NCBI GenBank assembly: GCA_964471565.1
Contig: CAYYFK010000001.1
Coordinates: forward strand, 36,692-100,691
From: Candidatus Woesearchaeota archaeon
Lineage (GTDB): Archaea > Nanobdellota > Nanobdellia > SCGC-AAA011-G17 > PNOQ01
Direction: 5' to 3'
DNA: 64,000 bases
Shown: piece after piece, positions 1-64,000 of the stretch
How positions within the stretch are numbered: the stretch's first letter is position 1
How the letters are laid out: each line of letters starts with the position of its first letter
Position numbers and translations under genes: made by a program
The notes under the pieces: model-generated
Seen by the model: the letters and a program-made list of their open reading frames with translations, nothing else
Databases searched by the model: none
What the model was told of the DNA's origin: nothing

Positions 1-189
1 TTGTTCTCTTGTACATTCATCAACTAATCCTTTAATAGGTTCAACTTGAGAAGCAACAAAAACATCTGCCCTCTCATCACTAGTTATGTTTCCAAGAAGA
101 TCTCCTTGTATAAAAAACAGCCAAGCTAGAACAGCCAAAACAACAATTCCTAAGATTATAAAGATAGTTACCTGTCCTCTCTTTTGCAT
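1..189 (-). CDS. Type IV pilin-like protein with class III signal peptide (partial; continues beyond window start)
   Basis: Reverse-complement translation from ATG at 189: MQKRG|QVTIFIILGIVVLAVLAWLFF..., i.e. KRG followed by about 20 hydrophobic residues. Frame stays open to position 1. Confidence 0.55.
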   Translation of the reverse strand, partial: MQKRGQVTIFIILGIVVLAVLAWLFFIQGDLLGNITSDERADVFVASQVEPIKGLVDECTREQ

Positions 190-227
190 AAATGAAAATA
201 TAAGAACTAAATATATAAAGGTTTCCC

Positions 228-983
228 TTAATCGTTACTAACCCTCGGTGCAAGGATGGTTCTCAACTGTAATCTGTCAGTCAAACCATAAACAATTTCC
301 AATGGATAATCACTTCCAAATTTCAAAGAAACCTTATCTGTTAATTTTGACCCTTTGATTATTTTTTTTAAATACTCAACAGAATATTTTGACTTAACAC
401 TATCCTCATCTCCACCGCCAAACTCGATTTGATTTCCTTCATTAGATTTAATATTTACTTTGGCATCAGAGACATGACTTGCTGCCTCAATAATAAATTC
501 ATCTTTCAATGCAGACAAAATAATGGAATCTGCAATTATTGCCATATCTTCAACAACTTCATTAAAAACACTAGAATTCATTTCAATACTAACTGGAAAT
601 TTTAGCTCTGGAATTTTCTGTTCTCTTTCTCTTATATCAATAAGGCCTAAATTAAATTTTCTTTTACCTTCTCCATCTAACATTATTTTTAATCTATTTT
701 TTTCATTGTCTAGTTCCAAAGTTGTTTTATCATTTGCCTTGGTTCTACTTAATATCTGTTTAAAACTATCTAAATTAATTGCAATTGTTTCCTCCCCTTG
801 AACATCATATTCAACAAAAGAGCTACTCAATAATCTAAAAACAATCATGGCCACATTAGCAGGATCCATAGCAATAATTTCTAACTTATCAGAATCAAAT
901 TTTATTTGAACATCACTTACTAAATCGGAAATAATACTCACGCTCTCTTTTAATAATCTCGGCTCAGCCAATACAACTTTCAT
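228..983 (-). CDS. pcn: DNA polymerase sliding clamp PCNA
   Basis: 251 aa. N-terminus MKVVLAEPRLLKESVSIISDLVSDVQIKFDSDKLEIIAMDPANVAMI matches the archaeal PCNA family in length and pattern. Confidence 0.85.
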   Translation of the reverse strand: MKVVLAEPRLLKESVSIISDLVSDVQIKFDSDKLEIIAMDPANVAMIVFRLLSSSFVEYDVQGEETIAINLDSFKQILSRTKANDKTTLELDNEKNRLKIMLDGEGKRKFNLGLIDIREREQKIPELKFPVSIEMNSSVFNEVVEDMAIIADSIILSALKDEFIIEAASHVSDAKVNIKSNEGNQIEFGGGDEDSVKSKYSVEYLKKIIKGSKLTDKVSLKFGSDYPLEIVYGLTDRLQLRTILAPRVSND

Positions 984-1027
984 CTTAAAAAGGAAAATGG
1001 AGGTTTGTTTTTAATGTTTTCTATACT

Positions 1028-1366
1028 TTAGTATACTCTCCATCTATGTCTACATTTAGTGCACTCAAAAAACCTAGTTTCGGATTCATCACTTGATCGA
1101 GTTTGCAACGTCCAGAAATATGCTTTCTTATTTCCACATTTATTACATTCTTCATCAACCTTTGGCAAAGTTTCAATTTTCTTATCCTGAATTTCTATTT
1201 CTTGCTCTTTAGTTAATCCAACCTTTTCTTTTAAAATCAAATTTTCGGCTTTCCCCCGGGGACTATGTCCACAGGATGAACAACTCGCTTTTTTCTTTTC
1301 ATTATCTAATATCATTAAAGACCCGCATTTTTGACAAAACATTCCGTTCATTTTACCAACCCCCAA
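1028..1366 (-). CDS. tfs: Transcription factor S / RNAP subunit M-like
   Basis: N-terminal C4 Zn-ribbon (CQKCGS...CSSCGH). C-terminal TFIIS-type ribbon CNKCG...QTRSSDESETRFFECTKCRHRW. Confidence 0.85.
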   Translation of the reverse strand: MGVGKMNGMFCQKCGSLMILDNEKKKASCSSCGHSPRGKAENLILKEKVGLTKEQEIEIQDKKIETLPKVDEECNKCGNKKAYFWTLQTRSSDESETRFFECTKCRHRWRVY

Positions 1367-1998
1367 AACATATTTATTATTTCACTAAATTTTATTTTTA
1401 CCCAGCCAAGCAAAGGTAATCTAAACACTGCCTTCCCTATTAATTTGTCTTCACTAATGTCTTCTTCATTTCCAGACATTCTTTCATTATTGTCTCCTTT
1501 TGTTTGGAAATGATATCCTTCATCATCACTCCAAAGATGGACGACCCGATGAATAATTGGGTAATTTAATCCCCCATCAAAAACCACTACATCTCCCACT
1601 TTTATATCTTTCGCTTCTTTCCCAACTAATACAATAACATCTCCTTTGTTAAATCCATTTTTAAAACTATATTCCTCAAAATCTTCCATAGTAATTTCAT
1701 ATTCCTCATACCACTCACCACAAGTTTCCCAATAAGATTTTAAAGAAAAGGGTCCTTTTTTATCAACTTTAGTACCACATAAAATTGGATTCTGACAATC
1801 GTCATCCAAATAACAAGATGACCTATGCTCCATGCTTTCAGAAACAACTGCAACAATTGGATAACCAGTTCCTAAAACGAAACCAATTCCAGGATAGATG
1901 AGAAACTTAACAAGAATAAATGCTAAAATAATAGACACAATCCAACTCCATAAGGAATCTTCGTGCCATAAAAAGTTCCAAATCTTCTTAAAATTCAT
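1348..1998 (-). CDS. Signal peptidase I (archaeal Sec11-type)
   Basis: N-terminal TM segment followed by VVSESMEH (SGSMEP-like catalytic Ser motif). Has a Cys-rich insertion. Confidence 0.6.
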   Translation of the reverse strand: MNFKKIWNFLWHEDSLWSWIVSIILAFILVKFLIYPGIGFVLGTGYPIVAVVSESMEHRSSCYLDDDCQNPILCGTKVDKKGPFSLKSYWETCGEWYEEYEITMEDFEEYSFKNGFNKGDVIVLVGKEAKDIKVGDVVVFDGGLNYPIIHRVVHLWSDDEGYHFQTKGDNNERMSGNEEDISEDKLIGKAVFRLPLLGWVKIKFSEIINMFWGLVK

Positions 1999-2034
1999 AA
2001 CCTAACTTTACAATACTGCCATTTAAAAAACTTT

Positions 2035-2307
2035 TCAAAAGGACTTAATCTTAACTAGGAACTCAGAATTCTTTTTCTTTATCCTTTCAACAGCCAATAA
2101 CAAGGCTTTCTTAGGATCTTCCTTCCCATCCGTTTCAACAATCAAGATTGGATTGCCAACCAAAGGATGGTCTACGTTATAACCTGAAACCTTTATATGA
2201 GAGTCACTCCACAGTTCTCTCCGCAATACATTAGCTAGTGTATGGTCTTCCCCTTCTATCCTAATTTTGAGAGAACTTTTAGATTCTTCTAATATTTTTA
2301 GTTCCAT
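2035..2307 (-). CDS. rpoL: DNA-directed RNA polymerase subunit L (Rpo11)
   Basis: 90 aa. IRIEGEDHTLANVLRRELWSDSHIKVSGYNVDHPLVGNPILIVETDG matches the Rpo11 fold signature. Confidence 0.8.
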   Translation of the reverse strand: MELKILEESKSSLKIRIEGEDHTLANVLRRELWSDSHIKVSGYNVDHPLVGNPILIVETDGKEDPKKALLLAVERIKKKNSEFLVKIKSF

Positions 2308-2336
2308 ATTATAAAATTAGTGAAAATTCTCCTATT

Positions 2337-2933
2337 TTAAAGCTTTCGCTTTAACATCCAGATTCCTACATTTGTAGGGTATTTTTCTGATTTATGAAAT
2401 TTCATAGTTTTCTTTAAAATTATCTCTTTGGCTTCAATTCCAACAACTTCAAACTCATTTTCCTTAGATAATTTATCAATAAATGTTTTACTTTCAATTT
2501 TATGGATAGAATAAATACTATTAGAAATTTCCATTGCCTTTTCTAAAAAATTCTTATCCGCGTGTTCTTGTTGAACCCCGAAAGGAGGATTCATTACAAC
2601 GGTATCAACTTTCTCATCAAATTCCAATATATCCATTTTTCTAAAATGAACATTTTCAAATTTACAATTTCTAATTGCTACATCTAAAGCCCCATTATCA
2701 ACATCTAAAAAATATACTACTTTTGCTCCAAGCAACAAAGCACCAATGCCAAAAATTCCATTTCCACAACCCAAATCTGCAACAATCTTATTCTCAATAT
2801 CTCCTTGCATAAACGCATTCCAAAGAATATGTGCAGCTAATTCGGAATCAGTTGGATACTGTTCCAACTCAGGCTTAACATTTTCAAATTTTTCTAATTT
2901 AGATAATTCTATAGCTAACTTTTTCTTATTCAT
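2337..2933 (-). CDS. SAM-dependent methyltransferase, METTL5-like (putative rRNA adenine N6-methyltransferase)
   Basis: DLGCGNGIFGIGALLLGAKVVYFLDVD (motif I) and VVMNPPFG (NPPF amino-methyltransferase motif). 198 aa. Confidence 0.55.
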   Translation of the reverse strand: MNKKKLAIELSKLEKFENVKPELEQYPTDSELAAHILWNAFMQGDIENKIVADLGCGNGIFGIGALLLGAKVVYFLDVDNGALDVAIRNCKFENVHFRKMDILEFDEKVDTVVMNPPFGVQQEHADKNFLEKAMEISNSIYSIHKIESKTFIDKLSKENEFEVVGIEAKEIILKKTMKFHKSEKYPTNVGIWMLKRKL

Positions 2934-3384
2934 TTTTCTTCAACAAATCACCAATAGTTAAATTCTTATCTTTAAAATCTATTTCCTTGCTTTCTTTTTT
3001 TACATTAATCCTAGGCGCTTTTTCTATAAGTTCAATTTTCAAATAAAAATTTAGTTTCTTGGCTAATTTAAAATCTGGTTTCATTTTCCCAGATTCAATT
3101 TGATGAATTATCGATTCTCTTTCACCAACATCCCTAGCCAATTCTTCTTGTTTTAATCCTTTTTTCTCTCTTGCAGTTTTTATCAGTTCAGAATAATCTT
3201 CAACAATCACTTCAACATCTTCTTCTCTCCTCTCGAAGGTTTTCACTTCTCTAATAACTCTTGGCTCAGATATAGCAACTACTTGACCATGTTTGCTACA
3301 ATCTGGACAAACTTTTAACATAGAGCCTTCAACAATAGCATCAGTTAAGTTGCCTTCTTTCCCACACATTTCGCAAGTAGTCAT
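2926..3384 (-). CDS. mbf1: Multiprotein-bridging factor 1 (Zn-ribbon + HTH-XRE regulator)
   Basis: N-terminal CEMCGK...CPDCSKHG ribbon. C-terminal HTH segment LKQEELARDVGERESIIHQIESGK. Confidence 0.75.
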   Translation of the reverse strand: MTTCEMCGKEGNLTDAIVEGSMLKVCPDCSKHGQVVAISEPRVIREVKTFERREEDVEVIVEDYSELIKTAREKKGLKQEELARDVGERESIIHQIESGKMKPDFKLAKKLNFYLKIELIEKAPRINVKKESKEIDFKDKNLTIGDLLKKNE

Positions 3385-3387
3385 TTT

Positions 3388-4029
3388 CTAGATTAAAGCC
3401 TGTATACTTTCAATCTCATTAAATCCATTTAATAACTTTCCGTTAACAACAATTGAAGGAACTCCTGTAACTTTATACTTTTCCTTAAGAATTTCTACCT
3501 CGGTCAATCCAAGGTCATAATCAAATGAATAAATCCTTATGTTTTCATTCTCTTCATAAATAAAATCTAAAATAAATCCTTGTTTCTCACAAGAAGGACA
3601 TTTTTCTTTATCATTAGAATAAAAATAGAGTATCAAATCATAATCTGTTCCGCACTTTCTGTTTAAATCACTATAATATAAAAAATCATTAATTTCCAAC
3701 AGAGAATAATACGTTTTTAGAGTAAGAACTCTCTCATCTTCTTTTCCTAATTCACTTTCTAGCCTGGCTATCCTAAATCTAATTTCTTCATATTCTCCAC
3801 CAAGTTGGGAATTATCCTCCAAATATTCACAAGGATATTCGCCAAGTAATCTATACTGCAAATCATATCTCAATAGATCTGTCTTCATATCAGATAACTC
3901 ATTCAAAGTACCAGAATAATTTAAACTATTAACAAAAAATCCCAAAAGAAAAGCAACAGCAAAGATTAGAGTAGTAATTACAAAGGTCATAAAATAATAT
4001 TTTTTCGTTATCTTTCTTTTAACTACCAT
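3388..4029 (-). CDS. Membrane-anchored thioredoxin-fold (DsbA/glutaredoxin-like) thiol-disulfide oxidoreductase
   Basis: N-terminal TM helix. CPSC active site followed by VTGVPSIVVNGK (cis-Pro thioredoxin-fold signature). Overlaps the upstream GT2 gene by 7 nt. Confidence 0.5.
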   Translation of the reverse strand: MVVKRKITKKYYFMTFVITTLIFAVAFLLGFFVNSLNYSGTLNELSDMKTDLLRYDLQYRLLGEYPCEYLEDNSQLGGEYEEIRFRIARLESELGKEDERVLTLKTYYSLLEINDFLYYSDLNRKCGTDYDLILYFYSNDKEKCPSCEKQGFILDFIYEENENIRIYSFDYDLGLTEVEILKEKYKVTGVPSIVVNGKLLNGFNEIESIQALI

Positions 4030-5276
4030 TTTTGATTCCTCTGAAATATAAAATCAATGAATACCCCTAACCATATCGTCATAACAAACAACCCGTATAT
4101 GATTAAATAGACAGGTAGGACAAACCACCCATATTTAAATATTTTTTCTTTATGCGCTTCATGCGACCATTTTATCAAAACAGTAGCAAAGAACAACGCC
4201 ATAATAGCTAACGTTAACATGGTATATGATAACGAAAACCAGTGAAACTGTAAATTATCAAATAGGGATAAAAAATCAAAATTAATACCTTGTAGATTTG
4301 ATATCCAATTTAAGGTTTTTTGGGCACCTAAAAATAGCCCCATTAAAAATAGAAGGGCTATCAAAATCCCTGTGGCTAAAAAACTGGGAAATTCCATCAT
4401 TCCAAAATCTCCATATTGCCGATTAAACATCATTTTTCTATATTTCAAAGAATTGACAAGCCCTCCCTTGTACCACCTATTTCTCTGATGATAAAAAGAA
4501 ATTAGATTGTCTGGAGCAGAAGTATATGAGACCACATCTAATACTTGAACTAACCTATAATGGTGTTTCTGCAATCTCAATGATACTTCCAAATCCTCAG
4601 TTAAATTATTTTCAGAAAATCCCCCAATTTTAATCAAGACATCTTTCTTATACACACTAAACGGACCTGGAGCAACAGGAACACAATCTAAAAAAGACAT
4701 AGCATACTTGTAAAAAAAAGTTGCTAGATATTCTATCCACTGAAATTTTTCTATTATTTTTTTTGGATTTCTGACTTTTATAATTGGCAAAACACAGGCA
4801 ACTTCTTTATCTTCAAAATAAGGCAACATTTTTTGCAATGCTTCTTTATCAATAGTTGAATCCGCATCAAAAACAACAAAATACTCTCCTTTAGCAAGTT
4901 TCAGAGCATGATTGATTACTGCCCCTTTTCCCCTATTAACTTCAGAAATTAATTTAATCTTGCTATCTGAATACTTTTCAATAAACTCTTTAACAACTTT
5001 TTTTGTACCATCCTTGCTTCCATCGTCCATAACAAATAATTCTATCTTATCTTTTGGATAATTTAAATCCACAACAGATTTCATAGTTTTCCAAATTCTT
5101 TTTTTTTCATTCCAAGCAGGGATTGTAATACTAACTAAAGGAAATTTTTCAAGTTTTTTATTTTCTTTTTTTGGTTCATTAAAAATCCTATCTAACGCAA
5201 CAAGTAACCAGAAAATTAAGAAGAAGGAAGAAGTGTACAGTACAAATAAATAGAATATATCATAAAACTCAAGCAT
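4023..5276 (-). CDS. Family-2 glycosyltransferase, processive cellulose/chitin-synthase-like
   Basis: FVMDDGSKDGT, VVFDADS (D,D,D motifs), QRNRW (QxxRW processivity motif). TM helices at both ends. Confidence 0.7.
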   Translation of the reverse strand: MLEFYDIFYLFVLYTSSFFLIFWLLVALDRIFNEPKKENKKLEKFPLVSITIPAWNEKKRIWKTMKSVVDLNYPKDKIELFVMDDGSKDGTKKVVKEFIEKYSDSKIKLISEVNRGKGAVINHALKLAKGEYFVVFDADSTIDKEALQKMLPYFEDKEVACVLPIIKVRNPKKIIEKFQWIEYLATFFYKYAMSFLDCVPVAPGPFSVYKKDVLIKIGGFSENNLTEDLEVSLRLQKHHYRLVQVLDVVSYTSAPDNLISFYHQRNRWYKGGLVNSLKYRKMMFNRQYGDFGMMEFPSFLATGILIALLFLMGLFLGAQKTLNWISNLQGINFDFLSLFDNLQFHWFSLSYTMLTLAIMALFFATVLIKWSHEAHKEKIFKYGWFVLPVYLIIYGLFVMTIWLGVFIDFIFQRNQKW

Positions 5277-5344
5277 ACTCTTTACCTCTTTTCATTCCAA
5301 TAATAATACTTATATGTATCATAAAAGGGCAAATAATAAAAAAC

Positions 5345-5872
5345 TTATAAGTCTTTGGAATCTTCATTTACTGCTTCAAATAGCTTCTTTGCATCTAAAG
5401 AGGTTTTCAAACTATCTTCAACAACATCAAAATAATCATAGAATTTCTGTGTTAATTTTAGTATCCTTGTTCTTCCAAATCTTTCAGAAGTCAAAAATCC
5501 CTCTTCTTTCAATTTCTTAATATGATCGTATGATTTATTCCCCCTAATATTTGTAACATCTGACTGAACAGCAGGTTGCCTATAAGCAATAATTGCCAAA
5601 GTTTCTTGAGTTGGTTTATCTAATTCTGCATCAGATAACAAAGATTCTGTCAAATACAAAAATTCTTTCCTTATATTCAGCCTCCACAGATCATTTTCAT
5701 TAACAATTTGTAAAGCAGAATTCTTTTTCTCATAGTCTCCCTTCAATTCTTGTAAAACTTGTTTCAAATAACCAGTACTTCCAATACTAGCCAATTTACC
5801 TAAATCTTCTAATTTCAAGAATTTCCCTGTAGTAAACAAAACCGCCTCTATCCTATTCTTCGCATCTTGCAT
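5345..5872 (-). CDS. scpB: Segregation and condensation protein B (ScpB)
   Basis: 175 aa. IEAVLFTTGKFLKLEDL... has the ScpB winged-helix N-terminal pattern. Confidence 0.6.
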   Translation of the reverse strand: MQDAKNRIEAVLFTTGKFLKLEDLGKLASIGSTGYLKQVLQELKGDYEKKNSALQIVNENDLWRLNIRKEFLYLTESLLSDAELDKPTQETLAIIAYRQPAVQSDVTNIRGNKSYDHIKKLKEEGFLTSERFGRTRILKLTQKFYDYFDVVEDSLKTSLDAKKLFEAVNEDSKDL

Positions 5873-5924
5873 ACTTGCCTAAATAAGTTTAGAATTTATA
5901 AAAGTAATGAAAAAAAAGAAAAAA

Positions 5925-6647
5925 TTAGATGGAGCAGCACATTGTGTGAACCTCTTCATCTGGTGATAATTCATAGTTACAAGTAAGAATATGTCCATCT
6001 TGTGCCATCCATTGCCCAAATACACATTTAGTTTGTTCACCATTCTCACTATTATAGAAGTCACAAACTTCTTTAACATCTACTGGAGTAGAATTATAAA
6101 GACCTGAGAAAGTCAATAAACAGTCTTCCTCAAACATATCCAAAACGTCTTTTTCCTCACAACACATCGTATCCATCTTAATCCAGTGTATAGCTCCTCC
6201 CTCTTCAATAACTTCATCCCAATTATTAATAAGGTACTCATACTCGATTCCTTCATCACATGCCAATAAAGTAGAGGTAGCAATTTCCCCATAAGGAGTC
6301 ACATACTCTACAACAGATTCACTGAATGAACAGGTACCAGAACAAAACTCACTTCCAGTCAAAACTCCATCTAAATTGTCATCTAATGATCTATATCCAG
6401 GATAAGTATAATTATTACCTTGGCTGTCTTCATTTATCTGGACAGTTGGGAATACATCACATGCTACTCCACCTGGGAAATCCTCACTTTCTTCAGTATC
6501 TTCATCTCCCTCATTACCTGGTTTCAATTCTTCATCAAAGGGCAACCCAAAATATCCTTCACCAAAAGGACTCTCTTGGGCCTTAGTACATCCAGTCAAC
6601 CCAATAACTATCATCATCAAAAAAACTCCAAAGATTAATCTTTTCAT
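5925..6647 (-). CDS. Secreted acidic Cys-rich protein with lipobox-like signal
   Basis: MKRLIFGVFLMMIVIGLTGCTK (L-T-G-C). Highly acidic, 13 Cys. Confidence 0.55.
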   Translation of the reverse strand: MKRLIFGVFLMMIVIGLTGCTKAQESPFGEGYFGLPFDEELKPGNEGDEDTEESEDFPGGVACDVFPTVQINEDSQGNNYTYPGYRSLDDNLDGVLTGSEFCSGTCSFSESVVEYVTPYGEIATSTLLACDEGIEYEYLINNWDEVIEEGGAIHWIKMDTMCCEEKDVLDMFEEDCLLTFSGLYNSTPVDVKEVCDFYNSENGEQTKCVFGQWMAQDGHILTCNYELSPDEEVHTMCCSI

Positions 6648-6716
6648 TATATCACCTCAATTATTAATTAATAAAACTAAGATAGTTCAATATATAATCT
6701 TTATTCTGGACAAGCC

Positions 6717-7808
6717 CTAATAAACAGGAAATCTCAAAATGGCAGCAAATCCGCCCATTTCTTTCAGTTGAGTACCTTCTCTAGTTTCAATAGAAATAAT
6801 TTTAAACTCGCTTCCAGAATCTTCGGCTAATTTCTCCAATTCTTCCATATCTTTATCTTCCAAATCTTCAGATAATAAAAGAACTTTAACCGCCCCTAAT
6901 TCCAAGGCCTTACGAACTTCATCTTTTCCATAAGAAACTTTATCAGATTCAGTAGCCAATTTTTGAAAAAATTCTTGCATTATTTTCTTTTCTTCAACAA
7001 TAACTTCATTTGCCAAAATATCTTGACTTTTATCTACAAGCTCATTCAAACCAAAGGTTCCAGTATAACCTAAATCTTTAACACCAACAACTTTATTTTT
7101 CAAAGCAGCATACATATAATCTCCTTTCAAAAAATCTTCTTTAGTTGGCCCAGGCCCTCCGACCAAAATACCTTTCAACGTTTTCATTTCAAAAAATTCC
7201 TTATTCGCTGTCGCACCAACTTTCTTAAAAAACTCTTTAGCTGCAATATCTCTTAATCTAGCATACCTCTGTTGAGATTGGCCTCCTTTTGTTGTTTTCC
7301 CAGGAACATTAGAAGTAAAACTGGCAAGTTCAACAATAGTCGTTCCTTTCAATAACCCAATAGTTCCCTCTCTCCTATCCACAACAACCAAACCATACGC
7401 TTCATCATAATCCAAAAACTTTTTTAGAGGTTCAGTAACAAAAGTCTGATCGCATCTATACATCCGAATATTCAAAACCTCTGGAGGTTCAAGACTAAAA
7501 ACTTCAAGCTTTGGATGTCCTTCTTTCTTAGAAACATTACCTGCAAAAACAGCAAGACCGTTTGTAGGTGTTTTTCCAACAACCCTTAGATGCCTAATAG
7601 CTTTCTCTAAAGAATTAATTACATTATCTCTAGTTTGCTTATCTTTAATATTACTTGCAGTACCTTGCTCTTGTGATAAATGAGAAATAATTTTTGTCAA
7701 TTCATATCCTGCAGGAATATACACACTAACTAACTCCGTATGTCTCCCTCTAACACTATCTAAATTCGAAATAAATCTTTTTAATTTCTGTTTAGTTTTT
7801 GTATCCAT
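6717..7808 (-). CDS. prf1: Peptide chain release factor aRF1
   Basis: GGQSQQRYARLR (GGQ motif) and NIKD (NIKS-like). 363 aa. Confidence 0.9.
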   Translation of the reverse strand: MDTKTKQKLKRFISNLDSVRGRHTELVSVYIPAGYELTKIISHLSQEQGTASNIKDKQTRDNVINSLEKAIRHLRVVGKTPTNGLAVFAGNVSKKEGHPKLEVFSLEPPEVLNIRMYRCDQTFVTEPLKKFLDYDEAYGLVVVDRREGTIGLLKGTTIVELASFTSNVPGKTTKGGQSQQRYARLRDIAAKEFFKKVGATANKEFFEMKTLKGILVGGPGPTKEDFLKGDYMYAALKNKVVGVKDLGYTGTFGLNELVDKSQDILANEVIVEEKKIMQEFFQKLATESDKVSYGKDEVRKALELGAVKVLLLSEDLEDKDMEELEKLAEDSGSEFKIISIETREGTQLKEMGGFAAILRFPVY

Positions 7809-7814
7809 TTTAAA

Positions 7815-10223
7815 CTAAAGATTAATACCAAATTTGCCTACTAAAATATCTTTCGCATTTGTAACTGCTTTCAAATCGTCTAAAACTATATCTAATAATA
7901 GCTTTTCATCATCTCCAATGGTCAAAATAATCTCCTCCTTAAGAGATTTATTATGTTTTGCCTTAAACTCTCTAACTTTACCTAAAACTTCAACAAATTT
8001 ATCCCAAGTTTTTTCAGCAACTTCATTTTTTAATTTTTTATCATATTCTGGCCAAGTAGAAATGTGGATACTCTTATTTTTTTCAAAATCATACAAATTA
8101 TAAATTTCTTCGGTGATGAAAGGCATTATTGGAGCAAATAATTTTAAAGTGTTCAAAATCAAATACCTCAAGGTATACTGAGCACTCCTTCTTTCTCCAA
8201 CTCCCCTTTTATCAGGATTATACAATCTATCTTTAGCAATTTCCAAATAATTATCGCAAATTTGACCCCAAAAAAATGCCTCAGTAATTAATTTAGATTT
8301 AGAATACTCATGTTTTTCAAACAATTCAGTGCTTTCCTTTATCAAATCATTGAACTTAGAAATTATCCCTTGATCAATTAAATTTAACTTAACTTTTTTA
8401 TTATCAAAGTCTTCCAAATGCATAAGAGAAAACTTAGAAGCATTCCAAAGTTTAATTACAACTTTTAATCCATTAGCCAATTCATCTGGTTTATATGAAA
8501 AATCCTTTCCAAGAGCGGCACCAGAGGACCAAAATCTTAAAGCATCCGCACCATATTTTTCCAAAACATCTTTTGGATCTACAGCATTTCCTTTAGATTT
8601 ACTCATTTTCTTTCCTTTAGAATCCAAAACATGCCCAGAAATAACAATATCTTTCCAAGGAATTTCTCCATTATTATAAAGCCCCTTAACAATTGTATAA
8701 AATGCCCACGTTCTTATGATATCATGTGCCTGCGGTCTTAAGGACATTGGATACATTTTACCAAAATCAACATCTCGATACTTCTCATCTTTATCTTTTA
8801 TCCAATTCAAAACAATTTGAGGAGTAACTGAAGAAGTTGCCCAAGTGTCCATAACATCCTCTTCTGGAATAAAATTTTCAGAACCACAACTACATTTCTT
8901 AGAAGGTTTATCTTTTAATGGGTCAACTGGTAAATCTTTTTCACTAGCAAAGATTGGTTTTTCACATTTTTTACAATACCAAATAGGCAAGGGAACACCA
9001 TATGATCTCTGCCTAGAAACTCCCCAATCCCACTCTAAGTTTTCAACCCAATGATTATACCTAGTCTGCATAAAACTAGGGTACCATTTAATTTTTTTTC
9101 CAGCATTAATAAATTTTTTCTTCGACTTCAGAACCTCTATAAACCATTGTTTAGAAGTCAAAAATTCAATTTCAGTTCCACATTTATCATGAACATTAAC
9201 AATATGATTTATAGTTTCTTTATTTTTCAACAATTTTTCCTTTTCAAGTTCTTCCAAAATTAATTTTCTTGCTTCTTTAATCTTTTTTCCCTTATAATGT
9301 TTAGCAAGTTCATTCATAGTTCCGTCTTTATTAAAAACTATTCTAGGTTCAACTTTTCTTTTAGCTATTGCTTCAACATCATATTTGTCTCCATAACTAC
9401 AAACCATAAGAATTCCACTTCCTTTTTCAGGATCAGCAGATTCATCTGAAAAAATAGGAACTTCATAATCAAATAACGGAACTTTAGCTTTCTTTCCAAT
9501 TAAACTTTTGTACCTCTTATCTTTTGGATTTACATACACACATACGCAAGCAGGAATCAATTCTGGTCTTGTTGTAGAAATAATAATCTCTTTTTTTTCT
9601 ACCTTAAACACAACATCATTAAATGTACTAGAAAATTCCTTATCTTCTAACTCTGCTTGAGCTATTGCAGTCTGACAATTAACACACCACATAGTTGGAG
9701 CATATTTTTGATAAAGAGATCCTTTCTTATTGATATCAAGTAAGGATTTCTGAGATGTTTTAATACAGTGCTCATCTATTGTTGAATAAGTAGTATCAAA
9801 ATCACAACTCATCCCTATATCTTTCCAAGATTGTACAAAGGCAGGAGTTATTTCCTTAACTGTTTGTTGACAAAGTTTAACAAAATCTGATCTTTTCATA
9901 CCATTGTGCCTAACTTTTTTCAATTTTTCAACTAATCTCTCAGTTGGCAATCCATTATCATCAGTACCAAAAGGGAAAAAAACATTTTTTTGTTTCATTC
10001 TTTTATACCTAGCAATAAATTCAAATTGAGAATAATGCATAGCATGTCCTAAATGCATCTCTCCTGAAACAGTTGGAGGAGGGGTATCTACAGAATAAAT
10101 TTTTCCTTTTTTCTTGGGATCAAACTTGTAAATTTTTTCCTTTTCCCAATACTTATTCCATTTCCTCTCGGATTCCTTAAAATCATACTTCTTAGGTAAT
10201 TCCATAACAAAATAAACGCTCAA
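7815..10223 (-). CDS. valS: Class I aminoacyl-tRNA synthetase, most likely valyl-tRNA synthetase
   Basis: DTPPPTVSGEMHLGHA (HIGH region) and KMSKSKGN. 802 aa. Val versus Leu/Ile assignment is from the PPP-x-SG pattern only. Confidence 0.65.
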   Translation of the reverse strand: MSVYFVMELPKKYDFKESERKWNKYWEKEKIYKFDPKKKGKIYSVDTPPPTVSGEMHLGHAMHYSQFEFIARYKRMKQKNVFFPFGTDDNGLPTERLVEKLKKVRHNGMKRSDFVKLCQQTVKEITPAFVQSWKDIGMSCDFDTTYSTIDEHCIKTSQKSLLDINKKGSLYQKYAPTMWCVNCQTAIAQAELEDKEFSSTFNDVVFKVEKKEIIISTTRPELIPACVCVYVNPKDKRYKSLIGKKAKVPLFDYEVPIFSDESADPEKGSGILMVCSYGDKYDVEAIAKRKVEPRIVFNKDGTMNELAKHYKGKKIKEARKLILEELEKEKLLKNKETINHIVNVHDKCGTEIEFLTSKQWFIEVLKSKKKFINAGKKIKWYPSFMQTRYNHWVENLEWDWGVSRQRSYGVPLPIWYCKKCEKPIFASEKDLPVDPLKDKPSKKCSCGSENFIPEEDVMDTWATSSVTPQIVLNWIKDKDEKYRDVDFGKMYPMSLRPQAHDIIRTWAFYTIVKGLYNNGEIPWKDIVISGHVLDSKGKKMSKSKGNAVDPKDVLEKYGADALRFWSSGAALGKDFSYKPDELANGLKVVIKLWNASKFSLMHLEDFDNKKVKLNLIDQGIISKFNDLIKESTELFEKHEYSKSKLITEAFFWGQICDNYLEIAKDRLYNPDKRGVGERRSAQYTLRYLILNTLKLFAPIMPFITEEIYNLYDFEKNKSIHISTWPEYDKKLKNEVAEKTWDKFVEVLGKVREFKAKHNKSLKEEIILTIGDDEKLLLDIVLDDLKAVTNAKDILVGKFGINL

Positions 10224-10242
10224 ACTTTTTATTTAAAACTTT

Positions 10243-10998
10243 CTAATACAAATTTAAATTCTTATGTTTCAAAGAAACAGCATAAGTATTTGGATTGATA
10301 GTCATACCATCCCTGGCAGCAATTGTTTGAACATCAGTAATTCTCTGTATTTCTCTAGCTTGATAGATTGGATTTTGCTCCAACATCTTTTGTCCAAAGT
10401 GTGTCAAAATAACTAAATTTGGTTTGACTGCCTGAATAATTTTTACAGCGTCATCAGAACACAAATTACTTTCATCTTTATGCCCCATAGGTTTAAGAAC
10501 GTTCAGAATCAAAATATCGCTTCCTTTTAATTCATCCGTTAGTCCATCAAAATGAGTAGTATCTCCAGAATAGCCAATAACAAATTTATCACAAAATATT
10601 TTAAACCCAATAGCGGTTTCATCTTCATGTTTAGTTTTTAGAGTTCTTACCTCTATATTATTACCAAACTTTACAACATTACTTGCTTCTAAAGCTAAAA
10701 TTTTATCTAGTCTTCCCTTATGTTTTCTAGTAATATAGGACTTTTCGCCCTCTTTTCCCTGAACAAGAGATTTACTTCCGATTAAAATGCCCCGCTTATC
10801 TATTCCGGAGTGAGTCATAGAATCAATAACAACATTGATATCATTACAATGTCCAAGATGGGAGTGGCTACACAACAAAATATTATTGCCCCTCAAAGAA
10901 ATATTATAATCATTAGCTTTAATTAACGCACCTGGGCCAGGGTCTATATGAAACTGGATACCTCTAATTCTTACAATGATTCCTCCAGAGGCCCTCAA
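10243..10998 (-). CDS. Metallo-beta-lactamase-fold hydrolase (start codon uncertain)
   Basis: HSHLGHCN (HxHxDH-like). In-frame upstream codons encode the canonical N-terminal IIFLGTAGG strand with no ATG/GTG/TTG. Confidence 0.6.
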   Translation of the reverse strand: MRASGGIIVRIRGIQFHIDPGPGALIKANDYNISLRGNNILLCSHSHLGHCNDINVVIDSMTHSGIDKRGILIGSKSLVQGKEGEKSYITRKHKGRLDKILALEASNVVKFGNNIEVRTLKTKHEDETAIGFKIFCDKFVIGYSGDTTHFDGLTDELKGSDILILNVLKPMGHKDESNLCSDDAVKIIQAVKPNLVILTHFGQKMLEQNPIYQAREIQRITDVQTIAARDGMTINPNTYAVSLKHKNLNLY

Positions 10999-11169
10999 CT
11001 GCTTATTTATGGCAAATTTACCCCCGGCAGTTCCTAAAAAGATTATTTCATATGGCTCTATTTTAACTCAATTAAGAGAGCTTCTGGTTATTTTTAAAGA
11101 TTTGTAGTTCCTTGTCACCTTGACACGCACGGAGAGATTGTTTATAAGGAATAAAGACATATTAAAGGA

Positions 11170-11940
11170 ATGAAAATTACAAAAGAAGATGTATTGAAAA
11201 CATACAAGTCAGAATTTCATGGTAAAAGGGCCCTGCACCAATACGAACATTGGTTTCCTTTAAGAGCTTCTCCAAGATTAGCAGGAGTGGTTGCCGATTT
11301 AATGGAGGATGGACACTTACAAGATTGGCCAAAGTTAAGATTAGATTATACTTCAAATTCAGAAGAAGAATTAGAAAGGTTCAATCAAGAAATCTATCTG
11401 CTCTTTGGAATAAAAGGAAAGATTAGAGATTGCAAATCAAATAACTATGGTACTAAAAATCTGGGGGTGAATAACAAACCATTATCTAGATTATTAAAAA
11501 TAATTGGAGTTCCAGTAGGCCCAAAAGTATTGACCTCTTTTAAAATACCTAACTGGATAATGGAAAATAAACTCTTATTCTCAAAATTCATAAATAGATT
11601 GATTAGTTGTGAAGGTTGTGTGGATAAAGAAAATAGATACATAGAGATCCAAATGTCTAAATCTATGGGGTTACAAAAGGAAGGTTTAGAATTCTTCAAC
11701 CAAATAAAGCAAGGGTTAGAAAAACACTTTGGAATAATTTCAACAAATCCTTTTCCCGGAGGAAGATACACTAGAAAAGATGGAACAAAAGCAAGAATGA
11801 TTAGATTAAAAATAAAAAGAGCAAAGGCAGTAATATTGTTTAAAGAAAAAATAGGAATAGAAAATCCAGAAAAAAAGAAAAAACTAAGCGAGGTTGCTAA
11901 AAAATTAAAAGAATCTAGTAACATCGAAAGGTTTAAATAA
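11170..11940 (+). CDS. LAGLIDADG-type homing-endonuclease-like protein (free-standing)
   Basis: Two degenerate LAGLIDADG-like motifs about 105 aa apart: LAGVVADLMEDG and INRLISCEGCV. Basic C-terminal tail. Confidence 0.4.
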   Translation: MKITKEDVLKTYKSEFHGKRALHQYEHWFPLRASPRLAGVVADLMEDGHLQDWPKLRLDYTSNSEEELERFNQEIYLLFGIKGKIRDCKSNNYGTKNLGVNNKPLSRLLKIIGVPVGPKVLTSFKIPNWIMENKLLFSKFINRLISCEGCVDKENRYIEIQMSKSMGLQKEGLEFFNQIKQGLEKHFGIISTNPFPGGRYTRKDGTKARMIRLKIKRAKAVILFKEKIGIENPEKKKKLSEVAKKLKESSNIERFK

Positions 11941-11965
11941 CAATTTCTAACAAAGGAAAATTATT

Positions 11966-12042
11966 GGGACGGTAGCTTAATCTGGGAAAGCACTAGACTG
12001 AAGATCTAGGGATTGAGGGTTCAAATCCCTCTCGTCCCACCA
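11966..12042 (+). tRNA. tRNA-Phe (anticodon GAA), CCA encoded
   Basis: Folded by hand: acceptor GGGACGG pairs with TCGTCCC, anticodon stem CTAGA/TCTAG, loop CTGAAGA, T-arm GAGGG-TTCAAAT-CCCTC, 3' ACCA. Confidence 0.85.
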
Positions 12043-12086
12043 TTTTTCAAAATATTTATAATTCAGATTCAACTCCCATTACTAAA

Positions 12087-13769
12087 TTGAGGTGTTTAAA
12101 AAAAGTAAGAGGTGGCCTAGTAGGCATTATAGCTGCCCCTCTAATTTTGGGATCTTGCTCAAAAAATTCTCCAACTTTCATAGAAAATCCTCCAACCGAA
12201 AGCCAAATAGAAATACTAACTTCTAATCAAAATGGAAACTTAACTTTACCAAACGGAAAAATTGTACATTTACAAGAAGAAAGTACCTCAAGCTCAATTC
12301 CTGAACAAGATATAGTTTGTTTTAGCGGGGAAGATTATCAAACCATAATAACAAAAGAAGGCACATACCACCAAGCAATTTTATCTTCAAATAATTCAGA
12401 AACAGATACATTAAAACTTAAAGATTCACAAACATATGATCATGATATAAGGATTATTGAAGATCCCCAAAATTTATTCTTTAATTTTTCAAAAGATATT
12501 CTAGAAGGAAGATTTAACCTAGATAGAACCTCTGAATGCGAAATGTATAAAGGAACAACCTCTGGAGAAGAAGCATTATTGGCATACTCAGTAGCTGAAG
12601 GAATTCTAATGTATGTTGGAGTAGATTGGATAGCCACGATAATTGGAGAGGTATATGAATTAGCTGGAGCTACAGACAATTTAGAATTTAAAGAATTCCT
12701 CCTAGAAAATAACTGGGACTCATATGTGAAAGAAACAATAGTATCCGAACAACCCTTCATATCGACAAAGACTCACTTTAAGTATCCAAGTAACCAACCA
12801 GAATTAACATTGGAAAGTTTAGTAGAAGAAGACAGTGTATCAATACAATTTACTGGTTCTGACAAAGAAATTTATGAAAACCCACTTCACGATACAATAG
12901 AAGATAAAACAATAACATGTAGAGGTCCAACAGAAAATGGAGATTTTAATTACGCCTGGGACTTATATGATTCACAAGACAACTTAATAGATTCAGATTC
13001 AGATCAAACACAAGAGCTAACTTTAACATTTAACTTGCCAGCTGGAAATTACAAACTAAAAACAACATTATATGATGATACATTCTGGAAAGATATCTAT
13101 GATGATTCTGGAACAAACAAAAGTCAACTCGAAACACAGTTTACAGTAGAAGGAGATTTAGAAACATTAATTTTACAACCAGGAATAGAAGATGGGAAAG
13201 ACACATTCATTAGAATAGAAGAAATATGTGATTCAGATTGGAATTGTAATGAATATCACAAGAATGATAATTATGGGCAAGAAGAAACATTAAGAGCATC
13301 AATGAGAACATATAGCGTAAGACATTTTGACAGCACAATAACTCTAATACAATTTAATATTCCAGAGATATCTCAAATAGAAAGCGCAACCTTAGAATTA
13401 TACGGAACAATTACAAAAACAGATTACGAAAACGACTGCGGGGAAGCAAAGATAAGTTGTTATAATATGGAAGGCTTATGGTCAGAAAACACTGCAAATT
13501 TTAATAATTCATTTTATTCAATAGACACATCATACAAAATAGATGAAATAATGATTCCATATAATTCAGATCAGCAACCGCGCTGGATTTCTTTAGATGT
13601 CACAACCCAAGTTCAAAAATGGGTAGATGGAACTAATTCAAATTACGGATTAGCAGTTGCTGGAAGTGGAACAGGTTGTAGTGTGAGTGGCTTAGAAAAC
13701 ATTCCTTCTTCAGAGTATTTAGAAGATTCTACACTAAGACCAAAACTAATAATAAAATATTTGGAATAA
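12087..13769 (+). CDS. Secreted protein with lipobox-like signal (560 aa)
   Basis: MRCLKKVRGGLVGIIAAPLILGSC (L-G-S-C). Asn/Thr-rich. C-terminus ...STLRPKLIIKY. Confidence 0.5.
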   Translation: MRCLKKVRGGLVGIIAAPLILGSCSKNSPTFIENPPTESQIEILTSNQNGNLTLPNGKIVHLQEESTSSSIPEQDIVCFSGEDYQTIITKEGTYHQAILSSNNSETDTLKLKDSQTYDHDIRIIEDPQNLFFNFSKDILEGRFNLDRTSECEMYKGTTSGEEALLAYSVAEGILMYVGVDWIATIIGEVYELAGATDNLEFKEFLLENNWDSYVKETIVSEQPFISTKTHFKYPSNQPELTLESLVEEDSVSIQFTGSDKEIYENPLHDTIEDKTITCRGPTENGDFNYAWDLYDSQDNLIDSDSDQTQELTLTFNLPAGNYKLKTTLYDDTFWKDIYDDSGTNKSQLETQFTVEGDLETLILQPGIEDGKDTFIRIEEICDSDWNCNEYHKNDNYGQEETLRASMRTYSVRHFDSTITLIQFNIPEISQIESATLELYGTITKTDYENDCGEAKISCYNMEGLWSENTANFNNSFYSIDTSYKIDEIMIPYNSDQQPRWISLDVTTQVQKWVDGTNSNYGLAVAGSGTGCSVSGLENIPSSEYLEDSTLRPKLIIKYLE

Positions 13770-13811
13770 AAACCTTTATAAAATTCCCTCTCTCTAAATT
13801 TATTAACAGAG

Positions 13812-14342
13812 GTGATGTTCATGAACAATAAAAAGGGTGCAATTGAAATGTCTATGACTACAATAATAATAGTAGTTATTGGGATTACTCTTCTTAGCCT
13901 AGGTTTAGTCTGGGTAAAAACAATATTTGATAATTTAGGAGATACAACTGTAGATGCATTTGATCAAGTAGATGCAGCAATAGGTGAGCTAGGAACTATA
14001 AATAGTCCACTAACAATTAATCCAGACAAAATAAGAGTTGAACAAAAAGGGGCAAAGAGTGTAGATGTGATAGTCGCTAATTTTGAAAGTGAGGATCTTG
14101 TATTCACAGCGGTAGCTGAGGTAGTTGGAGATAATGAGCAAATAAAATGTTTATTCGTGGACACTCGTGAAGGAGAATCTAAAGAATACACCCTAGAATC
14201 GGGACAACAAGCAAAATTATCTCTAATCGCAGATGATAAAAGTAGCGCTCTAGGATTTGATAATTTTTGTAATGTTCAAATAGAGGGATTGTCTGGAGAT
14301 AATATAGAAACTCTTCAAATAGAAATCGTAATGAAAGAATAA
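13812..14342 (+). CDS. Type IV pilin-like protein (class III signal peptide)
   Basis: NNKKG|AIEMSMTTIIIVVIGITLLSLGLVWV. Same IEMS motif as 59799..60365. Confidence 0.6.
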   Translation: MMFMNNKKGAIEMSMTTIIIVVIGITLLSLGLVWVKTIFDNLGDTTVDAFDQVDAAIGELGTINSPLTINPDKIRVEQKGAKSVDVIVANFESEDLVFTAVAEVVGDNEQIKCLFVDTREGESKEYTLESGQQAKLSLIADDKSSALGFDNFCNVQIEGLSGDNIETLQIEIVMKE

Positions 14343-14344
14343 AC

Positions 14345-14361
14345 TTTTTTTCTTTTTTTCT
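14345..14361 (+). terminator. Oligo-T tract after pilin-like gene
   Basis: ctttttttctttttttc directly after the stop. Archaeal terminators are T-runs. Confidence 0.4.
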
Positions 14362-14400
14362 ATAGAAACCTTTTTAAATAGTTATTTTTCTCCACATGAT

Positions 14401-14811
14401 ATGAAAATAAACGATTTACCACCTGGAAAAATAATTGAAAAAACAGCGGAAGCTCTAAAGAAAATTCCAGAAATAAAGGCCCCAGAATGGTCAAATTTTG
14501 TAAAAACAGGAAGAAGCAAAGAAAGGCCTCCGGCAAATGAAGATTGGTGGTATGCAAGATCTGCTTCAGTTATGAAGAAAATTTCTAAATATGGTCCAAT
14601 TGGAGTAAACAAATTAAAGAAAAAGTATGGTAGCAAAAAAAATAGAGGTCACAAACCAGGAAAAAGATTTGATGCTTCAGGAAATATCATAAGGAAAATA
14701 TTACAACAGCTTGAAAAGGCAGGATTTATAGAGCCTGCATCAAAAGGCGTACACAAAGGAAGGATATTAACAAATAAAGGAAAATCATTTTTAGACAAAT
14801 CATCAAAATAA
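14401..14811 (+). CDS. rps19e: Ribosomal protein S19e
   Basis: PEWSNFVKTGRSKERPP..EDWWYARSASVMKKI...ILQQLEKAGFIE is the S19e signature. Confidence 0.9.
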   Translation: MKINDLPPGKIIEKTAEALKKIPEIKAPEWSNFVKTGRSKERPPANEDWWYARSASVMKKISKYGPIGVNKLKKKYGSKKNRGHKPGKRFDASGNIIRKILQQLEKAGFIEPASKGVHKGRILTNKGKSFLDKSSK

Positions 14812-14812
14812 A

Positions 14813-14986
14813 ATGGCAAGATATAAACCTCTAGGGAAAAAATTACGTTTAGCAAAAAAGGGAAGGCAAACTAGATGGGCCCCTTTTTGGATAGTTCCAA
14901 AAATAGCCGGAGTTGGCAAAAAAATACACCCTTCAGCATTTACTGCTAAGAAAAGAAGTTGGAGAAGGACCAAAACTGGAGAGTAA
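14813..14986 (+). CDS. rpl39e: Ribosomal protein L39e (not in ORF track)
   Basis: MARYKPLGKKLRLAKKGRQTRWAPFWIVPK...KRSWRRTKTGE. 57 aa. Confidence 0.85.
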   Translation: MARYKPLGKKLRLAKKGRQTRWAPFWIVPKIAGVGKKIHPSAFTAKKRSWRRTKTGE

Positions 14987-14988
14987 AG

Positions 14989-15504
14989 ATGGAAAGAGAA
15001 TATATAATCCCCTTAAGAAAAGAATTCTCTAAAGTGCCAAGATATAAAAAATCATCAAAATCAATTAGAGCAATAAAAGCATTTATTTCTAAACACATGA
15101 AAACAGAAAATGTGGTTATTGGAAAATATCTAAATAATGAAATTTGGAAAAACGGTCCAAAAAATCCTCCTTCAAAGGTTTCAGTAAAAGCCGTAAAAAA
15201 AGAGGATAAAGTAAAAGTAGAATTAATTGGGGCACCAGAGGAACCAGTTAAAGAAGAAAAACCTAAGAAAAAAAGTATAAAAGAAAAATTACAAGAAAAG
15301 GCAGATGAAAAGCCAACTAAAGAAGAACCAAAATTAGAAAAAGTTCCAGAAGCAAAGGAAGAACCTAAAAAAGTAATTAAAGAAAAGCCAAAAAAAGAAA
15401 AAGTTCCAACAGCAAGCGAATTAGCTAAGAAAAAAGAAGATAAAAAGAAAGAAGAGAAAGTAAAAAAAGTTCCAACAACAAAAGAATTAAAAGAAAAAAA
15501 GTAA
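14989..15504 (+). CDS. rpl31e: Ribosomal protein L31e with K/E-rich C-terminal extension
   Basis: MEREYIIPLRKEFSKVPRYKKSSKSIRAIKAFISKHMKTENVVIGKYLNNEIWKNGPKNPP. Start placed at ATG 14989, not the track's 14959. Confidence 0.8.
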   Translation: MEREYIIPLRKEFSKVPRYKKSSKSIRAIKAFISKHMKTENVVIGKYLNNEIWKNGPKNPPSKVSVKAVKKEDKVKVELIGAPEEPVKEEKPKKKSIKEKLQEKADEKPTKEEPKLEKVPEAKEEPKKVIKEKPKKEKVPTASELAKKKEDKKKEEKVKKVPTTKELKEKK

Positions 15505-15536
15505 TCCTTATAAATCTTATATTTTGACTTAATTCT

Positions 15537-16514
15537 ATGAAATTACCATCAGAAAGTATTCCAAAAAAAGTATTAGTAAAGAAAGAAGCTGAAACTAGTC
15601 TAGATTATGGAGCAACTCCAGAAAAAAGGTCATTAAAGGAATCTTTAAACTATGGAATTATAAATATAGACAAGCCAAAGGGACCAACATCACACCAGGT
15701 TGCAGACTATGTAAAAAAAATTCTCAATTTAAAGAAAGTTGGACATTCTGGAACTTTAGATCCTGCAGTAACAGGTTCATTAGTAACTACATTAGGAAAT
15801 GCAACAAAAGTTACTCAAGTTTTACTAAAAGGCGGAAAAGAGTATTTATGCTTAATGCATTTACATAAACCTGTAGAAAAGAAAAAAATAGAGAAAGTAA
15901 TGGACGAATTCATCGGAGAAATAACCCAACTTCCTCCAGTAAAATCTTCAATAAAAAGGCAAAAAAGAAAGAGAACTATCTATTACATGAAAATACTTGA
16001 AATTGAAGAACAAGATGTATTATTCTACGTAGGAACTCAAGCAGGGACATATATTAGGAAACTGTGCCACGATATCGGTCAGAGACTAGAAGTGGGGGCA
16101 CATATGGCTCAGTTAATAAGAACAAAAGTGGGACCATACAATGAAAAAACCATGCATACATTACATGAATTAAAGGATGCTTATGAATTTTATAAAGAAG
16201 GCAATGAAAAAGAATTAAAAAAAATAATCCTTCCAGTAGAGTCAGCAATTCAACATTTACCAAAAATTTGGATTCTTGACACAACAGTAGACTCATTAAG
16301 CCACGGTGCAGATTTAAACATTCCAGGGATTTCAAAACTAAATGAATTCTCAAGAAATGAACCGGTGGCAATTCTAACTTTAAAAAATGAGCTAGTTTCA
16401 CTAGCAGAATCCGAATTGTCTTCAGAAGCAATAATGAAAAATGAAAAAGGTTTAGCAGCAGTAACAAAAAAAGTTTTTATGAAATCTGGAATTTATCCAA
16501 AAATAGAAAAATGA
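15537..16514 (+). CDS. cbf5: tRNA/rRNA pseudouridine synthase Cbf5 (TruB family)
   Basis: HSGTLDPAVTGSL (catalytic Asp motif). C-terminal PUA-like region. Confidence 0.85.
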   Translation: MKLPSESIPKKVLVKKEAETSLDYGATPEKRSLKESLNYGIINIDKPKGPTSHQVADYVKKILNLKKVGHSGTLDPAVTGSLVTTLGNATKVTQVLLKGGKEYLCLMHLHKPVEKKKIEKVMDEFIGEITQLPPVKSSIKRQKRKRTIYYMKILEIEEQDVLFYVGTQAGTYIRKLCHDIGQRLEVGAHMAQLIRTKVGPYNEKTMHTLHELKDAYEFYKEGNEKELKKIILPVESAIQHLPKIWILDTTVDSLSHGADLNIPGISKLNEFSRNEPVAILTLKNELVSLAESELSSEAIMKNEKGLAAVTKKVFMKSGIYPKIEK

Positions 16515-17488
16515 CCCATCATATAATTAAAGAAGAATCAGAAATTCCTTTAGTCGGAGCAATAGCTTTTGGAATAATAGATAGAGGAACAAATTTACTA
16601 CAAATCAGACCAACATCGGTATGCAACCAAAAATGTCCATTTTGCTCAACCAACGCAAACAACCCAAAAATTCATCCAAACACTTACGAAGTAGAGAAAG
16701 ACTATTTAATAAAAGAACTAAAAAAAGTAATCAAAGAAAAAGAATGTAGTGAAATAGAGGCAAACATAGATTCTGTAGGTGAAATAACTTGCCACCAGAA
16801 AATAATTGAAATAATAAATGAAATTAAAAAAATTAAAGAAGTAACTTTCTTATCCTTACAAACTAACGGATTAACACTAACTAAAGAAAAAATAGACAAA
16901 ATAAAAAATTCTGTAGATAGAATCAACCTATCAATTCACACTTTAGACAAAAAACAGGCTAAAGACTTAGCAGGAAATAATAGCTACGACATTGAAAAAA
17001 TAAAAGAAATAGCTAAATATGCCACAAAAAATAAAATAGAAGTTCTTCTCGCCCCAGTTTGGCTTCCAAAAATAAATGATGAACAGATTCCAAAACTAAT
17101 TGACTTCGCAAAAGAAATCAAAGCCAAAATAGGAATTCAAAAATATGAAGTTTACAAATACTCAAGAAAAATGAAAGGGGCAAAGGCAACAAACTATTGG
17201 AAATTCTACAACGAACTAAAACAGTTAGAGAAAGAAAAACAAATAAAATTAATTCTAAAAAAAGAAGACATGAATATCAAAAAAGTAAAGAGAATTCAAA
17301 CAACAATGGAAATCGGAGAAACACTAAACGCAGAGGTAAAATTGCCTGGTTGGCTACCAAATCAAATGATAACAATAGCAAAAGAGAGATGCATAACAGT
17401 AAATGATTGTAATGAAAAAACAGGAACATTTCTAAAATTAAAAATAACTGACAACAAAAATAACATATATTTAGCAAAGAAAGCATAA
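16511..17488 (+). CDS. Radical SAM domain protein
   Basis: CNQKCPFC (CxxxCxxC). Start overlaps the Cbf5 stop by 4 nt (ATGA). Confidence 0.6.
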   Translation: MTHHIIKEESEIPLVGAIAFGIIDRGTNLLQIRPTSVCNQKCPFCSTNANNPKIHPNTYEVEKDYLIKELKKVIKEKECSEIEANIDSVGEITCHQKIIEIINEIKKIKEVTFLSLQTNGLTLTKEKIDKIKNSVDRINLSIHTLDKKQAKDLAGNNSYDIEKIKEIAKYATKNKIEVLLAPVWLPKINDEQIPKLIDFAKEIKAKIGIQKYEVYKYSRKMKGAKATNYWKFYNELKQLEKEKQIKLILKKEDMNIKKVKRIQTTMEIGETLNAEVKLPGWLPNQMITIAKERCITVNDCNEKTGTFLKLKITDNKNNIYLAKKA

Positions 17489-17551
17489 AATCAATAACTT
17501 TTTAAATAGTTCAAATTAACTAAATATTAAAGCATTGGAGGTGCAAAACAA

Positions 17552-17713
17552 ATGTTAGTAGTAAAATCTAAAATAAAAGAACATTCTGGTGATCTAAATG
17601 TTGCTGGTGACTTCGCAAATGCACTAGACAAAGAAGTTGAAGCAATGGTCCAAAAAGCTTGTGGACGAGCAAAAGCAAACGGAAGAAAAACATTACAAGC
17701 TAGAGACCTTTAA
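17552..17713 (+). CDS. Short histone-fold protein (53 aa; not in ORF track)
   Basis: MLVVKSKIKEHSGDLNVAGDFANALDKEVEAMVQKACGRAKANGRKTLQARDL. Like archaeal histone alpha2-L2-alpha3 (AKHAGRKTIKAEDI). GGAGGTG RBS 7 nt upstream. Confidence 0.45.
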   Translation: MLVVKSKIKEHSGDLNVAGDFANALDKEVEAMVQKACGRAKANGRKTLQARDL

Positions 17714-17735
17714 TTTCTTTTTCTTTTTTTTATTT
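17714..17735 (+). terminator. Oligo-T terminator after histone-fold gene
   Basis: tttctttttcttttttttattt directly downstream of the TAA stop. Confidence 0.45.
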
Positions 17736-17791
17736 TAAAATAGTTAAATATATATAGTTAGACTCCTCATTATTAAAAAAGGAGGCAAAAA

Positions 17792-18001
17792 ATGAAAACT
17801 AAAACTCTAATTATCATATTAATAGTAATTGCAGTACTCTTAGCAATCTTTTACGGAATTAAAGAAAATGTGCAAAATTCCCCTCCACGGTTTAAAGATG
17901 CTGCTGGTTCGTGCAGTGGCGGATGTGAAGGAGATAGTGACTGTAATCAACAGTCAGGATGTGCTTGCGTAGGTGGAGAATGTAAAAAGGTCTGGGCATA
18001 G
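17792..18001 (+). CDS. Small secreted Cys-rich peptide (6-Cys module)
   Basis: Signal/TM MKTKTLIIILIVIAVLLAIF, then CSGGCEGDSDCNQQSGCACVGGEC. AGGAGG RBS. Confidence 0.5.
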   Translation: MKTKTLIIILIVIAVLLAIFYGIKENVQNSPPRFKDAAGSCSGGCEGDSDCNQQSGCACVGGECKKVWA

Positions 18002-18011
18002 CTTCTAGAAA

Positions 18012-18419
18012 ATGAGTAAAAGAAAAGGTACTTTGTATGAAAGAGAATTATTTCATATGTTTTGGAATAGTAGTTGGGCTGCAGTAAGATCTGCAGGATC
18101 TGGATCAACCCCATTACCTGCTCCAGATATATTGGCAGGAAATAAAGAAAAATTATTAGCTATAGAATGTAAGGCAATAAAAACCAAATCAAAACATTTC
18201 AAAAAAGAAGAAATAGATCAACTAAAAATTTTCTCAGAAACAATAAATGCATCACCAACAATAGCAATGAGATTCGATAATAAAGGCTGGTTTTTCCTAG
18301 ATGTAAACAATTTAAAAGAAAATAAAAATGGAAACTACACAATAACCTTTAATCTTTGTCAAAAAGAAGGAATTGAGTTTGCCGAACTAATCGGTGATTA
18401 CAAACAAGATAAACTATAA
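18012..18419 (+). CDS. hjc: Holliday junction resolvase Hjc
   Basis: KGTLYERELFHMF...VRSAGSGS...DILAGNKEKLLAIECKAIK (Hjc PD-(D/E)xK core). Confidence 0.85.
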   Translation: MSKRKGTLYERELFHMFWNSSWAAVRSAGSGSTPLPAPDILAGNKEKLLAIECKAIKTKSKHFKKEEIDQLKIFSETINASPTIAMRFDNKGWFFLDVNNLKENKNGNYTITFNLCQKEGIEFAELIGDYKQDKL

Positions 18420-18451
18420 GTTTAAAAATCCGAATCAGCTCCCCAAAGAAA

Positions 18452-19849
18452 GTGAGGTTGATTTTATTATTAACAATTTTATTAATAATTCCAAATTCTT
18501 TAGCATCTATACAAATAACTGAAATTATGTATAACCCAGAAGGAAGCGATAATAATCACGAATACATCGAATTAATAACAAATATGAATCTAACTGGATT
18601 TATAATTCAAGATTCTTCTTCAGAAGATGTCCTAGAGTTATTAAAATACATCCCATCAAATTATTCTTTAATTGTAGAAGAAGGATTCAATCATACTGAC
18701 ATAAATGCAACAATTTATTCTGTTGGGGCAACAATAGGAAACAGCTTAAACAATGATGGAGACACAATAATAATAAAAAATCAAACTACTGTTTTTGATG
18801 CGATTCACTATTACTCTTCTTGGGGCGGAGAAAACAACGGAAATTCACTATGTATTCTTGATTACCAATGGAAAGAATGTCCAAAAACTCCTGGATATGA
18901 AAATATTGCATCTCTAAAAAATTATTCAATAGAAATAAATGAATTTTTACCAAATCCACAAGGGTATGATAACGCAGATAATCCAGAGGGAGAATGGATA
19001 GAAATAATAAATTTTGGAGAAAAAGTTGAATTAACTGGTTGTTATTTTCAAGACAATGCAAACCATAAGACGTACATAACAGACACAACCACGATTAATA
19101 CAACAATAAATAAATATCTAGTAGTGTACATTGATGGGCTATTATTAAACAATGAAGGAGTAGAAAAAATAAAATTATTCGACCCATACAATAATCTAAT
19201 AGACCAAGTTTCCTATGGCTCTTCAACAGAGGGGCTCTCTTGGTCAAAAATAAACGAAAATTGGATTCAAACAGTCCCTTCACCAAACCAAGAAAATCCA
19301 GAAAACAAAACATATTTAGAATCAAGTATAAAAATAGAAAAAGTTTATCTAGGAACAGACTATAAGGCAAAGTTTGGAGATAATCTTAGGGTAAAATTAG
19401 AAATATATAAAGGAAACACAACAAAAAATTCTATATCTATGTGGATAGAAAAAAACAACGAACCAGTCAGTAAAAGAACAAGATTCAGCATAGAGAAAAA
19501 ATACGAAGATACTCCAATAACTATACCAATTCAAATATTTCCAAATTGCAACGAGAAACTTGAAGATGGCCGGTACCACATAAAAGTAGAAGGTTTAGAT
19601 AGAACAGATAGTCAAGAAATAAAAATAGAAGGAATAACAAAAAACCTATGTGAAGAAGTAAAATGTTCATCAGAGAAGATTTTCAAAGAATCATGTTCCG
19701 AAAATAATATAAACCCTTCATCTTCCACAGTAAATGAAATTATTTATGAATCAACAAACAAAAAAACAGACAGAATTGCAGTATATCTCCTCTGTTTAAC
19801 GTTGGTTTTTATAATAATACAATTAACTACAGAAAAATGGAAAAAATAA
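18452..19849 (+). CDS. Surface protein with two lamin-tail (LTD) domains and a C-terminal TM anchor
   Basis: IQITEIMYNPEGSDNNHEYIELIT and IEINEFLPNPQGYDNADNPEGEWIEIINFG (LTD signature). C-terminal AVYLLCLTLVFIIIQL. Confidence 0.6.
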   Translation: MRLILLLTILLIIPNSLASIQITEIMYNPEGSDNNHEYIELITNMNLTGFIIQDSSSEDVLELLKYIPSNYSLIVEEGFNHTDINATIYSVGATIGNSLNNDGDTIIIKNQTTVFDAIHYYSSWGGENNGNSLCILDYQWKECPKTPGYENIASLKNYSIEINEFLPNPQGYDNADNPEGEWIEIINFGEKVELTGCYFQDNANHKTYITDTTTINTTINKYLVVYIDGLLLNNEGVEKIKLFDPYNNLIDQVSYGSSTEGLSWSKINENWIQTVPSPNQENPENKTYLESSIKIEKVYLGTDYKAKFGDNLRVKLEIYKGNTTKNSISMWIEKNNEPVSKRTRFSIEKKYEDTPITIPIQIFPNCNEKLEDGRYHIKVEGLDRTDSQEIKIEGITKNLCEEVKCSSEKIFKESCSENNINPSSSTVNEIIYESTNKKTDRIAVYLLCLTLVFIIIQLTTEKWKK

Positions 19850-20292
19850 AAATAAATACAATTATTGAAATTGCAGGCGCACCAGTAGAACATGTAAAAG
19901 GAACCATAGATAAAATGATGGACATCCTTAAAAAAAATGAAAAAATAGAGATAATCAAACAAGAGATAGCTTCTCCAAAGAAAAATGAAGTAGCTCATCC
20001 AAATGACCCAAAACAAAAAGTAGAGGTATTTTCATCGTTCGCAGAATTAGAGTTAGACTTTCCAAACTTTGATGAATTATTACAATTTTGTTTTGTATTT
20101 ATGCCCTCATCAATAGAAATTGTAGAGCCACAAGAAATAAAAATAAAGCAAAAAGATTTGGAAAATCCATTAAATGATCTATTAGCTAAATTACATAATC
20201 AAGCAAGAGTTATAATGGAGTATGATGCTTTAAGAAAACAAATAATGGCAATGCAACAACAAAAAGCTAATTCTTCTCAAAAGGAAGATTAG
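19837..20292 (+). CDS. Hypothetical cytoplasmic protein
   Basis: 151-aa ORF with no recognisable motif. Coding-like composition, overlaps neighbour by 13 nt. Confidence 0.4.
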   Translation: MEKIKINTIIEIAGAPVEHVKGTIDKMMDILKKNEKIEIIKQEIASPKKNEVAHPNDPKQKVEVFSSFAELELDFPNFDELLQFCFVFMPSSIEIVEPQEIKIKQKDLENPLNDLLAKLHNQARVIMEYDALRKQIMAMQQQKANSSQKED

Positions 20293-21502
20293 TATTTCTT
20301 TTTGATTTTTTATATTTTATTAAAATTAAAACTGCGAGAACTATAACAAAGGCCAATATTCCAAAAAGAAGAGACTTATTACTACTGGGCGCATCTGGTT
20401 CTTTCTCTTCCCTAGAATTATTAATTTGGGGAGTAGTATCATTTATAGGTTGTTCTCCAGCCGACAAAATATTAATCATAATATCAATGCTATCATAAAC
20501 CTCATCATTATATTTAACTTCAAGATTTCCTTCATAAACTCCACTTTCTCCTTTTTTGTCTTCATTGACATAAAAATGATTTACAATTTCCTTTCCTGCC
20601 ACAATAGTTTCAACATTAGCAAACTCTAAGTCAATTATATCAGCAAGATTTCCAGTCAACTCAAAATTCACATCATTCAAATCCTGATTAAAATCATTAA
20701 ATACCTTAACAAACCCAGAATCACTTTCGCCAAGCATTAAATCCGCATCAAACCCCCTTTGAATAAATACAAGTCCCCCAACAGCTTGAGTTTCATTGGT
20801 AATATTGATAGGTTCAGAAACATTTTCTTCTTCAGAAATAACAATTCCCTCTATAAATATAGGAATGGAGTAAGATAAATTTTCATGGCCCATATAAATA
20901 AAAGATTCTGACTTGTTTGCAAAAGAAGAAGAGACATAAAACTTAACAACCCTAGACGAACCAGAATTTAAAGAAAAGTAATCATAATTAGTAAAAATAA
21001 AATTGTCCAAAAAAGAGATATTTACAAAGGCAGTTTCTTCAGACGGATTATTCAATTCTATTTCAAACCAATTGCTATTTTCTAAATTAACATTAACCAA
21101 CGCAGGACTAATAGTAAAAACAGGTCCTTCTAAACTAGTTATATCCAAATTAAAAAACTGATCCTCTTCTACTAAAACATTATTATCCACATAAAGAACA
21201 TTTTCTATAACGAAATCATAGTTCCCACTATCTAAATCAACAGGCAAATCAAAATAAAAATAAGTATAATTTTCAAAGTCCACTAAGACTGGATAAATAT
21301 CAAAAGTTGATCCATTAAAGCCCATATAGAAATCATTTGATCTAATTACATCATCAAAGGATTCATCAAAAAATATTTTTCCTTGAACCGTCTCTCCAGA
21401 AAAATATGAGCTTTTTTCAAATTCTAAAGTTAGGGGGGCAGCAAAAGAAAAATTGCAAAAAATAATTGCAAAAAAAACTAAAACTAATATTCGAAGATTC
21501 AT
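20267..21502 (-). CDS. Secreted surface protein, C-terminal TM anchor
   Basis: Signal MNLRILVLVFFAIIFCNFSFA. C-terminal LLFGILAFVIVLAVLILIKYKKSKR. N-glycosylation sequon-rich. Confidence 0.55.
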   Translation of the reverse strand: MNLRILVLVFFAIIFCNFSFAAPLTLEFEKSSYFSGETVQGKIFFDESFDDVIRSNDFYMGFNGSTFDIYPVLVDFENYTYFYFDLPVDLDSGNYDFVIENVLYVDNNVLVEEDQFFNLDITSLEGPVFTISPALVNVNLENSNWFEIELNNPSEETAFVNISFLDNFIFTNYDYFSLNSGSSRVVKFYVSSSFANKSESFIYMGHENLSYSIPIFIEGIVISEEENVSEPINITNETQAVGGLVFIQRGFDADLMLGESDSGFVKVFNDFNQDLNDVNFELTGNLADIIDLEFANVETIVAGKEIVNHFYVNEDKKGESGVYEGNLEVKYNDEVYDSIDIMINILSAGEQPINDTTPQINNSREEKEPDAPSSNKSLLFGILAFVIVLAVLILIKYKKSKRNTNLPFEKN

Positions 21503-21503
21503 T

Positions 21504-23249
21504 TTATTTTTTCAAAACGTCTCTTGCCTTCTTCAAAGATTCCTCCAATTCTTTTTCTAGTTTTGAGTCTCTCCTAGCAAGATTTGGATTCGTAGCTGGT
21601 CTTTTAATTGGAACCCTCTGTCTAGTTGTCTTGAAAGGGAAAGGGCTAGCCTTTGGAGGTTGTTTTCCTCCTCTTTTTTTGCCAGAAGTTTTATCTTTGA
21701 AATATCTCATATAAACATAATAAAATATAGCAACTCCCAATAAAACAGCTAAAACAGCAACCAACCATTTCAACCAAGAACTTTTTTTCTCACACTTATT
21801 AGACGCCTTATTACATCTCTCTCCATCTCCACAATCATCATCATCCACACATTCTTCATCATCATAATCATCGTCATCTCCATCATCATCACCATCATCC
21901 TCTCCACAATAATCTAAACAATCCATACGACAACTAGAGCAACTTTCTCCACCAAGTCTATCACAAAATCCATCACCACAAGGATCCTCATCTGGGTCTT
22001 GAGGATTGCCTGTTTCATTAGTTTCACTTTCTAAAACACATTCACATGAATCTATACATATTTCTCCAAGCGTTACATTACAATGGGTATCAACTTCACA
22101 ATCTTCTTCATCATCCATGTATCCATCGCCACAGTAATTTCCATCATCTACTCCGCCATCATAAGGAATATAATCTTTTCCATAAAGAACATAAAGTATA
22201 AATGCAGTATCTCTTATATTGCCATTCCAACTACCATCATCCATTTGTTGAGTGGCCAACCACTCAGAAGCATCCCTTATATTTGCACTATTTGAACTAG
22301 CTTTTTGTTTCAGTGCCAAGATTGCCAAAGCAGTATATTCTTCTTCACCAGCTCCTTCTTCATCAACGCCCCAACTTCCATCTGGCCACTGAGCTCCCTT
22401 TAACCAAGTAGAATACTGACCAGTATCTGAAGAATCTAATAACATATACAAAAAGGCATTTCTAGCAATATTTGATGGGCATTTAAATCTCAAATAAGGA
22501 TTTACGTATGTTTCTTCTCCAAGCTTGTCTAAAACCCAAGCAGCATAACCACTATACTCACAACTACAACTTCCTTGATTAGTCAAAAAACATCCATTTT
22601 CCAAATTCATATTTTTTCCTTGATCAAATAAATAATATTCATCACTAGTCTGCCAAATCAAAGAAGGAGAATAAGTTCCTCCTAATTCACAAGAAACATC
22701 TATATCTTCATTAATTCCCACTAAACTTATACAACTCTCAAAATCTATCCAATTTGAATCTCCGCAACTAGAACTAATTTGTCCTTCAACTACACTAAAT
22801 GTATGTGTAGTACCAGTTTGATCATGATTTAAAGTACATTCTCCTTCATGGGCCGTATCAACTTGTATATACCAATTTCCTCCAGTAAAAGCCAACACAT
22901 ATTGTGTTTTTAGCCATTCTACTTCCTCTGTCATATCCTCTCCAACGTTATTTAATGCCAAAGTAGCCAAAGAGGTGTCCTTAATTGTATCCCAATATCC
23001 TCCACTATATTCCAATTCTCTCAACTTATCAATTCCTTCTGTAATATTATAATCTCCACTTCCCAAGGCCAAAACAGACAATGCTACTTCATCAACATTC
23101 TCATTCCACGAACTAGAATTCATTTGTTCATATAACCACTCATAGGCTTGAGTTTTATTAATTTCAGAACTAGTAGCAGCATTAGCAGAGCTAGCTAAAA
23201 GAATAACAAAAAATACCAATAAGAATACACTATTCCCTCTTTTCTTCAT
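21504..23249 (-). CDS. Type I membrane surface protein with prenyltransferase/alpha-alpha-toroid-like repeats, CGDG Cys modules and poly-acidic tract
   Basis: Signal peptide. Repeats such as GGYWDTIKDTSLATLAL and DDGSWNGNIRDTAFILYVLY. YCGDGYMDDEEDC and PCGDGFCDRLGGESC. DDGDDDGDDDDYDDEE. TM segment then basic tail. Confidence 0.5.
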   Translation of the reverse strand: MKKRGNSVFLLVFFVILLASSANAATSSEINKTQAYEWLYEQMNSSSWNENVDEVALSVLALGSGDYNITEGIDKLRELEYSGGYWDTIKDTSLATLALNNVGEDMTEEVEWLKTQYVLAFTGGNWYIQVDTAHEGECTLNHDQTGTTHTFSVVEGQISSSCGDSNWIDFESCISLVGINEDIDVSCELGGTYSPSLIWQTSDEYYLFDQGKNMNLENGCFLTNQGSCSCEYSGYAAWVLDKLGEETYVNPYLRFKCPSNIARNAFLYMLLDSSDTGQYSTWLKGAQWPDGSWGVDEEGAGEEEYTALAILALKQKASSNSANIRDASEWLATQQMDDGSWNGNIRDTAFILYVLYGKDYIPYDGGVDDGNYCGDGYMDDEEDCEVDTHCNVTLGEICIDSCECVLESETNETGNPQDPDEDPCGDGFCDRLGGESCSSCRMDCLDYCGEDDGDDDGDDDDYDDEECVDDDDCGDGERCNKASNKCEKKSSWLKWLVAVLAVLLGVAIFYYVYMRYFKDKTSGKKRGGKQPPKASPFPFKTTRQRVPIKRPATNPNLARRDSKLEKELEESLKKARDVLKK

Positions 23250-23287
23250 ATAGAAGAAATAAGGGTAAATTATTTAAAAAAGTTTCT

Positions 23288-23896
23288 ATGAAGATAATTA
23301 TGCAAATATCAAATATAAAAGAGATAGAATACCTAGCAAAAGGAAAAAGAGGCATTATTTACACTGGAATGTTAAATGGAGAGAAAGTTTCGATAAAGAA
23401 AAAACACCCAGACTCCGAAGCAATTGGTAGAATAAAAAACGAAGCAAAGTTCCTCAAAATATTAAATAAATATGATGTAGGTCCAAAATTAGTAAAAACT
23501 GGGAAAGATTTTATAGTTTATATTTATGTAGAAGGAGATTTTCTACCAGAATTTCTTGAAAAAGAAAAAAGCAAAGAGAAAAAGAGAAAAGTTTTAGTTT
23601 CTATTTTAAAAAAAGCGAGAACATTAGATAAATTAAAAATAAATAAATTAGAATTTACACGACCATTAAAACATATTTTAATTAAATATCCTAAAGTTAC
23701 TATTCTAGATTTTGAAAGATGTTATTATACAGAACATCCAAAAAATGTTACCCAATTTTCCCAATACCTAATTAAAAATAATTTAATGGAAAATGACATT
23801 AAAGTTTTTCAAAATTATAAAGAAAATCAAACAGAAAAAAACTTTAAAGAAATTTTAAAATTAATAAAAAAGAAAAAGAAATTAAAGGTAGAATGA
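23288..23896 (+). CDS. Small protein-kinase-fold protein (Bud32/RIO-like, atypical catalytic loop)
   Basis: AKGKRGIIYTG...VSIKKK (Gly loop plus VAIK-like Lys), YIYVEGDFL hinge, ILDFE (DFG-like). No HxD catalytic loop seen. Confidence 0.35.
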   Translation: MKIIMQISNIKEIEYLAKGKRGIIYTGMLNGEKVSIKKKHPDSEAIGRIKNEAKFLKILNKYDVGPKLVKTGKDFIVYIYVEGDFLPEFLEKEKSKEKKRKVLVSILKKARTLDKLKINKLEFTRPLKHILIKYPKVTILDFERCYYTEHPKNVTQFSQYLIKNNLMENDIKVFQNYKENQTEKNFKEILKLIKKKKKLKVE

Positions 23897-24682
23897 AAAA
23901 GCAAACTCCTCATTCTCAAGGTACAAATCTGGTTCATGGATAACCATGTAATTTCCCACTTGGATTTCTTCTTCACATTTCCCATAGTAGCCTCCTTCTC
24001 CGCACTCACCACTTCCTTCTATATTCCAGATGTATAACTCATCAGCCTCGGATGTGTCCGGATGGTATCCAAAGTAGTTAAATGCACTAACATCACATTT
24101 ACCAGTTGACATCCATCTCAAAAGAACCAAATGGTCACCAGTCAAATCTTCTCCACCAATATTAATTTGTCCTTCAAAAGGATTATACCATACCTGAGCC
24201 GATTCTCCATTTCCTGTGGCAGGAATTATTTTGAAATTCATGCCAAAATATTCTTGGAATACTCCATCAGAGTCTTCATAATAGATTGGTCCCCACAGTC
24301 CCCTTACACTAGTTGGAACAACAATAACAACCCTTCCAGTCTCAAAAGATCCAACTTTGAACCCTTTATCCTGACTTTCCCATCCGATTGCAGTAAATTC
24401 TAGAACATCTTTTTCTATACTACTACCACTACCATCATAGATGTCATAATGTTCCTTTATTTCAATACGATAAGGATATTCGGTAACACATGAACCACAA
24501 TCCTCCTCACAAACCTGACAGGTTTCATCAAAATCACAATTACCATCACCACAATAAGGGCCACCGCCTCCGCCGCCTCCGCCGCCCATATACCGAATAT
24601 TACTCTTTTCTGGCAGCTCAGCACAACTAGAAACAAATAAAGCTCCAACTAAAAACAATGCTATAAAAATAAATTTTTTCAT
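23882..24682 (-). CDS. Secreted protein with lipobox-like signal, Gly9 tract and CGDG Cys module
   Basis: LFVSSC lipobox-like. MGGGGGGGGGPYCGDGNCDFDETCQVCEEDCGSC. Confidence 0.5.
   Translation of the reverse strand: MKKFIFIALFLVGALFVSSCAELPEKSNIRYMGGGGGGGGGPYCGDGNCDFDETCQVCEEDCGSCVTEYPYRIEIKEHYDIYDGSGSSIEKDVLEFTAIGWESQDKGFKVGSFETGRVVIVVPTSVRGLWGPIYYEDSDGVFQEYFGMNFKIIPATGNGESAQVWYNPFEGQINIGGEDLTGDHLVLLRWMSTGKCDVSAFNYFGYHPDTSEADELYIWNIEGSGECGEGGYYGKCEEEIQVGNYMVIHEPDLYLENEEFAFSFYL
24558..24588 (-). repeat. GGN-codon simple repeat encoding the Gly9 tract
   Basis: ccaccgcctccgccgcctccgccgcc inside the CDS. GC-rich island in an AT-rich genome. Confidence 0.7.
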
Positions 24683-24736
24683 TATATCACCTCAATTATT
24701 ATTAATTAAAAAAAGAAACTTACATATATATATATG

Positions 24737-25549
24737 TTACGATTTAAGCTTATAACACTCTTCCTTCATAGTGCACCTTGCACATTTATTTCGATTCTTA
24801 ACAAAGGATGGCAACTTGCCATCTAAACACTTATCTATACTATCCAAAATAGTAGAAACATAATCGCCAATGAATTCATTATTCTGAACCAATCTTCTCT
24901 CTTCAGATTCCAAATAATTAACAAACCCATGTTTTACTTTCTTACCAAAATTTCCTTCCGCAAGAATCATATAGCTCTCAACCTGAAGTCTATCTCCTGG
25001 CCAAACTCCTTCAGTTGGACCCTTACTCGTTTTCAACTCAATTGGAACAATATGTTCTGGATAAATTTCAATTCTATCTACAGTTCCTTTCAACATATTA
25101 TTTTCAAGTCTTACCCAACTAAGATATTTAGGAAATAATTCCTTCCATAGTTCTTCAGAATAAATTTTTCTTCTAATCATAAAATTGAAAATATTATTGG
25201 CTCTAAAATTTACTTCCTTAAGAATAATTGGCCAAACTTCATGAAAAAAATCGGCCACTCCACATCCAATTTTTAACAAGCTTTCTCCTCCCTCTTCGAT
25301 AATTTCGTTAGCAATTTCATAATATTTTCTTCTAAACACCATTTGGATTTCGTCTAATTTTTTAAAACTCTTTATTGATTTAACGATTTCTTCATCAACA
25401 GAATTAATTTTGTCAAATATTCTATATTTCAAATCAGATTTAATTGGCATTTTATCTTCAAAAACACCAATTTTTCTAGTTTGTTCTAAGTAAAGCTTTC
25501 TTTTACAATACAAGTAAGTAGAGATCCAACTAATTGGCATAGGTCTCAT
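24737..25549 (-). CDS. Cas4-like (DUF83/RecB-family) PD-(D/E)xK nuclease, stand-alone
   Basis: N-terminal YLYCKRKLYLEQ (conserved Cys). DRIE...IVPIELKTSK core. C-terminal CARCTMKEEC Cys cluster (4Fe-4S ligands). Confidence 0.6.
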   Translation of the reverse strand: MRPMPISWISTYLYCKRKLYLEQTRKIGVFEDKMPIKSDLKYRIFDKINSVDEEIVKSIKSFKKLDEIQMVFRRKYYEIANEIIEEGGESLLKIGCGVADFFHEVWPIILKEVNFRANNIFNFMIRRKIYSEELWKELFPKYLSWVRLENNMLKGTVDRIEIYPEHIVPIELKTSKGPTEGVWPGDRLQVESYMILAEGNFGKKVKHGFVNYLESEERRLVQNNEFIGDYVSTILDSIDKCLDGKLPSFVKNRNKCARCTMKEECYKLKS

Positions 25550-25580
25550 ATTAATAGGGAAGTTATCAAAAACTTATAAA

Positions 25581-26666
25581 TCATTCCAAAACGTATATTT
25601 CTCTCTCAATAATACTCTTTTTGTCCTTATAGACTATTGGAAATTTAATATCATCTACTCTTGCTATTTTAAATCCAGATTTTTTAAAAAAAGAATTTAT
25701 TTCCAATTTATATTTTTGCCTATTTGAAGCTTTAAAGATTGGCATCACTATAGCCAATTTACCATTTTTCTTTAACATTTTTTTCAGATTAATAAAAAAA
25801 GGTTCATATAACTCATTTAATTCTTTAACAACTTCAACAACTTCCTCTTTCCTTGGATAACTCTTAAAATAAGGTCCCAAATAAGGTTCACTGGCCACAC
25901 AATCAAATGAATTTTCCTTAAAATACTTATCAACTTTTGAAGAATCTCCGAGGACAATATTATAATCTTTCTTAGAAATAGAATTTAGATTTTTCAGCGC
26001 CTTTTTTCTAATCTCCTTATCTATTTCAACTCCGCTACAAGTTATTCCTTGTAAAACACATTCTTCTAACAAAACTCCCATGCCGCAAAAAGGATCTAAC
26101 AGGATCTTTCCTTTCTTCCCCCCAGCAAGATTAATTAAAATTTTAGCCAACCTAATTGACATATTTCTTTTAAAATCATTATATGGCCTTTCGTTATCTC
26201 TTTTTTTATACTCTTTAGGATTAGAAACCTGGAAAGTCCTTCCAACATATTTATCACAAACAACAAACTCTAAAACACCATTCAATTCTCTTGGTGTAAA
26301 GTGGGTTTCTTTGGGTTTTTTTCTTGTTGCTTTTATTTTTTGAAATTTAAACCACTTAGATATATACGCTTCAAACTTTTCAAAAATTTTATCACTTCCA
26401 TACGCACTGATGGCATAATTAAGTTTATTCTTGCTTCCCAAATAAAAATCTATGTCTTTAATTTCGTTCTCAAGTATAACTTCAGCTATCTTAATAGTTC
26501 CTCCAAGTTTAGATATGTCTACATCGAATTTATCAAAAGAAAAAATAGCAATATTTTTCTCATAATATTCTAATTTATATTTCAAATTAAAATTCTTAAA
26601 ATAACTAATTAATTCAGCATAAGATAGTTCCGGATCCCTTCCTAAAACAAAAATATATTTCTTCAT
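25581..26666 (-). CDS. N2-guanine RNA methyltransferase, Trm11/TrmG10-like
   Basis: LDPFCGMGVLLEECVLQG (DPFCG motif I), EPYLGPY (DPPY-like motif IV). N-terminus FVLGRDPELSYAEL resembles the Trm11 N-domain. Confidence 0.5.
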   Translation of the reverse strand: MKKYIFVLGRDPELSYAELISYFKNFNLKYKLEYYEKNIAIFSFDKFDVDISKLGGTIKIAEVILENEIKDIDFYLGSKNKLNYAISAYGSDKIFEKFEAYISKWFKFQKIKATRKKPKETHFTPRELNGVLEFVVCDKYVGRTFQVSNPKEYKKRDNERPYNDFKRNMSIRLAKILINLAGGKKGKILLDPFCGMGVLLEECVLQGITCSGVEIDKEIRKKALKNLNSISKKDYNIVLGDSSKVDKYFKENSFDCVASEPYLGPYFKSYPRKEEVVEVVKELNELYEPFFINLKKMLKKNGKLAIVMPIFKASNRQKYKLEINSFFKKSGFKIARVDDIKFPIVYKDKKSIIEREIYVLE

Positions 26667-26685
26667 AAAAAAATAGGCCCTTTAT

Positions 26686-28701
26686 TCATTTATTTAACTT
26701 TCTAATTGGATTTTTCTGCTCCATGGAAAAAATAACAAATGGTCTATTATCCAAATATTTTCTAACTTTTATATTATCTATAATAACACTTCCCTTCAAA
26801 AAACTGTCTGCATTAAAATTAACCATGCCAATTTCTGAAATTAAATCAAAATTCTCCAAGTTCAAAGCAGATTCCTCATTAAAATAAAAATCAAAATTGG
26901 TATCGGATTTCTGAACAATACTAATATCATTCCAAATAAAATGGTCATACATAATTCCAGTAGGTTCCCACCCATCATATTGATGATTATAAACTAAAAA
27001 TTCATTTATGGCTTCTTCTCCACCAAATTTTAGACGTGCACCAAACCTATCTCCATCTAAATTTTTAATTCCCACTTCTCCCCTACTAAAATGGGTAAAA
27101 TAAATAGAAAAATCAACAGCAACCTCGTTAAGGGATTTATTCATAGATTTAGAATCGACTCCCCCTGGCCTATACAATGGCAACCAACTGAGATAATCAG
27201 AAATAAATTCTCCAGAAATAGTTTCATCCTTTTCTGTTTGAATAAATACCTTATCTTCTGAGCTATCCGAACAAAGAAGATTTTGCTTACTTGTGGCATA
27301 CTCTATAACTGCTCCCACCTTGCTTCCATAATTATGGCATTGACTATTGCAACCAAAATAATACATTCCAATTTGATTTGAACCAATGTCATCTTTAACA
27401 ATAACTGGGTCTTCGACCCTAAGAAAATTATATTCTTTGGTTCCAGTCAAAAAAGGGTTTTTTGAATATCTTGTCCAATTAATTAAATCTGTACTATGGG
27501 CAGCACCCAAGAAAAGCTTGAAATTACCTACTTCCTCCCCCCCATTATAAGTCATCAAATATTGTCCAGGAGACAATTCAATTAATTTAGGGTTCGCAAC
27601 GTGTTTCCCATCCCATTCACCCGATTCCCCTAAAAAACCTGCAGACCCATTATGCATAGGGGTCCAATTATATCCATCATCTGAAGTAGCAAAAAAAATC
27701 TGGAAATGATTCAGGCTAGGATCAATTCCTTCCATTCCCATAATATATCCTCCAGTAGAAAGTTTTATCATGTATGGAATAGAAGGTTTTACATTAGAAA
27801 CTCCATCCTGCCCATAAAATTGATATTCTGTCAGTACAGGATTCCCAATATATTTTTCCCAGTTTATACCATCATATGAAGTAGCAATACCAATTCCATA
27901 ATTATCGCTCGAATTTTTACCGACATAATTCATTAAATAATAATTTTCATCCAGCTTAATAACATTTCCAGTGGCAATTGTACTATCATCCCATTCTCCA
28001 ATTTCTCCTTGACCTAAAACAAGAACGCCATCCGACCACTCTGTTCTTTTAAGTCCTTCAGAAACTGTCCTAAATATTCTGGATCCATCCACCCCAGATC
28101 CATACCCCATATAATACCCAATATAGTGTTCATCTTCAACGACCATATATCCTTTTTCATCAATCATGGGGGCAAATCCCCTAATGCTCTTATTATCTAG
28201 GCCATCTCCATGAGGTTCAATAATAGGGTTTTTCTCGTCCTGTTCCCAAATACCAAGAGAAAACTTATCAAATATTTTAGGGCATTTCCTATTTCCAGAA
28301 TAATCATCAAAATATAAAAAAGTACTATATCCGTCACTTAAACTATTGGCATCATCATTTCCATAATAAAGATAAATTTTATTTTTTATAGCCCCTTTTT
28401 TTGAAGAAGGCAATTTCACCCAAAATTTAGAATTCTCCTTTACATTACATTCCTCTGTCCAAAAATCAAGCAAATTACCACTATAATCTGTAAACCGAAT
28501 ATCTGAGCAATCATAATTTATTTTGCCTCCCTTGTATTCCCTAGCAAATCCCTTATTTATCTCAATTTGGTAGTCGCTAACATCCTCAAAAGATGCAATA
28601 TTCACTGGGATCCTATACTCCCAATTACTTAACCAAGCATAGCTTGGACTAGCTAAGGACAAAAAAATCAAAAATACCAGTAAACTTTTCCATAATTTCA
28701 T
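26686..28701 (-). CDS. Secreted DUF2341-domain protein fused to a 5-bladed beta-propeller glycoside-hydrolase-like domain
   Basis: After the signal: WLSNWEYRIPV...DCSDIRFTD...FWVKLP...IYLYYGNDDA (DUF2341 pattern). Then repeated blades (GINWEKYIGNPVL, NWTRYSKNPFL) like GH43/32/130. Confidence 0.5.
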   Translation of the reverse strand: MKLWKSLLVFLIFLSLASPSYAWLSNWEYRIPVNIASFEDVSDYQIEINKGFAREYKGGKINYDCSDIRFTDYSGNLLDFWTEECNVKENSKFWVKLPSSKKGAIKNKIYLYYGNDDANSLSDGYSTFLYFDDYSGNRKCPKIFDKFSLGIWEQDEKNPIIEPHGDGLDNKSIRGFAPMIDEKGYMVVEDEHYIGYYMGYGSGVDGSRIFRTVSEGLKRTEWSDGVLVLGQGEIGEWDDSTIATGNVIKLDENYYLMNYVGKNSSDNYGIGIATSYDGINWEKYIGNPVLTEYQFYGQDGVSNVKPSIPYMIKLSTGGYIMGMEGIDPSLNHFQIFFATSDDGYNWTPMHNGSAGFLGESGEWDGKHVANPKLIELSPGQYLMTYNGGEEVGNFKLFLGAAHSTDLINWTRYSKNPFLTGTKEYNFLRVEDPVIVKDDIGSNQIGMYYFGCNSQCHNYGSKVGAVIEYATSKQNLLCSDSSEDKVFIQTEKDETISGEFISDYLSWLPLYRPGGVDSKSMNKSLNEVAVDFSIYFTHFSRGEVGIKNLDGDRFGARLKFGGEEAINEFLVYNHQYDGWEPTGIMYDHFIWNDISIVQKSDTNFDFYFNEESALNLENFDLISEIGMVNFNADSFLKGSVIIDNIKVRKYLDNRPFVIFSMEQKNPIRKLNK

Positions 28702-28733
28702 AAAATTTAAAATCTTACTAAACTTATAAAGGT

Positions 28734-29933
28734 TTATTTTCTTCTTTTTCTAAAGTAAATAAACCACCCTATATTGATAAGTACCAAAACAACCAAAGCA
28801 ATTACAATCACATTATTCTTATCCATTCCAGGCCCATTGGCTATCACCGCGCCAGTTCCAAAAAAATCAAACTTAATTGAATTTAAACTAATAATTGTTT
28901 TGACATTTTTCTCTATTTTTTCATCATCATAATTTAAAATTATTTTAAAGTTATATTCTCCTTCTTCTACCCCCGCAGAATCCCAGAAAGCGGTTAACTC
29001 CATTTTAGACATTGGAGGAATATCCTCGGAGGCACTCTTGAATCTGCCTATTTCTTCACTTAAATCCATAACAATTAATTCAACAAATGCATCACTTATT
29101 TCTTCAGACCAACGGTTATCAACCAGAATATCAAATCTGGCAATCTCTCCGAGTCTAAAGTTTTTAACGGTTATATCTATAACCTCTACATTCTTTTCTC
29201 CAACATCAAATATCAAATCACCATAACTTACTTCACCATCATAAGTTAATGTAAGCTTAGCATAATATTTCCCTATATTTATTGGGCCATTCCAAGTAGC
29301 CTGAAATTCTTTTCTATTTTGTGCATCTATAGAATCCAGCTTAGTCTCTAATGTAATTATTTTCTCATTAGTCAAACCATATATATCTATTATCCCTTTG
29401 GCATTTACTATTTTTTGATTCCCAAGATTGCTAGCTACAATTCTAAAATCCACTTGATCTATTCTTCCCGTCTCTATTATGTTTAAATCAGAAATAACAT
29501 ATTTCCCAGGATAAGGAACCTTTATTCTTAATTGATGTACAACTGCTACACTTGCCCCCATCATGGTATCCGATGTAGCATAATCTTTTGGAATTTCCCT
29601 TACAACTATTTTGACATCATGGTCTCCAGGGATACCAAATTTATTAGGTAAATTATATGAATATCGAATGGTTTTTGATTCCTCTCCTTCTATAAATTCC
29701 AATTCATAATCTTCAAGTCTCACAACGTTTGCATCATCTCCCTCTAAATAGATAACAACTTTCATTTCTTTATTCTCAGTATTAATTATTTTCAAACTAA
29801 TTTCATCTTCCAACCCTGGTTCAAAATCTACTATCTTCCTTGCTGGAGAAATTCCTAAGGCACTTACTTCATTGATAAAAATAATAAGAACTAAGAAAAA
29901 CATACAAATTCCTATTTTTTTTATTAATTTCAT
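28734..29933 (-). CDS. Surface protein, N-terminal signal and C-terminal TM anchor (paralogue of 38797..39945)
   Basis: Signal ...EVSA|LG. C-terminal VIVIALVVLVLINIGWFIYFRKRRK. Aligns by eye with 38797..39945. Start overlaps giant gene stop by 4 nt. Confidence 0.6.
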   Translation of the reverse strand: MKLIKKIGICMFFLVLIIFINEVSALGISPARKIVDFEPGLEDEISLKIINTENKEMKVVIYLEGDDANVVRLEDYELEFIEGEESKTIRYSYNLPNKFGIPGDHDVKIVVREIPKDYATSDTMMGASVAVVHQLRIKVPYPGKYVISDLNIIETGRIDQVDFRIVASNLGNQKIVNAKGIIDIYGLTNEKIITLETKLDSIDAQNRKEFQATWNGPINIGKYYAKLTLTYDGEVSYGDLIFDVGEKNVEVIDITVKNFRLGEIARFDILVDNRWSEEISDAFVELIVMDLSEEIGRFKSASEDIPPMSKMELTAFWDSAGVEEGEYNFKIILNYDDEKIEKNVKTIISLNSIKFDFFGTGAVIANGPGMDKNNVIVIALVVLVLINIGWFIYFRKRRK

Positions 29934-32900
29934 TCTGTTAAGCTACTCTCAAACAATATATATGAGGTTTTGTTTCCTGCAGGCTCATCTGAAGGAAGTT
30001 CTATTAATATTTCACATTGCGCAGTATCATTAGTATCTTGATATTTCAATGAATCAATAGCAATAACTTGTGCAGTGGCCATGTTTGTCCAAGTAACAAA
30101 AGAGTTCAACCAATCAAATGCTGTTTCTTCACTACTATTATCAATTCTAAACTGGTAGTATGAAGTATCCATTGCAACAGCATCAAATAATGTGGTCGCA
30201 TTAACGCTAATATTAATTAAAGCATTACCATCATTTTTAACTACGATTGGTGTAGGGCTTTCATCAGTGGTATTATCCATATCTCCCGTATATAATCTCC
30301 CAAAATTGGGAGATTCATTAATCAAACTAACCGCCAAGAGAGATTGGACAGTAAAATTATACGGATCACTCCAAACTCCCAAGTCAGAGGAATCATTAGC
30401 CCTAACTCTCCACCAATAACTTAAATCTAAATCTAAATCACTAAGGATAGTATACTCATTAGTCGCAGGAGAAACATTTATTATAATCGGTTCTGAAAAA
30501 GCATCACTATCATCTAACTCCAGCAAGTAGGTTAAACTATCTCCATCAGCATCATTAGGAATACTCCAATTTGATGTCTCAGTCCTATCTACTGTTATGT
30601 TTAAATTTGCCGGGCTATCTAAAACAACTTGATTTGGGGGTTTATTCAAAATAAGTAGGGGATTTGATAAAGTAACCGGACCATCTTCCTCTAGATCATT
30701 TGGAGTTATAGCAACAGACCAATTATGTGTTTTCACTGTACCATTAGATAGAATTCTCATAGGAGAATGATTTGCTAACCCCGCTTGATAATTAGCTAAA
30801 ATTTGTTCACTTGAAAGGGATTCATTATATATTCTTAGTTCATCTACACTTCCATTAAACATTCTACCTGGATAATAGGTATCTCTTCCTACCAGCACAT
30901 CAATACTTGAATCTCTTATATTCCCAGTATATTCTTCGCCCTCTGTCCTTACTCCATCAATATATAAAGAAATATTTTGTCGATCATAAACTCCAACAAC
31001 ATGGTGCCACCCTCCTACAGAAACCCCCCCAGAAGTAGTTGCAGAATAGGCTTGATCGGCAGCTGCAGCGCCCAATATTCTGAATTGTACATCTCCGCTT
31101 GTCCAAGCCCTAAGCAAAAAAGAGTTTCTATGGCCTGCAGTTCCTTCTGCAGCACCAGACCCCTTCATAACAAAAGATTGGTAATCAAGATCTTTAGATT
31201 TATTTACCCATATTTCTACAGTTAGTTCTTTAGTTATATTCAAACTATCGGTGTGACTAAAATTAATATATGGTCTTACACTTTCATTTGGATTAAGAGA
31301 ATACGCTCCCCCCTTTGCTCCACTATTTATCCATACAGGGTAATTTAGTGAAGAGCCACCCTCCCATTGCTGGAGAGTACCATTATTTCCAAAAGTAGAA
31401 TAATCTTTTATTATATTTAAAGCAATAGAAGATTCATTTGAATCAAAAGGAGCATTCAAAACAGCCGAAGAATTTCCATTCAACCTCCAATCTGTTATGT
31501 TATAAATTCCATCTCCATCATTATCTACATAAGTATCAAAATAAACAGTTAAATTTTCATCGGTGTAATTAGTATTGCTATCTGAAGTTGTATTTAATAG
31601 AACATTTGTGTATGCTGATGGAATGGTATTCAAAATAGTTATATTGCTAGAATTCCCCCATCCACCAAAAATAGTGCCATCATGCAATCTTATACTACAA
31701 TTCCATACCTCCCACTTGGTAGTATTTGAACTATTTAGGGTTGCATTAAATAATGTTCCGCTTGCATAAGAATCATTGTAGTCCTGACTCAACCATAGAA
31801 CTGAATTATTATACCACCTTACACTAACATTTAATTTATTAGAATCTGGATCAGTTATTGTAGCTGAACAATTTAAGTTTTGAGTAGTATAATTTGTTGG
31901 CCCGCCTGTAGCATTTAAAAGAGGACTTGGGGTATTGGGAGCAACATTACTAGTCCCTGTAGTAAAATTATAAGTTCCAGTTTCGTTACAATTATTCTCA
32001 TAATCACAAGAGGTTAAATTATAATAATATATTGTACCTTCTGACAACCCAGATAGATTAAAAGAATGGAATAATCCCAAACTTAAGTTTCCATAAGTTG
32101 TTCCTAGGGAAACAGTTCCCCCATAATTAAGGGAGGCATTTGAAGATTCTTGACTAGTCCAATTTATATCTACAGTAGTATAGCCAGTTGTATTAGTTCT
32201 ATTAAGTACCCAAGGAATTTCTTCGGTTGCCGAGAATATTGAATTATAATCTAGGTTATACTTCTTTTGTTGTTCTGTAAAGTTATATCTTATGCCAGTA
32301 TTATTTTCCCAAGATACATTTTGATTGGAGTTATTTAAAATGATTATATTATCGTGGGTTGTAAAATTAGTATTTGAGAAATTTGTTCCATTATCTGAAA
32401 ATCCATAGATATAGCTTTGGTTGTGCACATAAATTCTATTATTATAGACTTGGAGATTAGTTACATTTCTAGGATTTTCATACTTAGCATTCTTTGCTAC
32501 AATGGCCATTGGGCTTTCAGTCCTATTATAATTTGGACAAAAGAAGGTATTATTGTAAATTGTTGTATTGTGTCCTGCCCTTGTTACAAACCCTTCAAAA
32601 TTTGTTTGATTTTCCATAGTATTATTATATGCCCGATATAATGTTTCATGTTTGGATAAAATTCCATATCCCCCCCCTATTACACGATTATATCTTATTG
32701 TAGTATTAAACGTGCTTGCTGTAAATAGTGGGTGTTTACTTGTATGAACCCTTGCCATCCTAATTGTATTATTTTCTATAATTGTATCATTCATATCTCC
32801 TTGAAAATTAGTAACTGTATCTTCCCCAACATAAATTGAATATCCTGCAGGAACAGATATTGCAGAAACATTATGATCTATGGCATTATTCCTTATAGTC

Positions 32901-35900
32901 ATATTTTTGTTTGGTCCGTTGCCTGCTCCTTTTATGTGGATTGGGACCCCATCACTTATGTAAAAAGAGTTATTTTCGAACAAACTATTAGAAACATTAA
33001 TCACCCTAATTGCATATCCATTTGTTGATCCAGTACTCATATTAAGGAATCTTGTATCATTCCCCCATACATTATTTTGTATTTTCAACCCACCATTGTT
33101 ATTTGCAGATGCATGGATTGAAACCCATGCTCCAGAAAAATTTCCATGCCAGAAAGTATTATTTTTTATTAATAGGTTTTGGCTATTATTTATTGTTATT
33201 CCATACCTATTAATATAATCATTTTGATTTCCAAATTGATTATCTTTAATTTGCCAATTAGAACCAATATTATTTACTTCTATACAAGAAGAGCTAGAAT
33301 TTTCAAAATAATTTCCTTGAATAATTGTATTATTTGGAGAAGGTCCATAATATTTTATATGTGTACTAGTTAATTTATATGTAAAATTATTATTCTTTAT
33401 TGTTACATTTGAAGAATCATAACCAGATATTCCAGTCCCGGTATTATTGAAAACATTATCTTCAATGTGCCAATTATGTCTTGGACCGGGGGAGCCGCCA
33501 TAATCATACATTGCTATTCCATAACTTGTTGTATTCACAAAGGTATTATTATAAAGATTTATCACTCCAGTTCCCTGGTCTGCCCAAATTCCATCCTCTG
33601 TATTATTCCCATCTATGACAAAACCCTTAAACGTAACATTATTTGCTCCTGTAATAAATCTTATAACAATAGAAGAAGCACTAGTATTTGCTTGTATTAC
33701 TGCTTGTGATTTATTATAAGAAATAAAAGTTCTATTCTGTACATTCTTATCCATAATTAATAAGTAGTTTGATGCATAAGATTGTTCCCTGTATAATCCA
33801 TCTCCAACATAAATAATCGCATTTGCTCCCGCTGTATTTTCTGCATAATTTATAGTCTTCCATGCATCTTTCCAAGAAGTTCCAGCATTAGTATCGTCCC
33901 CATTCTTAGAAACATAATAAGTATTATTAAATTCTTTAAGAGTAAACTCACTTGAATTACCCCACTCACTTCCAGCAAGGCTATCATTTAATCTCATAGC
34001 ACAATGCCAGCTATCTCCTTCGGCCGTATTTCCAGAATCCAAAGATCTATTGAACAAAGTTCCACTAATATAACTATTAGTAGAATTAGTAAAATTTCCT
34101 TCGACTATGTAATCATTACTTCTATACCACCTTACTGTAACATTCATTTTATCAGAATCTGGATCAGTTATTGTAGCAGAACAGTTTAAATCGACAATGG
34201 GAGAATTAGATCCGTCTGTGGTATTTAGAATTGGGCTTGGGTTATTTGGAGCACTATTAGCAGTTCCAAACTCAAAGAAAATAGATTTATCACTTGTTAA
34301 ATTAACCTCCTTAAATTGTCCATCATAACTAGAATGATTAACTACAATAGTGTAATTGGTTTTATATCCATAATTTCCATGGGTCCTATTAATCAAACGT
34401 TCAGTTAGGTTTTGTCTAACTATATTACCATTAATATCTGTTGTAAGATTAAAAACAAGATTATTGGATTTAAATTTAGGCTTGCTCCCACCAGTATTAT
34501 TATATCCCTGAACAACAGAATCCGAAAGATTGCTATTATCAGTAGATAAATTGGTTTTAACATCCAAAAACCATTTAACCTCAAAAGAGTTCCACCCCCT
34601 ATCCCACTGAATATTTCCTGAAGAAGTATTTAATAACGTGTTATTTTCATCTCGTTCTCCGTTCGCCATTCGAAAATTAAGAGAGGATCCAGACACAATA
34701 GAATTAATAAAAGTATTATAAGTTAAATTGGACATATAAAGTGCAGTAGCAGCAGTAATACTAACATTATTGAAAGTATTGCTCTCAGAATGGTAAGTAA
34801 GCCCCCCATATGTGCCTGCAGCATTACAGCTTGAATTTACTATGTGCCCATAAAGGCTTCTACTCATATACATACAATTTGAGTTAGAATCAAAATTAGC
34901 AGAAGTAAGATTAAAATTATCTGTCTCGTGAACATATAAGGCATAGGAGGAAGAGCCCGCCCCAGTAAAATTATTTACAATTAACCCATCGATAGTATGA
35001 GCATATAAACAATAAGTTCCACAAGAACCAACAGAGTTATTTATTAAAGAAATGTCATTAAGACTTCGAGCATAAACTCCCGTAGTAGTAGAAGAAATGA
35101 TATTATTATTAGTAATATTATTAAAAGGACCGTTTGGATAAAGATAAAAACCATATTTATTCCCCTTAAGAGTATTATTATCAAATATATTATTCCTAGA
35201 AGTACTTTGAACAGAGTAGAATGCTGCTGAAGCAGTTTGGGAAGTATGGTTTTCAATTCTATTATCAACCATAGTGCTATTTTGAAAGTTTAACCCAAAA
35301 TCAATTCCATAGTCTTGTGAAGAATCTGTAGTATATATCGTATTATTAGTTATAGTCCAGTTTCCACCATAGCTTAAAAGCATTCCATGATCTGTATTAT
35401 CATAAATTATATTATTTTTTACAATAATATCATATAAATAGGTAACATATATTCCCCATCTATTACTACTAATATTATTGTTACTAAAATTTAACCCATA
35501 AGATCTAGTTGATGAAGAGGCCCTAATGCCTGCCCCACCAGTAATGTTATAAAAAGTATTGCCATCTACTAACCCCCCATTTGTATTTTTAAAATCGATT
35601 CCTAATAATGAACCAGAACCCTGGTAATTCTTAAAAGTATTATTTACAAAAGAAACATTGCTACTAGTCTGAGATTTAATTCCATAATCATACAACTCAG
35701 TAAAAGTATTATTCAGCCAAAGGTTATTATTTCCCCAATTAAATCCGCCCATAGCAAATTGTTTAATATGACAATTTTTTACTGTTATTCCATGTTTATT
35801 ATAAGCTATCCATATTCCCCAATTAGAATCATCCACATTATCTCCATCTATTATATGTCCATCACAATCCAAAACAGTATTGGTAGCAAGAGATAATCCA

Positions 35901-37474
35901 TTTGCAGCACAGTTAGTTATATCATTCTCCATAATCACAGTACCAGAAATTGCTTGTCCACAACTCAAAACATCATTATAAGCATAGGCAATCTGATTTC
36001 CAAATTCAAATTTTAAATAATGCTTAGCATCAGTCAAAACTTTACTAATTTCAATTCCAGTTTCTAAACAAGAGTAATTTTCAACAAAAACAGAGCCATT
36101 CTCCCATAAATATCCAACGCTCTCATTTCCGCATTTCAAATCTAAAAACTGTAAATCTAAATCATTCTTTTCTTTTATGTCCCAAGTTGTTCCATTAAAT
36201 GGTTTTATACTTAAATTGGCAGTTCCTGTTGTATTAAATCTTACAGTCCAATTTCCGCCCACATATGGATAACTTTGAACATTTAAAATTATAATCTCAA
36301 TTTCAAATTCTTTTTGTTTATCTAAAACTGGAATAATCCATTCAATATAATCAATCAAACCATCCTCATCTAAATCTTTAGTTTCAAATTCTCTCTCTAA
36401 CCGTCCTTCCTTTTCTAAAATATACAAATCAATACTTTCCTTAGGAACATTATCTAAATAAGTGTAGACTAAAACATTTTCAAACTCTTTTCCGCTTACA
36501 AAAACCTTCTTTCTCTCATTTCCAAGTTCAACTTCTTTAGATTCAGGACCAGGAGTAGAATATTTTATCAAAAACTCTTTAGAAGGATTCTTTATAGAAA
36601 GTTTATTTTCATCTAACTCATAAACTACTTCTCCAGTAGTTCTAAAAACATCCTTGAAAAAATTAAAAACAACATTGCCTGTAATCAAATTTTCGGATTC
36701 CTTTTCTTTACCCTTCTCAACAAAATCTTCATCATAGCCTATTTCATAATATTCTATATCAAAAACATCCTCAGGCAATTCAACATCATACAAATCTATT
36801 CTATTTTTTAACTTAACCTTCTTTTCCCAAACAACAGGTTGGTTAATTACAACCCCCAAATTCTTCAATGAAACCTCCTCAATCAAAGTTTCATTTACAA
36901 TTTCTACTACTTCATCCAAACTTAAATTTAACACACTATCATTTTTCACATGACTAGAAATATTTTCATCAAAGGTAGATTCATTATCCTCGGGGGTTGT
37001 TTCATTTAAATCAGTAGATTCATTATGTTCAAAAGTAGAATCATTTATTTCTGTAGAAATATTTTGTTTAACTCCCCCTATACCTTCATCCTCCAAACTA
37101 TTTTCAAAAGAGGGTTCTTCTTCAAAAATCTCTTCCTCAGAATCATCTTCTGGAAGTTTTTCTTCTTTCAATTCTTCTTGTGCAGGTTCCTCTAACTGTC
37201 CCTCCCCAGAAAGGCCAGCCACACCTTCTGAACCACTTTCAATATCAGATATTTCAACAACATCAAATCCTTGATAAGCAAACATTCCTAAAAAACCAAA
37301 TAAAAAAAGTAGTGCAACTAAAAAAAATAAAGTAAAAAAAGAAGTATTTCTCTTGGTAGGATCACTAGTTCCTAAATAAACACTTTTTACTTTGCCATCT
37401 TTTGTTCTAACACTTTTAAAATAGTAAGGACCAAATTTCTTTCCAGCTCTAGATATATACTTCTTATAAACCAA
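29930..37474 (-). CDS. Giant (2514 aa) membrane-anchored surface glycoprotein/adhesin with beta-helix repeats, Ig/FN3-like internal repeats and a LamG-like domain
   Basis: TTG start with GAGGGG RBS. N-terminal basic region plus TM. Hundreds of N-x-S/T sequons. PbH1-like repeats (NNIIYDNTDHG...ITNNTIY). LamG signature DELRIYNESLSSEQILANY. Two ~105-aa repeats. Confidence 0.8.
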   Translation of the reverse strand: MVYKKYISRAGKKFGPYYFKSVRTKDGKVKSVYLGTSDPTKRNTSFFTLFFLVALLFLFGFLGMFAYQGFDVVEISDIESGSEGVAGLSGEGQLEEPAQEELKEEKLPEDDSEEEIFEEEPSFENSLEDEGIGGVKQNISTEINDSTFEHNESTDLNETTPEDNESTFDENISSHVKNDSVLNLSLDEVVEIVNETLIEEVSLKNLGVVINQPVVWEKKVKLKNRIDLYDVELPEDVFDIEYYEIGYDEDFVEKGKEKESENLITGNVVFNFFKDVFRTTGEVVYELDENKLSIKNPSKEFLIKYSTPGPESKEVELGNERKKVFVSGKEFENVLVYTYLDNVPKESIDLYILEKEGRLEREFETKDLDEDGLIDYIEWIIPVLDKQKEFEIEIIILNVQSYPYVGGNWTVRFNTTGTANLSIKPFNGTTWDIKEKNDLDLQFLDLKCGNESVGYLWENGSVFVENYSCLETGIEISKVLTDAKHYLKFEFGNQIAYAYNDVLSCGQAISGTVIMENDITNCAANGLSLATNTVLDCDGHIIDGDNVDDSNWGIWIAYNKHGITVKNCHIKQFAMGGFNWGNNNLWLNNTFTELYDYGIKSQTSSNVSFVNNTFKNYQGSGSLLGIDFKNTNGGLVDGNTFYNITGGAGIRASSSTRSYGLNFSNNNISSNRWGIYVTYLYDIIVKNNIIYDNTDHGMLLSYGGNWTITNNTIYTTDSSQDYGIDFGLNFQNSTMVDNRIENHTSQTASAAFYSVQSTSRNNIFDNNTLKGNKYGFYLYPNGPFNNITNNNIISSTTTGVYARSLNDISLINNSVGSCGTYCLYAHTIDGLIVNNFTGAGSSSYALYVHETDNFNLTSANFDSNSNCMYMSRSLYGHIVNSSCNAAGTYGGLTYHSESNTFNNVSITAATALYMSNLTYNTFINSIVSGSSLNFRMANGERDENNTLLNTSSGNIQWDRGWNSFEVKWFLDVKTNLSTDNSNLSDSVVQGYNNTGGSKPKFKSNNLVFNLTTDINGNIVRQNLTERLINRTHGNYGYKTNYTIVVNHSSYDGQFKEVNLTSDKSIFFEFGTANSAPNNPSPILNTTDGSNSPIVDLNCSATITDPDSDKMNVTVRWYRSNDYIVEGNFTNSTNSYISGTLFNRSLDSGNTAEGDSWHCAMRLNDSLAGSEWGNSSEFTLKEFNNTYYVSKNGDDTNAGTSWKDAWKTINYAENTAGANAIIYVGDGLYREQSYASNYLLIMDKNVQNRTFISYNKSQAVIQANTSASSIVIRFITGANNVTFKGFVIDGNNTEDGIWADQGTGVINLYNNTFVNTTSYGIAMYDYGGSPGPRHNWHIEDNVFNNTGTGISGYDSSNVTIKNNNFTYKLTSTHIKYYGPSPNNTIIQGNYFENSSSSCIEVNNIGSNWQIKDNQFGNQNDYINRYGITINNSQNLLIKNNTFWHGNFSGAWVSIHASANNNGGLKIQNNVWGNDTRFLNMSTGSTNGYAIRVINVSNSLFENNSFYISDGVPIHIKGAGNGPNKNMTIRNNAIDHNVSAISVPAGYSIYVGEDTVTNFQGDMNDTIIENNTIRMARVHTSKHPLFTASTFNTTIRYNRVIGGGYGILSKHETLYRAYNNTMENQTNFEGFVTRAGHNTTIYNNTFFCPNYNRTESPMAIVAKNAKYENPRNVTNLQVYNNRIYVHNQSYIYGFSDNGTNFSNTNFTTHDNIIILNNSNQNVSWENNTGIRYNFTEQQKKYNLDYNSIFSATEEIPWVLNRTNTTGYTTVDINWTSQESSNASLNYGGTVSLGTTYGNLSLGLFHSFNLSGLSEGTIYYYNLTSCDYENNCNETGTYNFTTGTSNVAPNTPSPLLNATGGPTNYTTQNLNCSATITDPDSNKLNVSVRWYNNSVLWLSQDYNDSYASGTLFNATLNSSNTTKWEVWNCSIRLHDGTIFGGWGNSSNITILNTIPSAYTNVLLNTTSDSNTNYTDENLTVYFDTYVDNDGDGIYNITDWRLNGNSSAVLNAPFDSNESSIALNIIKDYSTFGNNGTLQQWEGGSSLNYPVWINSGAKGGAYSLNPNESVRPYINFSHTDSLNITKELTVEIWVNKSKDLDYQSFVMKGSGAAEGTAGHRNSFLLRAWTSGDVQFRILGAAAADQAYSATTSGGVSVGGWHHVVGVYDRQNISLYIDGVRTEGEEYTGNIRDSSIDVLVGRDTYYPGRMFNGSVDELRIYNESLSSEQILANYQAGLANHSPMRILSNGTVKTHNWSVAITPNDLEEDGPVTLSNPLLILNKPPNQVVLDSPANLNITVDRTETSNWSIPNDADGDSLTYLLELDDSDAFSEPIIINVSPATNEYTILSDLDLDLSYWWRVRANDSSDLGVWSDPYNFTVQSLLAVSLINESPNFGRLYTGDMDNTTDESPTPIVVKNDGNALINISVNATTLFDAVAMDTSYYQFRIDNSSEETAFDWLNSFVTWTNMATAQVIAIDSLKYQDTNDTAQCEILIELPSDEPAGNKTSYILFESSLTE
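31631..31948 (-). repeat. Internal domain repeat copy 2 in giant gene (NVAPNTPSPLLN...CSATITDPDSNKLNVSVRWY...)
   Basis: See copy 1. The copies are about 2.3 kb apart within the same ORF. Confidence 0.7.
33944..34258 (-). repeat. Internal domain repeat copy 1 in giant gene (NSAPNNPSPILN...CSATITDPDSDKMNVTVRWY...)
   Basis: About 30-nt near-identical DNA core (agaatctggatcagttattgtagcagaaca) shared with copy 2. Protein copies about 50% identical. Confidence 0.7.
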
Positions 37475-37566
37475 TCTACACCCCTCTTTTTAATAAAAAT
37501 AAACAAGAAAAAGTGATATAAAAACCTTTCTAAATCAGTTTACCTACAAAATAATAAAAAGAAAAA

Positions 37567-37884
37567 TTAAATGTCTCTAAGTTCTTCTTGTATTTTTCTA
37601 ATTTTTGCTAATTTTTGTTTTATCTCTAGCACTTTAGCCTGTGCTTTAGATTTATCTTTATTATAACTGCCCTCTTTCTCCACCAGCTTAGAAATCTGAT
37701 CTCTTAATTCCATCTCCTTAGACTGAGCATTCACCATTTTACTATTCAAAGAACCCACCCTTTTAGATACCTTATCTCTTTCGGCCTTCAGCTTCAGCAA
37801 CTCTTTTGATATATCTCCCAAAGCCTCAACAAGGGAACCTCTCTTCATGGGTGTTTTAAGAACCTTCTTTTTTTTAGTAACCAC
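37567..37884 (-). CDS. Small coiled-coil protein
   Basis: 105 aa. Heptad-like K/E-rich sequence (LKLKAERDKVSKRVGSLNSKMVNAQSKEMELRDQISKL). Confidence 0.45.
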   Translation of the reverse strand: MVTKKKKVLKTPMKRGSLVEALGDISKELLKLKAERDKVSKRVGSLNSKMVNAQSKEMELRDQISKLVEKEGSYNKDKSKAQAKVLEIKQKLAKIRKIQEELRDI

Positions 37885-37924
37885 TTTATACCTTTTTAAT
37901 TTTATTAATATATAAATCTTTCTT

Positions 37925-38800
37925 TTATATTTTTTTCACCATATTATTTATTCTCTTTAGTCCTTTTCTATACGCATCCTGCCCTATATATTTAGAATCG
38001 TATGCTTTTTTTAACAATCTTTTTTGCCTACTTAACTTATTTGCCATAGCAGTCTTTGCTTCTCGTGTTTTTTTGTTTTTTCTGTATGTTCCATACATTC
38101 TCTTTAATCTCTTAGATTGCGTTTTTTCTATTCTTCTTAATTTTGTTTGGTGGAATATAAAAACAAGCAATATAGCAATTCCCAACAAAACTAAAACAAA
38201 CCAGAATCCTACTTCCCATCCGGATGGAAAGAAAATCATTGGTTGTTTAATCTTTTCAGTTCTAGTTCTAGGAACACTCTTATCTCCAATAAGAGTCAAA
38301 TCGAGTGCTTTAAATTTTATTCCAACCCCATTAAAACTTGCCACTAAATCATCAGAACCATCCTCATCCAAATCAAAGAACAATAGTTCATCTGGAAGAA
38401 GACCAAACTTCTGACCAGAAATTTCTAAAATAAGTTTTTCATTGGCCCTATAGAAATAAACACTAAACTCAAACTCAGTTCCTAACTCAAAAATAGTAAG
38501 TACTTTATCCCCCGCTGATAAACCCTCTATCAAATATTCTTCATTTTCTGTAAAATCTAGAGTATGTGTTACAGGAGCAGCTCCACCTCCGGCTCCGCCA
38601 CTTCCCCCTCCAGATCCACCATCATCTCCAGGAGGATCAGAAGGTACAATTACATTCAAACCAACAGTGGCAGTAGCATAAGAATCTTCAGGAGCCACAG
38701 AAGAAGAATACTTAAAATACAATACACTTGGCATAACTATAGAAATAATTATTAATGCGAAAGCTAAAGAGGCAATTACTTCTCTTTTATACACTTTCAT
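37925..38800 (-). CDS. Bitopic membrane protein with Gly-rich linker and basic C-terminal tail
   Basis: N-terminal TM. DDGGSGGGSGGAGGGAAP. Second TM VGFWFVLVLLGIAILLVFIF, then a K/R-rich coiled tail. Confidence 0.5.
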   Translation of the reverse strand: MKVYKREVIASLAFALIIISIVMPSVLYFKYSSSVAPEDSYATATVGLNVIVPSDPPGDDGGSGGGSGGAGGGAAPVTHTLDFTENEEYLIEGLSAGDKVLTIFELGTEFEFSVYFYRANEKLILEISGQKFGLLPDELLFFDLDEDGSDDLVASFNGVGIKFKALDLTLIGDKSVPRTRTEKIKQPMIFFPSGWEVGFWFVLVLLGIAILLVFIFHQTKLRRIEKTQSKRLKRMYGTYRKNKKTREAKTAMANKLSRQKRLLKKAYDSKYIGQDAYRKGLKRINNMVKKI

Positions 38801-39945
38801 CTTTTACCATCTCTTTTTTTCTTTATTCTTATCAAAATAAAATACCCAATTCCAAATACAATAATAAAAATACCTGCCCCTACCCAAAGAATGGAATAAT
38901 CAAATGATTTAACTTCAATATCAAATTCTTCTTCAGTGTGTATATCATCATAAATAAGGCTCAATCTAGCAGGATATTTTCCAGAACTCATTCCTTCAGC
39001 ATCCACATATATTAAAACATCTCTTTCCTCCCAAGAATTTAATCTAAATGTCTCACTTTTGAAAGACTTAAATGGATTATGATATATTTCTAAAAAAGCA
39101 ACTACATTATCTATTTCATTACCCCAATCACTTTTCACTCTCAAATAATATCGGTTTATTGTACCAACCTCTACATCATTATCATAATCTAAAATAGAAA
39201 CATGTACATCTCCCAACTTAAAATTTGCCATAGATTCAGAAGTTTTACCTTGAAAGTTTAAAGTTGACATGCCCCAATAGTCTCCAAATGTATTATCTTC
39301 AGGATTCCATTTCATTTGTATCTCTTTTATTTCTCCCAATTCTAATTGATCATTAAAAGAAAGTTGACCAACACTCTCGTTATAAACATTAAAAATATCT
39401 ATAACTCCTTCAATATTACTAAGAGCGACACTACCTGTATTTTCCATTTTTAAATAAAAAGGAACTAGCTCTCCAACCGAAACACTAGTAGCTTTCAATC
39501 TTGAGCTCAAGTATGGCCCTTCAAAAGGCACTCTAACAATAAAAATACTCGCAGAAGCAGTTAAAACACTAATAAAATCGGTTGATTCTTCAATAGCGAT
39601 TTCACTAGCAACAAAATCAAAACGATAATCTCCAGGTTTTTCAAATTTTTCTGGCATGAGAATATTAAATCTAAAAGCTTTAGTTTCCCCAGGTTGGAAT
39701 AAATACTCCTGAGTTACAAAGTCTGTATAGTTTTCCATTTCACCATAAACAAACATCTTTCCAAGAACTTGCTCTTCATTAGAATTTCTAACATGAACAC
39801 TAACTCCTTTTGCCATTCCAGATTCAAATGTAACTACATCCTTACTTGGAGTTACCTCCAAAGCATACGCACTAGAAAACATACACAACAAAACCAAGAA
39901 AATAATTATTCCCCTCTTTACCATGTTTAAAGAAAAAGAAAGCAA
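38797..39945 (-). CDS. Surface protein, N-terminal signal and C-terminal TM anchor (paralogue of 28734..29933)
   Basis: Signal ...SSAYA|LE. C-terminal ILWVGAGIFIIVFGIGYFILIRIKKKRDGKR. Shared blocks with 28734..29933 (PGDYRFDFVASEI vs PGDHDVKIVVREI; GVIDIFNVYNE vs GIIDIYGLTNE). Confidence 0.6.
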   Translation of the reverse strand: MLSFSLNMVKRGIIIFLVLLCMFSSAYALEVTPSKDVVTFESGMAKGVSVHVRNSNEEQVLGKMFVYGEMENYTDFVTQEYLFQPGETKAFRFNILMPEKFEKPGDYRFDFVASEIAIEESTDFISVLTASASIFIVRVPFEGPYLSSRLKATSVSVGELVPFYLKMENTGSVALSNIEGVIDIFNVYNESVGQLSFNDQLELGEIKEIQMKWNPEDNTFGDYWGMSTLNFQGKTSESMANFKLGDVHVSILDYDNDVEVGTINRYYLRVKSDWGNEIDNVVAFLEIYHNPFKSFKSETFRLNSWEERDVLIYVDAEGMSSGKYPARLSLIYDDIHTEEEFDIEVKSFDYSILWVGAGIFIIVFGIGYFILIRIKKKRDGKR

Positions 39946-39963
39946 GGTTTTTAAAAATTACTA

Positions 39964-40530
39964 TTATCCTGTAAAGGTGCAAATAAAAGTTATAGTTCCA
40001 CTTTTCATTCCTGATCCCTCTCCGATTGGAACAGTAGCATTTACACTAACATTCATCTCATCAGTAGCAGCCGCAAAAGCTAGATCAGAAACCAAAATTT
40101 CGGCCGCACCAACAGAATTATTAATAATTTTAAAGCCAGTTACGCAAGTTCCACTTTCAGTTTCATTACATTGCATTGTCCAATTTTGAGTTGGTGCTGT
40201 CTCTGTTATAAATAAATCATCCGTAGAATAACCAGTTATGTTCTGCCCCACATTTCCTGTATTCTCCAAAACTATAAAATCTGGAACCGTAATCTCTTCG
40301 CTCCTATTATAATTTCCCCTAGTTATATTTCCTAAATTAATTGTACTATCTATAGCACTACAGGCAGTAGTGGTATTGACCTCCAATTTAACAGTTCCAG
40401 TAGTAGTAGCAGCTCCAGTTATAGTGTCCATAAAAGAAACACTAAGCCAAGTTCCAGAAACAGAAGCGATAATCGCCATAGCCAATAAAATAGCTAAACT
40501 ATTATTCGATGCCTTCATTTCCCTCAACAC
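39964..40530 (-). CDS. Secreted N-glycosylation-rich small surface protein, tandem paralogue 1
   Basis: Signal MKASNNSLAILLAMAIIASVSG. About 10 N-x-S/T sequons in 188 aa. About 75% aa identity to 40779..41321. Confidence 0.6.
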   Translation of the reverse strand: MLREMKASNNSLAILLAMAIIASVSGTWLSVSFMDTITGAATTTGTVKLEVNTTTACSAIDSTINLGNITRGNYNRSEEITVPDFIVLENTGNVGQNITGYSTDDLFITETAPTQNWTMQCNETESGTCVTGFKIINNSVGAAEILVSDLAFAAATDEMNVSVNATVPIGEGSGMKSGTITFICTFTG

Positions 40531-40801
40531 CCTCTTCTTTTATTTCATCAGCCACGACATTCAAACCTACAAATCCAGTAGCACTAGACTCCAAAACTAT
40601 ATTATTAGTGACTGGCCCACCATAAGAATGAGAATAGTCATAAACTGCATATGCCCCAAAGATGGAAACAATAACTGCCACAACCAACAAAGCAATAATG
40701 ACCTTGTCAGAGACCTCTCTCTTATCACCTTTTTTCATATAAAGAATATGAGAAGTAAAAATATATAAATCTTTTCCTTTAACCAGAGTATGTACAAACA
40801 A
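40502..40801 (-). CDS. Small membrane protein (likely starts at internal MKKGDKRE...)
   Basis: MKKGDKREVSDKVIIALLVVAVIVSIFGAYAV: one TM helix, acidic C-terminus. Lies between the tandem paralogues. Confidence 0.35.
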   Translation of the reverse strand: MFVHTLVKGKDLYIFTSHILYMKKGDKREVSDKVIIALLVVAVIVSIFGAYAVYDYSHSYGGPVTNNIVLESSATGFVGLNVVADEIKEEGVEGNEGIE

Positions 40802-41321
40802 AAGTTATAGTCCCAGTTTTCATTCCAGAGGACTCTCCGATAGGTACAGTAGCATTCACACTAACATTCATCTCATCAGTAGCAGCTATAGTAACCAAAT
40901 CATTAACTAATGTTTCCGCAGTTCCTACAGACGAATTTATTATTTTAAACCCATTCACACAGGTTCCACTCTGGCTTACATTGCACTGCATTGTCCAATT
41001 TTGAGTAGGGGCAGCTGAAGAATCAAACAAATCCGAAGTAGAATAACCAGTTATATTAAGTAAAACATTTCCGTTATTCTCAATAACAACAAAATCAGTA
41101 TCAGGAGTGCCATCAATCTCTTCACTCCTATTATAATTTCCCCTAGTTATATTTCCCAAATTAATTGTACTATCTGTAGCAGTACAAGAAGTAGAAGCAT
41201 TAACTTCCAATTTTATAGTCCCAGTTGTAACTGCTGCCCCTGTTATAGTATCCATAAAAGAAATTGCTACCCACGTGCCAGTTATAGTAGACACAACTGA
41301 AATTACCAACAAAATCACCAA
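40779..41321 (-). CDS. Secreted N-glycosylation-rich small surface protein, tandem paralogue 2 (non-ATG start)
   Basis: Long DNA stretches identical to paralogue 1 (e.g. ctcctattataatttcccctagttatatttcc). No in-frame ATG; upstream in-frame codons still encode ...SNNFLVILL matching the paralogue-1 signal. Confidence 0.55.
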   Translation of the reverse strand: MVILLVISVVSTITGTWVAISFMDTITGAAVTTGTIKLEVNASTSCTATDSTINLGNITRGNYNRSEEIDGTPDTDFVVIENNGNVLLNITGYSTSDLFDSSAAPTQNWTMQCNVSQSGTCVNGFKIINSSVGTAETLVNDLVTIAATDEMNVSVNATVPIGESSGMKTGTITFVCTYSG

Positions 41322-41379
41322 AAAATTATTCGAAAGTCTAATTTATTCTCCTCTTTTTACTGAATATAAAATATTTATG

Positions 41380-42249
41380 TTAGTATTTAAACTTTTTGAA
41401 AACAAACTGCCCAGACACATTGTCATTTAATAGTTTCTCAGCTTTTTTTGTTAAATTTCCATTTGTAAAAAATAAAACGGGTAATTTGTTATTATTTCCT
41501 TCTTCCCAAGCAAGTTGTATGTCTTTATCATTAATCACTTTTTTTGTTTTTGCTTTGACAAAATATCTCAATTTCCCCAAGGTGGTAGGAATATCTACTA
41601 CAAAATTAAACTCTTTATTTTTTCTAACTACATCTTGAGAGATAACATAAATTTCCTTCTCATTGAAATATTTATTTAATTCTTCAAATATTTCTCCTTC
41701 ACTAGATTGTGTTTTTTCTTCTTTCTTCAAAGGTTTCTTCTCAGCCCTTTCTGGTTCTTTTTTAGGAACCTCTTTTTCTTCGGTTTCTTTTTTCTTTTCA
41801 GAAACACCGAGCTCATTTTTTATCAATTCCTTTGTCTTTTCATTATCTTCCAAATAATATTTCCAAAAGATTTCATACTCTCCAGAGATCCCAACATTTA
41901 ATGGAACTGCAAAATCTTTCAAGGCCCTCAAAGCAACTCTCTGCCATGGTTCAGCAGTCTTATCTCGAATAACTCCTTTTTCTTTTAATAGTTGAAATGC
42001 CTCCTTTTCTTTTCCAGACAAATATTCAGAAAGATTCTCTAATTTATTTTCTTGACCTTTTAAATAGTAAAATGGACTGCCTCCTTTCTTCAAACTACTA
42101 ATTTGAACTTCCTTCTTATCTACTAGATTAGATAAAATAGCACTAGCAAATAAAATATTAGTATTAATAACTTTGGCAAGTTGAGCCGGAATAAGAGGCC
42201 CCTCTCTTTTTATAATATCTAGAATTTCTGCTTTATTATCTTTAACCAT
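41380..42249 (-). CDS. Winged-helix DNA-binding protein (TFE/TFIIE-alpha-like N-terminal wH) with K/E-rich linker and C-terminal domain
   Basis: ILDIIKREGPLIPAQLAKVINTNILFASAILSNLVDKKEVQ...GGSPFYYL resembles the TFE wH (GWYYYYW). Rest unassigned. Confidence 0.3.
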   Translation of the reverse strand: MVKDNKAEILDIIKREGPLIPAQLAKVINTNILFASAILSNLVDKKEVQISSLKKGGSPFYYLKGQENKLENLSEYLSGKEKEAFQLLKEKGVIRDKTAEPWQRVALRALKDFAVPLNVGISGEYEIFWKYYLEDNEKTKELIKNELGVSEKKKETEEKEVPKKEPERAEKKPLKKEEKTQSSEGEIFEELNKYFNEKEIYVISQDVVRKNKEFNFVVDIPTTLGKLRYFVKAKTKKVINDKDIQLAWEEGNNNKLPVLFFTNGNLTKKAEKLLNDNVSGQFVFKKFKY

Positions 42250-42281
42250 GCAAAAAGAGAAATCAAACCACTATAAAAAAT

Positions 42282-42812
42282 CTATGGTCTTTCCCAATTT
42301 ACATTATAATATGTAACATCCCCTTCATCATCTACAATAGCAATAAGCAAATTTTTCCTAGTTGAGTGAGCAACCCTATTTTTAGCAGAGAACTCATACC
42401 AACTAAAATTTTCTCCCTCATGAACAGCATACATAACCCATTTAGCATGATCCTCTCCTGGCTTAACCCCTCTTTCATAAACCCTAAAATCTGCTCCAAA
42501 TTTTAAAGCAGTTTTTACAATATATCCTCTGCCCCTTATATCCTTATACACAGAATATCTTGTCCAAAATCGAGGCTCTAGCTTTCTAGCTTTTTTTACA
42601 AAGGTTTCTATTTTCATTACTTTATTCCTACCATCAACAACGTCCATCAAACCTTTTTCAATTAAATATAAGGATTCAGATAAAGAATATCTAAATTTTT
42701 TGTATTTAAGCTCTCCAAACCTACTTTTATCATAAACCGATCTAGTTTCCGGACTATCTGAAGCTACTATCGAAAACTCCTCAAATTTTCCAGTTATCTT
42801 TCCTTTATACAT
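42282..42812 (-). CDS. endA: tRNA-splicing endonuclease EndA
   Basis: RGRGYIVKTALKFGADFRVYERG...HAKWVMYAV...AHSTRKNLLIAIVDDEGDVTYYNVNWERP (catalytic Y/H/K region). Confidence 0.85.
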   Translation of the reverse strand: MYKGKITGKFEEFSIVASDSPETRSVYDKSRFGELKYKKFRYSLSESLYLIEKGLMDVVDGRNKVMKIETFVKKARKLEPRFWTRYSVYKDIRGRGYIVKTALKFGADFRVYERGVKPGEDHAKWVMYAVHEGENFSWYEFSAKNRVAHSTRKNLLIAIVDDEGDVTYYNVNWERP

Positions 42813-42862
42813 AAAAAAACAAAAGGAAAAATTATTTAAAAACCTTTCCTTAACAGAAAAAT

Positions 42863-43756
42863 ATGAAAATTACATTTTTGGGGACATCTGGCATGCAGCC
42901 AACAAAAGATAGAAACGCCTCTGCAATTTTAGTAAACCATAAAGAAGAAAACATTTTAATAGACTGCGGAGAAGGAACCCAAAGACAATTCAGAAAACTA
43001 AACATTAGTCCAACAAAAATAACAAAAATTCTAATTTCCCATTGGCATGGAGACCATATTTTAGGATTGCCAGGATTAATTTTAACATTAGGAGCCTCAG
43101 AATATTCAAAAACTTTAGAAATTTATGGCCCAAAAGGAACAAAAAAATATATGAAAAATATATTCAAATCATTCATAACAAAAAACAAGATAGATTTGAA
43201 AATAAAAGAAATAAATAAAGAGGGAACCTTCTTAGAAACAAAGGATCTAACAATTTCTAGTGTAAATCTAATCCATTCTTCTCCTTGTCTTGGTTATTTA
43301 ATAAAAGAAAAAGACAAAAGAAAAATGAAGATGCCTTATCTAAAAAAGTTTGGATTGACAAAGGACCCAATACTAGGAAAATTACAAAAAGGAAAGAATA
43401 TTTCTTACAAAGGGCACAAAATATTAGTTAAAGATGCAACTACACTTATTCCAGGAAAAAAAATATCAATAATTTTAGATACATCTCCATCACAAAAAAT
43501 AATTAGTGCAGTAAAAAACTCAGACTTACTAGTAACAGAATCAACTTTTTCTTCGAAACTAAAAGAAAAAGCAAGATTATACAAACATCTAACATCAGAA
43601 GATGCTGCAAGAATAGCAAAAAAATCTAATTCGAAAAAACTGGTATTAACTCATTTCGGAAAGAGACATAACACTACAACGCTTTTATTAAAAGAAGCTA
43701 AAAAAATATTCAAAAACACTAAAGCTGCAAAAGACCTTATGACTATTTCACCTTAA
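42863..43756 (+). CDS. rnz: Ribonuclease Z (tRNA 3' endonuclease)
   Basis: MKITFLGTSGMQPTKDRNASAILV...IDCGEGTQRQ...ILISHWHGDHILGLPGL. Confidence 0.85.
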   Translation: MKITFLGTSGMQPTKDRNASAILVNHKEENILIDCGEGTQRQFRKLNISPTKITKILISHWHGDHILGLPGLILTLGASEYSKTLEIYGPKGTKKYMKNIFKSFITKNKIDLKIKEINKEGTFLETKDLTISSVNLIHSSPCLGYLIKEKDKRKMKMPYLKKFGLTKDPILGKLQKGKNISYKGHKILVKDATTLIPGKKISIILDTSPSQKIISAVKNSDLLVTESTFSSKLKEKARLYKHLTSEDAARIAKKSNSKKLVLTHFGKRHNTTTLLLKEAKKIFKNTKAAKDLMTISP

Positions 43757-44324
43757 CAACATATTCAAAATATCCATCATATGGGTTTTCAATTTCTAAC
43801 ATTTGCTTCACAGACAATTTTTCAAAATATCTCCTAAGTGGCCTCATAGAATTCCCATGAGCAGAAATAGCAACATTAACTTTATTTTTTTTAACAAATT
43901 TAAGTAGCTCTTCAATAAATTTCTTTACTCTTATCTCAACTTTATATATAGACTCACCGCCAGGCGGAGAAACTTTATATCCTCTATGAAAACCATCATA
44001 TTTCTTTGGAGAATTTTTTCTAATATATCCATAGTGTGTCATTCCAGTAACATCTCCATAATCTCTTTCAATTATTCTATCATCAGTGATTATACTTTTA
44101 CATTCTGGATGAAATTTTAAAACTTCTTTCATTGTTTGTTTAGATCTCTTTAGACTAGACTGATAAGCAACATGTATTTTTTTATTCTTTAACCTCAAAG
44201 CAACTATCTTGGCGTCTTCCTTTCCTCGAACATTTAAAGTTGTTTGTCTAAAGCCAGAAAACTTGCCACGAGCATTATCCCAGGTAGTCCCATGTCTAAA
44301 TAAATAGATATAATAATTTTTCAT
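43743..44324 (-). CDS. Histidine phosphatase superfamily (phosphoglycerate mutase-like) protein
   Basis: YLFRHGTTWDN (RHG catalytic motif). 193 aa. Confidence 0.6.
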   Translation of the reverse strand: MKNYYIYLFRHGTTWDNARGKFSGFRQTTLNVRGKEDAKIVALRLKNKKIHVAYQSSLKRSKQTMKEVLKFHPECKSIITDDRIIERDYGDVTGMTHYGYIRKNSPKKYDGFHRGYKVSPPGGESIYKVEIRVKKFIEELLKFVKKNKVNVAISAHGNSMRPLRRYFEKLSVKQMLEIENPYDGYFEYVVKVK

Positions 44325-44402
44325 ATTAAATTCTTGATTTTAACAAATTAAAAAACTTTCCATTACAAAAACTTAATAAAGACTTAATCTTTTCTTTCCA
44401 AT

Positions 44403-45038
44403 ATGACAGATATGGCCATAACTTATGAAACCTTGTATGATATTCTAAGAAGAGAGAAGAATAGAGCAGAACTACAAGAATTAGACCAATTATTTTACCA
44501 AAATTTAATCACTTACTTAAAAGAAAAGAAAGAAATTCTAAGATCTCAAGAGCAAAAAGACTCTATATTCACCACAGTAGAAGTCCAAAAAACTAGAAAA
44601 CAGATAGAAAACATACAAAAGATAGTAAAGGAGCTTTATGAAAAGAGAGAATCCAAGATAATTCAGCTTGCTTTAATAAATTCAAGGTCTCAAACTCAAA
44701 AAAATGACAAGATTTCAATGTTAAATTCAGAAAAAGAAATATATGATTCAATAATACAAAATTTGGATAAATACAGAAAAGATATCCTCCATAACATAGT
44801 TTTAGGAAATAACCTAAATCAAGCAAAAATTGAACCAAAAGACTTAAAAAAGGATGAAAAACCTAAAACTACAACGAGAGAAGTAATATTCAAGAAGAAA
44901 ACAGAAAAATTTGTTGGCACAGATTTGGAAAGCTATGGTCCATTTGAGAAAGGAGATATAGTAAAATTGCCAGCAGAAATAGCTGATTTCATGATAAACA
45001 AAAATCAAGTTGAAAAGGTAGAAAATGAAAACGCCTAA
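44403..45038 (+). CDS. GINS subunit Gins51-like (putative)
   Basis: N-terminal helical ITYETLYDILRREKNRAELQELDQLFYQNL. C-terminal B-domain-like YGPFEKGDIVKLPAEIADFMINKNQV. Confidence 0.4.
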   Translation: MTDMAITYETLYDILRREKNRAELQELDQLFYQNLITYLKEKKEILRSQEQKDSIFTTVEVQKTRKQIENIQKIVKELYEKRESKIIQLALINSRSQTQKNDKISMLNSEKEIYDSIIQNLDKYRKDILHNIVLGNNLNQAKIEPKDLKKDEKPKTTTREVIFKKKTEKFVGTDLESYGPFEKGDIVKLPAEIADFMINKNQVEKVENENA

Positions 45039-45336
45039 AACAAGAAAATCATATTGTAAAAAGTGTAAGAAACACACAGAGCACAAATCTAGTCAGAACA
45101 AGACAACTGGAAAGAGGGGAGCATTAAAAAGAGGATCAATTGACAGAGCAAAGAAAAGAGGATTAGGTACAGGATATGGAAATTTAGGAAATTATGGGTC
45201 AAGACCTGCAGTAACTAAATGGAAAAGATCAGGTTCAAAAACAAGTAAAAAAATAGCATTAAAATTGACTTGTAATGAATGTAGTAAATCAAAATTATTG
45301 CAACAAAGAAGATCAAAAAAGGTAGAATTTGTATAA
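45025..45336 (+). CDS. rpl44e: Ribosomal protein L44e
   Basis: KTRKSYCKKCKKHTEHK...GYGNLG...KIALKLTCNECSK (C4 ribbon). Confidence 0.85.
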   Translation: MKTPKTRKSYCKKCKKHTEHKSSQNKTTGKRGALKRGSIDRAKKRGLGTGYGNLGNYGSRPAVTKWKRSGSKTSKKIALKLTCNECSKSKLLQQRRSKKVEFV

Positions 45337-45337
45337 A

Positions 45338-45505
45338 ATGGAATCGAAATTTATAAAAATAAGATGTAAAAAATGTAAGAATGAGCAAATTATATTTCAA
45401 AAAGCTTCAACAACAATTAAATGTTTAGTCTGTGGAGAGATATTAGCTACCCCAAAAGGCGGAAAAGCAGAAATAAAAGCTACAGTCTTAGAAATTTTAG
45501 AATGA
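45338..45505 (+). CDS. rps27e: Ribosomal protein S27e (not in ORF track)
   Basis: MESKFIKIRCKKCKNEQIIFQKASTTIKCLVCGEILATPKGGKAEI (C4 Zn finger). 55 aa. Confidence 0.85.
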   Translation: MESKFIKIRCKKCKNEQIIFQKASTTIKCLVCGEILATPKGGKAEIKATVLEILE

Positions 45506-45509
45506 TAAA

Positions 45510-46283
45510 ATGTATTACAAGAAAAAAGGCATGCCCGAAGAAGGAGAAATAGTTCTTTGTACAGTTAAAAAAATTCTTTATCACTCAGTTTTTGCAACAA
45601 TTGACGAATATAATGCACTAGAAGGAATGCTTCACATTTCTGAGATTTCTCCAGGAAGAATAAGAAATATAAGAGATTATGTGAAAGAAGGAAAACAAAT
45701 AGTGTGCAAGGTTTTAAGAATAGATAAAGAAAAGGGGCATATTGATTTATCCTTAAGAAGAGTAAATAATGCCCAAAAAATAAACAAAATACAAGATAGT
45801 AAATCAGAACAGAAAGCAGAAAAAATTCTGGAATTCATTGGAAAAGACTCTGGGAAAGACCTTCCTCAAATGTATAAAGAATTAGGATATACATTAATAG
45901 AAAAATATGGATCAATAAACGCTTCTTTTGAAAATTTTTCTCTAGATCCAAGTCAGATAGATGAATTAAAACTAACAAAGAAATTATCAGAATTCCTAAA
46001 GAAAACAGTAGAGGAAAAAATAAAATCTCCGGAAGTAGAAATAAAAGAAATAATTGAAATAACTACAGATAAACCAAATGGCATAGACATAATAAAAAAA
46101 ATATTAGCAAAATTACAGAAGGGAGATATCAAGATATCTTATATTGGCTCCCCCAAATATAAAATCTCTATTAAGGCCTCAGACTATAAAACGGCAGAAG
46201 GGCTAATCCAACAACTAAATGAAGATGCAGAAAAAATGGCAGAAGAAGAAGAAATTACAATAACTTTTTCTAGAGAAAAATGA
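45510..46283 (+). CDS. eif2a: Translation initiation factor 2 alpha subunit
   Basis: S1 domain EGEIVLCTVKKI...MLHISEISPGRIRNIRDYVKEGKQIVCKVLRIDKEKGHIDLSLRRV. Confidence 0.85.
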   Translation: MYYKKKGMPEEGEIVLCTVKKILYHSVFATIDEYNALEGMLHISEISPGRIRNIRDYVKEGKQIVCKVLRIDKEKGHIDLSLRRVNNAQKINKIQDSKSEQKAEKILEFIGKDSGKDLPQMYKELGYTLIEKYGSINASFENFSLDPSQIDELKLTKKLSEFLKKTVEEKIKSPEVEIKEIIEITTDKPNGIDIIKKILAKLQKGDIKISYIGSPKYKISIKASDYKTAEGLIQQLNEDAEKMAEEEEITITFSREK

Positions 46284-46450
46284 AAAGAATTCTAAGATGC
46301 TCTAAATGTTCAACATACACTATGAAAGAAACGTGTCCTAAGTGCAATATAAAAACAATCAATCCAAAGCCTGCAAAATATTCTCCAGAAGACAAATACG
46401 GAAAATATAGAAGGATAGCTAAAGAAAAAAAACAATTCCAAATTAATTAA
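46280..46450 (+). CDS. nop10: H/ACA RNP protein Nop10 (not in ORF track)
   Basis: MKRILRCSKCSTYTMKETCPKCN...KYSPEDKYGKYRR. Start overlaps the aIF2a stop (ATGA). Confidence 0.85.
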   Translation: MKRILRCSKCSTYTMKETCPKCNIKTINPKPAKYSPEDKYGKYRRIAKEKKQFQIN

Positions 46451-46728
46451 ATTCCATTTAGGAAAATATTATCTACTCTTACAGAGAAATCCTTATCTTG
46501 AGAATTAAACACAATTTTTGCACACCCTTTAGTACTCCAGTCATCTCCAACAACATAATTTTTATAATCCAATCTTATAGTTGCTCCAAATATTCCATCA
46601 TAATTTTCTTCAGTAATAGAAACACTCCATGCCTCTTTTGGATCATTTTTTCCGCATGTAGACTCAAAACAATATTGATCTCTACACCTTTCTTCCCATA
46701 ATTTAACATCTAAAGTTCCTGGTGCCAT
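46447..46728 (-). CDS. Hypothetical protein
   Basis: 93-aa ORF flanked by real genes. No motif recognised. Confidence 0.3.
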   Translation of the reverse strand: MAPGTLDVKLWEERCRDQYCFESTCGKNDPKEAWSVSITEENYDGIFGATIRLDYKNYVVGDDWSTKGCAKIVFNSQDKDFSVRVDNIFLNGI

Positions 46729-46744
46729 AACAAGTCTATTATTT

Positions 46745-47086
46745 TTGTCTTTCGGGCTTAAATCAAAATTTCTATATGATTCATTAAAAAAGGAAGATTT
46801 ATTCCTAAAGAGAAAATATGATAAAGCAATTTTGTCTAAAGAGTATTATTCTGAGCAAGACGAAATAAACAAAAAAGGGAGGAAAATAAAAAATTTAGAA
46901 ACTAAATTTAATAAAGACATAATAACTTTGATTAAACACTACTTATATAAAAACGAATTAACTCCAAAAGAAATAACTAAAGAATTTGAAATTGGCCATT
47001 CAACTTTCTACAAATGGCTATATAAATATAAAATACCAACCAAAAAAATAAAAAATGGACAAACACGAAGCATTGAAAATAATTGA
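46745..47086 (+). CDS. Small helix-turn-helix protein
   Basis: [21 protein letters not shown] (HTH-like). 113 aa. Confidence 0.35.
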
Positions 47087-47660
47087 AAAAGAAATACTAG
47101 AGAATAAATCCTTGCCCTTAAGAGAAAAAGCAAAAAACCTAGTTTTCGGTAAAGGCAATCCAGACGCAAAAATCATATTTGTGGGAGAGGCTGCAGGTAG
47201 ATTAGAAGATGAACAAGGAATACCGTTTGTAGGTGCCGCAGGAAAAAATCTTGACAAGTTGTTAGAAAAAGTAGGACTAACATTAGATGATGTTTATGTT
47301 TGTAATATATTAAAATATAGGCCTCCAGAAAACAGAGATCCAAATCCAGAAGAAATAAAATTGCATACCCCATACCTACTAAAACAAATAAAAGAAATAC
47401 GGCCAGAAGTAGTTTGCTCCTTAGGAAATTATGCAACAAAATTCTTTTTAGCAAAAGGAAATGTAGAAGAAATGAAAAAACAGCCAGGAATAACCCAAGT
47501 TCATGGAAAATCTAAAACAATTGAAATAAAGGGGATAAAACTAAAATTAATTCCCCTATTCCATCCTGCAGCAATCATCTACAATCAGAGATTACTTCCA
47601 GAATGGGAAAAAGATATGCAAATAGTTAAACAAGAACTATCTCAAAAAACTTTAATATAA
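47055..47660 (+). CDS. udg: Uracil-DNA glycosylase, family 4
   Basis: [39 protein letters not shown] and FHPAAIIYN. Confidence 0.85.
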
Positions 47661-47681
47661 AAAAGAAAGAAATTAATAAAG

Positions 47682-48659
47682 TTATTGATTACTCAATATC
47701 TTTATATCTCTTTTAGTAGTTTCAGTGTATTTATATTCAACGCTTACATCTAAGCTTTGAGTATATTGTGCAGTTTGATCCACATCCATTATACATACAA
47801 GGATCTTTTCTTGCCCTTCAGCCAAAGTTAAATCTCCTTCAACTCCACTTCCGGATGGGAAATTACAAGAGATTGCCTCTGGATCAACATTGTTTATTTT
47901 AACATGCACCTTATTCTTTTCTTGTTGTGCAGCTAAAAGATCGATATCTTCACAAGAGACTACATCACTATATACATTCCCAGTTCCTTTATTTTCAAAG
48001 CCTATTTTAAAACTAACTTGACTAAGTCCTCTTAATTCCTCATTAAAGCTAGTTATCTGTACTGGTCCACTAGAAACACTCCCACTACCCAAATTAACTC
48101 CAGCATAATCACATACTTCTTCTGAATCTGAATCTTCTATTCTCTTAGAAGTAACACATGCCTCTATATCAGATTTAGTTTGATATGGATAACAAATCTT
48201 AGCAAATAACGTAGTGTCATAAAATTGCTGATTAATTGTTCCAGAATAATCTATTTCTCCCATATCAACCAAGGCCTCTCCACCAACATCAAAAATATCT
48301 TTCTCAATTGGATATAGGCTATTTGAGACTAATTTAAAATCGAAATCCAATGTACTAAATTCATTTGGTGCTACACCAAAAAGTTTAAGTTTCACAGTAT
48401 TTTCTGGAACTTCGTACTCGCCCATATTAATAACTTTAATTTTAACATCTACAACATCATCTTCGCCAAATTCAGAAGGGGGCATTCCCTCTTCAAATTT
48501 CATTTGTAAAGCATCATTTCCACCGATATATGGTCCAATTCCTCCACCAGTAGGTGTAGTTCCCTGCTCACAAGCAGCAACAAAAATCACCATCACAGCC
48601 AAAAACGCTAACATTATTTTTTTCATAATATCTCCCTCCTTTATTGATCGTCCCACCAA
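47682..48659 (-). CDS. Secreted protein with lipobox-like signal (IFVAAC-EQ)
   Basis: MKKIMLAFLAVMVIFVAACEQG. 3' end overlaps the next gene. Confidence 0.5.
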   Translation of the reverse strand: MVGRSIKEGDIMKKIMLAFLAVMVIFVAACEQGTTPTGGGIGPYIGGNDALQMKFEEGMPPSEFGEDDVVDVKIKVINMGEYEVPENTVKLKLFGVAPNEFSTLDFDFKLVSNSLYPIEKDIFDVGGEALVDMGEIDYSGTINQQFYDTTLFAKICYPYQTKSDIEACVTSKRIEDSDSEEVCDYAGVNLGSGSVSSGPVQITSFNEELRGLSQVSFKIGFENKGTGNVYSDVVSCEDIDLLAAQQEKNKVHVKINNVDPEAISCNFPSGSGVEGDLTLAEGQEKILVCIMDVDQTAQYTQSLDVSVEYKYTETTKRDIKILSNQ

Positions 48660-49555
48660 TCGGTATTGAACACAATTTTCTTAGATTTTACTGATTTATA
48701 TTTGTATCCTAAATTTATATTGAGATTATCTTTATAAATTATAGGCGATTCATCAAATTTCAAGTCAGCCGTACACTCAATTGGGTCTCCTTCTTGGAAT
48801 ACAACTCTTCCTTCTCTATCCTTACATGTAAACTCTGCTTGAGTTCCACTTAAAAAAACATGAACATCAATCAAATCAAATTGGCTATCTTTTTCCTTAA
48901 CTATCTCTCCAGTTGATGCTTTGTTTAGATATATTTTCAAATCTATTTTGCTATTTCCAGCAACTCTCCTTATATCCTTCTCAATTTTAGAAACAACCAA
49001 CGGAAATGCCTTTTGTTGTATTTCGGAATTGCCTAAACTTTCCTCTGCGTCACAATCAATATCATATTGTAAATTTGGATTATCTAAAATACATACATCA
49101 ACACTAGAAAGGCTATCAATCGAAAATTTCATCTCAGCGTATATATTTACATCTCCAACACTATCGTCAAGATCATGATAAGAATAAGTAGCCATTTCAG
49201 AAGGGAAATAAATTATTTTCTCAGAAGGAATAATTGTTCCCTTGCTTCCTTCATATGCTTCATCTACATATTCAGAAATACAGTCCTCAGTTACAGGAAC
49301 CCCCCCATAATAATCGGATCTATCTCCTTTGATGCACAAATCAAATTCTGCCCTTTCTGTCAATTCATTAAAAACTTTTAATCCTACTTGAAATTCCTCC
49401 TCTTCTGACAGATCTTCTTGAGGATAATCTTCTAGAAACTCAAAATCTAAAACCTTTGGGCCAACTCCGAGTCCCTCTTGACTAGGTTGCTCACAAGAAG
49501 AAATCACTAACAAACTAATTACTAAAAAAAATACAATTCCTCTTTTTTCAACCAT
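48641..49555 (-). CDS. Secreted protein with lipobox-like signal (VISSC-EQ)
   Basis: MVEKRGIVFFLVISLLVISSCEQP. Acidic, Cys-containing. Confidence 0.5.
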   Translation of the reverse strand: MVEKRGIVFFLVISLLVISSCEQPSQEGLGVGPKVLDFEFLEDYPQEDLSEEEEFQVGLKVFNELTERAEFDLCIKGDRSDYYGGVPVTEDCISEYVDEAYEGSKGTIIPSEKIIYFPSEMATYSYHDLDDSVGDVNIYAEMKFSIDSLSSVDVCILDNPNLQYDIDCDAEESLGNSEIQQKAFPLVVSKIEKDIRRVAGNSKIDLKIYLNKASTGEIVKEKDSQFDLIDVHVFLSGTQAEFTCKDREGRVVFQEGDPIECTADLKFDESPIIYKDNLNINLGYKYKSVKSKKIVFNTDWWDDQ

Positions 49556-49593
49556 AATTTATAAAACATAAAGGATGTTTAAAAATGTTTCTT

Positions 49594-50922
49594 TTAACCA
49601 TTAGATTCTAAAATTTCCACATTGGTAATACTTGTAATACCAAAGTTATACCATACCTCTACCTTAACAGATTCTCTAATTGGAGCAATCTCAGGAGAGA
49701 CTATAACATCAAAATAACACCCAGAACTAACTACTCTTTTTTCATCATAACATTTTTTATCCGTACATTCTTTATTCAAACTTTCATAAACCTCATTCTT
49801 AAGACCAAAAACTTCAAAATTTCCATCAATATAAGAATTACTCAAATCAAATTGACAAGCGGAGTTATCAACAAAACTTATTACTCCTTCTGGAACATGT
49901 ATTCTAAAATCTGTAACTTCTTCTAATTTAATTCTTTGGTCTGTGATTATATTAACTTCTAAATATGGATTAATTATACTTTCCAAAATAAACGGTTGGG
50001 GATAATCAATTTTTATTGGAACCGTAACTGGCCCAGGACTATATTCACTTCCAACTGGTTTTCCTTCTTCTGATTCATCTGCATCTTCCTGGTTAACAAC
50101 ATGTAAACTAATATTAGATTTACTAAAAAATCCATCAAAAGAACTTATCAATTCTACGGTTCTAGTATCTTTCCTACCTAAATATTCTACACCATCCTCA
50201 AACACACAAGAAATTGTTTGGGTTGGAAACTTCTGATTAGGCAATTTTTCAGAATAAGGGGGCAAAATTATTTCCTCAGGAAATATTTCATCTGCACTCT
50301 CTTTCCCATATCCTTGAAGTTTACAATCAAAATTAACTTCAGTACTCTGAGAACTCAAACTTCCAATATCTATTTTGGCTATAACATTAATTGGATGATT
50401 TTCCTTAAATTCATTACCAGGAGTTCCCTTGAAACTAGCAACAGTAACACCAATTCCCTCTTTTTTTAATTCATTGTCTTCAAATCCCCCAACATCTTCT
50501 AAATTAGAAAAACTAAATAAATTAGTAAAAAACCCTTTAATTCCCTCACCAGATACCTCTCTATTTTGCCATCTTTGCACAACATTTTCTTCCCACCATC
50601 CGCTTTGCCAAGCAAAGATATAAAACGTTCCAATTAAAAGCAACAAAATGAAAACTTTAGTAACTATTCCCCTACTAGAGGGGGCCTTAAATATCACAAA
50701 CAAATAAACAACTACAACCAAAAATCCAATTAACCCCCATTTACTTTGCCAATTATATGCTAAAATGGCTCCAATAATTACTCCAATTAGAAGAATAGCC
50801 CATTTAAAAATCCATATAATTGCCCTTTTCGAAAGCACATCTTCTGACAAATCTTCTGGATTTTCTCCTTCCCGTATAACTCTATTTAACAAAAATCTTG
50901 CGATTTTCTCCTTCATAATCAA
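49594..50922 (-). CDS. Polytopic membrane protein with large extracytoplasmic domain
   Basis: Three N-terminal TM helices (AIIWIFKWAILLIGVIIGAILAY; GLIGFLVVVVYLFVIF; VFILLLLIGTFYIFAW), then a 330-aa soluble domain. Confidence 0.5.
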   Translation of the reverse strand: MIMKEKIARFLLNRVIREGENPEDLSEDVLSKRAIIWIFKWAILLIGVIIGAILAYNWQSKWGLIGFLVVVVYLFVIFKAPSSRGIVTKVFILLLLIGTFYIFAWQSGWWEENVVQRWQNREVSGEGIKGFFTNLFSFSNLEDVGGFEDNELKKEGIGVTVASFKGTPGNEFKENHPINVIAKIDIGSLSSQSTEVNFDCKLQGYGKESADEIFPEEIILPPYSEKLPNQKFPTQTISCVFEDGVEYLGRKDTRTVELISSFDGFFSKSNISLHVVNQEDADESEEGKPVGSEYSPGPVTVPIKIDYPQPFILESIINPYLEVNIITDQRIKLEEVTDFRIHVPEGVISFVDNSACQFDLSNSYIDGNFEVFGLKNEVYESLNKECTDKKCYDEKRVVSSGCYFDVIVSPEIAPIRESVKVEVWYNFGITSITNVEILESNG

Positions 50923-50930
50923 ACCTCTTT

Positions 50931-52091
50931 TTATTCATAAACTATTTTTAATTCATCAATACTAAATTCGCTATCTGGCCTAACCTCTACAAAATTATTT
51001 CCTTTTCTAATAAAGTTACTAATATCAAATTGAGCAAAAGTATTTTCAGTGTTTAGATTAATTATTTCATCATTAATTATAATTTCAGCTTTTTTCCTAT
51101 CTCCAAACATTTCCAAACTAAGATAATAATCTTCTGCATCTTCATATACATCATTTCTTATATAAAACGAGTATGATGGAAAAACCCTTCCTTCAACTTC
51201 ATTTCTGATCTCTATATCACTAATTAAGTAATCTCCTCCACTAACACTAAATTTAAGTTCATTAACTCCAGATTCAAAATCTTCTTCATCTAGTTCAACA
51301 GTATATTCATCACTCATACAAGGAACTAATTTACTAAATATCAAACGGCTATTCAAATAGGCTTTCATAATGTTACTTTCCCCAGCATTGCCCTTGCAAA
51401 ATACAAAGAATTGTAATTCAGAATCTTGAATTGATCTTTTCTCAGAAGAACTAACTGAAAAATCTAGAATTTCGAAGGAGTGAACTATCTCATATTCTTT
51501 TTTTAGTTTTATATCCTTCAAATAATATTCATTGCTAGACCAGAAAACCAAACCTGAAGGACTAACTTGTAATCTAAGTTTATTTTCCTCTTCCAAATAT
51601 TCCTTTGGTAAACTAATAGTCTCTATTCTATTTTCATTAAGTTTTTGATTTAGAATTTGTTTTCCATTTAAAGTAAGAATCAAATCTCCACTAGCATCAA
51701 CTACTGCAAATCTCAAGGACAACCTATCTATGGAATCAAGGTTATTCAAACCAAATTCCAACTCTTGATCTAATTCTCCAAATAATCCATTTCTAATTTC
51801 TAAAGAATTCGATAATATTACAGTTTCTGGTTCATCATGAATAAATAAATCTACAGATTCAAGGGGATGATCAATTACATCATCATAATCCAAATCCAAA
51901 TTTCCTGGAGAAACCTTCAAGAGTACTCCTTCAGACAACTCGCCATCACATTCCTCACTACAATCATCACCCAATAGCCTACATCTTTCACAAGGGGGCA
52001 TAACAAGGGTATACAAAATAATAAGAATCGCAATTAGTATTATCAGCCCTTGTATCTTTGGGTCATTCCCTCTTTTATTCATAAAGAACAT
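50931..52091 (-). CDS. Secreted/anchored protein (KRG N-terminus, Cys-rich start)
   Basis: MFFMNKRG|NDPKIQGLIILIAILIILYTLVMPPCERC... Confidence 0.45.
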   Translation of the reverse strand: MFFMNKRGNDPKIQGLIILIAILIILYTLVMPPCERCRLLGDDCSEECDGELSEGVLLKVSPGNLDLDYDDVIDHPLESVDLFIHDEPETVILSNSLEIRNGLFGELDQELEFGLNNLDSIDRLSLRFAVVDASGDLILTLNGKQILNQKLNENRIETISLPKEYLEEENKLRLQVSPSGLVFWSSNEYYLKDIKLKKEYEIVHSFEILDFSVSSSEKRSIQDSELQFFVFCKGNAGESNIMKAYLNSRLIFSKLVPCMSDEYTVELDEEDFESGVNELKFSVSGGDYLISDIEIRNEVEGRVFPSYSFYIRNDVYEDAEDYYLSLEMFGDRKKAEIIINDEIINLNTENTFAQFDISNFIRKGNNFVEVRPDSEFSIDELKIVYE

Positions 52092-52131
52092 ACATTATTT
52101 AAAACTTAAAAATAATTTAAAAGCCTTTCTG

Positions 52132-52539
52132 TTAAACAAAGTATTTTATGTATTTCGGAAATTCTTCTTTCATCATCAAATCTACTCTATTTTCCGACTT
52201 TATCTCTTCTTTAATATCTTTACCACTTACTTCATTCTTCAAAAAAACATGACATAATTCGTGAAAAACAATTGCCTTAACAAAATTCGAATCGCTAGTT
52301 AAATTATTTATAATATCTTCATTTAAGCAAATTCTCTCTTCTTCACCATGAACAACAAGTGCTCCAACCTTTAGAGGAATTTTCATCTTAATCTCTTCCT
52401 TAATCAATGGACTCTTTTTAGCCAATCGCCAAAATTCATCCAAACTCACCATAGAAATCTGGCAAGTCACTTTATGTTTCTTAGAAAATTCATTATGGGC
52501 CTCTCCAGCCAAAGATTTTACTTCTTTTTTTGAAAACAT
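52132..52539 (-). CDS. Small HExxH zinc metallopeptidase-like protein (DUF45/YgjP/WLM-like)
   Basis: AIVFHELCHVFL; HELCH is the DUF45 signature. 135 aa. Confidence 0.45.
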   Translation of the reverse strand: MFSKKEVKSLAGEAHNEFSKKHKVTCQISMVSLDEFWRLAKKSPLIKEEIKMKIPLKVGALVVHGEEERICLNEDIINNLTSDSNFVKAIVFHELCHVFLKNEVSGKDIKEEIKSENRVDLMMKEEFPKYIKYFV

Positions 52540-52613
52540 AAATAAAAAAAGTAAATTAAATTTATAATGATTTCCATACTAAATTTTATAAATACCCTAT
52601 TCTCTCTAAAGAT

Positions 52614-53492
52614 ATGGAAATTATGATTATAGCATTGGTTTTTATCTATCTAATAATTTCTACAATTTCAGATATAAAAACTACAGAAATTCCTGATTTC
52701 TTAAATTATTCATTTATTTTTATTGGAATTTTCATTTATGGATTAAAAACGTTAGTGACTAATAATAATACTTATTTTCTATCCTCGATAATAACAGTAG
52801 GCATATTTTTTATACTTGGGGCAATTATGTACTACACTAAACAGTGGGGGGGAGCAGATTCAAAATTACTTATGGGTCTAGGGGCATTAATCCCAATATA
52901 TCCAGCGATTCTGTTAAATACTTTTTCACTTAAAACTTCAACATTTTTGGGAATAGATCTCTTTCTAAATCTATTAGTAGTTGGGGCAATTTATTCATTG
53001 CTTTTCGTTATCCACCTTATTATAAAAAACAGAAAAAAATTCAAAAAAGAATTCAAAAAAATATATCAAAAAAAGGAAGTAAAACTATTCGAAAAGATTA
53101 TGTGGATTTCAATAATCCTAATTAATGTACTTAGTTTTTTCTTATTTCAAAATAGTTTACAAAAGAATTTTGTGATTACAATCTCTTTGATTATCCTTTT
53201 ATTTAATTATTTAACAATCTCTATAAAAGCTATAGAAAACGTTTCAATGTATAAAACAATATCTACAACAAGATTGAGAGTTGGAGACTATATAACAAAA
53301 GAACTAAAAACCAACAATAAGATAATATACAAGCCAATAGTTCATGGAATAAATGAAAAACAAATGAAAGAAATAAAAAAACATTTCTCAAAAGTCGAAG
53401 TAAAGGAAGGGATAGTCTTCGCACCTGTATTTTTAGTTGCAACAACAATAACTTTATTTTTCGGAAATATACTTCTCTACTTATTACCCTAA
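52614..53492 (+). CDS. Prepilin/preflagellin peptidase (A24 family; PibD/FlaK-like)
   Basis: ISTISD(20)IKTTEIPD (D-x7-IPD) and WGGAD(82)SKLLMGLG (GxGD-K). Asp-Asp spacing of 62 matches FlaK/PibD. At least 6 TM helices. Confidence 0.8.
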   Translation: MEIMIIALVFIYLIISTISDIKTTEIPDFLNYSFIFIGIFIYGLKTLVTNNNTYFLSSIITVGIFFILGAIMYYTKQWGGADSKLLMGLGALIPIYPAILLNTFSLKTSTFLGIDLFLNLLVVGAIYSLLFVIHLIIKNRKKFKKEFKKIYQKKEVKLFEKIMWISIILINVLSFFLFQNSLQKNFVITISLIILLFNYLTISIKAIENVSMYKTISTTRLRVGDYITKELKTNNKIIYKPIVHGINEKQMKEIKKHFSKVEVKEGIVFAPVFLVATTITLFFGNILLYLLP

Positions 53493-53789
53493 TGCCCTTC
53501 TAACATCAACTATTTCAGCAGAAGCAACTTCTTCAAATTTTTCTATAGTTTCAGCCAAAGGATCTGGACTTCCAATTGATTCGTCCATTACAAAAATAAT
53601 TTTTAAAGCATTTAAACCAAACGCAACTGGTTCAATTTCAGTTTTCATATCTGAATCCTCATTAATAAATTTTTTAATTTCAGATTTTACTTTGATTTCT
53701 AAATCTTCAAGATTTATTTCAGGATTTTCTGGCATAATCTTAATAGTTAGAATAACATCGGCCATTTTAATTTGGACCCTCAAAACCAC
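53484..53789 (-). CDS. ef1b: Elongation factor 1-beta
   Basis: MADVILTIKIMPENPEINLEDL...VAFGLNALKI. Confidence 0.85.
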   Translation of the reverse strand: MVLRVQIKMADVILTIKIMPENPEINLEDLEIKVKSEIKKFINEDSDMKTEIEPVAFGLNALKIIFVMDESIGSPDPLAETIEKFEEVASAEIVDVRRALG

Positions 53790-54003
53790 AGCTAGGGCAA
53801 ATATATTTTATAACCTTTACTCTGCAAGACTTGCATCTAATTATTTCTTCTTTTCCACAATCTGGGCACTTAAAACAAACAGAAGCATCCAAACTTCCCA
53901 TTTTTGTTTTGCATGAACAACAATATTTTTCTTTTTTTGCCATAATAGAATTTTGGGAACATACTTTATTTATAAAGGTTTTGTTAGTCTCTAGGGACTT
54001 CAT
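53767..54003 (-). CDS. Zn-ribbon protein
   Basis: Four CxxC pairs in 78 aa (CCSCKTK...CFKCPDCGK...CKSCR...CPSCG). Confidence 0.55.
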   Translation of the reverse strand: MKSLETNKTFINKVCSQNSIMAKKEKYCCSCKTKMGSLDASVCFKCPDCGKEEIIRCKSCRVKVIKYICPSCGFEGPN

Positions 54004-54577
54004 GGTGTTCTAAACATCTTGCTTCATATTCTTGATCACCAACCAAAATTAAAGGACTGTTATAGTGGGCGGGTTTTCCGTCAATTAATCTTTGTGTTCT
54101 ATTTGCCCTTTTACCACATCCCTCATAGTCACATGCAGCGGGCAATTTAACAACTTTGTCGGCCATCGCCAATAAACTTGACATAGGTCCAAAAGGCTCT
54201 CCCTTAAAATCTAAATCTAGTCCAGAAACTAAAACTCCCTTTCCAATAACTTGAAAATCTCTTACTATTTTAATTAATTCATTAGAAAAAAAGTTAGCTT
54301 CATCAAATGCAAAAACATCTATATCTTTCAACACATAATCTTCTAATCCTTTCCAGGGATTTTCTGAATTTAAAATTTTAGCATCTATTTCTTCACTCAT
54401 ACCTCTACTAACAAGTTTATCTTCAGAAAAACGATTATCTATATCTGGTTTAAAGGCAATATAATTCAGATTAGTATGATCCAAACGTTTCAATTCTAAA
54501 ATTAATCTTCCTGTTTTTCCAGATTTCATCGGTCCACAAATGACTTCCAAGTATCCGGGTGTATAAATGTCTGACAT
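53984..54577 (-). CDS. tdk: Thymidine kinase
   Basis: VICGPMKSGKT (P-loop) and C-terminal CDYEGCGKRANRTQR Zn motif. Confidence 0.85.
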   Translation of the reverse strand: MSDIYTPGYLEVICGPMKSGKTGRLILELKRLDHTNLNYIAFKPDIDNRFSEDKLVSRGMSEEIDAKILNSENPWKGLEDYVLKDIDVFAFDEANFFSNELIKIVRDFQVIGKGVLVSGLDLDFKGEPFGPMSSLLAMADKVVKLPAACDYEGCGKRANRTQRLIDGKPAHYNSPLILVGDQEYEARCLEHHEVPRD

Positions 54578-54622
54578 ACAAAAAAATAGAATTAAAAAAG
54601 AAATTAAAAAGATTTGTATACT

Positions 54623-55660
54623 TTAGACATCATCTCTGATTCCCTTATCAGTTATGTAAAACATACATTCTCCATCAGCTAACGCAGGAGCATCTACTAA
54701 CTTTGCAACTCTACTTCCTTTTTTACCTCTTCTCAAATAAAGTCTAGTTGTAGAAGCGTGTGCAACTATATGCCCCCCTATAGCTTCAGTTGGATCTCCA
54801 AAGAATGTATCTGGTTTAGACATAACTTGATTTGTTACATAGACAGCAATATTATAAGTATGTGCCAACTTCAATAATATATGCATATGCTTATTCAGTT
54901 TTTGTTGTCTCTCAGATAATGTTCCCCTTCCAATAAACTCACTTCTAAAATGACTCATTAAAGAATCGACTATAACAATTTTCACAGGAACGTTTTCTTT
55001 ATTTATTAGTTCTTCAACTTTCTCTGCCAATAACATTTGGTGGTCAGAATTAAAAGCTCTAACAACCTTAATATTCCCCAGTAATTCTTCAGCATTCAAA
55101 CTGTTCTCCTCTGCTATTTGTTGTATTCTTTCAGGTCTAAATGTTCCTTCGGTATCAATCCAAACCACTGCTCCTCCAGCACCTCCTTCTTTTACAGACA
55201 TTTGAGCACTAACTGCTAGCTGATGTGCCAAAGCCGTCTTGCCACTTCCGTAGGCTCCATAACACTCAGTAATCGAACCAGATTCAAACCCTCCTCCAAC
55301 AAGTTCATTGAAAGCATTGCTCCCAGTAGTTATCTTAATCACACTTTCTCTTTTTTTGAGTAAATCCAAACCAGTCTCAAACCCCATATTCAATTTGTCT
55401 CTAGCAACTTGAATTATTTTTCTGGCAATTGCATCAGAAACTCCAGAAGCTTCCCCTAACTTGGAGGGGGATGCTACTGCAACACTCAATAAAGTGTCAT
55501 ATCCTGCATCCTGCAATTTTTCAGCCGTAGCAGGCCCAACTCCTGGCAAATCATTAATAGTAAAATTCTCTTCTACTAAATTTTCTTCTTCAACAATATT
55601 AGTTTCTTCAATATCTTTATTAGATTCCTCAATATTTTCATTTATTATCTCTTCACTCAT
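54623..55660 (-). CDS. radA: DNA repair and recombination protein RadA
   Basis: HhH LPGVGPATAEKLQDAGY, Walker A GAYGSGKT, Walker B VIVDS. Confidence 0.9.
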   Translation of the reverse strand: MSEEIINENIEESNKDIEETNIVEEENLVEENFTINDLPGVGPATAEKLQDAGYDTLLSVAVASPSKLGEASGVSDAIARKIIQVARDKLNMGFETGLDLLKKRESVIKITTGSNAFNELVGGGFESGSITECYGAYGSGKTALAHQLAVSAQMSVKEGGAGGAVVWIDTEGTFRPERIQQIAEENSLNAEELLGNIKVVRAFNSDHQMLLAEKVEELINKENVPVKIVIVDSLMSHFRSEFIGRGTLSERQQKLNKHMHILLKLAHTYNIAVYVTNQVMSKPDTFFGDPTEAIGGHIVAHASTTRLYLRRGKKGSRVAKLVDAPALADGECMFYITDKGIRDDV

Positions 55661-55919
55661 CTTCTTCTGCCTCCCATTCTGATTGTTGCATTAACAACTC
55701 TTCCTGTGCTTTCTGCAAAACAAGTATGGCTTTGATTAAATCCTGTCGTCTTAAGTTTAAGGACTCAGATCTCCATATATCTTCTCCTTTTTTCTTATAA
55801 CTCCTAGTTAAAGAAACCGTCTTAAATTCTACCTTATTTTCATTAAATGTCTTTTCATTACTCCATATTGCAGCCTCTATGGCTCCAGATTTATATTTAT
55901 TTATTGGTTTATTTACCAT
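55653..55919 (-). CDS. Small PC4/Sub1-like putative ssDNA-binding protein
   Basis: 88 aa. KKGEDIWRSESLNLRRQDLIKAILVLQKA resembles the PC4 C-terminus (RKGISLNPEQWSQLKEQI). Overlaps the radA start by 8 nt. Confidence 0.3.
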   Translation of the reverse strand: MVNKPINKYKSGAIEAAIWSNEKTFNENKVEFKTVSLTRSYKKKGEDIWRSESLNLRRQDLIKAILVLQKAQEELLMQQSEWEAEEDE

Positions 55920-56975
55920 TTAAATACCTCCTTTGCTTTCGCATTTTGTTTCAATTTCAGATAATTCGCCAAAAGTTGGCAAAACAGACTGACTATTATC
56001 TATTTTAAACCTATTTAATTTTGACAGGACTAATTTTTCGCTTAGTTTTTCATAACAAGTAACTTCAATCAAAGTAATGCCTTTTTCAAAACAAATGTTT
56101 CTTTTTATTTTGTCTCTTAATTTTTGTCTTTCAAATTCTTCATAATTTTTCCAAAACATAGTACTACTAAACTCGAAATGTTGTCTTCCCTGATACTCAA
56201 AAGCCAATTTTAATCTAGGAATAAAAATATCTAACTCAAGTTTTACTCCTAAAGCAGCCCAATCATGAATTATTATTATTTCATTTGGAAATAAATTTCT
56301 AACATAAAGTAAAAGTTCCTGCTCCTTTCTAAAATTATTGCCAATAATAGGCAAACCTAATTTTAACCTTCTTTTATTCTCTTTATCTCTATTCCTCGCA
56401 CGATATTTTCTACTTAGCCCCCCATGGTATTCTCTATGTTTTTTTCTGTGTTCTACAAGCTTAGAATATGCATACTTTTTACTACATAATTTACATCTTT
56501 TGCCTCTAAAATTTTCCAAAACCGCCCCACAACCTAAACATTTGGGTTCTGGAAGTAAAGATTTTCTCAAAAGTTTAAGTTTATTATAATATTTTCTAGC
56601 TATCTCAGACTTTCTCTCTTTATTCCTTTCTCTCCATTTACGATCATTCTCTTTCTTGAGTTCCTTATTCTCTTCCCTCCATTTTTTATGTTTTAGCCTT
56701 AATCTCTCCTTATTTTTAAACTCCCAATCTTTTTTGTAGCTTTTTCTGTATTCTTCAACACAACCTTCACACACCACAGCATTTTTATTTAATTCAGTAA
56801 CATCTTTACTACAAACCCTGCAAAATCTAACCTTCATCAATCCCAAATTTTTAGCTTTTTTTACTATAGTATGAATAGGAAATTTTAATTGCTCAGATAA
56901 AATTTTATTTTTAAGAGTTGGATAGTTAATTTTTAAATATTCTATTTCTTTTTCTTTCCAGCTCATTAACATCAC
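55920..56975 (-). CDS. Multi-Zn-ribbon protein fused to a DUF559/Vsr-like PD-(D/E)xK endonuclease domain
   Basis: Four CxxC pairs separated by a K/R/E-rich coiled region. C-terminal LELDIFIPRLKLAFEYQGRQHFE (DUF559 core). True start probably an internal ATG with a GGAAGG RBS. Confidence 0.55.
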   Translation of the reverse strand: MMLMSWKEKEIEYLKINYPTLKNKILSEQLKFPIHTIVKKAKNLGLMKVRFCRVCSKDVTELNKNAVVCEGCVEEYRKSYKKDWEFKNKERLRLKHKKWREENKELKKENDRKWRERNKERKSEIARKYYNKLKLLRKSLLPEPKCLGCGAVLENFRGKRCKLCSKKYAYSKLVEHRKKHREYHGGLSRKYRARNRDKENKRRLKLGLPIIGNNFRKEQELLLYVRNLFPNEIIIIHDWAALGVKLELDIFIPRLKLAFEYQGRQHFEFSSTMFWKNYEEFERQKLRDKIKRNICFEKGITLIEVTCYEKLSEKLVLSKLNRFKIDNSQSVLPTFGELSEIETKCESKGGI

Positions 56976-56998
56976 CTTCCTTTCGGGTTTTTTTCATT

Positions 56999-57017
56999 CC
57001 CCATTCAAAAAATGGGG
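56999..57017. other. Perfect 7-bp inverted repeat hairpin (CCCCATT-caaaa-AATGGGG)
   Basis: Seen directly. Lies between the DUF457 gene 3' end and the nuclease gene start, next to a T7/A7 run. Confidence 0.5.
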
Positions 57018-57059
57018 AGGTGTTTAAGCTAGGGTAGTAGGACTTATTTATAAACTCTT

Positions 57060-57075
57060 TTGCCGTGCGTGGCAA
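57060..57075. other. GC-rich hairpin (TTGCC-gtgcgt-GGCAA) about 20 nt downstream of the DUF457 gene stop
   Basis: Seen directly. GC-rich against an AT-rich background. Confidence 0.45.
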
Positions 57076-57093
57076 GCTGGCAAGAAGAAAGAT

Positions 57094-57564
57094 TCAAAAC
57101 AACAAAAACCCAATCCCAACTAAAACAGCTATAAAAACAACCCACTCTAAAAATCCGCCAACTTTGATAAATCCATTAACTCGGGTCTTATTCAAAGGAA
57201 AAAAGAAATATAATCCCCTAGTACTTAACATATCAACAATCAAGTGACTCATATATCCTAAAAAGAAAGCTCCTGCCCATAGAGTCTTATCAAATACCAT
57301 AAATAAAAAGTAGATAAAAAATGGAAACCACACTGTATGCATAAACCCTCTATGTCCGAATAACAAATTCAATAACCAAGATAAAGGTTTAATCCTACTT
57401 CCCAATTTACTAAAAGGATGATCCAAATCTGCCAAAACAGCAGAAACAACACATATAGAAACAAAAAGAACCTTCTCACTTATATTAAAATACTCAATCA
57501 TGAATAGTCCAACCAAGAGACCAAAAGCCAGGTGGGTTTTGAACATCATATCAATAAAAAGCAA
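57094..57564 (-). CDS. Membrane-bound metal-dependent hydrolase (DUF457/YdjM-like)
   Basis: MFKTHLAFGLLVGL...ADLDHPFSKLG...GHRGFMHTVWFPF (His/Asp-rich TM protein). Confidence 0.6.
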   Translation of the reverse strand: MLFIDMMFKTHLAFGLLVGLFMIEYFNISEKVLFVSICVVSAVLADLDHPFSKLGSRIKPLSWLLNLLFGHRGFMHTVWFPFFIYFLFMVFDKTLWAGAFFLGYMSHLIVDMLSTRGLYFFFPLNKTRVNGFIKVGGFLEWVVFIAVLVGIGFLLF

Positions 57565-57580
57565 AGAGGTTATTTAAATA

Positions 57581-58116
57581 TTACTTTTCATAATGTTTCC
57601 TGTCTAACTCTCTAAATGCATCTTTAGAAGGTTCTGGAATTAATCTATAGTCTAATAAAGTCAATCCTCCTCTAGAAAAAGGGTTACAATTTTTAATAGA
57701 AACTATGACTCCATTATTAGTTTGAAAAGCATCATACAAATTTTCCAAAATATGCCCATATTCTCTACTTCTAACTCCAAAACTTTTATCATCCCACGCA
57801 GTAACAAAAGGAGTATTTTCATTTGGTTTAGTCAATCTCATTCTCAACAAAGCATTAAAACGATCCTTCTCTCCAGATATAAATTTATCATATAATAAAA
57901 TAGAACTTAGGTCTCTTCTCTTAAAAATCAAGTCTTCAGGAACAAGGGTATTTCTTCTATCTTCAAAACCATACTCTTTTCCTAACTCAATGCCAAATCT
58001 TCTTCTAACTCTTTAGTTCCTCTCTCATGCTGTCCAACAAAATCCCAACCCAAATTGATACCAATAACTTTTCCATACTCTACAACTACATCAGTATCAT
58101 GAGTAGCTCTCTTCAT
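57581..58116 (-). pseudogene. Frameshift-disrupted gene of unknown function (44-aa N-terminal piece 57982..58116 plus 116-aa ORF 57581..57931 in another frame)
   Basis: ATG at 58116 abuts the RPA stop. Frame 1 stops at 57982. A second frame is open from 58015 through 57581. The frames overlap 57982-58015 and differ by 1-2 nt. Confidence 0.5.
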
Positions 58117-58117
58117 A

Positions 58118-59095
58118 CTAAACTTCCTCCATCAACTCAACAGGATTCGCTTCTTTTATCTTTCTAGCTACAAACTCCAACCTGTTAAACATTTCATTGT
58201 TATTGACCTTCCCTTCAATGATTAGTTGTTTTCCTAGAGCCTCATTACGCCACTGGTCAAACAGTCCTAAAGAATAGTTTTCCATATTCTCTTGATTAAA
58301 AGAGAATAGTCCTTGAATAACATCTCCAAAGCCAACAACCCTTATATTTCCAGTGCCATCATCAAAAAAGAAATTTATCACTCCTCTCTTCTCGACATCA
58401 ACTTTCCCATGTTCCTTACAAGTACTGTCTTCCAAAACTTTCTTTCCACATTTAGTACAAACAGTAAAAAATCTTGGTTCAAATAGTTGAACAACTGTAC
58501 CATAAACTTCAACAAAATCTCCTGCTTTAATTTCTTCTATCTTTTTCCTGCCTAGCTTACTAGTTGTCTGAGAAACTTCTCCAACCTTCTCTCCTTTAGG
58601 ATTAACAATAATTTGTGAGCTATTACCCATATGAACCTCTACAAAGCCATTATTATCCCGAGAATAGCCATTTTTAATTTTAACAATATCATTAGCCTTA
58701 AACATATTTTTTTCAATTTCATTAATTATTGGTTCATCCCAAACTACAATTCTAATAGAGCCAGTTTCATCTCCAATTGTAAAATTAACAACTCTTCCAC
58801 TTCTTCCATTTTTATTAAAACTAACTACATCTCTAACTTCCATAACCTTTCCAACAATAGAAATTCCAGACATCCCTCGGGGAATCTCTTTCACTTTCAA
58901 ACTTTTTTCTGCAGAAACACTTTCAAATAATTTGACCCCTAACTGATTAGCAACTATATGTGCAGCGCCTTCCTTACTAATTAAATCAGACAACTGACTT
59001 ATTTTCTCATTAACTTTTTGTTCAATTTCTTCATTAGAAAGTCCCTTTTCCTCTTTTATTTTATCAATAATTTGATTATAACTGAATTTTAACAT
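58118..59095 (-). CDS. rpa: Replication protein A (OB-fold ssDNA-binding protein with C-terminal Zn ribbon)
   Basis: LISKEGAAHIVANQLGV (RPA N-terminal signature), OB-fold region, CTKCGKKVLEDSTCKEHG. Confidence 0.8.
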   Translation of the reverse strand: MLKFSYNQIIDKIKEEKGLSNEEIEQKVNEKISQLSDLISKEGAAHIVANQLGVKLFESVSAEKSLKVKEIPRGMSGISIVGKVMEVRDVVSFNKNGRSGRVVNFTIGDETGSIRIVVWDEPIINEIEKNMFKANDIVKIKNGYSRDNNGFVEVHMGNSSQIIVNPKGEKVGEVSQTTSKLGRKKIEEIKAGDFVEVYGTVVQLFEPRFFTVCTKCGKKVLEDSTCKEHGKVDVEKRGVINFFFDDGTGNIRVVGFGDVIQGLFSFNQENMENYSLGLFDQWRNEALGKQLIIEGKVNNNEMFNRLEFVARKIKEANPVELMEEV

Positions 59096-59814
59096 TTCAC
59101 CCCTTCCTCCCCAAAGTTTAGTTCTTCTTCAAAATCTATACCTATTTTTATAAGTATATCTTCTTCTAAACTTGGGGTAGTGAAGGATATTTTAAAAAGA
59201 TTGCCCTCTTTTTTATAACTAAAACCAGAAGATTCAGAATTCCAACAACTTTCTAAACTTCCACACTCATCTACTACTGATTTAATCTTATCAACTTTAC
59301 TTATAAACTTATCAAAATTGAAATCTTCAATAACATGATTTTCCTTAAATTCCTTGGTATATACTAAATTGTAGGTTTCCTCTTCAACTTGTTTAATAAT
59401 AGGAAAATTAGCTGAAACAACCAATCTATCTTCTTCTCTAGAAACATCATATCCTTCCCCTAAATCTGAAATAATTATGCTCTTCAACTTATCCCAATCA
59501 TTTGGGAAACACTCTATGTCTTTTTTCCACAATATGTACTCTCCAACAAAAACTGGATTTTCAAGACCTGCGTTATTCAATATTTTCATAACGGATTCCT
59601 CAGACTTTTCTTCTAATTGACTTTTCAAAAAATATTCTTCTTCATTAGCTAAAACATAATTTCTAATAACCTGTGTAGGAACCTCCCCAATTTCGAAGCT
59701 GTATTTCTGATTTTCAATTTTAAAAAGAATTGTAAGGGCCAAACTAACAGCAAGAATAGTAAAGATTAATACATATACCATTAATATTCCTCTTTTATTC
59801 ATGGACATCCCCAA
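59089..59814 (-). CDS. Pilin-like protein (class III-type N-terminus)
   Basis: MGMSMNKRG|ILMVYVLIFTILAVSLALTILF. Confidence 0.5.
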   Translation of the reverse strand: MGMSMNKRGILMVYVLIFTILAVSLALTILFKIENQKYSFEIGEVPTQVIRNYVLANEEEYFLKSQLEEKSEESVMKILNNAGLENPVFVGEYILWKKDIECFPNDWDKLKSIIISDLGEGYDVSREEDRLVVSANFPIIKQVEEETYNLVYTKEFKENHVIEDFNFDKFISKVDKIKSVVDECGSLESCWNSESSGFSYKKEGNLFKISFTTPSLEEDILIKIGIDFEEELNFGEEGVKC

Positions 59815-60365
59815 TCACCACCTATTTGGATATCATCTTCTACATAAAAATAAACATAGTCATCTTCATTTAATCTTTGGTATATCACTGGACCATCAAA
59901 AGTATACGGCGCAATAAAAAAACCATTATGCCAAGTAAATAATTTCATTTGCTGAACTGAATTCATATTACTCCACTTATCACCATTAGATAATCCAAAA
60001 ACAAATCCTCTTTTCTTTAATTTCCCATCTACATGGTAACAATATGTTATTTCATCCAAAAATCCCTGAACTTCTCCCTCAACTAAATCTTTATTTTCTC
60101 CATCAGCCATATAATCTTTTATCAAATCACTAATTAAAATATCTTCATCATCTAGCATTACTCCTGTATTCAAAAAATTAACAACATCTGGATAATAATT
60201 GTAATTTTTTACTTTATTATCTGCCTTAACAACACTTTCTATTTCGCCAGTATTTAAAGAACCAGTAAAGGCATAGATAGAATAGAATATCAATATTATA
60301 AAAATAAACATAATTGCCACTATATCTGACATTTCTATCTGTCCTCTTTTATTTTTTAAGATCAT
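59799..60365 (-). CDS. Type IV pilin-like protein (class III signal peptide)
   Basis: MILKNKRG|QIEMSDIVAIMFIFIILIF. Shares the IEMS motif with 13812..14342. Confidence 0.6.
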   Translation of the reverse strand: MILKNKRGQIEMSDIVAIMFIFIILIFYSIYAFTGSLNTGEIESVVKADNKVKNYNYYPDVVNFLNTGVMLDDEDILISDLIKDYMADGENKDLVEGEVQGFLDEITYCYHVDGKLKKRGFVFGLSNGDKWSNMNSVQQMKLFTWHNGFFIAPYTFDGPVIYQRLNEDDYVYFYVEDDIQIGGDWGCP

Positions 60366-60822
60366 TTACAACCTCAATCTCTAATATTCCATTTTTATTT
60401 TCAAATAAAACATAATGTTTAGAAAAACTGCAAAAATATCTTTCTCTTATATTTTTCATATTATTCAACAGACATTGACTTGTTAATTGTTTATTAATTT
60501 CCACTTCATCAACTAAATTTTTATCTAAATCAAATAATTTCAAATGCAACCCTAGTTTAGAATCTTCATCCAACCCAGTGCATTTTTTTATGTTTTCAAT
60601 ATCAAAATTATCTAAATTTATTTTACCAAACTCTTCAGAAGCAAGACAATCTTCAGAAAACAACAATCTAGAAACAACCAACTCATTTTCTATTTCCTCT
60701 ATTTCAAAATCTTGGATAAAATAAGCAGCAGCTCCAACCATAATCACTACAGCCACCAATAAAATAATAACTACATATACAATCATCTTTTGAGTCTCTT
60801 TACTTACTTGATATCCAGCCAT
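60349..60822 (-). CDS. Pilus-associated small membrane protein
   Basis: N-terminal TM KMIVYVVIILLVAVVIMVGAAAYF. Overlaps both neighbours. Confidence 0.45.
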   Translation of the reverse strand: MAGYQVSKETQKMIVYVVIILLVAVVIMVGAAAYFIQDFEIEEIENELVVSRLLFSEDCLASEEFGKINLDNFDIENIKKCTGLDEDSKLGLHLKLFDLDKNLVDEVEINKQLTSQCLLNNMKNIRERYFCSFSKHYVLFENKNGILEIEVVNDLKK

Positions 60823-61223
60823 GATGTATCTCCATAAACTAATAATTTATTATTTTTTAATTCAAATATTAACGGATCCAAACTAGAACTTATTGAGTCT
60901 CCTTTATCAACAAACTCATTATCCAAACAATAATATCCTTCGTAAAGATACTCTGAAGCTATGCTTCCAACCCTAACTTCACAATCACTTTTAGTCTCAA
61001 CTCTAAATTCCTTTTCAGTTTTTGAATAAGTGTATCTCAAATCTAAATCTCCTTCAGAAGTTAGAATAGAACTCTCAATAAGAGCGATATCTCTAGAAAT
61101 TAAATTTTGGTAAACTGCATTATTATTTCCTAAGTTAACTAATGCTGCAGCTATAATAAAAAACACTACAACTGACAATAAAGAATAACCTATCCATAAA
61201 TACAATCTATTCCCCTCTTCCAT
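60804..61223 (-). CDS. Pilus-associated small membrane protein
   Basis: N-terminal TM LWIGYSLLSVVVFFIIAAALVNL. Confidence 0.45.
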   Translation of the reverse strand: MEEGNRLYLWIGYSLLSVVVFFIIAAALVNLGNNNAVYQNLISRDIALIESSILTSEGDLDLRYTYSKTEKEFRVETKSDCEVRVGSIASEYLYEGYYCLDNEFVDKGDSISSSLDPLIFELKNNKLLVYGDTSWLDIK

Positions 61224-61252
61224 TGATCAATATTTAAAAATAGAGATTTATA

Positions 61253-61750
61253 TTAGTTTTGTTGAACAATATCAAAAGAAATCTTTCCTTCACTCTTTTC
61301 AACAGCTAATAAAAATCTTCCACTATTGCCTTCTTCAACATCTAAACTAGTAATCTTTTCAACTTTATTAAAAACAATATTTTCATCAAACAATCTAACC
61401 ATATCTTCAGAAACTAATTTTTCACACCCTTCATCAAAACACAAAGTGATACATGCGGCCATATAACACTCAGGAATATCAGATTCCTTATTATAGGCAT
61501 TTAAATATATTTCATCCCTATCAAAAGCATAAAAGGGCATTTCTTTTCTTTCACCTTCCTCAACATCATTAATCACATCTCCCAACTCTACTAAAGAAGC
61601 TTCTAAAAAATGAGCATCATCATTATCCATATCAGAAGTAAGAGTTCGAATAAAAGGTTCAACAATAAATATAATTCCAATAACAAGCACAGCACCAACC
61701 AAAAGCCCCATTAAAACACTAATGCTAAGTTTTGCTCCTCTTTTTTTCAT
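61253..61750 (-). CDS. Type IV pilin-like protein (class III signal peptide)
   Basis: MKKRG|AKLSISVLMGLLVGAVLVIGIIFIV. Confidence 0.55.
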   Translation of the reverse strand: MKKRGAKLSISVLMGLLVGAVLVIGIIFIVEPFIRTLTSDMDNDDAHFLEASLVELGDVINDVEEGERKEMPFYAFDRDEIYLNAYNKESDIPECYMAACITLCFDEGCEKLVSEDMVRLFDENIVFNKVEKITSLDVEEGNSGRFLLAVEKSEGKISFDIVQQN

Positions 61751-61919
61751 TTTAATTAACTAAATCAAAAAATCCCCCTAATTTTTCCATAAAAACATTC
61801 GCCTGTCCGCCAAATAAAAAGATCATAAATATTAAAATAAGCAAAGCTATCAAAAGATAAACTAAAGTATCAGTAGCCAAAGAAAATCCTTTTTTCATTT
61901 TAAAAAAAAATAAAAAAAA

Positions 61920-62279
61920 TTAAGACAGACATCCGCCTGCGCTTTCTATTGCTCCACATGTCACTAAATCTTGACATCTAGCATATTCGTCAACCTTTCC
62001 ATCACCAGTAGTATCCAACTCATAGTCGATTGTACAGAAATTTGTCTTAAATTTCTCTAATTCTGTAGTATCATAACTGCTACAAAATCCATTACATTCA
62101 ACTACTACTTCTTGAACAGGAAGTGCCCCTTTTTGCCATATGCCTTGGATTTTATCCTTAAAAGTTTCAAAACCTCCAGTAAAGAAGATTGCAACTATTA
62201 TCAAGACAAGTACAGCAAGGATTACAACTATGATTGTGTTTGTTGAAAGCTCTTGACCTCTTTTTTTCATAAACCTCAC
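61920..62279 (-). CDS. Type IV pilin-like protein (class III signal peptide)
   Basis: MRFMKKRG|QELSTNTIIVVILAVLVLIIVAIF. Closest to the canonical KRGQ|E pattern. C-terminal Cys pairs. Confidence 0.65.
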   Translation of the reverse strand: MRFMKKRGQELSTNTIIVVILAVLVLIIVAIFFTGGFETFKDKIQGIWQKGALPVQEVVVECNGFCSSYDTTELEKFKTNFCTIDYELDTTGDGKVDEYARCQDLVTCGAIESAGGCLS

Positions 62280-62322
62280 CTCTTACTAATTTTACTCTAA
62301 ATGGAATTTTTAAGTGTTTTGG

Positions 62323-62976
62323 TTAACATAGTGGCGAATCTTCTAGTGATTTAGCACTAGCTTTGTCCACAATACATATCGTATCTTCTGAGACCTTATA
62401 AAATAATAAGCTCAAATCAACCTCACTTTTAGTTTCCCCTAGAAGATCATTCATTGCAGCAAACTCAGACATTTTATCATATTCATTTAACTCAAAAAGA
62501 ACATAAGATTTTCTACCTTTTTGAATAGTTATTTTTTGATTTTTAAATCGATCTAAAATAGATGTTCCACCAAGTTTAGATGTATCTAAACAAGATTCTG
62601 AAACAAAAGTAATATCTTTAAAATTTCCCTTATCATTATCTAACAAACTAAAGGTAGTTCTTTGACCTTCTTGCTTAGTCTCAAGAAAAAAACCATTTGG
62701 TATATCAAATTTTTCTTTAGTACACCAACAACCAATTTCTTTAGAATCCAAACAAGAGTTATATTCTTGAATAAACGAGTCTTCAAAATATACAACGGCC
62801 TTGCTTCTTAATGTATCTTGATCTTGATTAAAGGAAAAAATTTTATTACTAAACTCATCAAAAAATTCTCCAACTTTAGAATCACTAGGGACTAGAAAAT
62901 TATAAAGGATAAATAAGCCAAATAAAACTAACAAAATCATCAAAGTTCCGTAGACCATAGGTTTCCAATCAGTCAT
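62323..62976 (-). CDS. Pilus-associated membrane protein
   Basis: N-terminal TM MVYGTLMILLVLFGLFILYNF. Confidence 0.45.
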   Translation of the reverse strand: MTDWKPMVYGTLMILLVLFGLFILYNFLVPSDSKVGEFFDEFSNKIFSFNQDQDTLRSKAVVYFEDSFIQEYNSCLDSKEIGCWCTKEKFDIPNGFFLETKQEGQRTTFSLLDNDKGNFKDITFVSESCLDTSKLGGTSILDRFKNQKITIQKGRKSYVLFELNEYDKMSEFAAMNDLLGETKSEVDLSLLFYKVSEDTICIVDKASAKSLEDSPLC

Positions 62977-63127
62977 TATCCTCCACCAAACCTCAAAAAG
63001 GATTTTAAACTATCTAAGATTTCCACCATTCTTTCTCTATTTGAAAAAACCATTATTAAAATAACAACTAAAAATGCTAAAACCAAAATCCAAGTATAAA
63101 TACTCTCCCAACCTAGCTGTCCTTTCT

Positions 63128-63973
63128 TCATTGTCCACATATTTCAATCACCTTATTTGAGTTTCCCACATACAAAGCACTAATATAATCAGTTTTCCTT
63201 CCTACCGCTTCCACTGTATATCCAATTAACATCCCAGAACCACACCCTATTACTGCTCCAGCAAGAGTTCCAACTCCAGGAGTACCAACAACAGAACCAA
63301 TAACAGACCCAGCTTTCCCACCAGCCAAACAACCACCAATAACAGTTGCAATCTCAGTTTTATCTATACTGCCGAAATCCTCCCAAAAATCTTTTCTCTT
63401 ATCCGCAAAGAAAACTACATAATTAGTTTCATCAGTTTTCAAATCAATACCACTAGAAAGAGGATCTATAACTTTACTATTCTCTTCTCCATAAATATAA
63501 GAATAAAATGTTTCGCCCAATATAGGAATCTCCGTATCTCTCAAATACCCATCAAAATTATTTATCTTGGGAATTTCCTTCTGAACTTTATCATTAAAAT
63601 CAATTCTAGAACAGATATGGCACCAATTATCTCCCTTTCCAAAATTCGTATCGCTTAAAAAATCTTTTTCCCCTTTACCAAACATATACCAACAAGAAAA
63701 CATTTCAGTAGCAATCTGTTCCTTTATAATTACTTCATTTTTACTATCTATAGAAAGGGCATTAGTTTCACATTTTAAATCGTCCAAAATGGGTTTACCA
63801 AGAATTTTTGATTTAGCTCTCAACAAAACACTAGTCTTACATGATTCTCTCAATGAAGCTTGTTTTCCCTCTTTTATAATCTCTGGGACTACCCAGAAAA
63901 TAATTCCAGCAACAACTAAAGTAATTATAATTCCAGCAATGATCCACTCCATCTTACCTCTCTTGTTAAACAA
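63128..63973 (-). CDS. Pilin-like protein with Gly-rich C-terminus
   Basis: MFNKRG|KMEWIIAGIIITLVVAGIIFWV. C-terminal GGCLAGGKAGSVIGSVVGTPGVGTLAGAVIGCGSG. Confidence 0.5.
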   Translation of the reverse strand: MFNKRGKMEWIIAGIIITLVVAGIIFWVVPEIIKEGKQASLRESCKTSVLLRAKSKILGKPILDDLKCETNALSIDSKNEVIIKEQIATEMFSCWYMFGKGEKDFLSDTNFGKGDNWCHICSRIDFNDKVQKEIPKINNFDGYLRDTEIPILGETFYSYIYGEENSKVIDPLSSGIDLKTDETNYVVFFADKRKDFWEDFGSIDKTEIATVIGGCLAGGKAGSVIGSVVGTPGVGTLAGAVIGCGSGMLIGYTVEAVGRKTDYISALYVGNSNKVIEICGQ

Positions 63974-64000
63974 TTTGATTCACCCGAGTTATCACAAAAA

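Follow-up and report, generated by a model that had tools for sequence, protein, structure and literature searches.

Candidate WxLIP-related membrane anchors and their presumed PLD-ending partner proteins at a DPANN archaeal surface-protein locus

Introduction

Some of the largest known surface proteins are encoded by DPANN archaea, which live attached to other cells. The locus described here lies in a 64,000-nucleotide stretch of DNA from a Candidatus Woesearchaeota archaeon (the window is this whole stretch) and raises the question of how a giant protein is retained on such a cell. Two related proteins (A and B) are encoded on either side of the giant gene. They were originally predicted to form a pair serving the giant, resembling the chaperone/usher or anchor/cap pairs of surface-fibre systems. 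The genes of the neighbourhood are listed below in the order in which they would be read, where TM stands for transmembrane and PLD is the name used here for a common C-terminal domain of about 155 aa.

41380..42249, minus strand: 289-aa protein without a signal peptide and without a Pfam match
40779..41321, minus strand: second small PLD protein, 180 aa, with 71% identity to the 188-aa protein
40502..40801, minus strand: short TM peptide, of a class of about 70 aa found ahead of small PLD genes in other loci
39964..40530, minus strand: small PLD protein, 188 aa, with an N-terminal TM segment or signal and one PLD; adjoins A upstream and is its presumed partner
38797..39945, minus strand: A-type paralogue, 382 aa counted from TTG, with the architecture of B
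37925..38800, minus strand: Gly-rich protein, 291 aa, with two TM segments and a long basic tail
37567..37884, minus strand: coiled-coil protein, 105 aa, without a signal peptide
29930..37474, minus strand: giant surface protein, 2,514 aa, presumed cargo of B
29936..30400, minus strand: PLD at residues 2359-2513 of the giant, sharing homology with the small PLD proteins
28734..29933, minus strand: B-type paralogue, 399 aa, in which a signal peptide and three Ig-like domains precede a TM helix and a basic tail
26686..28701, minus strand: DUF2341 protein of 671 aa, secreted and encoded downstream of B

Organization of the locus

The giant combines a cytoplasmic N-terminal motif and a TM segment with right-handed beta-helix repeats, a LamG domain and the C-terminal PLD. 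Its gene is translationally coupled to that of B, as had been proposed, with the TGA of the giant overlapping the ATG of B (ATGA), and an ATGA likewise joins A to the Gly-rich TM gene, the stop TGA of the one overlapping the start ATG of the other. An ATG at 39924 (375 aa, MVKRG...) is more probably the start of A than the TTG at 39945, and the short TM peptide probably begins at M22 (40738), giving 78 aa.

Several neighbours recur in other loci. Relatives of the Gly-rich protein, often far larger, lie 3' of an A-type gene in 35 loci, and the position of the coiled-coil protein is conserved in 14. The 289-aa protein, which may be a regulator, is found upstream of the small-PLD/A module in six loci. 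The DUF2341 protein probably falls outside the core since it occupies that position only in the closest relatives (loci L004 and L005).

Paralogues A and B

A and B are true ancient paralogues, and both ORFs were confirmed on the minus strand at the coordinates first given. They align collinearly by BLASTP over 368 aa (120 bits, E 4e-35, 27% identity, 49% positives), and the three conserved blocks from which their kinship was originally proposed all fall inside this alignment. The Smith-Waterman score of 349 stands far above that of 300 shuffled controls (40.7 +/- 6.2; z about 50), and the ectodomains by themselves score 306 against 40 +/- 6.7 for shuffled sequences.

The architecture that had been attributed to both proteins (signal peptide, beta-rich ectodomain, C-terminal TM segment and basic tail) is borne out by hydropathy and by an AF2 model of B. 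Hydrophobic windows in A and B are confined to the two termini, and both proteins have basic tails (...IKKKRDGKR and ...FRKRRK). The tail consensus of the A/B family (...LxxINxGWFxYFKxxxK) lacks a PGF motif before the C-terminal TM segment and NCBIfam gives no match, indicating that these are not PGF-CTERM/archaeosortase substrates. The B model (pLDDT 85.9) has an N-terminal helix (residues 2-18), three beta-sandwich domains (D1, 26-139; D2, 146-244; D3, 249-348), a disordered linker and a TM helix (372-398). D1 resembles DUF916, the PGBD of WxLIP, while D2 and D3 resemble DUF3324, its HBD. D2 and D3 align with each other in hhalign at a probability of 98.7% and are, by this comparison, duplicates of a DUF3324-like domain.

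Relation to bacterial WxLIP

Profile comparisons identify A and B as distant archaeal homologues of WxLIP, a Gram-positive surface protein consisting of DUF916, DUF3324 and a TM segment. Searches of Pfam and NCBIfam with the two window proteins gave nothing significant, and neither matched the Pfam family WxLIP_HBD (PF11797) at E<=1. At that same threshold 35 of 67 family members match PF11797, on D2 and D3, and the best of these matches (1.2e-6, 28.9 bits) equals the curated cut-off. Pfam WxLIP_PGBD (PF06030) is matched on D1 by 6 of the 67 homologues, the best scoring 20.4 bits where the cut-off is 27.3. When the family was aligned by hhalign with eight bacterial WxLIPs the probability was 92% (E 6e-7), with 83% (E 9e-6) for D1 against the PGBD region and 43-92% for D2 against the HBD region.

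The relationship is recovered from both directions. The family HMM places four bacterial WxLIPs at the top of 252 ORFs (Enterococcus faecium, 39.8 bits; Niallia, 23.5; Listeria, 12.0; Bacillus cereus, 11.1), the alignments being collinear over D1-D2 and D3-TM, and among 169 reported reversed or shuffled decoys the top score is 3.8 bits. In the reverse search of 5,112 archaeal ORFs with a WxLIP HMM, 14 of the 15 top matches are A/B members. The B model is also structurally similar to a solved WxLIP, and the bacterial WxLIPs examined end as A and B do, in a TM helix followed by a short basic tail. A search of PDB sequences with the A/B family profile missed the solved EfmWxLIP1. CARDB and DUF11, originally named as domains to look for, give only generic sub-threshold Ig matches; the specific relative is WxLIP (DUF916/DUF3324).

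WxLIP (CscA; PF06030, PF11797 and a C-terminal TM segment) is encoded in the WxL/Csc clusters of Lactobacillales, Listeria and Bacillus. Such clusters combine WxLIP with a small WxL-only protein and a large one that has N-terminal adhesin domains and, invariably at its C-terminus, a WxL domain (PMC9772566, PMC10599100). WxL domains have been reported as exclusively bacterial (PMC9772566). WxLIP has been crystallized with a WxL partner (PDB 9i25), and in an AF2 prediction the WxL sandwich is completed by a hairpin of WxLIP (PMC9772566, PMC10599100). The arrangement of the archaeal loci is analogous, with PLD proteins in the place of the two or more WxL (PF13731) proteins of a WxLIP cluster.

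The two systems also differ. WxLIP has two Ig domains set at right angles by a buttressing loop whereas A and B have three, the HBD-like domain being duplicated. The WxLIP motif NQIDKxxxYFDLK is missing from A and B, and the equivalent stretch in B reads ...ARKIVDFEPG.... One WxLIP serves several WxL proteins while A and B each have a partner of their own, and the A/B cargo can exceed 3,000 aa, unlike that of WxL systems. Finally, unlike WxLIP hosts, the DPANN archaea that encode A and B have no sortase, no LPXTG protein and no peptidoglycan, and for want of the last they cannot share the peptidoglycan-binding role that DUF916 has been given.

The C-terminal PLD domain

The C-terminus of the giant and the small PLD protein are homologous. 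They align end to end by BLASTP over 141 aa (E 8e-5), and jackhmmer recovers the PLD of the giant at E 1.7e-45 over model positions 34-187. All 142 proteins found by jackhmmer carry the domain at their very C-terminal end, with a median of two residues beyond it. Large PLD proteins pair this constant tail with variable heads, including beta-helix, LamG, S8 peptidase with FG-GAP, cadherin-like and DUF2341 domains. Of 30 that are complete, 18 measure 1,000 aa or more and 10 measure 2,000 aa or more, and nine incomplete ones already exceed 3,000 aa. Many giants carry an N-terminal TM segment; if uncleaved, it would already anchor them, with no need of B for tethering.

The AF2 model of the PLD, built from a 10-sequence alignment, is too poor for a fold to be read (pLDDT 38), so that a strand-complementation groove in the domain is a conjecture. 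The N-terminal pattern GTW...F.D...GT.KL and the pattern F.V.N.GN gave the domain a TasA/camelysin-like look, which is not supported: PF12389 is matched by 0 of 94 members, and hhalign with the exact TasA sequence gives a probability of 0.2% in which the N.G motif alone is aligned. Neither TasA nor AbpA was matched by the PLD profile among PDB sequences.

A WxL identity for the PLD is unproven. Pfam WxL (PF13731) matches 0 of 94 members, and hhalign with 18 real WxL domains gives a probability of 1-2%; its alignment is collinear over three motifs, yet P is about 0.02. Column-shuffle controls of the PLD/WxL comparison are favourable, but unrelated profile pairs score alike, and the rank enrichment of WxL ORFs with the PLD profile disappears against reversed decoys, leaving no signal beyond composition. 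The bacterial WxL clusters used in comparison were taken from plasmids by means of a synthetic WxL consensus, which found no match in the PDB.

Pairing of A and B with separate partners

The association of each paralogue with a particular upstream neighbour was followed through 82 loci containing 83 B-type and 54 A-type genes. A PLD-ending protein is encoded upstream of 70 of the 83 B-types (directly in 24, with one gene of about 165 aa between in 46), and these partners are large, variable, adhesin-like proteins. Homologues of the window proteins thus accompany giant genes elsewhere, as the original prediction implied. A-type genes have a small PLD-only protein of about 200 aa directly upstream in 49 of 54 cases. 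The idea that A and B act as a pair for the giant is contradicted by this division, in which the large protein accompanies B and a separate small PLD protein accompanies A. The two paralogues do flank the giant in the window. In most genomes both lie downstream of it, so that the flanking layout is a rearrangement specific to the clade of the window.

The best match in other loci is of the same type for 51 of 54 A-types and all 83 B-types, by which A and B form reciprocal, separate ancient lineages. Evolutionary rates match within cognate pairs, at 0.58 for B and 0.61 for the giant PLD, and 0.72 for A and 0.73 for the small PLD, the A-type lineage evolving faster than the B-type. Comparison of distance matrices (mirror-tree) weakly favours cognate pairs, which correlate slightly better. 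The pairing, with start/stop overlaps, spans Woese-, Pace-, Nano- and Aenigmatarchaeota, and the association of the two lineages with distinct partners is older than the split of these groups.

Proposed anchoring mechanism and alternatives

Taken together, the findings are best explained (at a probability of roughly 0.55) if A and B are type I membrane proteins, exposing three Ig-like domains outside the cell and ending in a TM helix and a short basic tail in the cytoplasm, and act as WxLIP-like membrane anchors that each dock the PLD of the protein encoded just upstream. B would be dedicated to the giant adhesin with its variable head and A to the small protein of about 190 aa. After Sec export, the C-terminal PLD would be the last part to emerge, and the first Ig domain of the cognate A or B might capture it by beta-strand or hairpin complementation, as is proposed for WxLIP and WxL. 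Such capture would stabilize the PLD and tether the cargo non-covalently to the membrane with the adhesive head facing outwards. On this reading each paralogue probably keeps the secreted protein of its upstream gene, the giant adhesin among them, at the surface of a tiny symbiotic DPANN cell. The paralogy, the fold, the homologies to WxLIP and among PLDs and the conserved gene pairing stand as results, and the binding, its strand-complementation mode and the anchoring role are inferences.

Assembly of a fibre is a different and unlikely explanation, in which small PLD proteins would polymerize by donor-strand exchange of the TasA/AbpA or chaperone-usher type, the giant would be a FimH-like tip adhesin with its C-terminal PLD as the pilin domain, and A and B would be membrane-bound chaperones or nucleators like PapD, TapA and AbpB. 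Its stricter form, with the PLD as an incomplete beta-sandwich, a small-PLD filament tipped by the giant and A and B doing the work of both chaperone and usher, is more doubtful still; if true, it would amount to a new pilus pathway, chaperone-assisted and of non-type-IV kind, that occurs widely in DPANN and has an evolutionary link to the WxL system of Gram-positive bacteria. The likeness to TapA/SipW/TasA of Bacillus and to the AbpB/AbpA bundling pili of Pyrobaculum lies in an accessory beta-sandwich protein encoded beside a small secreted beta-rich subunit. AbpB has 410 aa, a signal peptide and three beta domains, and strand complementation operates in TasA/AbpA systems (PMC9245690, PMC10151520). 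Some related DPANN loci also have a dedicated signal peptidase I, as TapA/SipW/TasA does, although none is present in the window cluster. The PLD has no sequence link to TasA/Peptidase_M73, no PF12389 subunit gene adjoins A or B (0 of 94 PLD), and TapA is not among the top fold matches. PapD-like chaperones (FimC, CfaA, SafB) are soluble two-domain periplasmic proteins with an usher adjacent, whereas A and B are membrane-anchored, have three domains and no PapD_N/PapD_C signature, and belong to an archaeon with a single membrane. The original comparison with chaperone/usher or anchor/cap pairs of surface-fibre systems is partly supported; no usher-like component and no Pfam PapD match was found, and nothing indicates a fibre.

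In one of two further explanations A and B would be ordinary CARDB-like Ig surface proteins or pseudo-S-layer components that happen to share transcripts with other secreted proteins, not binding the PLD specifically, but this is rather improbable as the adjacency is too regular (70 of 83 and 49 of 54, with start/stop overlaps, in four archaeal groups), two paralogue lineages have had separate partners since before these groups diverged, and the specific homologue, WxLIP, is a partner-binding protein. It is far less probable that A and B work at the translocon like TRAP-alpha, being needed only during the secretion and folding of very long beta-rich proteins and not as permanent anchors. The TRAP_alpha match is confined to the TM segment and tail (residues 378-423 of P0090) and probably reflects composition; the partner of A, at only about 190 aa, needs no special export help, and there is no further link to Sec components.

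Significance

Most DPANN-specific membrane and extracellular families have no functional prediction according to a published survey (PMC8204110), and a literature search of the library available found no paper linking DPANN with DUF3324/WxLIP and nothing specific on such a locus. Anchoring by A and B would extend the WxL/Csc display principle, so far described in Bacillota alone, to archaea without peptidoglycan, and it raises the question of what the "peptidoglycan-binding" domain DUF916 really does. For the retention of giant proteins on DPANN cells, the locus offers a testable answer in the form of a C-terminal docking domain and a WxLIP-related membrane anchor. The PLD tail can also serve as a practical sequence tag by which candidate host-attachment adhesins can be recognized in DPANN genomes, whatever their heads.

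Paralogues A and B and their gene cluster

Paralogous proteins do flank the giant gene, which confirms the original prediction. BLASTP aligns A (382 aa) and B (399 aa) collinearly over 368 residues (27% identity, 49% positives, E 4e-35) and pairs with each other the three conserved blocks that the prediction had quoted. Their Smith-Waterman score is 349 versus 40.7 +/- 6.2 for shuffled controls, and a signal of 306 versus 40 for shuffles remains without the signal peptide and transmembrane (TM) helix. The shared architecture is borne out as well, each protein having one hydrophobic segment per end and a basic tail, and so is the translational coupling of B, whose start is overlapped by the giant stop (ATGA). 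The A stop likewise overlaps the start of the next gene (ATGA). The AF2 model of B, computed from an alignment of 67 sequences, has high confidence (pLDDT 85.9) and comprises three beta-sandwich domains, D1 to D3 (residues 26-139, 146-244, and 249-348), followed by a disordered linker and a TM helix. For A, the ATG at 39924 (375 aa) is a more probable start than the TTG at 39945; a public 361-aa gene call (P0001) begins even later, removing the signal peptide. The cluster contains two small secreted proteins that share with the giant a C-terminal domain of ~155 aa, here called PLD.

Genes of the cluster in transcription order
41380-42249, 289-aa protein
40779-41321, 180-aa secreted PLD protein
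between the 180-aa and 188-aa proteins, short TM peptide
39964-40530, 188-aa secreted PLD protein, directly before A
38797-39945, minus strand, paralogue A
37925-38800, 291-aa Gly-rich protein with two TM segments
37567-37884, 105-aa coiled-coil protein
29930-37474, minus strand, giant of 2,514 aa with beta-helix and LamG domains
28734-29933, minus strand, paralogue B
26686-28701, 671-aa secreted DUF2341 protein

The minus strand carries almost all genes around the cluster. The window has a G+C content of ~31% and contains archaeal housekeeping genes for the tRNA-splicing endonuclease EndA (TIGR00324, 7e-33), aRF1, and a Cbf5-type pseudouridine synthase. The proteins examined here find their nearest homologues in Candidatus Woesearchaeota MAGs. 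The short TM peptide, called as a 99-aa ORF, likely starts at M22 (40738, 78 aa), in line with its ~70-aa homologues. The 671-aa protein matches DUF2341 (9.5e-19) and is weakly similar to GH130-like phosphorylases; its gene lies downstream of B in the closest relatives only (L004, L005), and one large PLD protein (L020) has DUF2341 internally. Downstream of the cluster (24737-26666) are genes for a methyltransferase (UPF0020/N6_N4_Mtase) and a Cas4-like PD-(D/E)XK nuclease. A 377-kb JGI contig carries the same two genes immediately after a B-type gene; thus, synteny reaches past the surface module. Two more probable surface proteins, both without a PLD tail, are encoded on the plus strand (12087-13769 and 18452-19849), one with a CBM96 domain (1.8e-13) and the other with Lamin Tail Domains (2.2e-16).

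Relationship of A and B to WxLIP

A word-indexed search found 340 homologues of B. A profile of A, B, and homologues run against 1.84 billion proteins retrieved 4,562 cluster representatives at E<=1e-3 and 1,871 at E<=1e-30. A one-genome-per-species scan gave 249 relatives, and the best 80 of these are labelled almost all as DPANN (Woese-, Pace-, Nano-, Aenigmat-, and Parvarchaeota).

Pfam and NCBIfam searches with A and B themselves returned nothing significant. Among 67 family members, 35 have sub-threshold to threshold Pfam matches to WxLIP_HBD (DUF3324) on D2 and D3, and six match WxLIP_PGBD (DUF916) on D1, in the domain order of WxLIP, the membrane-anchored partner of WxL proteins in Gram-positive bacteria. 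The WxL clusters used for comparison came from plasmids of Enterococcus, Listeria, Bacillus, Pediococcus, Companilactobacillus, Latilactobacillus, and Niallia. Comparison by hhalign of the archaeal family with eight WxLIPs gave a probability of 92% (E 6e-7), and D1 with the DUF916 region 83%; D2 and D3 are duplicates of each other (98.7%). The archaeal HMM ranked WxLIPs on top among 252 bacterial ORFs (39.8, 23.5, 12.0, and 11.1 bits, versus <=3.8 bits for reversed and shuffled decoys). Conversely, 14 of the 15 top matches of a WxLIP HMM among 5,112 archaeal ORFs were A/B members. From these profile comparisons we conclude that A and B are truly, if remotely, homologous to WxLIP and carry one additional DUF3324-like domain. 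Unlike bacterial WxLIPs, they have three domains instead of two, lack the NQIDKxxxYFDLK motif, and occur without WxL partners.

Published work describes WxL domains as confined to bacteria (PMC9772566), and most DPANN-specific extracellular families have been reported without functional prediction (PMC8204110). A literature search found no paper connecting DPANN with DUF3324 or WxLIP. A and B are best seen as a duplicated, three-domain version of a WxLIP-like anchor in archaea, whose counterpart on giant adhesins is a different docking domain.

Gene modules across loci

Genomic context is the most informative part of the evidence. ORFs were called in 82 non-redundant loci and classed with profiles built for this analysis, and two modules emerged. 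Module 1 consists of a large PLD-ending protein (308-3,104 aa when complete; the longest truncated ones exceed 3,331 aa), usually a ~165-aa TM protein, and a B-type gene. In module 2, the A-type gene comes after a ~70-aa TM peptide and then a ~200-aa PLD-only protein, and it is often followed by a ~136-aa protein, a large TM protein, and a coiled-coil protein, and sometimes by a signal peptidase I. A PLD protein lies upstream of 70 of 83 B-type genes, and a small PLD protein directly precedes 49 of 54 A-type genes; this gene pairing, like the homology of the anchor to WxLIP, is established. The heads of the large proteins vary by locus (beta-helix/NosD, LamG, S8 peptidase with FG-GAP, cadherin-like, DUF2341, and MG2). 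Evolutionary rates match within cognate pairs, which a mirror-tree comparison favours weakly.

The A-types (51/54) and B-types (83/83) find their best match in another locus within their own type, forming reciprocal groups, while A- and B-types inside one locus share a median identity of 27%. The duplication is therefore older than the divergence of these lineages. In most genomes, module 2 comes after module 1, and the flanking arrangement first described does not hold; the order is inverted only in the window and its closest relatives (L004-L006), and this places the paralogues on both sides of the giant.

The ~165-aa gene (e.g., L003:9501-10004, with equivalents in 73 loci) usually separates the large-protein gene from the B-type gene. 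It has been lost in the window clade, where the giant stop overlaps the B start directly. Its product has a TM segment, a 'PxFxW...YYWKV' unit that also stands before the PLD in giants, and a truncated PLD (an N.GN motif, then 'ITGxxxLxV'). The pair following A (the two-TM protein with its long basic tail and the coiled-coil protein, which has no signal peptide) is kept in at least 14 loci and hints at a link between surface module and cytoplasm; relatives of the two-TM protein are 290-1,450 aa long elsewhere. Tandem B-type genes (L069:8584-11104) and a second large-PLD/small-PLD/A-type arrangement ~8 kb downstream (L065:17501-21189) indicate that the system can multiply within one genome. Complete archaeal loci on contigs labelled 'Patescibacteria group bacterium' (L079) or 'uncultured Methanosarcinales' (L044, L074) probably reflect mis-binning rather than transfer.

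The PLD domain and a proposed docking mechanism

The C-terminal ~155 residues of the giant share homology with the 180- and 188-aa proteins (BLASTP E 8e-5 end to end; jackhmmer E about 1e-45), and PLD occupies the extreme C-terminus in all 142 proteins carrying it. It fits no known family, having no match among Pfam families or PDB sequences. Comparison by hhalign showed no relation to TasA, and a faint collinear similarity to the WxL domain was lost against a reversed-sequence control.

Bacterial WxL clusters encode a small WxL-only protein, a WxLIP, and a large protein with N-terminal adhesin domains (beta-helices included) and an invariably C-terminal WxL domain; in AF2 predictions, WxLIP contributes a hairpin that completes the WxL beta-sandwich (PMC9772566, PMC10599100). 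The PDB holds a WxLIP-long WxL complex (9i25). Since the archaeal loci reproduce this cluster logic with PLD in place of WxL, we propose by analogy that each of A and B captures, through strand complementation, the PLD domain of the partner encoded upstream of it. The docked partners would thereby be tethered to the membrane, B holding the giant adhesin and A the small PLD protein. The sole low-confidence ectodomain segment of B in the AF2 model, residues ~115-129 in the long D1 hairpin, is a candidate inserting element.

A role as nothing more than generic Ig-domain envelope proteins is less likely for A and B, as their pairing with PLD genes is too regular. PLD proteins and A/B might instead form a fibre-assembly system, by analogy with TasA/TapA, AbpA/AbpB, and chaperone-usher systems. 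A ~160-aa signal peptidase I-like gene (Pfam Peptidase_S24, E 1.3e-4) inside the small-PLD/A module of 10 loci, including L003 (13862-14332), L032, L038, L056, L057, L062, L066, and L079, is also drawn on for this reading and recalls tapA-sipW-tasA; the window's cluster has none. Fibre assembly is considered less probable than anchoring.

A 'hydrophobic-T/S-G-x-A/V' motif (ITGAAT, LTGKAT, ISGYAT, LTGRAT, and others) is conserved after the N-terminal TM segment of the window proteins at 39964-40530 and 40779-41321, of small PLD proteins, and of many giants elsewhere; it could mark a site of processing or form an N-terminal strand. The ~165-aa proteins carry a similar motif close to their C-terminus. 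Giants of several distant loci (the window at 37330-37474, L003, L004, L006, L053, L062, L070, and L076) share an N-terminal cytoplasmic motif, MV(Y/H)KKY(I/T)x(R/K)xGKx(F/Y)GPY(Y/L)(F/Y)(K/E)(S/T), with a TM segment after it; in other large PLD proteins the N-terminus is of the usual signal-like kind. Should this TM segment stay uncleaved, it would provide the giant with an N-terminal anchor as well.

Follow-up and report, generated by a model that had tools for sequence, protein, structure and literature searches.

Chaperone-free fibers are known from the TasA/TapA system of Bacillus subtilis and from the archaeal TasA superfamily (the AbpA/AbpX bundling pili, the CanX cannulae and the Saci_0406 threads), in which Sec-exported Ig-like or jelly-roll subunits of monoderm cells each carry an N-terminal strand that completes the fold of a neighbor (PMC9674648, PMC9245690, PMC9715654, 10.1101/2024.12.30.630787). 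TapA is an accessory protein in this system and donates the first strand (PMC10151520). The haloarchaeal Tat-fimbriae (tafi: TafA/TafC/TafE/TafF) and their Sec-dependent DUF1102 analogues have major and minor Ig-like subunits encoded in one operon; for tafi, a laminin-G tip or initiator, a membrane-anchored terminator and donor-strand linkage have been proposed (PMC11821415, PMC12337348). The TLP-1a/b fibrils of an uncultured organism (CryoSeek, PDB 9ikk) combine an N-terminal strand that AlphaFold2 (AF2) leaves disordered with an Ig-like head, and assemble by donor-strand exchange (PMC11494351). Chaperone-usher pilins (FimA, PapA, CsuA/B, EcpD) follow the same structural principle: their Ig-like fold is missing its final strand, and the N-terminal extension of a neighboring subunit fills the gap.

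The locus described here lies in a 64-kb window (the whole stretch of DNA analyzed, 64,000 nucleotides) from a Candidatus Woesearchaeota archaeon; genes for PCNA, RadA, aIF2-alpha, Hjc and a tRNA intron endonuclease confirm that the source is archaeal. DPANN archaea live attached to other cells by means that are largely unknown. Our best reading of the locus is a previously undescribed donor-strand-complemented fiber system: we consider it somewhat better than an even chance (a probability of roughly 0.55) that the paralogous genes P1 and P2 encode subunits of a cell-surface fiber of marine Woesearchaeota (DPANN), probably donor-strand assembled, with P2 a minor or recently silenced member. 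The sequence features, conservation, synteny and fold prediction on which this reading draws were observed directly, and the features of the cluster are collected in Table 1.

Table 1. Positions of the subunit genes, their neighbors and the start region of P2 in the window.
Feature	Position	Strand	Description
Surface protein, 2514 aa	29930..37474	-	Beta-helix (NosD) and laminin-G domains; N-terminal membrane segment
Coiled-coil protein, 105 aa	37567..37884	-	Conserved in the cluster
291-aa protein	37925..38800	-	N-terminal membrane segment and strand-like SYATATVGLNVIV
375-aa protein	38797..39924	-	Sec-type signal, Ig-like repeats, C-terminal membrane anchor
P1	39964..40518	-	Subunit gene, 184 aa, ATG start; same 184-aa product in the JGI call
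78-aa partner gene	40502..40738	-	MKKGDKREVSDKVIIALL...ATGFVGLNVVADE...NEGIE
P2	40779..41342	-	187-codon paralogue of P1, read from ATT (41340-41342)
P2 alternative starts	41321; 41318; 41255	-	TTG 41321 (180 aa); GTG 41318; ATG 41255 (158 aa, the JGI call)
P2 upstream region	41343..41391	-

Two paralogous open reading frames are present where the initial annotation had placed them, on the minus strand, which it had missed, and the conserved end motifs that it quoted are present. It had described the pair as near-identical, with about 75% amino acid identity; the measured values are lower, 71% for amino acids and 74% for bases, with a dS of ~1.0 and a dN/dS of 0.18 (0.18-0.23), and judged by this sequence divergence the duplication is real but old. 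Long identical DNA runs do exist as reported (the longest are 32, 29, 20, 18 and 17 nt), but under permutation of synonymous-site identity they are not significant (p=0.50 for the longest, p=0.056 for the best window of 20 codons), and they are thus attributable to the conservation of residues and an AT bias in codon usage. Gene conversion or concerted evolution was therefore rejected as their origin, the DNA-level alignment of P1 and P2 revealing no significant conversion tracts. Paralogues are more similar within a genome than across genomes, and older conversion or repeated duplication of the subunit genes may have contributed to the family. The variable central patch survives in part, as an indel of three codons with flanking substitutions (ITVPDF in P1, IDGTPDTDF in P2), but differences also fall in the signal/membrane segment (13/27 residues) and in some five patches that lie mostly between predicted strands. 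The suggestion of a variable surface antigen is not borne out, given the lack of significant conversion tracts and of convincing inverted repeats flanking the P2 promoter; the latter also speaks against an invertible or phase-variable element at P2.

P1 begins with an N-terminal motif, MKxSNNS, and a membrane helix, which are followed by the conserved strand AATTTGTVKLEVN and an Ig-like domain with four invariant cysteines. Sequence searches of Pfam, NCBIfam and the PDB with P1, P2, the family and the neighboring genes returned nothing significant. Homologues are numerous: a word-indexed search found 35, and a full HMM search gave 3071 clusters (50% identity). The three named members come from Woesearchaeota or Nanoarchaeota (DPANN), and all of the genome matches (5/5) are Woesearchaeota MAGs. 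The mature P1 protein carries nine N-x-S/T sequons where 3.3 +/- 1.5 are expected from its composition (p ~0.0004), and the sequons at N71, N118 and N160 are kept in 25-30 of 33 homologues. This excess and conservation support the view, already taken in the initial annotation, that the proteins are glycoproteins, and suggest that the family consists of N-glycosylated surface proteins.

The AF2 model of the P1 monomer (pLDDT 82.5) consists of a helix at residues 5-27, a low-confidence coil at 28-52 and an Ig-like sandwich at 53-184 with pLDDT >90. Within the coil lie positions that rank among the best conserved in the whole family (G35 in 121/123 sequences, G41 in 115/123) and has an alternating hydrophobic pattern, with positions 45 and 47 hydrophobic in 94-95%. 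In a chimera in which this segment was repeated after the C-terminus, P1(28-184)+P1(28-52), AF2 folded the appended copy as a 13-residue strand, E166-178, with pLDDT 73-86, although AF2 may tend to turn any beta-prone tail into a hairpin with the last strand. In its native place the same sequence stayed coil (pLDDT 42-56). In the predicted chimera the appended strand completes a PapD-like fold, the domain rising to a pLDDT of 95-97 with a pTM of 0.79. Thus, in two independent models the conserved strand is unpaired in cis, and it pairs only when placed after the C-terminus. Many of the top-ranked Foldseek matches of the uncomplemented model are FimA, FimI, FimG, PapA and CsuA pilins, at E-values of 0.01-0.1, none of them significant, and the complemented model has the fold of a generic PapD-like/ASH Ig domain. 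On the predicted structures, the fold is an Ig-like sandwich and not that of an enzyme, and together with the pairing of the strand in the chimera it lends computational support to the filament-subunit interpretation proposed in the initial annotation.

The 78-aa gene lies between P2 and P1, and its 3' end overlaps the ATG of P1 by 17 nt; a TATA-like element, TTTATATA, stands ~25-32 nt upstream of its own ATG. The encoded protein shares with the subunits an N-terminal membrane module, after which come a strand-like motif and an acidic tail; it has no Ig domain. When aligned with hhalign, it matches the subunit family at E=5.5e-10 across 33 N-terminal columns. A word-indexed search with the 78-aa protein found two relatives, and the partner genes of the related subunits were gathered by hand from their loci. 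The repeat unit in the related loci is a small gene plus a subunit gene, which the initial annotation had overlooked, and the number of subunit copies per related locus is one or two. In every related locus the gene immediately downstream of the subunit genes is that for the 375-aa protein, a candidate acceptor or anchor, whose hhalign comparison with the subunit family recovers only a match to the ENxG motif and is not significant. In the 291-aa protein, SYATATVGLNVIV leads through a Gly-rich linker to a small domain, after which come a C-terminal membrane segment and a basic tail in the cytoplasm. It aligns to the small protein with E=1.6e-4 over 53 columns that include the strand, and to the subunits with E=1e-3, and is a candidate strand-donating membrane anchor. 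A module of membrane segment plus strand is thus common to the N-termini of three protein families, the subunits, the 78-aa and the 291-aa proteins; the strand similarity of the latter two rests on short motifs with modest hhalign probabilities of 50% and 22%.

Among the related loci consulted, L009/L010, L012, L013, L020 and L021 all have a small gene followed by the subunit and then by genes for proteins of ~380 aa, ~290 aa and ~105 aa, as do the same-clone assemblies L001-L005. Where the locus reaches far enough, a giant beta-helix protein usually follows; a gene of the 2514-aa type stands after the cluster in most related loci, and its product is a candidate adhesin. L014 and one JGI contig have instead a gene for a ~490-aa protein and then MoxR/VWA genes. 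The cluster has no signal peptidase gene: a six-frame regex search of the 64-kb window for the S26 peptidase catalytic motif found none, nor is there a peptidase Pfam domain among the called genes of the related loci.

From this computational evidence we infer that the subunits polymerize in the following way. The precursor would comprise a conserved N-terminal export/membrane segment and the conserved amphipathic strand AATTTGTVKLEVN, and after these a sandwich of Ig-like fold that is N-glycosylated and probably has two disulfides. In the models this strand is unable to fill out the domain to which it belongs; it would insert beside the C-terminal strand of a neighbor, giving a head-to-tail chain of subunits. 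If the N-terminal region is uncleaved, every subunit would be tethered to the membrane. The 78-aa protein is probably translationally coupled to P1. It and the 291-aa protein, which share the N-terminal module of the subunits, may play the part that TapA plays for TasA, as initiator, cap or anchor. If this is correct, a conserved fiber operon, whose subunit family comprises more than 3000 unannotated sequence clusters, becomes a testable candidate for attachment or matrix formation in DPANN, donor-strand assembly extends to another archaeal lineage, and an unusual control element is added in the 78-aa protein, which has a strand-like motif but lacks the Ig domain. A broader and more tentative proposal, which we think rather improbable as a whole, is that these genes represent a new DPANN-wide class of chaperone-free donor-strand fibers with no detectable sequence kinship to TasA, Taf or chaperone-usher systems. 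Assembly in such a class would be controlled by strand donors bearing the N-terminal module of the subunits, the 78-aa protein serving as a secreted or tethered plug or initiator and the protein with two membrane segments as the anchor; the fiber might present the giant beta-helix/laminin-G adhesin to host cells, and secondary subunit copies would be tuned down by a change of AUG to AUU or AUA.

Comparison with the described systems reveals both likenesses and differences. The TasA superfamily resembles the P1/P2 locus in that its paralogous subunit genes often lie side by side, and the strand donation by TapA parallels the role proposed here for the 78-aa and 291-aa proteins. The family profile is collinear with TasA over the motifs GTW..F.D, A.xxxGT..L, NL.N and DF...EN.G, but the relationship is not significant, the hhalign comparison with a TasA sequence giving a probability of 1% and E=0.052; PF12389 (Peptidase_M73) has no match in P1 or P2 at hmmscan E<=1, or in 124 family members at E<=0.01. 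The N-terminal region of P1 and P2 is much longer than that of TasA and has its own conserved motif, and the accessory protein is only 78 aa long with no folded domain. A dedicated signal peptidase gene (SipW/TafD-like) next to the subunits is frequent, though not universal, in the TasA superfamily; the tasA and taf operons have one, unlike the present cluster. The tafi share with it the combination of subunits and membrane-anchored Ig-like proteins with laminin-G domains, found here in the giant neighbor; they differ in having a Tat rather than a Sec-type signal and a TafD-like peptidase, and a strand-bearing protein without an Ig domain has not been described for them. The match between the 291-aa protein and TafF is insignificant (E=0.23). 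Chaperone-usher pilins share the incomplete Ig-like fold, but archaea have no periplasmic chaperone, usher or outer membrane; no usher or chaperone Pfam family was found in the cluster proteins, the genes of related loci or the 25 listed of the 73 families in the window, and there is no sequence similarity, a PapE match at E=0.14 being insignificant. TLP-1a/b differ in that the strand comes from protomer n+4 and the assembly is a tubule, with an 'F. bacterium' protein as the closest predicted-structure match; they are absent from the top 60 matches of the complemented model.

Two other accounts of the subunits were weighed against a donor-strand fiber. The proteins could be monomeric cell-surface glycoproteins, part of an envelope- or S-layer-associated coat or adhesins, held by an uncleaved N-terminal signal-anchor and forming no polymer; the conserved TGAATTTG... 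segment would then be either a stalk bearing glycans or a normal first strand left unplaced by AF2. The N-terminal helix is indeed predicted as one membrane-length helix with only a putative cleavage site, generic PapD-like/ASH Ig domains are common among surface proteins, the neighborhood is rich in other large secreted proteins, and the 64-kb window has no dedicated peptidase or assembly gene. This account nevertheless leaves unexplained why the same module occurs in an operon protein that has no Ig domain, and it fits poorly with a highly conserved strand that is unpaired in cis and pairs only after the C-terminus. Moreover, in the family member P0028 a short Sec signal of the usual kind ends directly before the ATTT... 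strand, indicating that the strand itself forms the mature N-terminus. We therefore regard a monomeric coat or adhesin as unlikely, if by no means far-fetched. Type IV pilin-like proteins, with a class III signal peptide, a helix and a beta-sandwich head, and with the pilus machinery encoded elsewhere in the genome, are a far weaker candidate, which we rate as very improbable. The hydrophobic N-terminal helix and Ig-like head of the AF2 model superficially resemble archaeal pilins and archaellins, and the N-terminus of P1, M-K-A|S, has K at -2 and A at -1. Class III signal peptides carry their cleavage site, [KR][GA], immediately ahead of the hydrophobic stretch. When a FlaFind-like class III pattern was applied to 175 full-length N-termini of the family, only nine conformed, and these look like chance placements; the hydrophobic stretch is instead preceded by a conserved S-[ND]-x in 134/175, with V, I, F or Y at -1. 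Helix and head are also separated by a conserved non-helical linker of 25 residues, and no A24 peptidase or PilB/PilC-type ATPase motif was found in the 64-kb window.

The status of P2 turns on its start codon. The initial annotation had noted that P2 lacks an ATG start and that its upstream codons still encode the homologous signal region, and this is confirmed: there is no in-frame ATG before Met-30 (MDTIT...), and the codons TAA-ATT-AGA-CTT-TCG-AAT-AAT-TTT-TTG (stop-I-R-L-S-N-N-F-L) are homologous to M-K-A-S-N-N-S-L of P1, S-N-N included. This homology places the ATT at the ancestral ATG, the exact position of the ATG in P1 and every homologue. An assembly error can be ruled out, as all eight independent JGI assemblies show the same ATT and align to the window with 100% identity across stretches of up to 4.8 kb. 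The two alternatives then offered, TTG/ATT initiation or recent decay, are the right ones. A Shine-Dalgarno-like GAGGAG (plus-strand 41348-41353) lies 5 nt ahead of the ATT, which an in-frame TAA immediately precedes, and a TATA-like element, TTTAAATA (plus-strand 41384-41391), lies upstream and is kept in the L012 orthologue. P2 has no adjoining gene of the 78-aa type. The combination of a promoter-like element and a Shine-Dalgarno-like motif with an ATT and no partner points to one of two states: P2 may be a minor variant subunit, translated at a low level with initiation at AUU or at the UUG/GUG 7-8 codons further on, or it may have been silenced very recently. An AUU start preceded by a Shine-Dalgarno motif is used for low expression in infC of E. 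coli. P2 would resemble infC in having such an AUU at a conserved start position, and low expression would be expected; it differs in showing no evident autoregulatory logic and in depending on archaeal initiation factors (aIF1/aIF2), and its use of AUU is putative.

It is possible, though in our judgment doubtful, that P2 is simply a recently inactivated pseudogene, in which loss of the ATG and absence of the partner silenced a redundant duplicate and the intact frame reflects how recent this was. P2 has no ATG, GTG or TTG at the homologous position, whereas its positional orthologue in another Woesearchaeota genome (L012/L015) has an ATG in the same context. Codons 2 and 3 are altered as well (AAA ATA to AGA CTT), and archaeal aIF1 discriminates against non-AUG codons (PMC6237735), so that initiation at AUU would be weak at best. 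The eight assemblies represent one clone and are thus uninformative on selection at P2. Gene callers recover only the 158-aa product from the internal ATG, in which the export signal is lost; standard callers truncate such genes in this way, as the JGI call illustrates. Against inactivation, all 187 codons are open in a genome of 31% GC, P2 keeps every one of the 43 positions that do not vary among the 11 closest homologues, and it matches P1 in dN/dS and in its distance to the outgroup. P2 has also kept its promoter-like element and its Shine-Dalgarno-like motif, with ideal spacing to the ATT, and S-N-N upstream of every alternative start. The change from AUG to AUU or AUA in secondary copies provides a natural test of near-cognate initiation in archaea. 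In an independent lineage, the second subunit copy of L016 has ATA in place of ATG, an indication that secondary copies tolerate AUH starts.

P1 and P2, two genes for putative fibre subunits (a membrane segment, a conserved strand and an Ig-like domain), lie in an AT-rich window (31% GC) that also encodes the archaeal chromosome markers PCNA, RadA, aIF2-alpha, Hjc and tRNA intron endonuclease. Their paralogy is evident from BLASTP, from the codon alignment and from a direct-repeat finder, which recovered it as repeats set 815-824 nt apart with 75-78% identity. The initial annotation described the copies as near-identical; at 71% amino-acid identity with one 3-residue indel (BLASTP) and 74% nucleotide identity (codon alignment) they are not, and the Nei-Gojobori estimates (dS ~1.0, dN 0.19, dN/dS 0.18) indicate that the copies are old and that both are under purifying selection. 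The longest identical DNA runs are 32 and 29 nt. When codon-identity states were shuffled at residues conserved between P1 and P2, neither the longest run (p=0.50) nor the best 20-codon window (p=0.056) was exceptional, and gene conversion, for which a check had been proposed, is therefore not claimed. The central patch initially singled out as variable does vary and contains the sole indel, but divergence is not limited to it: differences fall in the hydrophobic segment at the N-terminus and in some five patches, mostly between predicted strands.

Coordinates of the window features discussed in the text
Feature	Position	Strand	Remarks
P1	40518 to 39964	minus	ATG start, 184 aa
P2	41342 to 40779	minus	ATT at homologous start position
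78-aa gene	40738 to 40502	minus	between P1 and P2; last 17 nt overlap P1 ATG
~290-aa cytoplasmic protein	41380-42249	minus	
2514-aa beta-helix/laminin-G protein	29930-37474	minus	TTG start per JGI
399-aa protein	28734-29933	minus	paralogue of the cluster's 375/382-aa Ig-repeat membrane protein
Nuclease and methyltransferase-like genes	24737-26666	minus	
266-aa secreted protein	23882-24682	minus	

P2 reads ATT AGA CTT TCG AAT AAT TTT TTG in frame, right after a TAA, while P1 begins ATG AAG GCA TCG AAT AAT AGT TTA; alignment of these starts identifies the P2 ATT as the homologue of the P1 ATG, and M-[KR]-x-S-N-N begins every full-length homologue. The lack of an ATG start in P2 that was first noted is real: the start sequence is exactly the same in eight JGI assemblies from different samples, which rules out an assembly artefact concealing an ATG. 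These assemblies match the window at 100% identity across as much as 4.8 kb and thus represent one clone, so their agreement is uninformative on selection. Two related loci, L012 (Woesearchaeota MAG GCA_018657985.1) and L015, share the window's order of subunit, small gene, subunit, and their upstream subunit copy has an ATG in a promoter and Shine-Dalgarno-like context as for P2. In a third, the MAG L016, the first tandem copy has ATG and the second ATA at this position, with no other difference in the surrounding bases (AAG AGG TTG ATA ATA AT[G/A] AAG). The locus thus shows recurrent AUG-to-AUH start replacement.

Initiation of P2 at AUU is a tentative reading, at slightly under even odds. 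The ATT is preceded by GAGGAG at 5 nt and by a TTTAAATA element at 41 nt. Because non-AUG complexes are destabilised by aIF1 in archaea (PMC6237735), only weak initiation would be expected at AUU. It is unlikely that P2 is not translated: the protein retains 43/43 residues invariant among its 11 closest homologues, four Cys included, and its distance to the single-copy outgroup is not greater than that of P1. More doubtful still is initiation at a UUG or GUG 7-8 codons downstream of the ATT; most window genes start with ATG, a Shine-Dalgarno-like motif is seen at ~30%, and TTG is also used as a start, for example in the giant protein. The JGI gene caller begins P2 at internal Met-30, so that its 158-aa product lacks the export signal.

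Word-indexed searches returned 11 and then 35 relatives of the subunits, and an exhaustive profile search extended the family to 3071 clusters at E<=0.001, 2143 of them at E<=1e-10. Three members only carry organism names (Candidatus Woesearchaeota or Nanoarchaeota), and all five genome matches are Woesearchaeota MAGs. Searches against Pfam and NCBIfam gave no match for P1, P2 or 124 diverse family members, and no sequence relative was found among solved structures. All members share [DE]-[VI]-S-N-[KN]-[ST], a hydrophobic segment and G-T, followed by a spacer, [IL]-T-G-[AF]-A-T..G and an amphipathic x-Phi-x-Phi strand. In one member, P0028, a short Sec signal of the ordinary type ends just before the conserved strand, which suggests that this strand would form the mature N-terminus. 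N-x-S/T sequons are enriched three-fold, with three conserved across the family; the N-terminal motif (SNNS / SNKT; P1 residues 4-7) is itself a sequon in 26/33 members, though this end should face the cytoplasm.

The AF2 model of P1 (33 sequences) comprises a helix (5-27), a low-confidence coil (28-52) and a beta-sandwich with pLDDT above 90. A donor-strand-complemented design was made from window sequence by joining P1(28-52) to the end of P1(28-184), and was modelled with an MSA of exact homologues. In it the appended AATTTGTVKLEVN was predicted as a 13-residue strand (pLDDT 73-86) and the identical native N-terminal copy as coil (pLDDT 42-56), while domain pLDDT increased to 95-97 and pTM to 0.79. 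This modelled pairing, from a design run without a scrambled control, is what a donor-strand subunit would be expected to show, and we put the probability that P1 and P2 encode donor-strand fibre subunits at roughly 0.55. The interpretation first offered is supported in part: the filament-subunit reading gains support from prediction, and the near-identity of the copies is not upheld. The closest systems in function would be TasA, the archaeal bundling pili, threads and cannulae, and tafi, all of them donor-strand fibres that monoderm prokaryotes build without a chaperone. The analysis does not establish that the family belongs to the TasA superfamily: PF12389 matched neither P1, P2 nor any of 124 family members, hhalign of the family against an approximate TasA query was collinear but not significant, and structural scores were modest. 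A type IV pilin reading is disfavoured, as family members do not in general pass the class III signal test. A motif search of the 64-kb window found neither an S26 nor an A24 peptidase, and no secretion ATPase or STT3.

The 78-aa protein encoded between P1 and P2 has an N-terminal module in common with the subunits (hhalign E=5.5e-10), followed by [ST]-T-G-x-V-x-L-x-V-V and an acidic tail, without an Ig domain. The same module, ATATVGLNVV included, is present in a 291-aa protein of the cluster (hhalign E=1.6e-4, probability 50%, against the small protein; E=1e-3, probability 22%, against the subunits), which in addition has a small domain, a linker rich in Gly, another membrane segment and a tail of basic character. 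Both proteins may act as strand donors in the role of initiator, cap or anchor, roles comparable to that of TapA for TasA (PMC10151520) and to those proposed for TafC/TafF in tafi (PMC11821415).

Ten related loci were compared with their DNA sequence and two JGI contigs without it, and the neighbourhood is the same in all. Each encodes the tRNA endonuclease and a ~290-aa cytoplasmic protein, along with one or two subunit genes; a ~73-aa gene overlapping the subunit start precedes most of these. Downstream follows a ~380-aa Ig-repeat membrane protein. Beyond it, in loci that reach far enough and apart from L014 and a JGI contig, come proteins of ~290 aa and ~105 aa (the latter a coiled coil) and, in most cases, a giant beta-helix/laminin-G protein. 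The locus offers a good entry to a predicted surface system that is unannotated and apparently widespread among DPANN archaea. Its units are arranged singly (L009, L014, L020, L021) or as small-subunit-small-subunit (L011, L016, two JGI contigs), small-subunit-subunit (L013, L017) or subunit-small-subunit (the window, L012, L015). In L016 (2700-3000) the first small-partner gene is frameshifted right after MSKQKKEVS and the second copy is intact, so either the assembly is in error there or one unit is decaying. The ~290-aa cytoplasmic protein, directly upstream of the subunit genes in all loci, has a weak winged-helix (MarR-like) N-terminus and a Lys/Glu-rich middle, and may regulate the cluster. 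MoxR-type AAA ATPase, DUF58 and VWA genes replace the giant beta-helix protein in L014 (9283-12197) and a JGI 3300072015 contig.

No ATG precedes the N-terminal membrane segment of the window's own giant protein; this segment is followed by QGFDVVEISDIE and an acidic stretch, loosely like the strand and acidic tail of the 78-aa protein. Just downstream, the 399-aa gene overlaps the 3' end of the giant gene by 4 nt and encodes an N-terminus of the same form as the 375/382-aa proteins, AL[GE][IV][ST]P... A Cas4/PD-(D/E)XK nuclease gene adjoins a DNA-methyltransferase-like gene, and together they may form a small module for defence or restriction. The 266-aa secreted protein carries a Cys-rich module, CGD..C......C..C..DCG.C. 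In two other genomes the 291-aa-family protein has this module too, as an insertion that follows its strand motif (L014:7725-9212; L021:4750-5691).

Follow-up and report, generated by a model that had tools for sequence, protein, structure and literature searches.

Free-standing homing endonucleases of phages, of the T4 Seg and Mob type, are GIY-YIG or HNH enzymes associated with 'intronless homing'. Their genes occupy intergenic slots between conserved genes with which they are co-oriented, occur sporadically among relatives and have mosaic flanks, and one slot can hold different nuclease families. The I-Bth0305I or 'EDxHD' homing endonucleases have a Vsr-like catalytic domain and modular N-terminal DNA-binding regions including an HTH, and comprise free-standing genes as well as elements that target a recombinase gene, the phage recA (PDB 3R3P; PMC3239194). 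Selfish endonuclease elements also home into the recombinase locus as RadA/RecA inteins that carry a LAGLIDADG homing endonuclease, the RadA intein of Pyrococcus horikoshii being one example (PMC4513877, PMC5790916). Type II PC4-like domains are represented by Borrelia burgdorferi BpuR (3NM7), PC4, YdbC and a phage T5 PC4-like protein, and archaea are absent from the main text of the review on PC4-like proteins (PMC7549692).

The window analysed here, by which we mean the whole 64-kb stretch of DNA, comes from a small-genome archaeon of the Woesearchaeota type (DPANN). It contains a Vsr-like putative nuclease gene which adjoins radA, the archaeal homologue of the recA targeted by the EDxHD family. 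The nuclease shares with that family the E…D…x…H…D order at similar spacing and an N-terminal HTH within modular DNA-binding regions. Unlike I-Bth0305I, it is free-standing in an archaeal chromosome, in an operon leader and with no group I intron or intein, and it has a Myb-like HTH, two Cys4 zinc ribbons and long basic helices. The T4-type genes resemble it in their slot, orientation, sporadic occurrence, mosaic flanks and sharing of one slot by different nuclease families, but here the gene lies in a cellular DPANN genome and specifies a putative Vsr-like enzyme. RadA inteins are found in 14 relatives, whereas the window radA is intein-free and the selfish element would be a separate upstream gene, not an in-frame intein.

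Organization of the radA locus

The locus is a minus-strand string of genes for RPA, a frameshifted product, YdjM, the 351-aa nuclease, p88 (88 aa), RadA and TK (table 1). All seven co-oriented open reading frames lie where a preliminary description of this DNA had placed them. Both junctions it reported are also seen, namely the nuclease stop abutting the p88 start (TAAATG, 55920/55919) and an 8-nt overlap of p88 with radA (ATGAGTGA, 55653-55660). The window RadA has a non-conserved acidic N-terminal extension of ~30 aa. The RPA-type protein matches the Pfam tRNA_anti-codon OB fold (3.6e-12) and NCBIfam replication factor A models (E 5e-47), despite which it scores under the NCBIfam equivalog cutoffs. 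The disruption of the next gene is real: compared with the intact 177-aa ORF of a relative, L001, it is one T short in a T run at ~57986-58005, and the same 44 + 116 aa split recurs in at least seven independently assembled metagenome contigs, so that the frameshift is no error private to the window assembly. The gene has no match in Pfam or PADLOC and is found only in the lineage of the window and in L001.

Table 1. Features of the locus, in window coordinates
Feature	Position	Strand	Evidence or remark
Thymidine kinase (TK)	53984..54577	-	NF003296, 195.7 bits, cutoff 183 exceeded
RadA recombinase, intein-free allele	54623..55660	-	NF003301, 458.8 bits (cutoff 259), 8.7e-138; PF08423, 8e-90
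p88, 88 aa, predicted ββββα (PC4/PUR-like fold), acidic C-terminal tail, conserved radA partner	55653..55919	-	
Leader motif copy 2 and p88 Shine-Dalgarno, UGAAACAAAA-UGC-GAAA-GCA-AAGGAGGU	55926..55953	-	within last nuclease codons
Putative nuclease, 351 aa, start GTG 56975 or ATG 56972	55920..56975	-	
Leader motif copy 1, Shine-Dalgarno and nuclease start, UGAAAAAAAC-CC-GAAA-GG-AAGGUGAUG	56970..56996	-	
Leader hairpin, 8-bp stem, 5-nt loop, TATA box upstream	about 56998..57019	-	repeat search, 100% complementary
Putative promoter of nuclease-p88-radA unit	57046..57084	-	direct sequence reading
YdjM/DUF457-family membrane metal-dependent hydrolase	57094..57564	-	PF04307, E 1.3e-25, 90.3 bits (cutoff 29)
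Frameshifted gene, no assigned function	57581..58116	-	fragments 57982-58116 and 57581-57931
RPA/replication factor A-type ssDNA-binding protein, OB folds and C-terminal zinc motif	58118..59095	-	

Ahead of the nuclease lies a candidate TATA box of archaeal type, TTTATAAAT (57046-57054), itself preceded, at 57060-57084, by CTTGCCA(G/C) repeats in tandem and a weak hairpin of 5 bp. In nuclease-free relatives this TATA box recurs 5' of p88 together with an upstream GACAAC/TTGNCA element, and a hairpin occurs at the position equivalent to ~56998-57019. The whole segment (57046..57084) would act as promoter of the nuclease-p88-radA unit. Two hairpins had been proposed to separate sub-operons. That at ~56998-57018 was recovered, while the one at 57060-57075 amounts to the 5-bp stem; both flank the TATA box and fit a promoter and 5' leader, not terminators.

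In front of p88 itself lies a leader with a GNRA mini-hairpin that covaries and is specific to the locus. This leader motif (copy 2) is the sole strict match within the window, and copy 1, at the nuclease start, is a weaker, 2-bp version whose equivalent accompanies the endonuclease genes inserted in L012, L039 and L041. A complementary stem, of four types, occurs in 53/53 related p88 leaders. In the inner pairs, complementarity is 100% and double changes number 9 and 11; the observed value was reached by 0/500 shuffles. When 633 kb were scanned, 66 of 70 motif hits fell ≤200 nt upstream of p88.

p88 and its association with radA

The comparison set comprised 66 related species genomes or loci, 59 of them informative for the presence of the nuclease. 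p88 and radA are a deeply conserved pair, radA being nearly always preceded by p88: it follows p88 directly in 63/66 species-level loci, often within 60 nt and over p88 identities of 41-97%. Upstream of p88 we found an RPA homologue in 52/66 loci and YdjM in 35/66. The core unit, which consists of a putative promoter, a structured purine-rich leader, p88 and radA, is clade-wide, with RPA and YdjM upstream in most relatives. TK, which had been counted in the neighbourhood, adjoins radA in 3/66 loci, all in the small clade of the window, and the earlier argument from SOS regulation of YdjM rests on E. coli LexA biology, not transferable to archaea.

Neither Pfam nor NCBIfam assigns p88 to a recognised family, and its sequence gave no match to PF02229, PF04845 or PF09901 (E up to 10). 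The label 'PC4-like' given previously is thus apt for the fold and not for the sequence families. At the level of the structure model (pLDDT 90.8) p88 belongs to the PC4/PUR fold class, with predicted ββββα topology, Borrelia BpuR as closest fold match, and β-strands that bear conserved aromatic and basic residues. It differs from type II PC4-like proteins in these missing family similarities and in its acidic C-terminal tail, and a fixed operon partnership with RadA has been described for no PC4-like protein. Its dN/dS is 0.04-0.14.

Presumably p88 binds single-stranded nucleic acid. It may be an ssDNA-handling accessory produced jointly with RadA, it may, like BpuR, regulate its own translation, here through its leader hairpin, or it may combine the two roles. 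In a narrower scenario, to which we give perhaps a minority share of belief, p88 would be no recombination factor. It would either control its own translation as an RNA-binding protein or bind nucleic acids in general as a small protein, and its linkage to radA would stem from shared regulation only. This would accord with the autoregulation of BpuR via its own mRNA, with the locus-exclusive mini-hairpin adjoining the p88 Shine-Dalgarno, and with distant members of the superfamily found apart from RadA, in virus-like and other settings. The near-universal, tight linkage to radA across such divergent p88 proteins, however, speaks against it, as does the resemblance of the acidic tail and β-strand residues to ssDNA-binding proteins, and p88 could fill both roles at once.

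Architecture and relatives of the nuclease

The nuclease is composed of a Myb/SANT-like HTH (aa ~5-46), a Cys4 zinc ribbon (52-72; C52/55/69/72), basic helical hairpins (72-140), a second Cys4 ribbon (146-164; C146/149/161/164), helices (171-205), a Vsr-like PD-(D/E)xK core (~199-325; 56001-56381) and a disordered tail (330-351) which is the translated p88 leader. Four zinc ribbons had been proposed; the four CxxC dyads make up two. No match was found in Pfam or NCBIfam, including DUF559 and Vsr, nor to NUMOD in Pfam, and the former 'DUF559' label is accordingly valid for the fold only. By fold the protein is matched best by Vsr and I-Bth0305I rather than by resolvases, while PDB chains, 3R3P included, gave no sequence-level match. 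Across 38 sequences there is little or no variation at E218/E220, D249, E260, H266 and D288, which form the putative active site in an order and spacing matching the EDxHD residues (PMC3239194). PHROG homing-endonuclease families match the protein (E about 1e-12), and the domain occurs in 82 phage genomes, where some free-standing genes are annotated as homing endonucleases. The closest domain homologues are encoded among arrays of small ORFs that look viral, near YopX, HNH_3 and NUMOD3. The gene is under purifying selection (dN/dS 0.15-0.22); its catalytic half is best conserved (window versus L001, dN 0.028, ω 0.08) and variation and mosaicism are greater in its N-terminal DNA-binding half.

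Distribution of the nuclease

The nuclease domain was found in 5/59 informative loci, each time directly upstream of p88, and nowhere else in the compared loci or the window; the other 54 genomes retain p88-radA without it. In at least 12 loci the site is empty, YdjM lying 150-215 bp from p88 with no gene between. The one clear near-isogenic pair is L006 (empty) and L012 (filled), whose sequences align at 82-83% to either side of an insertion of 1.12 kb that has a ~23-nt repeat of the Shine-Dalgarno/start region at its flanks. In L030, L039 and L041 the same slot is taken, in the same orientation, by a free-standing LAGLIDADG_2 gene (E 1e-29 to 1e-33). These genes share with the nuclease a similar N-terminal W-x3-E-I-x2-L-K-x-N-Y HTH, a weak likeness (26-33% identity; BLASTP E 0.007 in one comparison only; HMM E about 4e-4). 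The radA inteins of relatives are also of LAGLIDADG type, one or two each at three sites. In L046 a 396-aa ORF lies between p88 and radA, and by eye, not by a scan, its sequence looks like that of a TnpB-type transposon gene. The p88-radA locus is a hotspot for mobile elements. Conservation of linkage, when checked, holds for p88-radA and fails for the nuclease, and the co-transcribed trio of nuclease, p88 and RadA proposed before finds no support as a conserved unit.

Window and L001 are 91-95% identical in the C-terminal half of the nuclease, p88 and the first 300 nt of radA, and only 65-81% in the N-terminal half of the nuclease and the radA core. By its sequence this pattern is a recombination mosaic, and mosaics from MAGs may include assembly chimeras. 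The nuclease is fixed in the clade of the window (window, L001-L004 and all 10 contigs with identical p88), and its similarity ranking tracks that of p88. Clade fixation, purifying selection and p88-like ranking fit vertical inheritance of a domesticated gene equally well.

Origin of the nuclease gene

In this context, we put forward that the nuclease gene probably entered the p88-radA leader as a free-standing homing endonuclease gene. The preliminary description had offered a recombination mediator, a resolvase or a selfish homing-type nuclease, and the evidence favours the last; with the nuclease in 5/59 loci, the slot empty in at least 12 and LAGLIDADG-filled in three, a general mediator or resolvase role is unlikely. 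A domesticated, host-beneficial enzyme, co-translated with p88 and RadA from one mRNA for end or flap processing, junction resolution or RadA loading, would suit the tight gene coupling, the invariant catalytic residues, the selection maintained across long divergence and the fixation in the clade. We nevertheless regard it as unlikely, given the 54/59 genomes that dispense with the nuclease, its replacement by a LAGLIDADG homing endonuclease in three lineages, the fold matches, the viral free-standing genes among its closest relatives and a C-terminal tail that is merely translated leader.

Less probable again is a stranded remnant without homing, kept by its position in an essential operon leader or because its HTH/zinc-ribbon part regulates the p88-radA promoter. 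The gene lies directly behind a conserved promoter/operator-like element, its DNA-binding half is variable and mosaic, and fixation in the clade means that few empty targets may remain; yet the best-conserved half is the catalytic one, and invariance of all putative active-site residues is unexpected in a decaying or purely regulatory protein. That it could be a host mismatch-repair endonuclease of the Vsr type, for very-short-patch repair, seems highly improbable. Unlike E. coli Vsr and DUF559/NGO0050-type PD-(D/E)xK proteins it is multidomain: it runs to 351 aa and carries four additional DNA-binding modules, compared with the 155 residues of the Vsr chain; YdjM and p88 flank its gene, which leaves no cytosine methyltransferase next to it; Pfam and NCBIfam give no Vsr match; and its sporadic distribution and genomic behaviour are those of a mobile gene.

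As a homing endonuclease gene, the 351-aa gene would be a later insertion into the leader of the p88-radA unit, its EDxHD-type catalytic domain being targeted by the Myb-like HTH, the two zinc ribbons and the basic helices. It would borrow the host promoter and one copy of the leader/Shine-Dalgarno, leaving the second intact for p88, and so the operon would still work. In alleles that lack the nuclease, the enzyme might cleave at or close to the leader/p88/radA region, whereupon RadA-dependent double-strand-break repair from the nuclease-bearing allele would copy the gene in and co-convert flanking sequence.

The p88–radA unit and its neighborhood

The string of genes on the minus strand of the window, which has a GC content of ~31% and whose closest relatives are Woesearchaeota and Nanoarchaeota MAGs, is as the preliminary description gave it, judged by ORF calls and by matches to Pfam and NCBIfam (table below). 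Reading the sequence also confirms the junctions: the nuclease gene and p88, the gene for an 88-aa protein, meet at TAAATG, and p88 overlaps radA by 8 nt (ATGAGTGA), a figure that rests on the predicted radA start, as the RadA alignments of relatives start at window residue ~28-35. The first ~30 codons of radA encode an acidic, low-complexity extension (MSEEIINENIEESNKDIEETNIVEEENLVEE…) whose sequence is not conserved in relatives. The product is the archaeal RadA equivalog, with an HhH N-domain and a Rad51 ATPase core (NF003301, 458.8 bits, >259; TIGR02236, 457.1, >361; PF08423, 300.8; HHH_5, 40.9). Just upstream of the RPA-type gene lies a run of five consecutive ORFs for small proteins with N-terminal hydrophobic segments, which by eye recall the pilin-like (type IV) signal peptides of archaea. 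Just downstream of EF-1β is a gene labeled from Pfam as Peptidase_A24 (prepilin peptidase).

Features of the radA neighborhood in the window
Feature	Position	Strand	Basis or remark
Five consecutive small ORFs	59089-61750	-	N-terminal hydrophobic segments
RPA-type (replication factor A) OB-fold protein	58118-59095	-	replication factor A models, E 5e-47
Split ORF	57581-58116	-	frameshifted gene
YdjM (DUF457 family)	57094-57564	-	PF04307, 1.3e-25
Repeats upstream of TATA box	57060-57084		
TATA box	57046-57054		
8-bp hairpin	56998-57019		
Leader motif, nuclease copy	56970-56996	-	UGAAAnAAAA-N-(U)SS-GNRA-SS(A)-AAGGAGG
Nuclease, 351-aa ORF	55920-56975	-	no Pfam or NCBIfam family
Leader motif, p88 copy	55926-55953	-	same motif; abuts p88 ribosome-binding site
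p88, 88-aa ORF	55653-55919	-	no Pfam or NCBIfam family
RadA	54623-55660	-	NF003301, 8.7e-138
Thymidine kinase (TK)	53984-54577	-	NF003296, above cutoff
HVO_2753-type zinc finger, then aEF-1β	downstream of TK	-	profile matches
Peptidase_A24	52614-53492	+	Pfam label

A scan for p88 relatives in one genome per species yielded 66 loci, in which homologs of the window genes were placed by tblastn. RadA follows p88 directly and on the same strand in 63 of the 66, with a gap of no more than 450 nt in 62; the three loci without this order are one at a contig end (L054) and the two with the most divergent p88 relatives (L065 and L066). Other neighbors of p88 are RPA (upstream, 52 loci), YdjM (upstream, 35), the zinc-finger/EF-1β pair (downstream, 40) and TK (3). 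An HMM of the nuclease C-terminal domain, in contrast, has matches in only five of the 59 informative loci (L001-L004 and L012), each immediately upstream of p88. It has no further match in those loci or the window; searches of the window and the loci for a second copy of p88 or of the nuclease were also negative. The conserved unit is thus p88–radA, with the nuclease as an occasional occupant. The observations of the preliminary description hold, as do its fold calls at model level and the linkage of p88 to radA, but its conserved trio of nuclease, p88 and RadA does not; its interpretation is thus supported in part. A single locus has a gene separating p88 from radA: in L046 (6312-7502) a 396-aa ORF with a C-terminal CxxC…CxxC, by eye, looks like a TnpB/IS605-family transposon gene.

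The p88 family

More than 136 close homologs of p88 were found, all of 85-100 aa with an acidic C-terminus. They share invariant P5, N21, F32, K33, T34, K43, R50, R57 and D60 and near-invariant W19, Y41 and W49. The AF2 model (48-sequence alignment, pLDDT 90.8) predicts strands at 4-11, 14-25, 28-42 and 49-56 and a helix at 58-86, the ββββα topology in a ~70-90-residue unit that characterizes the type II PC4-like fold. Known members of this fold are PC4, PUR repeat III/BpuR, YdbC and a T5 PC4-like protein, whereas p88 has no sequence match to PC4 (PF02229), PurA (PF04845), DUF2128 (PF09901) or any other Pfam family at E up to 10. Searches of PDB sequences with the single sequence and with a profile were empty, leaving fold comparison only, and Foldseek against BFVD gave no match at E up to 0.001. 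Archaea are not mentioned in the main text of a review of the PC4-like fold (PMC7549692).

A profile search of 1.84 billion representatives retrieved 1052 small proteins at E up to 1e-3, and 132 diverse members of this superfamily matched no Pfam family at E up to 0.01. By these comparisons p88 is a separate, undescribed sequence family. Distant members occur without RadA, so the superfamily is far wider than the RadA-linked clade. Two such loci are L067 (4001-4279) and L069 (4001-4261; cluster profile E ~1e-13 and 2e-10), one among small ORFs in a virus-like array that has a DNA methylase, the other beside regulators and DUF8091. In the model the strands carry conserved W19, F32, K33, R39, Y41, K43, W49 and R50, a putative nucleic-acid-binding face by this indirect argument. 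We infer that p88 may bind single-stranded nucleic acid, whether for RadA, for its own leader or for both.

Predicted promoter and leader of the operon

The region 5' of the nuclease holds, in order, tandem CTTGCCA repeats, a TATA box, an 8-bp hairpin, UGAAAAAAACCCGAAAGGAAGGUGAUG and the start codon. This hairpin was one of two reported initially, and its presence is confirmed; however, the TATA box lies between the two, and their reading as terminators was therefore dropped. A scan for sigma-70 promoters and intrinsic terminators, a model unsuited to an archaeon, returned counts equal to the shuffle expectation. Directly upstream of the TATA box are tandem 8-nt TTG(A/C/T)CA-type repeats or GACAAC(C/A)GCAC, an element also present at equivalent positions in L001-L014, L035, L048, L053 and L054; it is possibly an operator for a regulator of radA expression.

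Relatives that lack the nuclease share this promoter and hairpin, followed by UGAAAnAAAA-N-SS-GNRA-SS-A-AGGAGG running into the p88 start. This leader motif is present upstream of p88 in L005-L064, often with a second copy inside the loop of the upstream hairpin. The search imposed the A-rich/SS-loop-SS pattern and no complementarity, and a complementary stem was present in all 53 matching leaders, in four types (in a separate count, GC/GC 25, CC/GG 16, GG/CC 10, CG/CG 1). Across the 29 tetraloop leaders both inner positions pair in every case (100%), and their double substitutions number 9 and 11; not one shuffle in 500 reached the observed covariation score, and slid controls collapsed. The strict form of the motif has a single match in the 64-kb window and 70 in 633 kb of related loci, 66 of them no more than 200 nt upstream of p88 and three of the other four directly upstream of inserted endonuclease genes. 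Rfam gave no match for 53400-59300 at E up to 1, so the motif is not a described RNA family.

In the window, the p88-side motif supplies the last codons of the nuclease ORF (…EIETKCESKGGI*), which explains why the nuclease tail is conserved yet disordered. In L039 a LAGLIDADG gene has taken over the motif, leaving p88 without it. The placement of the motif in the window, L012 and L039 thus puts both endonuclease types between the leader and the p88 start, an arrangement in which both would be expressed from the host promoter and the operon would still work.

Architecture and classification of the nuclease

An alignment of 38 sequences comprises about ten full-length homologs of the nuclease and many more that share the C-terminal ~130 residues only, with unrelated N-termini. 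The AF2 model (pLDDT 85) places an HTH at residues 8-43, two Cys4 ribbons (C52/55/69/72 and C146/149/161/164) with long basic helical hairpins between them at 70-140, further helices after the second ribbon, an α/β core at 217-322 and a disordered tail at 330-351; the four zinc ribbons counted initially are reduced to these two. The modeled N-terminal half would correspond to the modular sequence-specific DNA-binding region (NUMOD/HTH) of EDxHD enzymes. Neither the single sequence nor a profile found a match among PDB sequences, and structural relatives came from fold comparison only, which assigns the catalytic domain to the Vsr-like PD-(D/E)xK fold. D249, E260, H266 and D288 are invariant in the 38 sequences and E218/E220 at least 90% conserved. 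An E-D-x-H-D composite motif defines the Vsr-like homing endonuclease family, with residues E25, D51, H64, H69 and D97 in Vsr and E170, D196, N208, H213 and D222 in I-Bth0305I (PMC3239194); the nuclease residues match the E…D…x…H…D order with comparable spacing, an equivalence by order and spacing and not by residue superposition.

Several classes were considered and rejected. Vsr itself is a single domain of ~155 aa expected beside a partner cytosine-5 methyltransferase gene, whereas the nuclease has 351 aa, four extra modules and YdjM and p88 as neighbors, and it matches no Vsr family in Pfam or NCBIfam. DUF559 (PF04480) gave no match above the family gathering score. A Hjc-type Holliday junction resolvase is neither the best structural relative nor consistent with the distribution, conserved presence with recombination genes being absent. 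As neither the nuclease nor p88 nor the frameshifted gene matched any family in Pfam, NCBIfam or PADLOC, a known defense system is not supported. PHROG families labeled homing or HNH endonuclease do match the nuclease (E 8e-13 to 4e-12). Its domain is encoded in 82 phage genomes, in some as a free-standing gene that is annotated as homing endonuclease and lies between structural genes, and three closer homologs lie within virus-like arrays of small ORFs.

Occupants of the slot upstream of p88

At least 12 loci have an empty slot, YdjM being followed by 150-215 bp and then p88. As expected of EDxHD genes, the nuclease is thus found sporadically, at a single conserved site that is empty in other relatives. 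Comparison of the empty L006 with the filled L012 reveals 82-83% identity on both sides of a 1.12-kb insertion, flanked in L012 by a ~23-nt repeat of the Shine-Dalgarno/start region. In three other loci (L030, L039 and L041) a free-standing LAGLIDADG_2 endonuclease gene (E 1e-29 to 1e-33) abuts p88 in the same orientation. These proteins start with an HTH (W-x3-E-I-x2-L-K-x-N-Y…A-I-R-x-K-A-x-R-L-G-I) that is 26-33% identical to the nuclease N-terminus (HMM E ~4e-4, BLASTP E 0.007), which is suggestive only of a common HTH. A homolog search with the nuclease HTH and zinc ribbon alone gave one self-like fragment, so the three LAGLIDADG loci are the sole basis for a sharing of this HTH with other catalytic domains.

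Elsewhere, insertions upstream of p88 are mostly unrelated cargo and not endonucleases (asparagine synthase, TrmB, FAD oxidoreductase, LemA, 2',5'-RNA ligase, cyclophilin, nucleotidyltransferases and others). The YdjM-to-p88 interval thus varies generally, not through endonuclease genes alone, which weakens a "hotspot" as homing-specific evidence. In L001 an additional 1.9 kb (2186-4067) lies between YdjM and the promoter of the nuclease and holds LemA and a 2',5'-RNA-ligase-family gene encoded on the opposite strand; L002 has a cyclophilin there (3619-4822).

Origin and significance of the nuclease and p88

We consider it probable that the nuclease gene is a Vsr-like homing endonuclease gene, free-standing and inserted into the leader of the conserved p88–radA operon. 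The main rival explanation, a domesticated host partner, seems rather unlikely to us, as most relatives keep p88–radA without the nuclease. Purifying selection acts on the nuclease gene (dN/dS 0.15-0.22), a little less strongly than on p88 and RadA (0.04-0.14). Should the nuclease prove a homing endonuclease, it would take the EDxHD family into a cellular archaeal genome and, as a free-standing gene, into the leader of an operon, and would add a new DNA-binding architecture to it. The slot would also show, in nature, two unrelated endonuclease families in competition for a single place beside a recombinase gene; such a case would help in understanding how selfish nucleases choose their targets and could supply new long-target nucleases.

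The repair toolkits of DPANN archaea are minimal. As a protein that belongs to no family and whose gene stays beside radA in dozens of species, p88 is a candidate for a missing recombination mediator or regulator, and with the leader it is the more consequential and more novel lead than the nuclease; the 25-nt covarying leader is a ready-made candidate ligand for it. A joint reading, which we put forward tentatively and hold to be possible but doubtful as a whole, is that p88 is an unrecognized clade-wide RadA accessory of Woesearchaeota-type DPANN, PC4/PUR-like, binding single-stranded nucleic acid and produced in stoichiometric amounts with RadA; that synthesis of p88 and RadA is set by p88 binding to the conserved GNRA mini-hairpin of its own leader; and that Vsr-like and LAGLIDADG genes repeatedly colonized that leader. 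Its colonization by two unrelated families would then follow from the leader being invariant and beside a needed repair enzyme.

Recombination, inteins and a frameshifted gene

Relative to L001, the window is a mosaic. Nucleotide identity is 85-95% from TK to EF-1β and 91-95% over the C-terminal half of the nuclease, p88 and the first ~300 nt of radA, versus 66-81% in the N-terminal half of the nuclease and 65-83% in the radA core (55381-54632), which contains all three intein sites. The N-terminal half of the L001 nuclease is 94% identical to that of L003 and its C-terminal half 90-95% identical to those of the window and L002, while its radA core is an outlier to all; dS agrees with the mosaic (0.34-0.46 vs about 1.3). 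The pattern indicates domain-scale recombination among lineages, with tracts that apparently end inside the nuclease gene and inside radA. Homing may be their cause, with MAG chimerism as a caveat. Sharp identity breakpoints against L001, L002 and L003 fall at 56279-57016 in the nuclease region and 54632-55381 in radA.

In 14 relatives one or two in-frame LAGLIDADG inteins interrupt a single radA ORF, at three sites (~141/142, ~159-199 and ~294-305 in window RadA numbering). Intein-bearing loci include L011, L012, L013, L014, L021, L027, L037, L046, L049, L050, L051, L053 and L061; the window radA is intein-free, and L012 has both a radA intein and the upstream nuclease. From these inteins and the TnpB-like ORF of L046, the p88–radA neighborhood appears to draw selfish elements generally.

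The 177-aa unknown gene upstream of YdjM is present, among the compared loci, only in the lineage of the window and in L001, and its intact protein matched nothing in Pfam or PADLOC. Alignment with L001 shows the window to be short of one T in a T run at ~57986-58005, splitting the ORF into 44 and 116 aa. An identical p88 occurs in ten independently assembled metagenome contigs, and at least seven of these, from different samples, have the same 44/116 split; the frameshift thus belongs to the population, and the gene would be either a fixed pseudogene or a candidate for programmed frameshifting.
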